Positions 1 to 47,864 of a stretch of 47,864 bases of DNA are shown here, in pieces. How positions within the stretch are numbered: position 1 is the stretch's first letter; every line of letters begins with the position of its first letter. The stretch is taken from positions 1-47,864 of the forward strand of contig JAUCBJ010000296.1 in the NCBI GenBank assembly GCA_032718475.1, read 5' to 3'. This DNA is from Nemertoderma westbladi. Lineage: Eukaryota; Animalia; Xenacoelomorpha. The translations under genes were made by a program, and so were the position numbers. The notes below the pieces were generated by a model. That model saw only the letters and a program-made list of their open reading frames with translations, searched no databases and had not been told where the DNA came from.

Positions 1-449
1 TCTTTAATTTTATTCAGTAGAATGTTATTTTAGCGATTATTTAGTAGATTAGTGCAATATATATTCGCGTTTATTACTTAATTACATATATATTATATTT
101 AATGCGACGGCAAGAAATAATTCTTTTTCTCTTTCCTTACTGTCCGTATTACATTACAAATACGTAACTACAGTAAGATGAAATGTCCGTACTTATTAAA
201 GTACAATAAAGCCACTACTATATTTAAGTATTATTGGTAGGCAGAGTATTAGGAATGCAAAGTTCAGATCCTCGTGTCTCGGCTAAACCAAGCTCTGGGT
301 AGACCTTGGAAACGACTTGCCTCTTCACACTGACATTGCTTCGTGCGATATTGCTCTCATACCGTATATTAAATAATACATATAGTAGCGTGATGTCCCT
401 TTAACAGTAGCGTATAACGCAAAATAAATCTGTTAAACCCTTTGACCAT

Positions 450-745
450 CTGTAATTCTAGTCGATTAAGATATCGCGGCACCCACCGATATACTTGAAA
501 GACAAATTCTAGAATCAGTGGTTAACGTCCCCAGACAAGTTCTGGAATAAATCGGTGCCCATCTCAAATATTAATTAGTTAATATTTACAAATCAAATAA
601 GTCAAAATCTGTAAAATTCAGATCCTTCAACAATTCTAGTCAATTAAGATATCGTAGCATTTACCGATATTCTTAAAGAGACAATTTTCTTAGAATTAAG
701 GATCTTGTGTCCCTAGACATGTTCTAGAATCAAAATATGTCCATT
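450..745. repeat. Diverged direct repeat, two ~110-bp copies (period ~178 bp)
   Basis: AATTCTAGTCGATTAAGATATCG...AGACAAGTTCTGGAAT (~455-550) versus AATTCTAGTCAATTAAGATATCG...AGACATGTTCTAGAAT (~632-730). Confidence 0.75.
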
Positions 746-3309
746 TAATTATCAAATAATAAAATTTCAGGGAATAAATTTAAATTCATGTCTTTTAATG
801 AATTTAATAAATTGCCATTTTACGCGATTTATAATATTCCCAAAATTCCATTAATTAATAGATCAAGGGAGCGGAGATTTATATTATTATGTGTATGCGT
901 GTACGAAAGTCTCCCAAACATAGTTAATAGCCGATAAAATTCTTAAAGTCATGTATAAACAGGACATTGACTATTAAAGAATTCCTATTAAATAACATCC
1001 CAGATCTGTATGCATTGGAATTACTCTAATTCTACCGCTAGCTTTGCATAATGTCACCATAGCAACAACCACGCTAGAATTAGAATTGAGTTAAACGAAC
1101 AATAGAAAGCTTGTCCCATTGAATAACATAGGGAATAAATAGCGCACTGCTAGTATCCAAGGATACATAATAATACAGTGACATTCTGGAAGGCATTGAC
1201 TAACGGACAAATGGCCCGAATGTGTGTAATTTGTGACAAGTTGTGTGTGTGGTATTTGTGAGTTTATAGGTGAATGTTACTGCTAAGGTGTGTTTACAGT
1301 AGCCAGTCGCAATCGTAAAGTAACCTAACTCTCCAAGGAATACCTGAAGTACATCTAAGCCTTTGGGACGGACAGTCGAGTGACTTGTGCCAGTTGTCGT
1401 TGTCGTTGTGCGGCTACGTCGTTGGCGAAAGTACGGCGGCGACGACACATCGGCGCTGAGGATCTCGTACTGTCCGGGGTTGATTGGGGTAGGCAGCGAC
1501 GCCCGCTCGCCTAAATATAAACTCATTATAATATGGATAAACTCATATATAGCAGATATGACGGAGTTGATAGAAGATGGTCTTGTCATCCTATCGATTT
1601 ACACAATACGGACTATGTCGACTATATATCCTGCCCAGCGGAGTCGGAACCATAAACAGAAATTCGAATGCGAAAATTCTATTCGAAATCGACTCGAAAG
1701 AAAAGACACTTAAGAAACAAATGGACGCGGTAACTCCAACGTATATTTGGAATTCTTGATAGAAGCATTGTAACAACGAATAAATATCACCCGCGTTTAC
1801 CCTACCAGACGTGCGTCTTTGGTATTATTACGATAAATGCCCTAGACCCAACTAATAAACGGAAAGACATAAACATCCACGTAAACCGAAACTTGTTGAC
1901 GTATCACCTATGCTCACTCGGCTCGAACGATCCTGGAGTAAACCTACGATCAGAGTCCCGGAATACTCGGTCAAACCTCCTCATTCCTTAGTTGGACCTC
2001 AGACCTGCGATCTTGGTGGTGTCGCGGATCCTCGCGGACTGTATTCACTGTTCAAAGATCTAGTGCTACCCTAACAATTAATCGGTAACACTCCGACAGT
2101 GATTTCTAGCTAGCCGCCCATCTTACCTAGCCGGATTGTGACGCGGACACCTAATATCACTATCCAACCGTATGGTCGTCCACGTTTAACGCGATACAAC
2201 CCCTCATCAAGGGGAAGGAGAGCGTTGTACGAAACGAGTTAAACGCTATTTTATAAAGATCAAAAAGGAAACCTGCGTTTGTTCAGATAAACGTAAGTTA
2301 TAACAGTGAGTCCAATCGATAAACGAATTGGCCTTATCTCAATTCGATTGGGAAATCCAGAATCTCTAAGAAGTTATCGAACTTGGACGATCCTATTCTC
2401 TGCGAGAGTTTTTGGATGAACGTATCCAGCTACGAGCGGAGGAAAATCAGCTCGAGGAGAAGCATATCGAAACGGCAGATACCTCAACCACAATCCTACA
2501 CCTTCTGATGCAATCATATTGCACCCTTCACCCAGGAGTTATGGCCCTCCTAGTAAAGTGGAAAAGACTCTTGCTAGCCTCAAAAAACTGCGTAAACGCC
2601 GTCTGCGTAAGAAAGACTAACTGTTTAGAGTATCTTTATGTTTTAGAAACTGTGATTTTTATATTTTATAGACTGAAAATCCCATTTTCTGGGAGCGGTG
2701 TAAAAGCCTTTGCTGAATTGCCCCGTTATTTTTATTATCTTTTACATTAAAATACTCTGTAGTTGATTTAATAAGTGTAAGAGACCGTATTATTGCTGTA
2801 TCGGTGTTTTTAGAGGATCTAAGACCTATTTCCTCCGTATGTGTACTGTGAAAGGCATATTTTATGATTCTATGGCAATTCGTGACGCAAAGGGGTGATA
2901 GCTACTCTTGAACAGTAGTTACTATGACTACGGTTAACAGCTGACATTCATACGTGTTGATTTCCTTTGTTCTACGGCGTCTCTCAGTTCAGTCAGCCAA
3001 TTAGAGCGTTTTTGTGGCTCCTTGTACAGAAAATTTCCGAGAAATGACGCAATGCCTATGTGCAGTGTTTACATTCAGTCCTGAGCCAAAGAAAGAACGG
3101 CTTGGAAGTATTTTGTGCTTTACTGTTTTTTAGTCTTACACTAGTAGGTTTAATTATAAAGGGCATATATCCTTTAACTACCTGACTCATGGAATCACTG
3201 CTGACTGATCATACATGCTGACTGCTGAAACATTGCAAACTCATAACAATCAGTGTTTTCATTGTTGTTTTATACTGCTATTTACCGTCAGTTCTTCATA
3301 ATATGGTTG

Positions 3310-3374
3310 ATGAATAATTATATTTGGAATAACGATAAATCACCCCGAAACCCAATATTCTTGATATACCGAAG
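3310..3374 (+). CDS. Small TIR-domain protein, putative exon 1 (MNNYIWNNDKSPRNPIFLIYR-R)
   Basis: ATG at 3310, open frame to a strong donor AAG|GTAAGA after 3374 (phase 2). Phase-compatible with the acceptor TTTGATAG| before 3453. The start codon is uncertain. Confidence 0.45.
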
Positions 3375-3452
3375 GTAAGAGAGAAGGGTTACAGATAAAC
3401 GATTGTGACTTATGTTAAAGTGGTTTGAAGTGAATCTAATGTTATTTGATAG

Positions 3453-3598
3453 ACCCTACATGAGTCAGTCTGTGTTCCTTTTATATGTGACTAAAATCAG
3501 TGAAGATTGGCAGATTAGTGTGCAGTATTGTGCAGCATTGTGTATGAGTGAGTCTGTTAAAGAAGCAATTCCTAAAGAATGCGCCATATATGTGAATT
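3453..3598 (+). CDS. Small TIR-domain protein, putative exon 2 (PYMSQSVFLLYV...KECAIYVN)
   Basis: Acceptor GATAG|A, same frame as ORF 3412..3606, donor T|GTAATT (phase 1). Inferred from phase consistency only. Confidence 0.4.
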
Positions 3599-3651
3599 GT
3601 AATTGAGCCATATCGTTGTGAGTAGTTTGAGTCATAACTCTGTTTATATAG

Positions 3652-3693
3652 ATAAAGCGCCACGTCCTAAAGGAACTGTTAATATTCCCGAAG
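3652..3693 (+). CDS. Small TIR-domain protein, putative exon 3 (KAPRPKGTVNIPE)
   Basis: TTTATATAG| acceptor, GAAG|GTGAAT donor, 42 nt, phase 1-1. Confidence 0.4.
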
Positions 3694-4528
3694 GTGAATA
3701 ATATTGTCAGAGATTATATAGTACTGTCAGTCGAATAATACATTAGGCTTACATAGCAATAAAATTAAACCGTCGAACCCAATCTCCCGGGAATCTCCAG
3801 CGGGTGAATGGTCGCGCACGGATTGGTTTCGACTAGTGTAGTGAATCAAATACTTGTCATAGACTAAAAACAGATTTAATATCTAGAAGACATCTTGATT
3901 TGGTGGGTTAAACTGCCAAAGGTCTGAAAGCGCGAACACCAATCTCGAGAATTATACCAAATCTGAACCCAATCTGAATCGAAAATAGAAAGAGGGGTGA
4001 AAATTATTAATATTTGCATTAACAATTTTGAAATTTGAAGAAATTTTATATATCTTTTTTCATATTTAAATTTGCGGGCAGCCGCAGCACTAACTGCTGT
4101 ATTAGCTCGAGATTGGGTCCAGATTGAGTTCAGATTGGGTTCAGATAGGTTCAGATATGAATTAAGTACTATCCAATTCCACATGATTCTAATTTAGTTT
4201 TAAAAAGGTTGACTGTTTTAGCGTTTCAAACCGTTTTTTTAGTTCTTATATAAATTCTGCAGCCAGATTCTTTGGCGTCAAGGTGGGATCTATTTTTTTC
4301 TGTATTAGCAAAAGCTTTAGTTTATCTTTCTAATCCAAACTACAGTAGGATGCTGACAAGATACAGAAACGATTTAAATATCATTGTAAATTGGGAACAG
4401 AAAACATTTTTTAGAATTTTTTTGTAAAAATGGACTCATGGGGTAGGAAATACAGTAGTGTGCGCCGGTGTGATTAAATTTCAGATTATCAAGATAACAG
4501 AGACAAAAGATTTCAGCTGATTTAATTT

Positions 4529-4828
4529 CACATCTAGTCCCCTGTACTGTACACATCTAGTCCCCTGTACTGTACACATCTAGTCCCCTGTACTGTACAC
4601 ATCTAGTCCCCTGTACTGTACACATCTAGTCCCCTGTACTGTACACATCTAGTCCCCTGTACTGTACACATCTAGTCCCCTGTACTGTACACATCTAGTC
4701 CCCTGTACTGTACACATCTAGTCCCCTGTACTGTACACATCTAGTCCCCTGTACTGTACACATCTTAGTCCCCTGTACTGTACACATCTAGTCCCCTGTA
4801 CTGTACACATCTAGTCCCCTGTACTGTA
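4529..4828. repeat. 23-bp tandem repeat (CACATCTAGTCCCCTGTACTGTA) x13
   Basis: Near-perfect copies (one has an extra T); the array ends about 20 nt before the exon-4 acceptor of the TIR gene. Confidence 0.95.
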
Positions 4829-4849
4829 CTATAACAATTTATTTTGCAG

Positions 4850-4965
4850 TACTGCGGGATATAATTGAATTAAATATGGAGAACGAATTGGGTGCAATAA
4901 CCCAGGCGATTGAATTGATAATTCATCCATCTCCTAGGCGACCAATTAAAGGCGACCGCAATAAG
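4850..4965 (+). CDS. Small TIR-domain protein, exon 4 (LRDIIELNMENELGAITQAIELIIHPSPRRPIKGDRNK)
   Basis: TTTATTTTGCAG| acceptor, AAG|GTTTGT donor (phase 0), open frame joining directly to VYISY. Confidence 0.65.
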
Positions 4966-5077
4966 GTTTGTGTAGCCAGGCATTCATATACTGTAGGATC
5001 GATCGTCATAAAGGTTGGATTGAACAGGATTTCAATTTAACCCCCAGAATGATGAAAAACCTCTGAGTTGAGCAGAT

Positions 5078-5280
5078 AGTGGCGCACTTTGACGGCAAGC
5101 GAAAATAGTGATCTTCAGAGCAAATTGACCGCAAGTGAAATAATGTATAGTGTATTGTTTTGGTTAGAAAACACCGCCACTGTAACCTGTTCCTTTCCCT
5201 TAATGTTTTTAATTAAATTAAACCTATTTTTAAAACGCACTAAAATTTATTTTGTGTTTGCGGTGAATTCGCGCCATTGA
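5078..5280. mobile_element. MITE-like element with diverged ~30-bp TIRs
   Basis: GTGGCGCACTTTGACGGCAAGCGAAAATA is an imperfect inverse of TATTTTGTGTTTGCGGTGAATTCGCGCCAT. It carries the shared ~50-bp internal module. Confidence 0.5.
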
Positions 5281-5880
5281 CTCGGATTGAGGAATATAAC
5301 TGTATACAGTATACTGTAACTACAGGGATGTACTGTATCGGTAGGCCTACTGCTGTACTACTGTATTAACTACTGTATTTCTTTCTAGTCTTATAATCTA
5401 TCACTTTATGAGATTAGATTACAGGGAGCACTCGACGCGTTTTAAATTGTCTCGTTTTCGTTTTACTCCATTTTATGTCGATTTACGTCTTAAGACGTAA
5501 GGCTGCCTTTGAATTATTACAATGCAGTATCTATACATTTACTATAGTTACAGCTACTACAATTCTCGATAAAATTTAAAGTCGTTTTTATATTAGTAAT
5601 GATTGTAGTCTAAATCATATATTAGTAGATATTTCTTAACGTACTGTATTTCTGTAGGGAAATAATTGGAAACTTTAAATATCCGCAGTGTCGAACTAAC
5701 ATCAGTACCATTTAAACGAAATATGGAAAAATTATGGTTTGTACTTAGAGTGTGATGGTGTAAAGTTAAACCGATGTGGGGTAATTTTTAGAAACTACAG
5801 TAGAGTAGGCCTATCTATTCAATTTGTGATGTCTCCAACAGCTACCGCTATCCTACCATTTAGCATTACATACATTTTAG

Positions 5881-5950
5881 GTTTACATCAGCTACGAATA
5901 TTCCAGTTTTGAGAAAGCAACTCAAGTGAAGGAAAATCTAACGCTATCAG
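5881..5950 (+). CDS. Small TIR-domain protein, exon 5: TIR betaA/alphaA (VYISYEYSSFEKATQVKENLTLS-G)
   Basis: CATTTTAG| acceptor, CAG|GTAATT donor. VYISY matches the TIR box-1 motif (V/I)FISY. Confidence 0.75.
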
Positions 5951-5984
5951 GTAATTTAACTTATTGAAGTACAAATACACTAAA

Positions 5985-6671
5985 AGGGGTGGTGCGCGAA
6001 AAATTGTTGCCTAGAAACAATGAAATATGGGGTACCAACTGAATCAAGTGGCGGGTTATATTTTTGTAAAATCACGAGGAAACGGTCGAAATTGCGGGTT
6101 TAAATAAGCGCGGGAAGCCAATTTTTAAAATCGGCTGTGATTGGCTGCTACAGTTTTGACGTCATTACGCAGTGCTCTAATGATTTCTTACCTTGGTTTC
6201 TATGGAAAGTGATTTTCGATCGATTCAAATACACATTTAATCTCAATCACTTCATACGTGGCTTATGCCAATTGAAAGCGGAGAGTCTTGCGCGTCTTTT
6301 AACACTACAATTACATGTTCATCACCATGAATTTAATTAATTATAGTGTCAAAAGACGCATCCGCTTTCAATTGATATAAGCCACGTGTGAAATGATTGA
6401 GATTTAATATGAATTTGAATTTTGAATCGATCGAAAATCTCTCTCCATAGAAACCAATATAAGAAATTATCAGATCACTGCATAGTGACGTAAAATATGT
6501 AGCAGCCAATCACAGCCGATTTTCATGATTGGCTTCCCGGGCTTACTTAAACCCGCGTTTCGACCGTTTCCATGTGTTTTTACAAAAACACACCCCGCCA
6601 CTCCATTCAGGGCACCTTGTTACCCTTATTCGATTGTTTCTAGCCCAACAATTTTTTCGCGCGCCAACCCT
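5985..6671. repeat. Long imperfect palindrome (foldback element), arms ~330 bp
   Basis: For example AAAATCGGCTGTGATTGGCTGCTACA pairs with TGTAGCAGCCAATCACAGCCGATTTT; centre ~6314-6338. Lies in TIR-gene intron 5. Confidence 0.9.
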
Positions 6672-6810
6672 ATTCCCTACACTACTTATGTATGTGACTT
6701 ACTGTAACACAAACACTAGTTTATAATGCAGTACGAACCATTTTATTTAGCAAAAATATTTTATTTACCAAAAAATTGACTATGCCAATTATATTCATGC
6801 GATTTTGCAG

Positions 6811-6945
6811 GTATGGGGGTTGTCATGGGAACGGAATGCCACGATCGCATGGACATGCTGACTGCAGCAACCACGTTGAGGGACAGTCAGTCCCTAATTG
6901 TTATTGCGACCAATAGTTACAGGAGCAACCTTCTATGTCTTACAG
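6811..6945 (+). CDS. Small TIR-domain protein, exon 6 (MGVVMGTECHDRMDMLTAATTLRDSQSLIVIATNSYRSNLLCLT-E)
   Basis: GATTTTGCAG| acceptor, CAG|GTTGG donor, 135 nt, phase 1-1. Matches the TIR_2 pattern S-x-x-hydrophobic strand-x-x-x-Y-x-S-x-x-x-C-x-x-E. Confidence 0.75.
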
Positions 6946-6957
6946 GTTGGAATTTTT

Positions 6958-7184
6958 GGGTATAAACGCTATGCCTGCACATACAGTACATCTATACCGT
7001 AGGCCGCTAGGTCTAGAGCTCTGTCTTTTGATTCTCATTTAAATTTGAGTTTCTACAATATTTCTAACTCTCGTTTATTGATTTGGTTTCTTTCAAACCG
7101 CCTCTGTAACCTGCTCCTTTACTAACATGCCTACAAGTATTAGGTGTAGGTTTGTAGGCTAGGTATAGGCGTAGCGTTTAACCC
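6958..7184. mobile_element. Mutator-like MITE
   Basis: TIRs GGGTATAAACGCTATGCCT.../...AGGCGTAGCGTTTAACCC; 9-bp TSD GGAATTTTT/GTAATTTTT (one mismatch). Confidence 0.65.
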
Positions 7185-7454
7185 GTAATTTTTTATAATC
7201 AACTGTTGCAATCTTGCTTGCAGTGTAGTGAGTATAACTAAGATAATGTAGTTTTCATACCTGTGTACCCCCCCCCCCCCCCCCCCCCCCCCCTTCTTAC
7301 GAACATCATAATACTATTATAACCCACACAAATAATTTAAATTATATTATTATTACCGTTACTCCTCTACTATTGGACGTAAGTTCATCCTCACATGAGT
7401 GTGAACTCATGTAGTAGTTTCCTTTCACGATTCAATTTTTCTTTCATTTTTCAG

Positions 7455-7621
7455 AATGCTGTTTGGCCGGAAAGTATGGAAAGACAATAACTGCAATCAA
7501 TGGTGACTTTCCCAATGACAACGAGATCTTCACCTTTACTGAAGATGGAATTAAAAATGTCGGAAGTAGCAATGTAACTGACAGTATGGTAGTAGAGTCG
7601 ATCATGGCAATAATGAAATAA
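7455..7621 (+). CDS. Small TIR-domain protein, terminal exon (CCLAGKYGKTITAI...IMAIMK*)
   Basis: TTTCATTTTTCAG| acceptor, open frame to TAA 7619-7621, AATAAA near 7645. A..GK.I..I resembles the TIR alphaC-betaD segment. Confidence 0.75.
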
Positions 7622-7874
7622 ATTTAGATAACATAACTTTATTAAATAAAGTCAAGTTATAACGATTTCGGCATGCTTTAATCTGTGCTTTATGTTGGCC
7701 TACTGTATGTCAGTTCTACTGTTTACAGGAAATGCCGTAATTAATTAATATAATTACCGTAATTGTATGAATGTATAAGTATATTATTGTATTGGAAATC
7801 ATCTTATTCACCTTCATTGTAAACATCATGACAATATTAATATAAAAAAAAACAATAATTTGCATATTAAGGAT

Positions 7875-9077
7875 TTATTTAGGCCTAATTATATTTTCAC
7901 CTTTACTCTCTTTTTTTGTAAAGTAGTCAACTATTTCATCAAAACTCAAATTAAATTTATAAGAATGCACACTAACAGCGTCTCGTATTAAGTCGTCTAC
8001 TCTGGACAATAAAACCAATAAACACACAGCGACTTCACGCCATTCATCTGAAGTTATGTTTAGCGACTGGGAAGTTAATCTAAAAGTATCTAAAAGTCTA
8101 CATAGGGGGTTGTATACTACATTAACGGGTAGGTATACACGGCAGTTGGGTAATAATTTCTCTAAAACTAGTCTCTTTCTTACCAAAACTACCGAGCTAC
8201 TTTGTAGAGGTAGAGTTCCTTTAACACCAGAACTAGAACCCTGAAATACGGAAGGTGATGACTTGCTTATATTAGGTATAAACCTACCCGTATCGGGCTG
8301 AAGATATGTTGCACCTCCTTCCGGACTAGCTGAACTATCTTCCTGACCAACTGAACTAACTTCGAGCTCAGCCGAACAAACGTCTTGACCAACAGAACTA
8401 ACTAATTTCTCCACAGTGGCCTCACAACCTAAAAACTCCAGGGTATCTTCACTCATCCAGTCAGTAACTATACGTATCCCGCTATCCAGTTCCTTACAGA
8501 TACTTCCCGGCACTAGTAGTACAGGTACCGGTAGATCTTCCAGAGGAATATAAATGGTTTGTCTTGGGGGATCTGAGGGTTTATTCATCGAAGGATTAGA
8601 CGCTGATAAATCGAGTGCCGCAAACTCCGTCTCCACATCCAGCGTAAGGGGTTCCTTTTTGGACCGTTCCTCTTGCGTCGAGGTCTGGAGAATTACTTCT
8701 TCTTTAAACTCGAGAACCTTTCCTATGGAACGATCACCGTTAGACTCCAACAAGGAGATATTGGTGCACCGGTCAGTGATATTGTCCTCGGGCAACTGAC
8801 TGCGGTAGAACCGGGACGCTTTACTGCATCTCGCACTGCAGTAAACAGCGGCGTTACGGGCTTCAAAGACTTTGTTACGGCAGGTGTCCACCGCGTATAT
8901 TTGTTTGGTTATAATTCTTCCGTCCACGGGGTTGGCACACGCGGGATAGCCACACTGACCAGTTAGTCGGCGTTCTTCTGTGACGTCATCGTATTGGCTT
9001 GTGTTTAAAGCCTTACCGCATTCTATTAGTTGGTTGTTTGATACACATCCATCGATTAGTGAAAGTACAGCCTGCAT
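7875..9077 (-). CDS. RPAP2: RNA polymerase II CTD phosphatase RPAP2/Rtr1 homolog, 400 aa, single coding exon
   Basis: Rtr1/RPAP2 zinc-finger signature YDDVTEERRLTGQCGYPAC...YCSARCSKASRFYRSQL and a C-terminal LLDTFRLT...W...LL segment. Confidence 0.9.
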   Translation of the reverse strand: MQAVLSLIDGCVSNNQLIECGKALNTSQYDDVTEERRLTGQCGYPACANPVDGRIITKQIYAVDTCRNKVFEARNAAVYCSARCSKASRFYRSQLPEDNITDRCTNISLLESNGDRSIGKVLEFKEEVILQTSTQEERSKKEPLTLDVETEFAALDLSASNPSMNKPSDPPRQTIYIPLEDLPVPVLLVPGSICKELDSGIRIVTDWMSEDTLEFLGCEATVEKLVSSVGQDVCSAELEVSSVGQEDSSASPEGGATYLQPDTGRFIPNISKSSPSVFQGSSSGVKGTLPLQSSSVVLVRKRLVLEKLLPNCRVYLPVNVVYNPLCRLLDTFRLTSQSLNITSDEWREVAVCLLVLLSRVDDLIRDAVSVHSYKFNLSFDEIVDYFTKKESKGENIIRPK

Positions 9078-9297
9078 TATTTCACTGGCTCATGTGGCTT
9101 CAACTACCTGACAGTCTGACTGTAGGACCAAAACCACAGCTTACAGGCGCTTATCTCGCTGGTACTCCTAGTACCCTGGTACAGGTAGGCCAAACTATTT
9201 ATACTGTAGTATGCCTATTCCAGTATTCTGAGGTAGAATAAAACGTCTGTCCTTATATGGTCTGATCTGACGGCATCTGATCCTACAGTATAACCAA

Positions 9298-9736
9298 GGG
9301 GTCGTCCAAGTATGACGTCTGCACTTTTCCCCAAAACGTTCACCCCCTCACTCCCCTAAATCAGATGTCATCAGATAGGCGTTGATACCCCCCCCCCCCC
9401 CCCCCTCCCCTAAATCAGATTAAAAAAAAAAATTTGTAACAAACTATTATATTATGAAGATTATTTATAAACACTTGTAAATCATTAAATTATTATTTTT
9501 AATCAAATTATGAATTATATAATTATAGTAAATTATTAATTAATATTATAATATAATAATAGTTATCAGCCAGGGACTGAATCTATCTTCAATAGCTATA
9601 TCTCTTCTAGCCCCTATAAATGAACATGCTGACGTCAGATTTTGGCTGACCCCCTCCCCTCCCCTCATCAGCACGTCATCAGATTTTCCCAACCCCCCCC
9701 CCCCCTAAAGTGCTGACGTCATACTTGGACGGCCCC
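9298..9736. mobile_element. Non-autonomous DNA transposon (MITE) with ~30-bp TIRs and apparent 3-bp TSD CAA
   Basis: GGGGTCGTCCAAGTATGACGTCTGCACTTT ... AAAGTGCTGACGTCATACTTGGACGGCCCC, flanked by CAA on both sides. Removing it restores AACCAATCAGG. Confidence 0.85.
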
Positions 9737-10133
9737 CAATCAGGAAAAAGAGATATGATATTTACCTAACTGCCTGTTAGGTAAATAGCCAATAGGGGAT
9801 CTCATTTCACGTTGCCTTGTTACGTATCAGTATCATCATATGACATAGCAGCATAGCAGTACAGGCATAACCGGTATGCAGCCAATGCAGCAAGGCATGT
9901 TATTATAATAATATTAAAAATGTGATATAGGATGAAGGATGGCGTGTATGAAAGTTGTGTGATTGCCCCAGCAAAGATGCATATTTTCAGATGTAAACAA
10001 TAGATGGTGTTGAAACATTAAACATTTATTAAAATCAATACAGCCTTTGCTGCAATATTTTAGTAAATCTTTCTTGTTAATTGTTATCATTATTAATAAG
10101 TCAAAGTTAATTATATTAATCATAATTAATATT

Positions 10134-11815
10134 GAGTGGAAAAATCACTTCAGCAACCTGCTTGGGCAACCACCAAACATCGAGGTCAGCCCTACAAGGA
10201 AAATATATGACAATACACTTCCTATAGAGACAGGGGACTTCACACCTGCCGAACTCCAAAGAAGCATTAAAAACATGTCCAATAATAAAGCGAGTGGATT
10301 AGATCAAATCCCAGCGGAGGTATGGAAAACAGGAGTGCTAAACAGACCATTATTGAATGTTTGCAACCGGCCGGATGTTACAAGGGGAAAAGCCACCACC
10401 AATTCGGACTAAAGGTCAACTAAAGCCTCTCCCCGGATACCAACAAACTATCGTGGGATCTGTCTGCTTGTGGTAGCTGCCAAAATATACAATAAAATGA
10501 TTCTATATAGGATTAGGCCTCACATAGAGAAACTACTGCGTAAGAGCCAAAACTGATTTCGACCAAATAGATCGACAATAGCCCAGATACTTGCACTACG
10601 GAGACTGATTGAAGGAATTAAGTCAAAGAATCTCCCCGTCATGACTTTTGTGGACTTCAAGAAGGCATTCGACTCCATCCATAGAGGTAAAATGCTTGAA
10701 ATCCTAAGAGCTTATGGAATACCAGAAGTAATCGTTGCTGGCATTGGATTGTTATATTGTGACACAGAAGCACAGGTACTCTCACCAGATGGTGAAATTT
10801 AGTTTTTCTCAATCCTGGCTGGCGTACTGCAAGGTGACACATTAGCACCATTACTATTTGTAATTGTACTGGATTACGCAATGAGGACGGCCACAAAGGG
10901 TGAAGATCTGGGATTCATTCACATTTCAAGAACGCAGAAGTAGTAGATATCCGGCAACTACAGTCACAGACAACAACTTTGCGGATGATATCGCCCTGCT
11001 CTCTAATACTGTACGCTAGCAGATGCACAGCTTATACTAAATAAAGTGGAGATGGCTGCTAAGGAAGTTGGATTGCATATAAATGCTACCAAGACCGAAT
11101 TCATGACCCTTAATGTTGATGGAAACTTGACAACCATTGATAATAATCAACTAAGGAAGGTCGATGACTTCCAGTACCTTGGATCATGGATAGAGAGTAG
11201 CGAAAAGGACATAGAAGTTAGGACTTCAAAGGCTTGGGTAGCTCTATCAAAAATGGATACCATCTGGAAATCAGATCTCTCCAGGCACCTGAAGACTAAG
11301 TTCTTTCTTCAAAGGCTTGGGTAGCTCTATCAAAAATGGATACCATCTGGAAATCAGATCTCTCCAGGCACCTGAAGACTAAGTTCTTTCGAGCCACAGT
11401 GGAAAGTGTATTTTTATACGGGGGTGAGACCTGAACACTGACTAAATCACTTGAACAACGAATTGATGGTTTGTACACAAGAATACTAAGGGCAGCCCTA
11501 AACTTTAGCTGGAGACAACACACGACAAACGCCGAGCTTTATGGTACAATACAAACTGTATCAACCACCCTCCGTGAACGCAGATTAAGATTCAGTGAGC
11601 ACTGCTGGCGATGTAAAGACGAGGTCATACCAGATCTACTTTTATGGCAACCAACTCACGGAAAGCGCAGTCGTGGACGACCGGCCATAACATATATAGA
11701 TCAACTTGAAAGGGATACTGAACTTGGGAGAAACGAAATTGCGACAACTATGGAGAATCGGGAAGCCTGGAAGGATCTCATTTCCACTGGCCGAGTTCGC
11801 TCAACCTAGTAGTAG
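10134..11815 (+). mobile_element. 5'-truncated RTE-clade LINE (reverse transcriptase pseudogene)
   Basis: RT motifs KASGLDQIPAEVWK, VDFKKAFDSIHR, LQGDTLAPLLF, FADDIALL, FQYLGSWI, RRLRFSEHCWR; in-frame stops and frameshifts; (TAG)n tail; 11-bp TSD TAATTAATATT at 10123-10133 and 11816-11826. Confidence 0.92.
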
Positions 11816-12084
11816 TAATTAATATTATTAAATAATGATACTTATTAATATATTACATTTAAAATATGTATTGTTTGTTTGTTACGCTAAAGAGAAGGCA
11901 GGAATGAGTTTCTCTATGTACTACAGATACAGAATATGGCGAAACACTTAAAATGCCCCATATTGCCAGCTGATACAGCGGAGTTTATACCCAGACGATC
12001 ACGATGAAGGAAGACGGGAAGGTGGATGGGAATGTGGGAAGATGGAAAGGTGGATGGGAATGTGGGAATCAATAAACGCTGTTG

Positions 12085-12300
12085 TTACCTTCCAATTTCC
12101 AATTGAAGGAAAAGAGCAGGTTACAGCGGCGGAAATTTCTAACCAGACAATAAATTTTGTTGATACCTACAATAATTGAGGGAAAGGAGCAGATTACAGA
12201 GGCAGGCTTTTCTAACCAAAACAATAAACGATTTTGTTACCTACCAATTGAGGGAAAAGAGAATGTTACCGAGGCTGTCTTTTCTAACCAAAACAATAAA
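12085..12300. repeat. Three diverged ~75-bp tandem units containing the shared MITE module in reverse orientation
   Basis: Repeats of ...TTGAGGGAAAGGAGCAGATTACAGAGGC...TTTCTAACCAAAACAATAAA. Confidence 0.75.
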
Positions 12301-12776
12301 CAACCATCCGGCCACCTTCTTACTAATCGTCCGACTGACTGATCAACAGATCATCGCCCTCAATTGCGAAGCACGTGAATACAAAAATACCCCTCATGTG
12401 AACTTTCAAAGTTCCCTAATGATAGTGAATGTGCCACATTCCTTTCCGATTTGTTTATTTTTTCGCTGGGAAATGGAATTATGTGAGACTCCACGTGGCG
12501 CTTTTACATACACTGATTCTAAATACTGTATGTTCGTGTTTTATCCTGAGTCACCGTTTTGGTTTTATTGGCGTAATAAAATTCGAAACAAACTGTATTC
12601 GTTTCGTACCTTGTTCATATAAGTATAAACTAATAGTATAAACCACAACACTAAGGTGGAACAAAGTGTCAGATCATATCAGATAAGGACATACGTTTTA
12701 GCCATCCTAGCCTATTCTGTATTGTGTACCGGTACTACTACTCAAACTCAAGGACTGGCACTCGGTCAGTAGTCCT

Positions 12777-13205
12777 TACTACTACTACTACTAGGATCGG
12801 CATTCGACATGCTGCGTTGCAGCTGCATTTTCAAGAATGCTGTGCCGGCTTGTCGACAAAATTGCGTCGCCACAACTCCCTTTCACCAATGACATTTGCT
12901 AGATGATCCGCATCTTCAAGGCCAGTGTCCTTTAAGATGCGTCTCAAGAAAGTCATGGGCTGTCCACCATGCTTATTCACTCCATGAGGCCGCCAATGAC
13001 GCCTGGCTGGTCCTCACGGCGAAAGCAATGTCCTGCACAGCGGAGGCGGCTTTGTTCTAGTGTCAAGCTTGGGGGAACCAATGAGACACCTCCAATGTTA
13101 TATAGTGTCTGGTTGGATATGTGTGCATTGTACTTGACACAATGAACCCGGCGTAGCATTCTTCTGAATGTGCCATCCAGAGATTTGGTGTCCTCAGCAG
13201 TAGAG
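12777..13205 (-). mobile_element. 3' fragment of a second RTE-like LINE
   Basis: Minus strand LDGTFRRMLRR...ISNQTLY...RLRCAGHCFR followed by a (TAG)n tail (TACTACTAC.. on the + strand). Confidence 0.75.
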
Positions 13206-13635
13206 CCCTACTACTACAGTATACAGTACCGGTACTATAAGAGTGGAGAGTTACAGTTACAGTTATAGTACAGAATTAATGTTATATTAATATGTGCCAC
13301 TGCTACCATGCAACAGAATACAGATTATACTGATAATGGCTATTATTTCACTCTCACTACTGTATATATATTTAGGGTAAATCTTTTTCGACCTGCGCGT
13401 AGCCAATGATGGCCGAACAAAACATAATATTGGAATTAACATTCCACGCGGTAAAAAAAGTTTATATCATAAGGGGTACCCCCCCCCCCCCCCCCCCCCT
13501 GATTAAGGGTTGGTAAACGAGATCTGAGCCAATTTATTTATCCTTAACAAAGCTCATATAATTATTGTGTATTATTTGCACCTATTTAAACCAAACACAC
13601 CGCTCTAGTCTACCTACTACTCCAGCACTCCTATG

Positions 13636-15909
13636 TTACCTCCTTTTCCCCCCTTTACGCCCAGAACTCCCCGAACCTTTTCTACTCTGCTTTGTTAAAG
13701 TTTCTTTACCCCTTCTAGATTTATTATTTCTCTCCAACTTCGATTGTTGTCTACGTTTCTCAACTAACTCCATCTTTGCCTTGCGCCGTCTATCTTTAAA
13801 TATCAACTCCTTGGGTTTCAGCACTGGTTTACTATCAGTTTTTATCAGCTTCTGATTATGTCTATGGTACCGTTCTGGTAGACCTCTAGGCTTCCCACCA
13901 TCCGTCTCGGAGGTCCCAGACTTCCCACCATCTAACCACTTCCGGTATCGGTCCGTCTTGTAACTCGCGGGCAAGGACCCGCCCCCCGGCGTCCGTATCT
14001 TCCGCCCCGAGACACCCTTCTTAGCGCCCTCTAGCGAGGCACCACGCGCCACATTAACGAACCTTTTCCTCTTCCGGTCCCACTTTAACTGTCCCTTCTG
14101 CGACCTCATCGTGTCTCCTTCGTCCATGGTTATATCCATAGTGGCGTCGTTTACAGAAACATCGAAGGACTTATCTCTGACACTCAACCCCTTCTCTGTA
14201 TCGGCTCCTACCTGTTTGTAAGGAATATAAACCTCGGATGAACTATCTTTACTCGGGGTTTCCCGATTTCCCAACCCGTTTTCCCCGCGCAACCGTATTT
14301 TCCCATCGTGCGACGCCCGTTTCCGCCGCATTATCGCGGCGCCTTCGCTTAAAGACGACGAGTTTTTAACCTCGAATATCGTGGATCGCGGCTTATAGTT
14401 TGAAACGCCGCGAACTAGCTCGTTTCGCTCGGTCTGTCTATCCGGTTCCCATAGCAAGGCGGGGTGGTTACCAATGTAGCGAAGACTCAACTGCTTGGCT
14501 TTACGAACGCCCTCCCTGCTGGGGGGCGGACGACTACGTATGTACTGCTTGTAGGCGTTGTTAGCGACGTCGTAAGCGGCAGAGAGGTCTGAGTTAAAGC
14601 GGGTATAACCCGTTAGTAATTCGTTGGATTCATCCAGAGTGGATTGTGGGACCTGACCCAGGACACCAGAGGGGGCGGGGGAGGGGGTCAGAGTACCCGA
14701 GGGGGCCATGGAGGGGGCCTCGCTATCCCCAAACACGTTTACCGGCCTCCCAAGGAAGCCGTGGAGGTCTATAAAGTACGGCAGCTCATCCGCGGCGACC
14801 AACGAGTAGGCGGTCCCAATGCGACCGGCCCTCGCAACCCGACCAACTCGATGGACGAACAACTTGGACTTCCCGGGAAAGTTGAAGTTCACGACGTTGT
14901 CTAGAAGGGGGATGTCGACGCCTCTAGCGGCGACATCAGTAACAACGAGAACCCGAGTGACTCCGGTGAGGAAGTTGGAAGTCTGGGACTTCCTAGCGGT
15001 CGCGTCCAACGAAGAGTAAAGGAAGGAAGCCGGAATACCGGCCGTTCGGAGGAGTTCCGAGACAAACTCAACGTGGTGTTTAGTCGCGGTGAATACGAGA
15101 GTCAACTGGTCCGTGGTGTCGATAACAGAGCGTAGGAGATGCAGCAGTAACCCGGGTTTATCGTCGATGCGGCAGTGTAAGTAAACTGTCTGCAGGTCGG
15201 CGCTGAGTTTAGTCTCTACGTCGAGTCGGACCAGCTCGGGGTCGGAGAGTCCGGCTTTAGCGAAGTCCGCGAGCATCCGAGGGATAGTGGCAGAGAATAG
15301 CGCGGTTTGGCGATTCTCCGGAAGTCGACGGAGGATCTCTTGCAACTGTTCCGCGAAACCCAACTCGAACAATCGGTCGGCCTCGTCGAAAACAACGAAT
15401 TCTATTCGCGGCAACTTGAAGTCCATTTCGACCAGCGTGTGTAGGAGTCGCCCCGGTGTGGCGACGATTACATCGGGGTTGGAGTGCAGCGCGGCGAAGT
15501 TGGATTCGATGGAATCGCCACCGAGTAGCAAGGCTCCACGCAACCCGGTGTACCTGCCCAACTCCCGGAGGAACTTCATTGTCTGTGTCGCGAGTTCCCG
15601 CGTGGGACTAAGGATGAGTGTTCGAGTTCCTGTTGTCTGCGTCCCTTTTAGTCGCTCCAGTAAGGGCAGCAGAAACGCAGCAGTTTTACCGCTGCCAGTT
15701 CTCGCCATTGCTACGACGTCTCTTCCTTGCATCAGTAACGGAATGCATTTCCGCTGGATTGGCGTCGGCAGTTTGTAGCCCTTCCTTAGGACACCTCGGT
15801 ACACCGCATTCCCGAAACCCATCGTTTGGAAACCACCAGATTTTTTGCGCACCGTTGAAACTTTCGGATCATTGTTTGTGCCAAATGTTCTTACTTTTTC
15901 TTTATTCAT
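13636..15909 (-). CDS. DDX54: DEAD-box RNA helicase DDX54/DBP10, 757 aa, single coding exon
   Basis: KKSGGFQTMG, Q-motif PTPIQ, AMARTGSGKT, PTRELA, DEAD, SAT, HRVGRVARAGR; DBP10CT-like WDRKRKRFV...LPASYKTDRYRKW; basic C-terminus. Confidence 0.96.
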   Translation of the reverse strand: MNKEKVRTFGTNNDPKVSTVRKKSGGFQTMGFGNAVYRGVLRKGYKLPTPIQRKCIPLLMQGRDVVAMARTGSGKTAAFLLPLLERLKGTQTTGTRTLILSPTRELATQTMKFLRELGRYTGLRGALLLGGDSIESNFAALHSNPDVIVATPGRLLHTLVEMDFKLPRIEFVVFDEADRLFELGFAEQLQEILRRLPENRQTALFSATIPRMLADFAKAGLSDPELVRLDVETKLSADLQTVYLHCRIDDKPGLLLHLLRSVIDTTDQLTLVFTATKHHVEFVSELLRTAGIPASFLYSSLDATARKSQTSNFLTGVTRVLVVTDVAARGVDIPLLDNVVNFNFPGKSKLFVHRVGRVARAGRIGTAYSLVAADELPYFIDLHGFLGRPVNVFGDSEAPSMAPSGTLTPSPAPSGVLGQVPQSTLDESNELLTGYTRFNSDLSAAYDVANNAYKQYIRSRPPPSREGVRKAKQLSLRYIGNHPALLWEPDRQTERNELVRGVSNYKPRSTIFEVKNSSSLSEGAAIMRRKRASHDGKIRLRGENGLGNRETPSKDSSSEVYIPYKQVGADTEKGLSVRDKSFDVSVNDATMDITMDEGDTMRSQKGQLKWDRKRKRFVNVARGASLEGAKKGVSGRKIRTPGGGSLPASYKTDRYRKWLDGGKSGTSETDGGKPRGLPERYHRHNQKLIKTDSKPVLKPKELIFKDRRRKAKMELVEKRRQQSKLERNNKSRRGKETLTKQSRKGSGSSGRKGGKRR

Positions 15910-15992
15910 TTTCTTACTACTGCACTACAGTTCTAGGCCCAGAGCACAGACTGACAGGTGACAGAGGCCTATTCATTAAATTCACTAATACT

Positions 15993-16220
15993 GTCTGACT
16001 TTACTGACTTTACTGACTGAATCTGAACCTACAACCAATCAGGACTGCAGGAGTGAGAAAGAGATATAATAATATTGTATAAAGTACTGTCAGTGTCAGT
16101 TAGGTAAATAGCCAATAGGGGATCAGGTTGCTGGGTTAGTCGTTGAAAGTATTAGTATCTGATTATCACTTCACCTTACTTAATCTATCATCTTGTGATG
16201 AAATACAGCAGTACAGGGAA
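15993..16220. promoter_or_regulatory. Putative promoter module upstream of DDX54 with two CCAAT boxes; homologous to the region upstream of RPAP2
   Basis: AACCAATCAGGA...AAGAGATAT...GTTAGGTAAATAGCCAATAGGGGATC also occurs at ~9260-9870 once the MITE is removed. Confidence 0.5.
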
Positions 16221-19074
16221 TGAATCATGAATCATCACAAGTCGGAATCTCGCGTTGAATAAAAATAGCACAGGTCGATTCGCCCGTCCCATTCTCACAA
16301 AGTTTGTACTTTATTCGAGTGTTTAATATAAAGATGTATGATTATTTATTGATTAAAATAAAATAGTGTATAAATATGTAATATTCCCTCACGCAGCCTC
16401 TACTTTCCCTATGGTAGGGAATGGGGAAGGATTTTCTCTGTATCATAGCAACGTTGTATAATTATTTAACTCTAGCTATCTGGGAAGACATGTAGCAAGC
16501 TGGCTGGAGTGTTGAGTGTGTCTCAGTAAATCCAATGGTTGGGGTGGGTTGTCTGTTGAGAACTCCGAACTGGTCATGGCATTAATTCTGCTTTCTCCAA
16601 GGCTGCATGGAGGGTGAGAAGGGTTTACATATTGATTGCGATTGATATTTTATTGGGGATTAGATTATCATTTAGTTTTTCGGTTTTGTTGTCTTATAGA
16701 CGGTATTCTTATAGCCAGCTTGTTGGCTTTTTAAAAGTAAATAAGACCAAAATCCTGGAGTATTACTTGCAAACAAAATTAGAATCAATAATGCTGTTTT
16801 ACAGGTAAAGTCAATTTTGTCATTTAGGTTGTTTGAAAATGAAAGGGACGAGATATTCTATGACCGATCTGTCAACATTTCAGCTTAAAACGAATGAAAA
16901 AAACAACAAAGAAATATGAGGACGCTTAATCGGGTGTCTGTCGAGCTATGCACAACTACAGTACTGTATGCAACTGGGTTGTACATTTAAATATTAAAAC
17001 TCCCTTATACTGTATCTACAAGTATACAAGTTAATAATATATATTGCCAACAATGTCGAACACCAAGGGTTATGTTATTGTCAATTCATTCACATTTAAT
17101 TCGTGCCAAACATGTGATATTACCTACTTAATTAAATATATTATTAGGTTACTCAAGAAATGATATTATTATTGCTTAAACTCAAATCCTGGAGCGGACC
17201 AATTCGATGTTATTTATTAATATTAACGAAATGTTACCAATATGAGACCATCTGGATAACTGTGATAGCCTACGGATGGACACTAATTTAATTAATTAAT
17301 AGGGTCAATAATTTAATTAAACGGATTATTATTGGGCTGTTTGTATGTGTGTAGGCCTATAAAATTTATCCCAGAATTTGGCACTCTATTAGGCTTATAC
17401 TGTACCACTACAACTTGGTTACATACGGTATTAAATTAATTATAGAGCCACTTATTGTATGTGTATTTTAAAATTGTTTCACTGAACAATACAAAACTGC
17501 ATGTATTATCTGCTCTCATTACCATATGCGCTGGGACTGATATAGTATTAAACTGAAACATATTAATACCATTCTGTTATTTCACATAAAAATAATTTAG
17601 TAGCTGTCTTATTCTATACAAATAATTTACACACAGTGTTGTGTGTTTTGTTTATCTGTTTCTGGTCTAGTAGGTGGGGATAACATGCCTGCCAACTGAC
17701 AACAGAGCAGGAAGTCTTTTATAGGAGGGAAATAATTCCAATTTAATTTATCTTATGTGCTGGAAACACTACTTACCTTTAAAGCTGTACACTGTAACCA
17801 TAAGACAGGTGCTGAAATACCTTGAAGGGTGAAAACTACTTAGAATAGAGTATTAAAAGTTAGGCATGGATGGGTAATTTTTCTGTTTCGTACAGTACAG
17901 TAGTGCTGTATGGCATTGAGTTGAAACTATTGCTATGCTACATTATTATTTGTTTATATGTAGGTGAGAAGTGTTTCTTATGCAATTTTACCTTGCTCCG
18001 TTAATTAAGTTAACCATAAAGATAAAATCGTCTGTCTACATAGCACGATAACGTGATACAGTGCATAACGAAAGCCTTGTTTAATAAAGTAAACAAGGTA
18101 CCATAATAACTACTGTATAATATTATTATTAGCAATAGCAAATATAAAATATCCAAGTAAAGTCAACCCGATCGCATTGGTTAAAGTAATGATGTGCGTT
18201 GGGGCGACGGCTGTCAGCTACTAAATTAAATACAAAGTAATGGATACCGTAGTCGTATACAACACTTTGCTACCTACAATATTATTAGGAGATACTGTAT
18301 ATATTAGTCGCGATGCGATGACTTCTGTATATTTGCTGTGCTTTCAACTTTTATTTGCAATCAACCTTGAAATACATTTAAGGCAGTTCTTATTGATTTC
18401 CCCAACGCACATCATTACTTTAAACTTATTACTAATTTGCTCAAGCAATAAATAACAGGAACAGCAGCTGTAAGCTTACCCACGGTACAACATAGGGCCT
18501 ACAGTAAAATAATCGTTAATATCTATTTGTTCCTTGTATATGAAGTTAACTAATCGATTTACAACTCAAGTTTATTTAACTTGCTTATAATTTAGTTCAC
18601 TGACACAATATCTACCTTATATTAAAATGTACTGTAAATGTTTATTTATTTATAATACGTACTAATTTTAATTTTATTTGTAACTAAAAATTTGCTTTTC
18701 CCACTAAAGTAAATATTTTTACTAAATTTTTGTCTCTAAAATATAATTTCTCCACTAAAATGTAATAATTATCACTAAAATTTATTTTTTATCAACGAAA
18801 ATACAACTACTACCTGATCTATTGAATTTCGTTTACTGTTTTGGTTAGAATAAAGTGCCACCTTAACCTGCTCCTTTCCCTTATTTAATGATAATTAATC
18901 GATTTTAGTTGTAATTAATATATTTAGCATAAAATTAATATTCAAGTGATTTTCCTGAATAAATTTAGTGACAATAATGATTATTTTAAGTAGGTCGATA
19001 AGTGACTATGCCATTATTGCAATTGATATAATTAATGGATTCTAATTAAAGTGTTACTGATATTAATCTACAGT

Positions 19075-20004
19075 ATGATGAAAGACACAATTAGCGGCCA
19101 ATTAAACGGGCTACCGTCACGCAAAGCTGACAACGAGACTGAATGCCGTAATGAAAGAATTCCAAATGTGGAACCATTCGTTCAACTTGCCGGACATCCT
19201 GGTACCTTGTCCAAAGCGTCCAGTAAAACATTGTATAAGGAGATTAGCAGTTCCCCCGAGTGCCCAGAACTCAAGGCGTATGTGGAACTACATAGGGAAC
19301 CTTTTATGAGTCAATTCCTCGCGAAATTCCACCGCCGTGTCGAAATAGATGGCCAGTTTTACATCGAGATTGACGACTTGACTTCGGGATTGTCTCGCGT
19401 TTGTATCATTGATATAAAATTAGGATCGCGAACTTTTTTAGAAAAAGAGGTGTCTGCAACTAATTCTCGGAATGATTTGTACAAAAAGATGATAAAAGTT
19501 GATCCGAAAGCTCCAACCGAGACGGAGCACGCTGCCCAAGCCGTTACCAAGCTGCGGTACATGCAGTTCCGCGAGAAATCGTCGACAAGTCAACTGTTAT
19601 CCTACCGAATAGAAGGAATCCATATCCACGGTGCACCGAAACTCGAAACCAACGCGGACCTCAAACGGATCAACAAAGAGGAACAAGTGATCCCAGAGTT
19701 CGCGAGATTCTTTAATTCCAACCGAAATCTCATCAGGTCGGCCACAGATAAACTCCGTTTGCTTCGGCGTTGTATATCCACGTCACCGTACTTCCGGCAG
19801 CATGAGGCCGTAGGGACTTCACTCCTTATTGTACACGATCAGGTCAGCCAACTCGGGGTTTATCTAATAGACTTCGCGAAGAACCTGCCGACCCCCAATG
19901 GTATGGTGGTCCATCACCAAGGTGAATGGTTGCTAGGCAACAAGGAAGAAGGACTCCTTGACGGATTGGACAATATCATACGATTGCTACTCTTTGAAAT
20001 TTAA
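19075..20004 (+). CDS. Inositol-trisphosphate 3-kinase (ITPKA/B/C family) catalytic domain
   Basis: FVQLAGHPG, DIKLGSRTFLEKE, RNDLYKKMIKVDPKAPT, VTKLRYMQFRE, HEAVGTSLLIVHD, LIDFAK, GNKEEGLLDGLDNII. Acceptor TCTACAG| at 19073 just before ATG 19075; upstream exons are possible. Confidence 0.93.
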   Translation: MMKDTISGQLNGLPSRKADNETECRNERIPNVEPFVQLAGHPGTLSKASSKTLYKEISSSPECPELKAYVELHREPFMSQFLAKFHRRVEIDGQFYIEIDDLTSGLSRVCIIDIKLGSRTFLEKEVSATNSRNDLYKKMIKVDPKAPTETEHAAQAVTKLRYMQFREKSSTSQLLSYRIEGIHIHGAPKLETNADLKRINKEEQVIPEFARFFNSNRNLIRSATDKLRLLRRCISTSPYFRQHEAVGTSLLIVHDQVSQLGVYLIDFAKNLPTPNGMVVHHQGEWLLGNKEEGLLDGLDNIIRLLLFEI

Positions 20005-20407
20005 TTTATTTTTAATTAATATTTACTTAATTTACTTTATACAGCTTTTATTATGGGACGTTTTTATCGATTCCGTTTGGTCTAGCGAATTTTAAATGTT
20101 TGGTGTTCGCGATTTCCGCTTATTATACATACAGTGTTAGACCTTCTTTTAAATCTTTCTCTTGCGCCTTCCATAATATCGAGCTTACAAAGTTCATCTT
20201 TGGAATTGACGGATTTAGGCCTATCTGTTTAAAAAAGTCATTCTGGATGGCAAAACAAGAAAGCTTTCGTGGTCGTGGCAACACCCTCAACTCATACCTA
20301 GGTAAACCACGGAGCTCAACAAACGCAAACAACATGAACAACAACAACACGCGTTGTCTGACTGTCCAGCTAATGGAATTAAGAATGTTAATTAACAATT
20401 AAGGGAA

Positions 20408-21049
20408 AGGAATAGGTTACAGTGTGAACCTGAACAAAACATATTCGTCGAATATCTAACATCTCTTTATCGAAACGACTTCACAACGGCAATAATTATA
20501 CAAATAAAGGTTTAAAAAGTCTTATAAATTGTCAAGTATGGGAGACAATCTTTGCAATGAAATACGAATTCAAAATTTAATATCTCAAGGACTTGAATGT
20601 TATTGTGAGACACTTGGAAGATGAAGACATTAAAGATAAATTAAATAGTTTTACATTCATGATTAAACTACAGCATGGGGAGGGGATGGATGATGAATAA
20701 AAACATTTGAAAATGAAAATTATCATGTATCCCCCCATACATGATAATTTTCATTTTCATTTTCATTTTATTCATCATCCCTCCCCATGCTGTAGTTTAA
20801 TCATGAATGTAAAACTATTTAATTTATCTTCATCTTCCAAGTGTCTCACAATAACATTGAAGTCCTTCAGATATTAAATTTTGAATTCGTATTTCATTGC
20901 CTCCCAGATTGTCTCCCATACTTGACAATTTATAAGACTTTTTAAACCTTTATTTGTATAATTATTGCCGTTGTGAAGTCGTTTCGATAAAGAGATGTTA
21001 GAGATTCGACGAAGATGTTTTGTTCAGGTTCACACTGTAACCCGTTCCT
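20408..21049. repeat. Near-perfect palindrome, arms ~320 bp, 6-nt CCCCCC loop at 20731-20736
   Basis: AGGAATAGGTTACAGTGTGAACCTGAAC...ATCATGTAT-CCCCCC-ATACATGAT...GTTCAGGTTCACACTGTAACCCGTTCCT. Confidence 0.95.
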
Positions 21050-21610
21050 GGGCAAAATTAGTGAAATTCAGTCGTATGCGGTAATATTTTATATTACATT
21101 TTATTACAACTAAAAACCATGTGGTCAAATGAGAGTTGATGTTGTGAAATATTTTATTTACACGGCAAATCTCTCAGTCATCGGTTTTACTTTCTGAGAA
21201 TGTCTTTGCCATTAGCTAACCGACCCTAAACTGTTTGGTATTTTATCCAGTGCCATCGGAATTACACAACTGAAATAAGAATAAGCCGTTGGTTGATATT
21301 GGATTTAAGTATAATAAATATAATAAAATAAACTGGACATTATATCTAAACCGTGTAATAATAGCATAAATATTTAATAATTTATGTGGATTAATAAAAC
21401 CATGGCAAATAACAATTTATATATAGTTGACGAGATAGGGTGTAAGTATATAATTTTGCAGTACATACGTACAAATGTCTGATTATCAAATAATTAACTT
21501 AACACTTTTTAACAATTAAAAACAATCAAATAGTTTCCAAACTGCACCTGGCAATTAATGATTTAGGAATTACCGATAGCTAGCACCGAATGAATTCACG
21601 CCGTTATATT

Positions 21611-22015
21611 TTACATAACCCGACACCTTTCCGGTTCTTTAAATAATTTGCTGTTGTCTATGGCTTGCTGTACGAGCCCATCATCCCTTTCTGCCTCACG
21701 TTCGGCCTCATCAAGATTCTGAACTAATTTATCTCTTTTATTAACCAAATCGACGAGTTCGTTAATGAGCATCTCTTCCCGCCCTCTTTGCGTTTCTGTT
21801 TTCTCCCATTCTTCCAGAGCTAACATGGCTCGCAGTTCTCTGTTGAGCAGTTCGCATCTCGCTTCCAGGTTATTCTCTTGTTCTAGAATACTCAGTTGAT
21901 TGTGACGTCTGATCAATGCGTTCTTCTTGTTGACCAAAGTGAACCACTCCAAAGTTAGACTTTCTTCAACATCACGATTTCCGGAATGCATTTCCACACG
22001 AAGTTTCCTTTCAAC
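21611..22015 (-). CDS. EHBP1: EHBP1 exon 4: bMERB (DUF3585) domain and CaaX (CRVM)
   Basis: TTTAG|GTT GAA acceptor; EWFTLVNKKNALIRR...LNRELRAMLALEEWEKT...LVNKRDKLV; ends CRVM*. Confidence 0.92.
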   Translation of the reverse strand, partial: VERKLRVEMHSGNRDVEESLTLEWFTLVNKKNALIRRHNQLSILEQENNLEARCELLNRELRAMLALEEWEKTETQRGREEMLINELVDLVNKRDKLVQNLDEAEREAERDDGLVQQAIDNSKLFKEPERCRVM

Positions 22016-22971
22016 CTAAACGCATTCAATTATTATAGCCGAATTTGTGAACGTTTTATGAATTAGGGCAGAACCTAATTATTCGAAACAGAATACTATA
22101 AATATTAAAATAATATACTATATAAAATAATATGATAATAAAATAAAATACTATATATTAAAATAATATATAAACATTATTGGGATGCGCCGAATTATTA
22201 TGGGAAATCATTATGGGCTATCTATCCCCCCCCCCCCCCCCCCCCCTCCATATAGGCCAAATGGTGAAAACATAGTTGTGCATTTTTTGGTTGAAGTATA
22301 CCCGGTGCTCTACGACATCAAATTCACCACAATCGCGATCATCGATAAAGACGTTTTGCCACTAGACACACTTCTTTATTGGGGGTAGGTGAGACTAAAA
22401 CTGTAAAAAAGTTAATATTTCTGAAGTGCTTGCTTTATTTATCAAATTATTGTAACATGTTTTGCTATGTTATCGGAATGTGCTTCATTAGTTCGTTCTC
22501 ATTGTAGGATTTATAGTGGTGCTATGGGACTCATTTTGGTCTCATTGGTTGGCCGATTTAGTTAGGTCGACAATCATATTTTAAGACGAACATCATGAGC
22601 CCCCCCCCCCCCCCCCCCCCCCTTCCCAGGTTAATAAACTTCTTCGGGTTTTCGAAGGGATGGTACTTCACCATCCCTGGGACCTCCATGTTCGCTGTTA
22701 TCCGCCTCCTACTGCGTTTTGTTGGGCGCAGTGGGATGCTGTGCATTGGCACAGTGGGATGTAGCAGTTGGAGGTGGCGCAGTGGGATGTAGCTGATCTC
22801 CAATAAACTATTGCTTAATAAGGCAGCCTAGGACATGACTTATTTGTTGTTGTGTTCTACCTACTGGAAATGGGATGAAGTATTATTTGAATGAACAGTG
22901 ATATAAAGAGCACAAGAAATTTTCTATTATGTAAATATCCACATAATATTTACCAACATTGGTTTTAAACA

Positions 22972-25900
22972 CAACAACAACTCACCTCGGCTGCTCTCCT
23001 ATCCACTACAACAACTCACCTCGGCTGCTGTCCTATCCACTACAACAACTCACCTCGGCTGCTCTCCTATCCACTACAACAACTCACCTCGACTGCTCTC
23101 CTATCCACTACAACAACCCACCTCGGCTGCTCTCCTACCCACTACAACAACTCACCTCGGCTGCTCTCCTATCCACTACAACAACTCACCTCGGCTGCTC
23201 TCCTATCCACTACAACAACTCACCTCGGCTGCTCTCCTATCCACTACAACAACTCACCTCGGCTGCTCTCCTATCCACTACAACAACTCACCTCGGCTGC
23301 TCTCCTATCCACTACAACAACTCACCTCGGCTGCTCTCCTATCCACTACAACAACTCACCTCGGCTGCTCTCCTATCCACTACAACAACTCACCTCGGCT
23401 GCTCTCCTATCCACTACAACAAATCACCTCGGCTGCTCTCCTATCCTCGGTTACAACAACTCACCTCGGCTGCTCTCCTATCCACTACAACAACTCACCT
23501 CGGCTGCTCTCCTACCCAATAAAACAACTCACCTCGGCTGCTCTCCCACCCACTACAACAACTCACCTCGGCTGCTCTCCTATCCTCGGTTACAACAACT
23601 CACCTCGGCTGCTCTCCGATCCACTACAACAACTCACCTCGGCTGCTCTCCTATCCACTACAACAACTCACCTCGGCTGCTCTCCTACCCACCACAACAA
23701 CCCACCTCGGCTGCTCTCCTACCCTCGGTTACAACAACTCACCTCGGCTGCTCTCCTATCCACTACAACAACTCACCTCGGCTGCTCTCCTATCCACTAC
23801 AACAACTCACCCCGGCTGCTCTCCTATCCACTACAACAACTCACCTCGGCTGCTCTCCTATCCACTACAACAACTCACCTCGGCTGCTCTCCTATCCACT
23901 ACAACAACTCACCTCGGCTGCTCTCCTACCCTCGGTTACAACAACTCACCTCGGCTGCTCTCCTATCCACTACAACAACTCACCTCGGCTGCTCTCCTAT
24001 CCACTACAACAACTCACCTCGGCTGCTCTCCTATCCACTACAACAACTCACCTCGGCTGCTCTCCTACCCTCGGTTACAACAACTCACCTCGGCTGCTCT
24101 CCTATCCACTACAACAACTCACCTCGGCTGCTCTCCTATCCACTACAACAACTCACCTCGGCTGCTCTCCTATCCACTACAACAACTCACCTCGGCTGCT
24201 CTCCTATCCACTACAACAACTCACCTCGGCTGCTCTCCTATCCACTACAACAACTCACCTCGGCTGCTCTCCTATCCACTACAACAACTCACCTCGGCTG
24301 CTCTCCTATCCACTACAACAACTCACCTCGGCTGCTCTCCTATCCACTACAACAACTCACCTCGGCTGCTCTCCTATCCACTACAACAACTCACCTCGGC
24401 TGCTCTCCTATCCACTACAACAACTCACCTCGGCTGCTCTCCTATCCACTACAACAACTCACCTCGGCTGCTCTCCTATCCACTACAACAACTCACCTCG
24501 GCTGCTCTCCTATCCACTACAACAACTCACCTCGGCTGCTCTCCTATCCACTACAACAACTCACCTCGGCTGCTCTCCTATCCACTACAACAACTCACCT
24601 CGGCTGCTCTCCTATCCACTACAACAACTCACCTCGGCTGCTCTCCTATCCACTACAACAACTCACCTCGGCTGCTCTCCTATCCACTACAACAACTCAC
24701 CTCGGCTGCTCTCCTATCCACTACAACAACTCACCTCGGCTGCTCTCCTATCCACTACAACAACTCACCTCGGCTGCTCTCCTATCCACTACAACAACTC
24801 ACCTCGGCTGCTCTCCTATCCACTACAACAACTCACCTCGGCTGCTCTCCTATCCTCGGTTACAACAACTCACCTCGGCTGCTCTCCTATCCACTACAAC
24901 AACTCACCTCGGCTGCTCTCCTATCCACTACAACAACTCACCTCGGCTGCTCTCCTATCCACTACAACAACTCACCTCGGCTGCTCTCCTACCCACTACA
25001 ACAACTCACCTCGGCTGCTCTCCTATCCACTACAACAACTCACCTCGGCTGCTCTCCTATCCACTACAACAACTCACCTCGGCTGCTCTCCTATCCACTA
25101 CAACAACTCACCTCGGCTGCTCTCCTATCCACTACAACAACTCACCTCGGCTGCTCTCCTATCCACTACAACAACTCACCTCGGCTGCTCTCCTATCCAC
25201 TACAACAACTCACCTCGGCTGCTCTCCTATCCACTACAACAACTCACCTCGGCTGCTCTCCTACCCTCGGTTACAACAACTCACCTCGGCTGCTCTCCTA
25301 TCCACTACAACAACTCACCTCGGCTGCTCTCCTATCCACTACAACAACTCACCTCGGCTGCTCTCCTATCCACTACAACAACTCACCTCGGCTGCTCTCC
25401 TATCCACTACAACAACTCACCTCGGCTGCTCTCCTATCCACTACAACAACTCACCTCGGCTGCTCTCCTATCCACTACAACAACTCACCTCGGCTGCTCT
25501 CCTATCCACTACAACAACTCACCTCGGCTGCTCTCCTACCCACTACAACAACTCACCTCGGCTGCTCTCCTATCCACTACAACAACTCACCTCGGCTGCT
25601 CTCCTACCCTCGGTTACAACAACTCACCTCGGCTGCTCTCCTATCCACTACAACAACTCACCTCGGCTGCTCTCCTACCCACTACAACAACTCACCTCGG
25701 CTGCTCTCCTATCCACTACAACAACTCACCTCGGCTGCTCTCCTATCCTCGGTTACAACAACTCACCTCGGCTGCTCTCCTATCCACTACAACAACTCAC
25801 CTCGGCTGCTCTCCTATCCACTACAACAACTCACCTCGGCTGCTCTCCTATCCACTACAACAACTCACCTCGGCTGCTCTCCTATCCACTACAACAACTC

Positions 25901-26964
25901 ACCTCGGCTGCTCTCCTATCCACTACAACAACTCACCTCGGCTGCTCTCCTATCCACTACAACAACTCACCTCGGCTGCTCTCCTACCCTCGGTTACAAC
26001 AACTCACCTCGGCTGCTCTCCTATCCACTACAACAACTCACCTCGGCTGCTCTCCTATCCACTACAACAACTCACCTCGGCTGCTCTCCTATCCACTACA
26101 ACAACTCACCTCGGCTGCTCTCCTATCCTCGGTTACAACAACTCACCTCGGCTGCTCTCCTATCCACTACAACAACTCACCTCGGCTGCTCTCCTATCCA
26201 CTACAACAACTCACCTCGGCTGCTCTCCTATCCACTACAACAACTCACCTCGGCTGCTCTCCTATCCACTACAACAACTCACCTCGGCTGCTCTCCTATC
26301 CACTACAACAACTCACCTCGGCTGCTCTCCTATCCACTACAACAACTCACCTCGGCTGCTCTCCTATCCACTACAACAACTCACCTCGGCTGCTCTCCTA
26401 TCCACTACAACAACTCACCTCGGCTGCTCTCCTATCCACTACAACAACTCACCTCGGCTGCTCTCCTATCCACTACAACAACTCACCTCGGCTGCTCTCC
26501 TATCCACTACAACAACTCACCTCGGCTGCTCTCCTATCCACTATAACAACTCACCTCGGCTGCTCTCCTATCCACTACAACAACTCACCTCGGCTGCTCT
26601 CCTATCCTCGGTTACAACAACTCACCTCGGCTGCTCTCCTATCCACTACAACAACTCACCTCGGCTGCTCTCCTATCCACTACAACAACTCACCTCGGCT
26701 GCTCTCCTATCCTCGGTTACAACAACTCACCTCGGCTGCTCTCCTATCCTCGGTTACAACAACTCACCTCGGCTGCTCTCCTATCCACTACAACAACTCA
26801 CCTCGGCTGCTCTCCTATCCACTACAACAACTCACCTCGGCTGCTCTCCTATCCTCGGTTACAACAACTCACCTCGGCTGCTCTCCTATCCTCGGTTACA
26901 ACAACTCACCTCGGCTGCTCTCCTATCCACTACAACAACTCACCTCGGCTGCTCTCCTATCCAC
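22972..26964 (-). repeat. ~4-kb 34-bp tandem array (with interspersed 37-bp variants) made of the EHBP1 exon-3/intron-3 junction
   Basis: Minus-strand unit TGGATAGGAGAGCAGCCGAG|GTGAGTTGTTGTAG, i.e. the last 20 exon nt plus the first 14 intron nt; about 115 copies by length. Confidence 0.97.
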
Positions 26965-27216
26965 GGTTATCTGCTCTGTCTGTAACGCACACATCTCAGC
27001 CTTTACGTATTCGCTGGTCTCCATAGTTTTGGATTTCCTTCTCGCCAGCTCGTCGTGGTGTGGCGGCGACAACGACGAGGACAAGCGGCCGCTGGACGAG
27101 GAACGACGGCTATCGTTACTACGACGACTATCGCTGCTACGACGTTTACTGCTACCAGATTGTCTGTCGGTGGAAGAATGTTTGTTCTTAGACGAAGCGA
27201 GAACATCAGTGAACGA
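26944..27216 (-). CDS. EHBP1: EHBP1 exon 3 (SFTDVLASS...TSEYVKAEMCALQTEQITVDRRAAE)
   Basis: TTTTTTTCTAG| acceptor, GAG|GTGAGT donor, 273 nt, phase 0-0. The end matches the start of the EHBP1 bMERB region (TSxYV..E..AL..EQ..ID.RAA). Confidence 0.88.
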
Positions 27217-27445
27217 CTAGAAAAAAATTAAGAAATCGATGGAGAAACATGAAAACGTTGTTTCAATAAATAAATTTAAACAATATAAAAATAATCATCA
27301 ATGGTATAAAATTTAATGAGAACAGACGGACCATTTACCATTAAATTACGGTATATAACTTATCTTTAATAATGAAATTAATTGCTTTTGTAAGAATTTA
27401 TAAGAAAGAGAAATCGAAAGTTAATTAATTAAATTAATTGGTTAC

Positions 27446-28603
27446 CTTCAAAGACGTTCTCCTGGGAACTTTAATTTGCCCGGTTGCGGTTTTAGTGAAA
27501 GTACCATTGAAGACGCGCTGTTCTTGGGGCGAGCCATGCAGCCCGTTAACAGCGTTGCGACTGGGGGAAGTGCGTTGGGGCGAGCCATCAAGCGTGGGAT
27601 CCGTAATACCCCGTTTCGCATTCTCAATGAGTTGTTTAGCTCTATCCCTCAACTCCCTGTGTCTCCCCTCCTCCCCCTCCTGCTGCTCCCCTACTCCCTT
27701 TCTCGCTCCCCTCCTCGCCGCAACCTCGCGTCTCGCCTGCTCCAACAACTCTTTCGCTCGCGACTTCCGCTCGGCATCTTTCGAACGAACCGGCGGGATC
27801 CCATTCGCGTCGCCCAACAACTCGCTGGCCGACTTTAAGTTACTCCGCGTTTTCCGCTTTGTATTCCCCAGGGTTGCCCCCTCGCTGTCCCCCACTGCCC
27901 CCTCGCTGTCCCCCAATGCCCCCTCGCCGTCCCCCACTGCCCCCTCGCTGCCCCCCACTACTCCTCCTTCCAGGGGACCTATCGCGTCGTCTCCAGCAGA
28001 CCCCTGCGCCTCCCTACCATCCAGAGAATCCTCTAAAGGCCCCAATCGGAGTTTAGTTTTCGGCGCGTTCGGCGCAGAAAGAACCGCAGACAATCTCCGT
28101 TCCGTCGTTCCCTCCTGATCCTCAGCGCGGTTCCCGCCCGTTCCTCTGCGTTCCGCGGCTCCTGTGTCCACGGTTGAGGCTCGCTCCCGCGCGCTTGCAG
28201 ATCGCTCGCGTGCCGTCATCGTCTCCTTCCGGAAGACTTCCGGGGTTACGAGCTGACTGGGGTCGCTCGCGTAATCCCCGATAACGTAGGACCCCCCTAC
28301 TAGGTAGGAGGAGCCCGACTCCTGTAGGACCGAAACGTCCATCGACTGGCCCGTAAAGTAGGTCCGCAACTGGTGGAGGTACGTCATTACGGCGAGTTTA
28401 TCGGGGACCGCTAGCAGCACCATGTCGCCGGGTTCTAGAACGCGGGGTATCCCTAGCGACGCGGCCGCGTCGAAGGCCATACGGCAGTTGCGTTTGATAT
28501 CGTCCGCTTTCAGAGTTTCGTAATCGATGAGGAGGGGTCGGTAATGGTGGATGATTGCGCAGAAAGCCAAACCGTTGCGCCAGGAAGTGGAGAAGTTGGT
28601 GAC
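27446..28603 (-). CDS. EHBP1: EHBP1 exon 2: most of the CH domain plus low-complexity/coiled-coil region
   Basis: GTTTCAG|[23 protein letters not shown]...[30 protein letters not shown]; donor AAG|GTAACC. Confidence 0.92.
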
Positions 28604-29490
28604 CTGAAACGATACGATTTAGGGCCTGAAGCGGTTAATTTTTCCGTCAACCGGTTATATAACCATTTCCAATTAACCGGTTAACGGGTCAAAAAGTAGA
28701 AATGTTTGTTTGTTTTAGGTTGAAAAAGAAGTACGAATTAGGCCTACCTAGACCTACAACCTATGGTGCAATGGCAGGGTGCAACATACATACTACGGTA
28801 TATACTATGAAACTGAAAGTTATATCGCTGACAGACCCCAAACTTAAGCTGCAGTACCGGTATGTGAAGGGCGCCACACTAACTCCCAACGTCGAATACT
28901 CTCGCTATCCAAAGAAAGGCCAAGTTATTGATTGATCCAATAATTTTTCCCATAACAGAGGGTGGGGTGGGGACTGGGGTCCCGTAGGTTGTGACTGCCG
29001 GGGGCCCGAAAATCCATAATCCGTCCCTGGTGAGTGAGTACAAACATTAGAACACTGTAAGTAAGTAGGTAGTTTTATTCAAAATTATTAAAATATTAAC
29101 AAAATTACATAAAAATTTTAATATAAATTAATAAATAATTGTAGGCCCCTATTTGAAACTATTGTTGTTAAATTAGTTTAATATTCTATCTATTATATTT
29201 ATAATTGTATTATAATTGAATATCGATTTTCTATCAATTTTAGAACTCACAAACAATTGGTTAGCCTATATACGGTATTACTGCCAATACCGGTACTTGG
29301 GGTTAATTATTATCTGTAATTGTTTCTCTTGAAGAGATAATGTGAATAATTTTGCACAGCGATGACTACGTGATTACATTAATTAAGTACCGGTATTACT
29401 TTAAGTGAAAATAGTTCGTTATTAACCAGCAAACGGAATACCGTTACCGACAGCGGTTTGCAAATTACTTTACTAGACTGCGGGACTTAC

Positions 29491-30669
29491 CTTAACACCT
29501 CGGTTACCGTATTCCGCGGTCACCTCCTTACACCAGTCGAGGAGGGACTGACTGGAGCGGGTATCGGTACCGGTAGCGGTGGGTTGGGAGGGGGGTGGAG
29601 GGGCCCGACCCTTACCAGCCCCACGGGGTTTCGGTCCCCCGAGCCCGGGAGGTTTAGGGGCCGGACCTTTACCAGACCTTTTTGTAGCAACGCTGTCAAC
29701 AAAGGGGTTTGTCTCGTCTTCGAGTGCGGTGAACTTAGAGAGCAGTTGAGATTCAACGCACCCCGGACTCGGTATTGGAGTCTGCGGTTCAGGATCGGAG
29801 TCGAACAAAAACGGATTAGTTTCAGCCTCGATAACAATCTTATTATTTACTTTCGGTTTCACTAATTTAAATAAAGAAGGTTTAAGTGTAGCGGTGCCGT
29901 CATCCGGATCCGAAAGGTCTTGGTGAGTGATTTCGTACGAATCCGATTCCGGCGGATCCTCTTGGCGAGTCATTTCGTTCCATTCCGACTCCGGATCATC
30001 TTGTCGCGACAGTTTACTCAACTCCTCCGCAACTTTACTAATTCCCAAGGCGGTTTCCACATCTTCGTCAAATTCTTTACTCTCATCCAAATCGCCTTCA
30101 AGCTCCGACAAGTTGCCGACATCCTCGTTTCGACAATCGACCGACATCATACTCGCTATCGACTGCATATCGTCGTCAGTGGCCTTACCTTCACGGATAA
30201 ACGAGGCCGTTAATGAGAAGGTTAGTTTTGCGTTTTTCACTTTGCTTGTCAGCGGTTTGAGCGTTAAATTAACATCGTTCCTCGTCGTTGCCACACCGAT
30301 GTATTCCCCGAGGTTTATTTCCGCGGATGCTAATGGTTTCCGTTTGCCTTTCTTATCTTCATTTTCGATTACAAAATCCCAAACTTTATCTTCATAGAGT
30401 TCCTGTTTAGGATCCCTAAACAACGTCACCAAAATGTCGACGTTTTCCGGTACCGACCACAAGATCATCCCACGGAATGGGTTCGAGATTGTCGGTTGCC
30501 ATGGTTGCGGCTTGCTTTCGTAACGACGCCGACGCCGCTCCCAGACAACCACGAGTTTATTTGGTTGCCACTTCTCGCCGCATTCCAGTACCAATTCGTA
30601 ATAGGAAGCGACAAACTGAAACTTAGCAGCCCTTTTATTTACGCGCTGGAGTCTCTTCCAAACACTCAT
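29491..30669 (-). CDS. EHBP1: EHBP1 exon 1: NT-C2 domain, NPF motifs, start of CH domain
   Basis: MSVWKRLQRVNKRAAKFQFVASY...WQPNKLVVVW...REGKATDDDMQSIASMMS; two ETNPF motifs; SQSLLDWCKEVT; donor AAG|GTAAGT. Confidence 0.95.
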
Positions 30670-30897
30670 TGTATTTAACAGTTTAAATTTGTTAAAATAA
30701 AATAACAGTCTTCTATCGGTAGTACAGTAGGCCTACTACAGTACTACTAGGCAGCTAGGCCTACTACTAATGATTTAATGATAATATGATAATAGGGCAT
30801 CAGGAAGCTATTGCTTATAAAGCCCGTAGGCCTACACACTATAAGTAAAATCAACAGTAAATTATTGCATATTGATAAATATTAAATAACAATAACC

Positions 30898-30952
30898 AGA
30901 TAGGGGGGAAACTGGACGCAATAAAAATTTGCGTCCAGTTTCCACCCTGTCT
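30898..30952. repeat. Short hairpin formed by two fused TIRs of the neighbouring MITE
   Basis: AGATAGGGGGGAAACTGGACGCAA-TAAAAAT-TTGCGTCCAGTTTCCACCCTGTCT. Confidence 0.7.
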
Positions 30953-31186
30953 CATAATAACAGTAACACTACTTTACGTTTATGCAAATCGAATGTATGA
31001 AATTGTACCGTACACATTATAATTAATAATTAAATAATTAAACTGTAAGCTAAATGCACCATCGTGTTAATTAAAAAGGTACGTACGTAGGAGGTAACGG
31101 ACAAATATAATACAATACAATACGTGCAATACAAATATAGTAAAATGTTTGACTGGAATAGAATAAAAAAATTAAGGTTAAAATTC

Positions 31187-31432
31187 AGATAGGGGGGAAA
31201 CTGGACGCAATAAAAATTCATCCCTCTCCAGGGGAAATTCGACGCAAATAACAGCTGATTAATTTCAAAAATAAAACTGAATCCTGTTCTATTGTGCTTC
31301 GTTTATTGTTTTGGTTAAAATAACATGCCACTGTAACCTGTTCCTATCCCTAAATTGAGAATTTAACATTGAAGCGGGATATTAATTCGCCAAGGCGGGT
31401 TTTGCGTCCAGTCCCCCCCCCCCCCCCCAGTC
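31187..31432. mobile_element. MITE with the same TIR as the 30898 hairpin
   Basis: AGATAGGGGGGAAACTGGACGCAA ... TTGCGTCCAGTCCCC..AGTCT; contains the shared ~50-bp module at ~31304-31350. Confidence 0.6.
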
Positions 31433-31649
31433 TCTTAAAATTACCCGTATTAAAATCATTCATATTAATATTAAAATTAATACTGTAGGGCGAAAAAACC
31501 AAAGAACATAGGATATTATTAGAGAATTGAAATAAAAACAAAATAACGAATACCGGTAAGCAAAAAGTAAAAAGATTCAATCTATAAAATCAAACAATTA
31601 AAACTAATAACAATGGCCTAAATAAGATCTACAGTATGTTATAAATTTA

Positions 31650-32830
31650 TATTAAAAGCTATACACTGTCCTGTGTGCTGCAACAAATCAATTTATTGTA
31701 TTTCAATGCTAAAAATATTTAAACATTTACAATGTCTAGCGGCAAACGATTCCGAATCGGCACTGCAAGGTTCGCAAAATAACTTGGTAATTTGTACTAT
31801 ACAATGATTCAAAAATAATTTAAAACCATTGCCACGGGTATTATTACGTGAGGCACTAAAAAATGAATTAAAATCTATCGACACCATTATGCAAAAATTT
31901 TCCTATGAAATATAATTCTACGAACCTCAAGTGGTTGTAAATTTAGAAATTGTAAATCGATTTATAATTTTTACGTGGAAGTCCACAACGTGCATATAGC
32001 CTGCGAGTAAACTAACGCTGCAAACGTTCGACTACGTCAATATTTACCTAGTTAAAAGGAGACCATATACAGTATACAGTAGGTGTACAGTATTCAATTA
32101 GGCTTCCACCTTGGTGTAGTGGTTGCATTGAATTCACATCTCCTGTAGGTCGTGGGTTCGATCCTCACATGGGCCAGGGCAGTTTTCGTTTCGGCACGAA
32201 TGCTCTAAAGGGACCAGCCAGGGCGCATCTCTGCCTTGCATCCTTAAGTGGTAGCTAAATAAGTACTAGAATTTCCTCTGGGGAGTAAAGTACTGGGGGA
32301 ACCGCACTGGAAATAAGTCGTCAGACTTTGTGCGCAATCCCTGGCCTAGTGGCCGAAGAAAATTTACTTTTTTTTACTTACTTTTTCAATCGATTGGTCG
32401 TATGTAACCTTTATATGCTGTTACCCCTAATAAGGCTCTCATATTATTCGTATAAATACAATGAAATATTAGATGTACTATTTTGAGAGCCAGTTGCCTT
32501 CTCCTTACAGTGAATATTAAACTTCAAATTCGAGTAAATAATGACACCGAGATGTTTAAATTTATCATCCGACTTAATTAACATTCCATTTAATCGCGAA
32601 ATCGCGCAAAGGTCCGCGTCTAGTAACACATGAACTGTCTAGAGGTCTCGCTACGCGGACCTAAAAATAATCTACTGTTGCACTGTCTTTCCTGGCACCC
32701 ACATGCTAATTTGAGCTGCCAGATTTTGGTGCAAATTTCTAATCTAAGAATTGCTGAAGCCAAGAGATGGCTGTCTTTACTCCTATAGAACATTTTCAAA
32801 TCGTCGGCGAATAGCAAACAAGGAATATGA
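31650..32830 (-). mobile_element. Decayed CR1-clade LINE fragment, interrupted by a SINE
   Basis: Minus strand LFADDLKMF, KHLGVII..NLKFNIH, YKGYIRPI/IEYC, NTRGNGFKL (CR1 C-terminal TRGH..KL-like); many stops. Confidence 0.75.
32101..32384 (+). mobile_element. tRNA-derived SINE, copy 1
   Basis: A box TGGTGTAGTGG, B box GGTTCGATCC, (TTTTAC)n-like tail; closely similar to the inverted copy at 46470; flanked by TTCAAT. Confidence 0.88.
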
Positions 32831-33899
32831 TGAATTTCGCCTGGGAGGCCGGTATAATGTACTACAAAAAAACGCTGAGGACCGAGTACTGAAAACTTCC
32901 CTGAGGTGTGCCAGAAATGACGTCACAATAAATGGATGACTCATTTCCCACAACCACACGTTGTGTGCGGTTGGAAAGAAATGCCTTAAAGACATAATAA
33001 TAAATTGCCTGAAATATCGTAAGACGACATTATGTAACTACTTGCTATGCACTACAGAATCAAAATGCCTTATTAGCCTGCTCATCATACAGTAGAAAAT
33101 GTCCACTGAATTGCGATTATCAAGCTGCTTGTTCATTTGTAGATTCCAATAGTTGTGTATAGAAAGTTTATCATTTTTTCACTAAAACCATGTTGCAACT
33201 TTGTACTGTAATAATATGGTTTGTCAGCAGATAATTGAGCAATTCAGTTTTTTTTATGATTCCATTGTCTTACAACATTACAAGCAATACAAGTGGGCGA
33301 TATAAAGACGGTACGGGTCCGGGTCATTCAGTGGGGTCTCTCTTTTAAATAAGGTATAATATCAGCTGTGCGCCATACTGTATGTCGGGTAATTTGGTCG
33401 GGGTTTGAAAAATCTGAAGCTATACTGGTTTTCAAGGTCGCTGATCACCATAGAACTCGTAAGAAATCATTAGTGGTAACGCAACGATCGGTTTGGTGTT
33501 GATCTGCTGCCAGGACGAAAAATAAAAAGTAGCATGAAATTTCAAACGGCAAAAATAAAATTTGGGTGGATTACGATACGTAATGTATGTCATATTCGTG
33601 ATCAGCATGCCAAAAAACGCATGTGGTCATAAAATCAAATTGATTTTATTGTGATGTTTCATTATCATATTTGCACTTATTGTTTTTTTTTTTCGAGCCC
33701 CAGGGGCTCATTCAAAATTACCAAAAATGTTATATTTGAGTTCTATAATTGTGATCAGCATCAATAAAAAAGCGCTAAATAATGCAAATAAATTAATTGT
33801 TGAGCCATAATAAGTTTTGAAAATTTATCACGAAAAATACTGGAGATGGTTGCCAGAAAGGGACCACAGCACGAAAATTAACATAGCCATATACGTAGA

Positions 33900-34051
33900 T
33901 GGCGTTTGCTCTGTTGCATATCCCCTTAAGTTTTAGGAAAAGTCACGAAATCTCGGTTTTCCCAACAAACCTATGACTCATATACCCAGATGAATTACAA
34001 AAATTTCTAAAATCCACTCCCCCCCCCCCCCCCCGGGCCATATAGGGTTAA
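33900..34051. mobile_element. Right end of a piggyBac-like non-autonomous element
   Basis: Ends CCCCGGGCCATATAGGG|TTAA; no matching left end found, so the start coordinate is arbitrary. Confidence 0.35.
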
Positions 34052-34597
34052 ATGTCATTATAAATGTATATGGCCTACAGTAGTACCCCTAATGAACACA
34101 TGTATGTATTAAGTTCGTCCATAAGTCTCATAAACGGCACACAGTCACACGTAGTTTGCTATCTTGACTTTATAAATAATAGACAGGCGTACTAAAACAA
34201 ACTCAGAACTATGTTCAATTCTAATTTCACATTATATTTAAATTTTAAAAGCTCCGGCTCTTATTTTGAGGTAATTGAACTGTTTGTATACGTGAATTTT
34301 GATTGTAAATTTATGTTATTGTATGTACTGAATTGTATATATCTTTAGTGAAATATGGATATATTATTATTAGCCATGATTCGGCAACTCAGTAAAATCA
34401 GCACACATAATTTAAAATAAATTATATTAAAATAATAAAGTAGATTGAATTGAAAATAATATTAGTGAAATAAATAAACTGAAACTGATCACGGGCAATT
34501 ATTACATTACCACCAGTACTGGAGTATAGTATAGCCATGAAAGCAGTATATAGGGTCAGTAACAGACTTACGTACAGAAGCAGGCTAACCTCTCAGC

Positions 34598-37500
34598 GGG
34601 TGTAACTTTTGCGTAGAGGTATAGCCTACATAGAGGCTACATGTAGGTATGTGTAGCCTACATGTAGATGCACGTGTAGGGTGAATGTAGGTAGGTGTAG
34701 GTAGGTCTTTAAAAACAACAATGATGAATGAATAGGCCTACACGGGGTACCCGGACCGGAACTTCCTCGATGAGATGCGAATGCGGCGAACGGGGGTGGT
34801 ACCCGGAACAACCACGAAGAGATGCGAATATGGCGGGCGGTGGTACCCGAAACAACCAGGAGGAGATGCGAATACGTCGAATGGGGGTCCCCTGAATACC
34901 CACGAGACGGAGCCTATCAATACTACACTACTACAGTACTGACAAAGGAAAAAACGACTGAACGATATACCGATACATACTGTAGATCTTATGATCCTGC
35001 GGGTTCAGGCATGGAGGCTAATGACTTTGTATGGGCCGAACGGCCCGAACCTGATGTTTCCAGTCAAGGAGGAATCTACTAACGGTTAGGGTTAGAGCTC
35101 GTCGTCGGTGTCCATGAGGGTCTGAGGATGCGAGTGGGTGATTCAACAAAAGGCTAACAATGATACCGGACTGACTGATTGAACCGGAGTGGCGATGGTA
35201 GTCGCTGATGTATATATATTATATATATCATGTATTGATTGTTAGTAGATATTTTTTTATAATATTTGTTTATTAAATTGTCTTCAATGTCTATATTGAT
35301 AATATTGTGTGCTGACTGGCTGATTTTACTTATTTTTCATTTTATAAATCTTGCTGTGGCCGTTTTAATCTACTAAACTGCCGTATCAATTTCATGATAT
35401 TTTAATGGATATGCAATTTAACTTCTTCTTTCTATTAACTTTCAATCATTCAATGCAATCAAATATACCGGTAACTGTAAAGCTATTGACTTTCGTGTTA
35501 TTGTTTTGCTGTTACTTCGAGATGGGATTTGAATCCCATCGGATTACTGATTAATTCCCATTATCGAGAAGGGAATACTTTATAATGAAACAGTGTGGTG
35601 GTCCGCGGGATAGTGGGAAGGGATGGGACTGTTGCTGGTTGGTGGAATGTGCGACTGCCTGAAAAATTAAAACAAACAAAACTTCCAGACTTCTATATTT
35701 TTACTTTCAAAACAAAACGTCCAAAACATTTCAATGCTGAAGTACTGTTCAAGTCCCATGGATGTATGGTTGATAAACAGATAAAGAGGGGCAGAGGGGG
35801 GTCAGGGTTTCTGGTAGACTATAGTCCCGGCGATGATGGCTGTTTGTTTAGGTTACTCTTACTCAATAAACATATAAATCAGAACGAGTTAATCTATGGA
35901 ACAATGCCTTTCGTGGCGTTAGCATACTCAAATTTATTAGGGCCTAGTATTTCAGTATTTATGACGAGTAAGGGACTTTAGTATAATCAGAACGCGATGT
36001 TTGATATTTATACAGTACTGCAGTATGCAGTAAAACCTGTTGTGTGACAGCAGACCGGTCTGCAGGTTGATGTACCGTATTGTACCGTGGAGGGTGGAGA
36101 TCAGAGATTATTGCCATACATCCTGATTGCGAGCTGGGGGAAGATCTTCTCTGTGCTGGGGGTAAGCGCGCGTAAGAAAAGGGGGAAGAGGGGGAAAGAA
36201 ACGGGGTATGGATCTATAAATAGCATCCAATGGGACGCCTCAATTTTACGACCGTTCTATACTGTAAACATACAGTTGTCTACCTTATGGAGAAGTGGTA
36301 ATACTACTTAATAGTTGCTAAACTTACCCCCCCCCCCCCCCCCCCCCCCACCTACTGTATCATTACACTACACACCTACTATACTCAACCATGCATACCC
36401 ATTCCTACATACCTACTTACACGTACCCTACCACCCACCTAAGCACGTCGACTTAACTGCACCAACCCACCGATCTAAGCACACCTACTTAACCGCACCC
36501 ACCTACCCACCTAAGCACGTATACTTACCCACACACACCCACCTACCTAAGCACAACTACTTAACTGCACCCACCCACCCTCCTAAGCACGTCTACTTAA
36601 CCGCACCCACCCACCAACCTAAGCACGTCTAGGTAACCACACCCACCCACCCACCTAAGCACATCGACTTAACCGCACCCACCCACCAATCTAAGCACAC
36701 CTACTTAACCGCACCCACCCACCCACCTAAGCACACCTACTTAACCGCACCCACCCGCCCTCCTAAGCACGTCTACTTACCCGCACCCACCCACCCACCT
36801 AAACACGTTTACTTAACCGCACCCACCCACCTAAGCACGTGTACTTAACCGCACCCACCCACCCACCCACCTAAGCACGTATACTTACCCGCACCCACCT
36901 CCTACCTAAGCACACCTAGTTAACCGCACCCACCTAAGCACATCGACTTAACCGCACCCACCCACCCACATAAGCACGTGTACTTAATCACACTAACCCA
37001 CCCACCCACCTAAGCACGTATACTTACCCGCACCCACCTCCTACCTAAGCACACATAATTAACCGCACCCACCTAAGCACGTATACTTAAACACACCCAC
37101 CCACCCACCTAAGCACGTTTACTTAACCACACCCACCCACCCACCTAAGCACATCGACTTAACGACACCCACCCACCCACCTAAGCACACCTCCTTAACC
37201 GCACGTGTACTTAACCGCAAACAATCAACCAATCCACCTAAGCACGTCTACTTAACCGCACCCACCCACCCACCTAAGCACACCTACTTAACCGCACCCA
37301 CCCACCTACATAAGAACGTCTACTTAACCGCACCCACCCACCCACCTAAGCACACCTACTTAACCGCACCAACCCACCTACATAAGCACGACTACTTAAC
37401 CGCACCCACCCACCCTCATAAAGACGTCTACTTAACCGCACCCACCCATCTACCTAAGCACAACTACTTAACTGCACCCACCTAAGCACATCGACTTAGC

Positions 37501-38852
37501 CGCACCCACCCACCCACCTAAGCACACCTACTTAACCGCACCCGGCCACCCACCCTCCTAAGCACATCGACTTAACCGCACCCACCCACCCACCTAAGCA
37601 CACCTACTTAACTGCACCCACCCACCAACCTAAACACGTCTACTTAACCGCACCCACACACCAAACTAAGCACGTCTACTTAACCGCACCCACACACCAA
37701 ATTAAGCAAGCACGTCTACTTAACCACACCCAACCTCCCCTACCCCTACACACCTAATTACCCGCACTCACCTACCCCTACCCACCCCCCCTCCCTCTCA
37801 CATCCTATTTACCCGCACCGACCGCCCGAACCTAACAAACACACCCACCCCTACTTTTCCTACCTTATTCAGACTCCATGGCAAACATTCACGGAGCAAT
37901 CGTGCCGTACAGGAAATTTGCAAAAACGGAAAGCAGGGACAGTTTTCGCCAAAACCTTTTTTACAAGAACCTTTTTTTATAATCGTTTCCTATAAAATAA
38001 TGCTAAGTTTCTACATCCTAGAACATTCGATAACTATTGTAAATTATTGTAATTAATTAATAGGTTGGTTGCTTTTTTTAACATATATTATTAAATAAAT
38101 GTGAGATAGTTTGTGCAGTTAGTTTAATTATAATATCGTAAACATCACTACACAAAAACGCGTTTTACACACCAGATCTTTACAACATTACCTTTATTCG
38201 CATGCGAAAATAAGGGTTATGCCAGAGCCAGCCTAGAGGCCAAGCAAGGTACCGGTAGCCGTAGCAATGCAAGAAGCTAGAAGCTTCCTATTGGGTGCTA
38301 TTTTTAGATCCTTCCCCCTTTTCTTACCCCCTCATCCGTGCCACCACTGGTTCAGCCAAACAACCCAGGCAGCTCCGTAGCCCATCATTGTTCCAATTCT
38401 TCCAGTAGGCTATCATTACGGCTCTCCTAATTTGTTTCAAATTTGTTTCACTGGCATACTTAACATTGTTCCAATTTTTTGAGCTCCGTAGCCCATCATT
38501 GTTCCAATTCTACGGTAGACTATCATTACGGCCCTCCTAATTTGTTTCAAATTTGTTTCACTGGCTTACATAGCATTGCAGGTAGGATACCATTACGTGG
38601 CTCCTAATATGTTTCAATTATGTTCCAATTTTGTTTCAACTAACAGAGACATACTAGTGGCAGTACGCGTATTGGATTGACGACCGTGTATGACGTTACT
38701 GCAAGTTGACACATAAATTACATTAATATCTATGGGACTCACTACACCTACCTGCCTACCTACATTCACCCTACACCTGCATCTACATGTAGGCTACACC
38801 TACCTTCATGTAGCCTCTATATAGGCTATACCTCTACGCAAAAGATATACCC
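34598..38852. mobile_element. Non-autonomous Mutator-type (MULE) DNA transposon, 4255 bp
   Basis: ~110-bp TIRs GGGTGTAACTTTTGCGTAGAGGTATAGCCTA.../...TAGGCTATACCTCTACGCAAAAGATATACCC; exact 9-bp TSD CCTCTCAGC at 34589-34597 and 38853-38861; no transposase ORF. Confidence 0.9.
36395..37735. repeat. Degenerate ~32-bp minisatellite inside the MULE
   Basis: Unit ~CACCCACCCACCTAAGCACGTCTACTTAACCG with a variable number of CACC. Confidence 0.9.
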
Positions 38853-38930
38853 CCTCTCAGCTGCTCGGTTCCTATAAAAATCTTGAAATACCGAATACTG
38901 CAGTATCAGCAGTACTGTACTGAAATAGGT

Positions 38931-38941
38931 CCGCCATCTTG
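38931..38941 (+). promoter_or_regulatory. YY1-like motif CCGCCATCTTG upstream of the 39344 gene
   Basis: Matches CGCCATnTT about 400 bp upstream of the ATG; motif match only. Confidence 0.35.
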
Positions 38942-39343
38942 AATCTATTTTACTAGTCCTGTAGTCCAGTGGTCTGCTACCATAGTCAGGTCAGTCAGCT
39001 AATATTCCTATCCTGCTATCCCTGTATCCAGCTATCTGAAATATTTCAAGGTCAATCACTCAATATCAATATTTTTTTGAGTTACTCTGCCCTGGAGCAG
39101 TGGAGGCTGGCTGGCTCTGGCTGGAGCCTTCTTACAGTCTTAACTTAAGCTTTTATATAGATAGATAAGCTTAACCCGTGCCCGTGTAACCCTCTGACCC
39201 TGTCAGCCTGTAACCAGTTAGTTACCGTACTCACTGACCGTGGACTGAGTTCTGGAGTTACACTTAAGGGCCTTACCGTACCCAGGTACCGCTACCAGCA
39301 TACCGGTACCGCTGTACCGATAACCAACTTTCCGCATTTCACA

Positions 39344-39511
39344 ATGCATGGACTTGGATTTCCCGTCTTTCTAACTTTGTATTTATCGAGTCTCTTTCCA
39401 ATAGTCTGCTATGGGAATGCAAATGACGAAAACAACGAGGCGTACATTAAAGAAAGTCGAAGAAAAGTTACCATATATGGAGTGCCACGACGGGTAGACT
39501 ACACAAAGCAG
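39344..39511 (+). CDS. Unknown secreted/membrane protein, exon 1 (signal peptide)
   Basis: ACAATG start; hydrophobic MHGLGFPVFLTLYLSSLFPIVCYG; donor CAG|GTATTT (phase 0). Confidence 0.6.
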
Positions 39512-40238
39512 GTATTTATGATTTCTTCAATGTCATCAGTGCGTTATATTTAACAGTTTACTCAGCCAATGCTGCACTGCCACTGACAGACTGACCCAGA
39601 CCCACACCCAAGGCTTCATACTGCAGTAACTGCCAGACTGCGGTGCTTCCCAACCCAACCACCAATCCTGCAACATGTAGGCTATAGCCTGTGACCGACT
39701 ACAGTACACGTGGATGGTCGACTAGCAACTCCAGCTAGGGTTGTCCGTAAAAACGTTTTCGAATTTCAACTTGTTTGCCTTTTGTTCATCAAATGGGTAG
39801 GTTTGTTATCTACCAAAATTTGACCCCATTTGATGCACGAAACAAGTACAAATTCAAAAAAACATTTTTTGGACCATCCTAACGGTGCACCTCGCAGTTT
39901 GAATTGGTTAACATGCCGGGCCGGTTGCGTTGTTGTTCCTATGGTCGCCACAGACTGACGGAGATTTGAAGAAACGCAAAATTCAGTTTACGCCTTGCTC
40001 TGTTCAGCAGTTGAATCATTCGGAATAGTGGATTACTCGTTCAGTGTGGCCAGTTTTTATGATAGGAGTTTGATGAAATGATCTGGGTAGTAGTTTGCGA
40101 CGCACGTACACTAGTACAGCGTAGGATAGTAGGATTCCACAGTAAATCTGTCTAGGCATTTGTTTACCGTCAGCCCATAGAATACGGTACGTTGTAAACG
40201 CACTGACAGGACACCCAATATGTTTATATCTATTTTAG

Positions 40239-40448
40239 ATGGACTTTCTACTGCGATCCGTGGTAGCCTACAGCGTGTGGGATTATTGCAGCGACTACCA
40301 TCGGAGGGGCGAGTGTTTCGGAGACAACCGACTCAATATAACTACGGAGGATGTTGTACGGGTGAGCGCCGATATGGACACCAGTTGGGATAGAATCGCA
40401 CATCTCAACACCAAAGCCTGGTTCTATATATACATCGCAAGGATAAAG
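40239..40448 (+). CDS. Unknown secreted/membrane protein, exon 2
   Basis: CTATTTTAG| acceptor, AAG|GTAAAT donor, 210 nt, phase 0-0, two Cys and an NIT sequon. The gene probably continues beyond the window. Confidence 0.6.
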
Positions 40449-40557
40449 GTAAATGTGAAGATTACGTCGTCAATCAAACATCAGTTTCATAAAAAATCTT
40501 TATTTCGATTGGGACAATTTAAAAAGACGTCGTCGATATAAGAAATTCCACCGTAAC

Positions 40558-40724
40558 GCCCGGTTCACGGAATCACTTAGCGGTGGTTTTGCGTCGCCTT
40601 TTGAACGCACTTTGACAGCGCTGTACGACGCGGCTTTTTCACATCGCTGTTACCAAAACGCTGTAGTTGGCCAGTATTGCGATATCAGAGCGCCGTCACC
40701 GCAAAGTTTATCTGTAAACCGGGC
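40558..40724. mobile_element. PIF/Harbinger-like MITE
   Basis: Imperfect TIRs GCCCGGTTCACGGAATCACTTAGCGGTG / CACCGCAAAGTTTATCTGTAAACCGGGC; the superfamily call is tentative. Confidence 0.5.
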
Positions 40725-41068
40725 AAGTCCGCAGGGTTTTTATTCCAAATAATGTGTTGGTGAAATTTATAAATTAAAATAGCGATTTCTAAATTTTTTA
40801 AACTTATTTAGAATTATTTCTAAAACTTAATATTGAAAACAACAACAAATTTAAAAATATAAACTTTACTACAGCGTTTGAAATAAAAACACTGATAAAT
40901 CAAATTTTAAGATTAACCATTTTAATTTGTTATTAATGTTGTTTGTTCGTTCACCAGAATCGAATAATTGATCCTCTAAATCTGATTCATCTCCATCAAC
41001 TTCATTTGTACCAACTTCTATAATATTCATTTGTGGTATTTTTTCTAAGTAGATTTACATAGACTGAC

Positions 41069-44000
41069 TACACAATCGTTACACCTTCGCTTCGTGGGGG
41101 CCTTCGCGCGGCACGAGATACTGTACACAATCGTTACACCTTCGTGGGGCCTTCGCGCAGCACGAGAGACTATACACAATCGTTACACCTTCGTGGGGGC
41201 CTTCGCGCGGCACGAGATACTGTACACAATCGTTACACCTTCGTGGGGCCTTCGCGCGGCACGAGAGACTATACACAATCGTTACACCTTCGTGGGGGCC
41301 TTCGCGCGGCACGAGATACTGTACACAATCGTTACACCTTCGTGGGGCCTTCGCGCGGCACGAGAGACTGTACACAATCGTTACACCTTCGTGGGGCCTT
41401 CGCGCAGCACGAGAGACTGTACACAATCGTTACACCTTCGTGGGGCCTTCGCGCGGCACGAGAGACTGTACACAATCGTTACACCTTCGTGGGGCCTTCG
41501 CGCAGCACAAGATACTGTACACAATCGTTACACCTTCGTGGGGCCTTTGCGCAGCACGAGATACTGTACACAATCGTTACACCTTCGTGGGGCCTTCGCG
41601 CGGCACGAGAGACTGTACACAATCGTTACACCTTCGTGGGGCCTTCGCGCAGCACGAGATACTGTACACAATCGTTACACCTTCGTGGGGCCTTCGCGCA
41701 GCACGAGATACTGTACACAATCGTTACACCTTCGTGGGGCCTTCGCGCAGCACGAGAGACTATACACAATCGTTACACCTTCGTGGGGCCTTTGCGCAGC
41801 ACGATATACTGTACACAATCGTTACACCTTCGTGGGGCCTTCGCGCAGCACGAGAGACTGTACACAATCGTTACACCTTCGTGGGGCCTTCGCGCGGCAC
41901 GAGAGACTGTACACAATCGTTACACCTTCGTGGGGCCTTCGCGCAGCACGAGATACTGTACACAATCGTTACACCTTCGTGGGGCCTTCGCGCAGCACGA
42001 GATACTGTACACAATCGTTACACCTTCGTGGGGCCTTCGCGCAGCACGAGAGACTATACACAATCGTTACACCTTCGTGGGGCCTTCGCGCGGCACGAGA
42101 GACTGTACACAATCGTTACACCTTCGTGGGGCCTTCGCGCGGCACGAGAGACTGTACACAATCGTTACACCTTCGTGGGGCCTTCGCGCGGCACGAGAGA
42201 CTGTACACAATCGTTACACCTTCGTGGGGCCTTCGCGCAGCACGAGATACTGTACACAATCGTTACACCTTCGTGGGGCCTTCGCGCAGCACGAGAGACT
42301 GTACACAATCGTTACACCTTCGTGGGGCCTTCGCGCAGCACGAGATACTGTACACAATCGTTACACCTTCGTGGGGCCTTCGCGCGGCACGAGAGACTGT
42401 ACACAATCGTTACACCTTCGTGGGGCCTTCGCGCAGCACGAGATACTGTACACAATCGTTACACCTTCGTGGGGCCTTTGCGCAGCACGAGATACTGTAC
42501 ACAATCGTTACACCTTCGTGGGGCCTTCGCGCGGCACGAGAGACTGTACACAATCGTTACACCTTCGTGGGGCCTTTGCGCAGCACGAGATACTGTACAC
42601 AATCGTTACACCTTCGTGGGGCCTTCGCGCAGCACGAGAGACTGTACACAATCGTTACACCTTCGTGGGGCCTTCGCGCGGCACGAGAGACTGTACACAA
42701 TCGTTACACCTTCGTGGGGCCTTCGCGCAGCACGAGATACTGTACATAATCGTTACACCTTCGTGGGGCCTTCGCGCAGCACGAGATACTGTACACAATC
42801 GTTACACCATCGTGGGGCCTTCGCGCAGCACGGGAGACAGTACACCTTCGTGGGGCCTTCGCGCAGCACAAGATACTGTACACAATCGTTACACCTTCGT
42901 GGGGCCTTCGCGCAGCACGAGATACTGTACACAATCGTTACACCTTCGTGGGGCCTTCGCGCGGCACGAGAGACTGTACACAATCGTTACACCTTCGTGG
43001 GGCCTTTGCGCAGCACGAGATACTGTACACAATCGTTACACCTTCGTGGGGCCTTCGCGCGGCACGAGAGACTGTACACAATCGTTACACCTTCGTGGGG
43101 CCTTCGCGCAGCACGAGATACTGTACACAATCGTTACACCTTCGTGGGGCCTTTGCGCAGCACGAGATACTGTACACAATCGTTACACCTTCGTGGGGCC
43201 TTCGCGCGGCACGAGAGACTGTACACAATCGTTACACCTTCGTGGGGCCTTTGCGCAGCACGAGATACTGTACACAATCGTTACACCATCGTGGGGCCTT
43301 CGCGCAGCACGAGAGACTGTACACAATCGTTACACCTTCGTGGGGCCTTCGCGCAGCACGAGATACTGTACACAATCGTTACACCTTCGTGGGGCCTTCG
43401 CGCAGCACGAGATACTGTACACAATCGTTACACCATCGTGGGGCCTTCGCGCAGCACGGGAGACAGTACACCTTCGTGGGGCCTTCGCGCAGCACAAGAT
43501 ACTGTACACAATCGTTACACCTTCGTGGGGCCTTTGCGCAGCACGAGATACTGTACACAATCGTTACACCTTCGTGGGGCCTTCGCGCGGCACGAGAGAC
43601 TGTACACAATCGTTACACCTTCGTGGGGCCTTCGCGCAGCACGAGATACTGTACACAATCGTTACACCTTCGTGGGGCCTTCGCGCGGCACGAGAGACTG
43701 TACACAATCGTTACACCTTCGTGGGGCCTTCGCGCAGCACGAGAGACTGTACACAATCGTTACACCTTCGTGGGGCCTTCGCGCAGCACAAGATACTGTA
43801 CACAATCGTTACACCTTCGTGGGGCCTTTGCGCAGCACGAGATACTGTACACAATCGTTACACCTTCGTGGGGCCTTCGCGCGGCACGAGAGACTGTACA
43901 CAATCGTTACACCTTCGTGGGGCCTTCGCGCAGCACGAGATACTGTACACAATCGTTACACCTTCGTGGGGCCTTCGCGCAGCACGAGATACTGTACACA

Positions 44001-45824
44001 ATCGTTACACCATCGTGGGGCCTTCGCGCAGCACGGGAGACAGTACACCTTCGTGGGGCCTTCGCGCAGCACAAGATACTGTACACAATCGTTACACCTT
44101 CGTGGGGCCTTCGCGCGGCACGAGAGACTGTACACAATCGTTACACCTTCGTGGGGCCTTCGCGCAGCACGAGAGACTGTACACAATCGTTACACCTTCG
44201 TGGGGCCTTCGCGCAGCACAAGATACTGTACACAATCGTTACACCTTCGTGGGGCCTTTGCGCAGCACGAGATACTGTACACAATCGTTACACCTTCGTG
44301 GGGCCTTCGCGCGGCACGAGAGACTGTACACAATCGTTACACCTTCGTGGGGCCTTCGCGCAGCACGAGATACTGTACACAATCGTTACACCTTCGTGGG
44401 GCCTTCGCGCGGCACGAGAGACTGTACACAATCGTTACACCTTCGTGGGGCCTTCGCGCGGCACGAGAGACTGTACACAATCGTTACACCATCGTGGGGC
44501 CTTCGCGCAGCACGAGATACTGTACACAATCGTTACACCTTCGTGGGGCCTTCGCGCAGCACGAGAGACTGTACACAATCGTTACACCTTCGTGGGGCCT
44601 TTGCGCAGCGCGAGATACTGTACACAATCGTTACACCTTCGTGGGGCCTTCGCGCGGCACGAGAGACTGTACACAATCGTTACACCTTCGTGGGGCCTTC
44701 GCGCAGCACGAGATACTGTACACAATCGTTACACCTTCGTGGGGCCTTCGCGCAGCACGAGATACTGTACACAATCGTTACACCATCGTGGGGCCTTCGC
44801 GCAGCACGGGAGACAGTACACCTTCGTGGGGCCTTCGCGCAGCACAAGATACTGTACACAATCGTTACACCTTCGTGGGGCCTTTGCGCAGCACGAGATA
44901 CTGTACACAATCGTTACACCTTCGTGGGGCCTTCGCGCGGCACGAGAGACTGTACACAATCGTTACACCTTCGTGGGGCCTTTGCGCAGCACGAGATACT
45001 GTACACAATCGTTACACCTTCGTGGGGCCTTCGCGCGGCACGAGAGACTGTACACAATCGTTACACCTTCGTGGGGCCTTCGCGCAGCACGAGATACTGT
45101 ACACAATCGTTACACCTTCGTGGGGCCTTTGCGCAGCACGAGATACTGTACACAATCGTTACACCTTCGTGGGGCCTTTGCGCAGCACGAGATACTGTAC
45201 ACAATCGTTACACCTTCGTGGGGCCTTCGCGCGGCACGAGAGACTGTACACAATCGTTACACCTTCGTGGGGCCTTCGCGCAGCACGAGATACTGTACAC
45301 AATCGTTACACCATCGTGGGGCCTTCGCGCAGCACGAGATACTGTACACAATCGTTACACCTTCGTGGGGCCTTCGCGCGGCACGAGAGACTGTACACAA
45401 TCGTTACACCTTCGTGGGGCCTTCGCGCAGCACAAGATACTGTACACAATCGTTACACCTTCGTGGGGCCTTCGCGCAGCACGAGAGACTGTACACAATC
45501 GTTACACCTTCGTGGGGCCTTTGCGCAGCGCGAGATACTGTACACAATCGTTACACCTTCGTGGGGCCTTCGCGCGGCACGAGAGACTGTACACAATCGT
45601 TACACCTTCGTGGGGCCTTCGCGCAGCACGAGATACTGTACACAATCGTTACACCTTCGTGGGGCCTTCGCGCAGCACGAGATACTGTACACAATCGTTA
45701 CACCATCGTGGGGCCTTCGCGCAGCACGGGAGACAGTACACCTTCGTGGGGCCTTCGCGCAGCACGAGAGACTGTACACAATCGTTACACCATCGTGGGG
45801 CCTTCGCGCAGCACGAGAGTCTAT
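41069..45824. repeat. 49-bp satellite array, ~97 units, with five 38-bp variants
   Basis: Unit TACACAATCGTTACACCTTCGTGGGGCCTTCGCGC(A/G)GCACGAGA(G/T)ACTG; bounded by TAGACT...AGTCTA. Confidence 0.97.
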
Positions 45825-46274
45825 ATTAGAAAGTTTACTAATTTCTGTTAGATATACGAAAACTGTCTTTCCCAAAATGTTTATGAGTCATGTTTTAAGT
45901 TTGAGTTAAACTGGCTTTAACTCTCATTTGTAAAGCTACTAACCAGGGCTATTTAAGTTAAGTATGACATGTTTAGTTTTACAATACACTTCACTTTCAT
46001 TAGCCTCGTTGCGCTCGTCCTGTTTTGTCTCAACATTTTTCTTAAATGCAGACTGACGACCTTTATAACTATGCAGAATCTCGAAACTGCGAGTAACTGC
46101 AAAACTACACTGCAAAACTCGTTACGTTCGTTCGTTTTTGACCAAGCTTCAGATTCTTTATAATCTTTTAGGGACTGCATGCATACGTACCAAGTTTGGT
46201 TTAATTTCACCAAGGAAAGAGTTATTAGCGATCAAAAATTAGGCGACGACAGACAACTCGTTAATGGTACCTAT

Positions 46275-47443
46275 TAGAGTTGAAACAGAGACTTGTCACT
46301 GATCTCTGATCTCTGGATTCTCCGGACGGTTTTTTGGTCTCCGGGTAGGTCTCTGGTTCCCGGGTATTGAAAACACACATTTTACCCAGAGATCAGTGAT
46401 TTGACAAATTAGAAATAGATATTTATATCTCTATTTAATTCCAATTCTAATTTAAAGTCTTCTGTTTAAAGTAAAAGTAAAAAAGTAAATTTTCTTCGGC
46501 CGCTAGGCCAGGGATTGCGCACAAAGTCTGACGACTTATTTCCAGTGCAGTCCCCCCAGAACTTTACTCCCCAGAGGAAACTCCAGCACTCATTTAGCTA
46601 CCACTTAGGATGCAAGGCAGAGATGCGCCCTGGCTGGTCCCTTTAAAGCATTCGTGCCGAAACGAAAACTGCCCTGGTCCATGTGAGGATCGAACCCACG
46701 ACCTACGTGAGAGGTGAATTCAATGCAACCACTACACCAAGGTGGAACCTTGGTCTGTTTAATTAATTTAAGGTGCGTTTAATTTTAAGTTAAATTAGCA
46801 CCTAAAGATGGTTCTTATTTAAGGATAAGGGCGCTTAATTTGAGCTCTCATAATGTTTAAAAGTGAAAGAAAGGGCTGTTCTCCATTCAACTTGTTATCT
46901 AGGATAGATAATATGACGACCAAATGGAGAGAACGAGCGCAACGAGGCTTGTAAATGGGGCGAGTAGAGCACTATACCCTGTGCACTAAGTATTCGTAAA
47001 TTACTAAGTTTATAGTATACTGGAAATGTATATGATTTGAACAATTGTAAAATAGTGCCTTTAATTAACAAAGTACCGGTACCTATGGCGCTAAACAAAT
47101 TTATGTAACATATTATTAACAATAACAAAATAAGAACGAATTAATAAAAAACTAACCAATTTAATATTAATTAAGCGCCCCAAACTGTACGTGCGCTTAT
47201 TTTCTTCCAATGGGTAAGGGTTGAAATGGATTGGATTTACTTTACTGCAATTGAACCATAGAAATATAGTTCTAAGGCCGTATGGTACCTGTTTGTGATA
47301 TTGGGGAGTAATCAAATTGTAAGTAGAAAAATAAGCAAAGTCTCTGATCTCCGGCTCTGGTCTCCGGTATTTTTCAAAATAATTCTCCGGTTAGGGCTCT
47401 GGTTTACCGGGATTAAGAAAAGCAGGTCTCTGTTTCAACTCTA
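46275..47443. mobile_element. hAT-type non-autonomous element
   Basis: 18-bp TIRs TAGAGTTGAAACAGAGAC / GTCTCTGTTTCAACTCTA; exact 8-bp TSD GTACCTAT at 46267-46274 and 47444-47451. Confidence 0.9.
46470..46753 (-). mobile_element. tRNA-derived SINE, copy 2 (nested in the hAT element)
   Basis: Reverse complement of the 32101 copy; TSD TCTGTTTAA at 46461-46469 and 46754-46762. Confidence 0.88.
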
Positions 47444-47864
47444 GTACCTATGCTATTCTATGCTATGCTAAGGCTTCGCTCACTTCGTGGTTCGCCCCAC
47501 AGTCTAAGAAAGTTTCACTGAGAGTCCCATAATTGATAGACTTTCTCAATTTGACAGATAAACTGAAAGCACTTATTGAACTGTCAACTCAACTCAACAC
47601 CCAATGAGGTGGAGTATTCCTTCCCAATAAATGGCTTTAGTTTACACCAAAATTATTAAATTATTTTTAAATTATAAGTATATATTAAATATAGTAGAAA
47701 ACAAACAATACTCAGCAGTTTAATGCACGGCCGTGCGCCGTGGCCTACTTTTCCACCTTTCAAATTCGTCATTCTGGGCAAATTATTTTGGTTTTCTAAA
47801 CAAAATTTAGATTTCCTAAATTTTTCCTACCGTTTAGAAACTTTTCACAGTGAATATTTTGAAG

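What the first reader, a model, noticed from the sequence alone, without database searches (positions are those of the whole stretch)
22972..26964. An EHBP1 intron built from ~115 tandem copies of its own 5' splice site, with a stop codon behind the first donor
Seen: on the gene strand the unit is TGGATAGGAGAGCAGCCGAG|GTGAGTTGTTGTAG, the last 20 nt of exon 3 plus the start of the intron. The array fills about 80% of the 4928-nt intron and ends in the original intron sequence (GTGAGTTGTTGTTGTGTTT). Reading past the first donor gives GTG AGT TGT TGT AGT GGA TAG, so extending exon 3 to any later, locally identical donor truncates EHBP1 before most of bMERB and the CaaX box. Established: GAG|GTGAGT is a near-consensus U1 snRNA site, and competing donors closer to the acceptor are often preferred. 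Inference: either the spliceosome reliably selects the first of ~115 equivalent donors, or the array works as a copy-number-dependent poison-splicing/NMD dial, a U1 sink, or a stepwise splicing track. It may also be a tolerated neutral expansion.
Basis: partly seen in the sequence, partly recalled or inferred. Interest (0 to 1): 0.85.

Follow-up and report, generated by a model that had tools for sequence, protein, structure and literature searches.

The report
Splice-donor minisatellite in EHBP1 intron
The end of one exon of an animal's EHBP1 gene, splice signal included, stands in 116 head-to-tail copies that fill 80% of the next intron, yet both assembled spliced transcripts use the first signal, so this is likely a harmless, large example of a repeat type already known from human and lancelet genes.

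Summary
In detail: a 34/37-nt minisatellite (22970-26964) starts in EHBP1 exon 3 and repeats its donor 116 times in a 4928-nt intron. Array sequence is deep in 3 of 3 DNA-like public runs laid, so it is not an assembly artefact. Two runs from two studies behave as spliced RNA; in both, one contig joins exon 3 at the first donor directly to exon 4. The stop behind the donor is not special: all three introns, and the sequence after the last unit, stop within 7 codons. Donor positions mutate at the neutral rate (3 of 12 changes). This is a member of a known class: human F7/CBS/IFI6/LMNB2/PDGF donor VNTRs (PMC1557585) and lancelet 'mirages' (PMC3087553), where the most upstream donor dominates. 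Poison dial, U1 sink and recursive splicing have no support; minor or NMD-removed isoforms cannot be excluded with contigs. The scan noted the same arrangement before: 15 unchecked notes on other pieces of this genome, and notes on other genomes. The open question is that genome-wide density, not this locus.

The parts
29491..30669 (-). EHBP1 coding exon 1 (NT-C2 domain, start of CH)
   Evidence: its 3' end is the loose end of the X4 contig behind 28605
27446..28603 (-). EHBP1 exon 2 (CH domain, low-complexity linker)
   Evidence: X4 joint 27216-27446 skips 229 nt, CT..AC
26944..27216 (-). EHBP1 exon 3 (273 nt); its last 20-25 nt are the exonic part of the repeat unit
26935..26946 (-). Authentic donor of intron 3 (GAG|GTGAGT, first intron base 26943), the one used in both spliced contigs
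22970..26964 (-). Junction-spanning minisatellite: 99 x 34-nt and 16 x 37-nt complete units plus a last unit; 115 extra donor-like sites
22016..22969 (-). Unique 3' part of intron 3 with branch-like motifs (CTAAT, TTCAC in the last 60 nt) and acceptor TTTAG
21611..22015 (-). EHBP1 exon 4, coding part (most of bMERB, CaaX-type end CRVM, stop)
   Evidence: X4 and X5 contigs
21293..21610 (-). 3' UTR up to a poly(A)-like tail at 21293 in run X4
   Evidence: 21 loose T before 21293

Best explanation
A short stretch spanning the exon 3/intron 3 boundary of EHBP1 is repeated 116 times into the intron, both spliced contigs use the first donor, and the array is likely a tolerated neutral minisatellite that is removed with the intron. 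Shown: anatomy, presence in other DNA samples, first-donor joining in assembled RNA. Inferred, origin: one 37-nt tandem duplication (last 25 exon bases plus first 12 intron bases); the common 34-nt unit is that piece minus 3 nt and the 37-nt unit is that piece with one substitution; ordinary slippage or unequal exchange then expanded and homogenised both. Inferred, tolerance: donor 1 emerges first from the polymerase and closes the shortest exon with the exon 3 acceptor, so it is committed before the copies compete, as shown for human F7. Inferred, leakage: rare use of donor 2 or 3 would give a truncated product, but as noise and not as a control device.
For: RNA-like runs X4 (study P3) and X5 (study P2): one contig each (2316 nt, depth 122; 1150 nt, depth 44) continues from exon 4 through the shared 20-23 nt into exon-3-unique sequence, not into array sequence. 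X4 also skips intron 2 at GT-AG and has a poly(A)-like end. Array sequence is deep in DNA-like runs X1, X2, X3 (bin 26905-26964: 1211, 1005, 109 against flanks of about 17, 23, 2-5). Unit ancestry. 3 of 12 distinct changes fall in the donor 9-mer against 26% expected, p=1.0. 11 of 12 occurrences of rare changes lie in the last 26 of 115 units (cut-off chosen after looking), the edge-versus-core pattern also described for mirages (PMC3087553). Four large arrays cover 21.6% of the window. Precedent with minigene proof of upstream-most selection: PMC1557585.
Against: Only assembled contigs were available; they drop rare forms and cannot give ratios, and NMD would thin out poison isoforms. The animals that gave the RNA are not shown to carry the array: X5 shares a sample code with X2/X3 but differs from X2's contig at 21776 and 21523. 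The X4 contig lacks 2 nt at 27989 in exon 2, which would stop the frame at 646 aa, so it may hold an error or an odd allele. In IFI6 and CBS the next two copies are used as well (PMC1557585, Introduction). The test of neutrality rests on 12 changes and is weak. If the earlier notes on this genome hold, junction arrays are far denser than the 0.4% per junction expected from this window's array density, which plain neutrality does not explain.
Confidence: 0.8

Rival explanations
1. Poison-splicing dial: later donors are used in proportion to copy number, giving stop-carrying transcripts that lower EHBP1 output.
For: All 115 later donors would give an 876-aa product without most of bMERB and the CaaX end. 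All keep GT and are about as unpaired as donor 1 in local folds (0.55 mean against 0.45). Nearby copies are used in human IFI6 and CBS (PMC1557585).
Against: 2 of 2 RNA-like runs show only donor 1. The stop is ordinary (4 of 4 read-throughs stop within 7 codons). The likeliest leaks, donors 2 and 3, leave the stop only 13 and 50 nt before the junction, at or under the 50-55-nt rule for junction-dependent NMD (recalled). In F7, use falls with distance from the authentic site, so distant copies should add little.
Confidence: 0.07
2. Biased origin: in this genome splice junctions, mostly donors, preferentially seed giant minisatellites. One route would be that exon ends are the GC-rich seeds that can grow without breaking the gene; another, transcription- or splicing-linked DNA damage at donors. 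The array is still passive at this locus, but it is one product of a genome-wide process.
For: All four large arrays in the window are GC-rich (0.48-0.57) against 0.37 for the rest and 0.21-0.39 for EHBP1 introns; exon 3 is 0.53. The transcribed strand is strongly G-skewed (skew about -0.65 on +). Lead only: 15 distinct unchecked notes on this genome (13 donor-side, 2 acceptor-side). PMC3087553 calls mirages possibly general in lancelets, mechanism unclear.
Against: No genome was held, so enrichment was not tested. In this window only 1 of 4 large arrays could be tied to a junction, and it was picked for that reason. The notes are selected for oddity.
Confidence: 0.3
3. Recursive (stepwise) splicing or repeated 20-nt microexons: AG and GT within each unit let the intron be removed in steps, or units be included as exons.
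For: Each 34-nt unit holds TTGTTGTAG 20 nt before a donor, and AG|GT at the donor itself.
Against: The AG at the donor is GAG with a purine-rich run upstream; no branch-like motif lies in the unit, while two lie near the real acceptor. The X4 contig has no extra letters between exon 3 and exon 4 (record positions 1573/1574).
Confidence: 0.03
4. U1 sink or U1-based protection from premature cleavage in the last intron.
For: 112 near-consensus U1 sites per transcript (U1 pairing recalled).
Against: No sign of selection on the donor 9-mer; the unique part of the intron is under 1 kb; one moderately expressed gene would bind little of a very abundant snRNP (inference).
Confidence: 0.02
5. Assembly artefact.
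For: Depth ratios of single array contigs (X1 771 against 17, about 45-fold; X3 114 against 3-5) are below the 87 copies of those words in the window; no read spans the array.
Against: Array junction sequence is deep in 3 of 3 DNA-like runs, from two studies; X2 differs from the window at many sites, so it is not the source. Structured variant units are unlike an artefact. The exact copy number is unverified.
Confidence: 0.02

Closest known systems
Human F7 intron 7 37-bp VNTR (Borensztajn et al. 2006, PMC1557585; seen: abstract, Introduction, parts 1, 2 and 4 of 6 of the text, further passages)
   Same: First unit spans the exon-intron boundary; identical donors follow; only the most upstream is used; same unit size.
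   Different: 5-9 copies against 116; 4 exonic bases per unit against 20-25; human against an unnamed animal; F7 was tested with minigenes, this locus only by contigs.
Human IFI6 (6-16) intron 2 (25 pseudo-sites), CBS intron 13 31-bp VNTR (15-20 copies), LMNB2 (100 bp, 10-15), PDGF intron 4 (81 bp, 16-18), as cited in the Introduction of PMC1557585; CBS nomenclature c.1444_1467+7(16_21) seen in passages of PMC2630376
   Same: Donor reiterated by a minisatellite; CBS has a mostly exonic unit (24 exon + 7 intron bases), close to this anatomy.
   Different: IFI6 and CBS also use two pseudo-sites; none is seen here at contig level; copy number here is 5-10 times higher. The primary papers were not read.
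Lancelet 'mirage' minisatellites (Adh3, globins BflGb6/BflGb9, troponin C, PGBD5; passages of PMC3087553 and PMC3902484)
   Same: Tandem duplications of exon-intron boundaries in an invertebrate, units 10-160 bp, normal splicing, concerted evolution with divergent edge units, mechanism unclear.
   Different: The globin cases read have 1-6 units; this one has 116 over 4 kb. Somatic instability, reported for Adh3, was not tested here.

Membership tests
Junction-spanning minisatellite (F7-type VNTR / lancelet mirage) | Head-to-tail units of minisatellite size | tested here: met
   34/37 nt, 116 copies
Junction-spanning minisatellite (F7-type VNTR / lancelet mirage) | First unit spans a real, used exon-intron boundary | tested here: met
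   Spliced contigs of X4 and X5 leave the genome at 26944/26943
Junction-spanning minisatellite (F7-type VNTR / lancelet mirage) | Internal units keep the splice signal | tested here: met
   116 of 116 keep GT, 112 are identical 9-mers
Junction-spanning minisatellite (F7-type VNTR / lancelet mirage) | The authentic, most upstream donor dominates in mRNA | tested here: met
   2 of 2 RNA-like runs, contig level only; array genotype of the RNA donors unknown
Junction-spanning minisatellite (F7-type VNTR / lancelet mirage) | Length polymorphism or instability | tested here: inconclusive
   Depth ratios differ among runs and from the window, but contig depth is no copy number
Junction-spanning minisatellite (F7-type VNTR / lancelet mirage) | Concerted evolution with divergent edge units | tested here: met
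   86 identical units; 11 of 12 rare-change occurrences in the last 26 units, cut-off post hoc
Regulated poison splicing (AS-NMD) | A stop-carrying isoform is made | tested here: inconclusive
   None in 2 contig sets, which drop rare forms
Regulated poison splicing (AS-NMD) | Isoform rises on NMD block | not testable with these tools
   No such data
Regulated poison splicing (AS-NMD) | Conserved across species | not testable with these tools
   No genome or relative held; all 6 listed runs carry one organism code
Recursive splicing | YAG|GT site behind a pyrimidine tract and branch point | tested here: not met
   GAG|GT behind a purine-rich run, no branch-like motif in the unit; the definition is recalled
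EHBP1 | NT-C2 + CH + bMERB + C-terminal CaaX | tested here: met

The most novel reading that the evidence does not exclude
This array is one product of a genome-wide process in this animal that turns splice junctions, mostly donors, into kilobase-scale satellites far more often than chance, through a mutation route tied to transcription or splicing at exon ends. The spliceosome then holds to the first of hundreds of identical donors, making the genome a natural large-scale test of first-come donor selection.
Probability: 0.25. Interest if true: 0.65.

Novelty: new member of a known kind. Interest (0 to 1): 0.2.

Why it matters
As a single locus it matters little: it extends a known class from about 5-25 copies to 116 and fits first-donor selection outside mammals. 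It would matter more if junction arrays prove enriched genome-wide, because the origin of mirages is stated to be unclear (PMC3087553) and such a genome would allow origin and donor choice to be measured over many loci.

Tried and rejected
No whole genome was held, so there was no genome-wide count. The run search listed 6 runs, none on record as RNA; 5 of 6 were laid (X6, 1 million letters and next to none of the words, was not); X4 and X5 are read as RNA from their joints. No X4 or X5 contig other than the spliced one lay on array units: bin depths 46.8, 27.6, 33.3, 9.94 and 12 equal the spliced contig's share. Uncovered parts prove nothing by themselves, so this is a weak hint only. An array-less allele could not be tested: DNA contigs end where unique sequence ends on both sides. 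RNA structure does not single out donor 1. The long + strand open frames over the array were rejected as genes: they follow from a unit without stops on that strand. Intron gain by duplication was rejected: the intron has its own unique 3' part and acceptor. A Pfam scan of 37 other open frames gave only weak RT matches at 10557-11321 and three marginal hits below cut-off, so the other three large arrays could not be tied to exons. Nine paper searches returned the F7, CBS and mirage papers but no genome-wide survey of junction-spanning arrays; the library is partial. PMC10078293 (passages) did not bear on this. Five papers looked up by id were not held, among them the primary IFI6 and Adh3 papers. 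No supplements were read.

Full report
Observation. TRF finds one array at 22970-26964, period 34, 116.1 copies. On the minus strand it begins about 20 nt inside exon 3 of an EHBP1 gene. Pfam gives NT-C2, CH and bMERB in exons 1, 2 and 4. A homology search with exon 1 against longer proteins lists EHBP1 throughout the best 120 of 3916 hits, apart from two 'hypothetical protein' labels and two unnamed rows. Four phase-0 exons (30669-29491, 28603-27446, 27216-26944, 22015-21611) give 1004 aa ending in CRVM; the introns are 887, 229 and 4928 nt. There are 116 donor-like sites, 112 of them GAG|GTGAGT, spaced 34 nt (99 times) or 37 nt (16 times), and the array is 80.6% of the intron. Any later donor would give 876 aa.

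Is it real DNA? The run search listed 6 runs with one organism code, from 3 coded studies, none on record as RNA. Flanks with about 60 nt of array were laid on X1-X4 and on X1, X2, X4, X5. X1, X2 and X3 cover introns and carry array sequence at tens of times flank depth (1211, 1005, 109 against about 17, 23, 2-5). X1 may be the source sample; X2 differs from the window at many sites. A 37-nt-type junction is seen in X2 (table 5c). The array is therefore not an artefact of this assembly. Its length is unverified: single-contig ratios (about 45 in X1, 25-35 in X3) are below the 87 copies in the window, but contig depth is no copy number.

Which donor is used? X4 and X5, labelled 'DNA?', behave as spliced RNA. 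One X4 contig (2316 nt, depth 122) skips intron 2 at GT-AG, runs into exon 1 at one end, and leaves the genome at the first donor into exon 4 sequence. It ends in a poly(A)-like tail at 21293. From the exon 4 side, X4 and X5 (1150 nt, depth 44; another study) match the 23 nt shared by all units and then continue with exon-3-unique sequence (table 7). So 2 of 2 RNA-like runs use donor 1, with no inserted letters. Limits: contigs drop rare forms; NMD would thin out poison forms; X5 shares a sample code with X2/X3 but differs from X2 at 21776 and 21523, so the RNA animals' array genotype is unknown; the X4 contig lacks 2 nt at 27989, which would break the frame.

Signs of function. None was found. 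The stop at codon 7 behind donor 1 is ordinary: introns 1 and 2 stop at codons 6 and 4, and the sequence after the last unit at codon 7. Of 12 distinct changes among units, 3 hit the donor 9-mer (26% expected, p=1.0) and none hits GT (48% expected by chance); this is a weak test. Local folding does not favour donor 1. The unit has no branch-like motif and its AG|GT is GAG after purines, unlike recursive sites (definition recalled). Donors 2 and 3, the likeliest leaks, would leave the stop 13 and 50 nt before the junction, at or under the junction rule for NMD (recalled).

Origin (inferred). A 37-nt duplication of exon positions -25 to intron +12 explains both unit types: the 37-nt unit differs from it by one base and the 34-nt unit is it minus 3 nt; the exact ancestral unit is absent from the array. 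One change is shared by both types, suggesting exchange between units, and rare changes cluster in the last 26 units (11 of 12 occurrences; cut-off post hoc). The window is rich in minisatellites (21.6% in four arrays), all GC-rich against their surroundings.

Comparison. PMC1557585 (abstract, Introduction, parts 1, 2 and 4 of 6 read) describes the F7 intron 7 VNTR, 37 bp x 5-9, whose first unit spans the boundary. Only the most upstream donor is used, and inactivating it moves splicing to the next. It cites IFI6 and CBS (two further copies used) and LMNB2 and PDGF (first only). Lancelet 'mirages' are the invertebrate counterpart, with normal splicing and an unclear mechanism (passages of PMC3087553 and PMC3902484); the name reached me through earlier notes and I checked it in those papers. 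The locus meets five of six membership features tested; polymorphism is inconclusive.

Context from the scan (unchecked notes, a lead only). Four look-ups showed 15 distinct notes on other pieces of this genome with junction-spanning arrays, 13 at donors and 2 at acceptors, up to about 2,100 copies, most reporting first-donor use and one (GALNS) an internal copy as well. Six notes concern other genomes. I could not check them (no genome). At this window's array density a given junction has about a 0.4% chance of seeding an array, so several per gene, if true, point to a biased origin. That is the novel case; this locus would be a small member.

Verdict. Real, spliced normally at the first donor in the RNA seen, a new member of a known kind, most likely neutral. 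Interest 0.2.

Noticed in passing
window 41090-45818: 49-nt array, 97.6 copies, bracketed by a short inverted pair (TAGACT left, AGTCTA right), with a related short palindrome near 47472-47500. It may be carried by a transposon (recalled resemblance); no exon was found at its ends.
   Followed up: partly
window 36413-37739 and 4529-4829: A degenerate 36-nt C-rich array and a 23-nt x 13 array; the latter ends about 20 nt before an acceptor-like TTTTGCAG, but no gene was confirmed there.
   Followed up: partly
window 22907-27220 (+): Antisense open frames of 1437, 1338 and 1007 aa run across the array, and similar ones across the 49-nt array; likely by-products of units without stops on that strand.
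   Followed up: no
window 27989-27990, run X4: The X4 transcript contig lacks 2 nt in exon 2, which would stop EHBP1 at 646 aa; X1 and X2 DNA contigs do not show it. A contig error or an expressed null allele; if real it would hint at weak NMD.
   Followed up: partly
window 27077-27079: X1, X2 and X4 all lack one codon of a serine run that the window has in exon 3.
   Followed up: no
window 28620-28700: A high-copy element (depth 250-1100 in DNA runs, many loose ends) ends about 16 nt before the exon 2 acceptor.
   Followed up: no
window 7875-9089 (-), 13636-15924 (-), 19036-20004 (+): Uninterrupted open frames for RPAP2/Rtr1, a DBP10/DDX54-type helicase and an inositol polyphosphate kinase: apparently intronless neighbours.
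   Followed up: partly
window 10014-11809 (+): Broken reverse-transcriptase (LINE-like) remnant with an exact 83-nt tandem duplication at 11224-11390.
   Followed up: no
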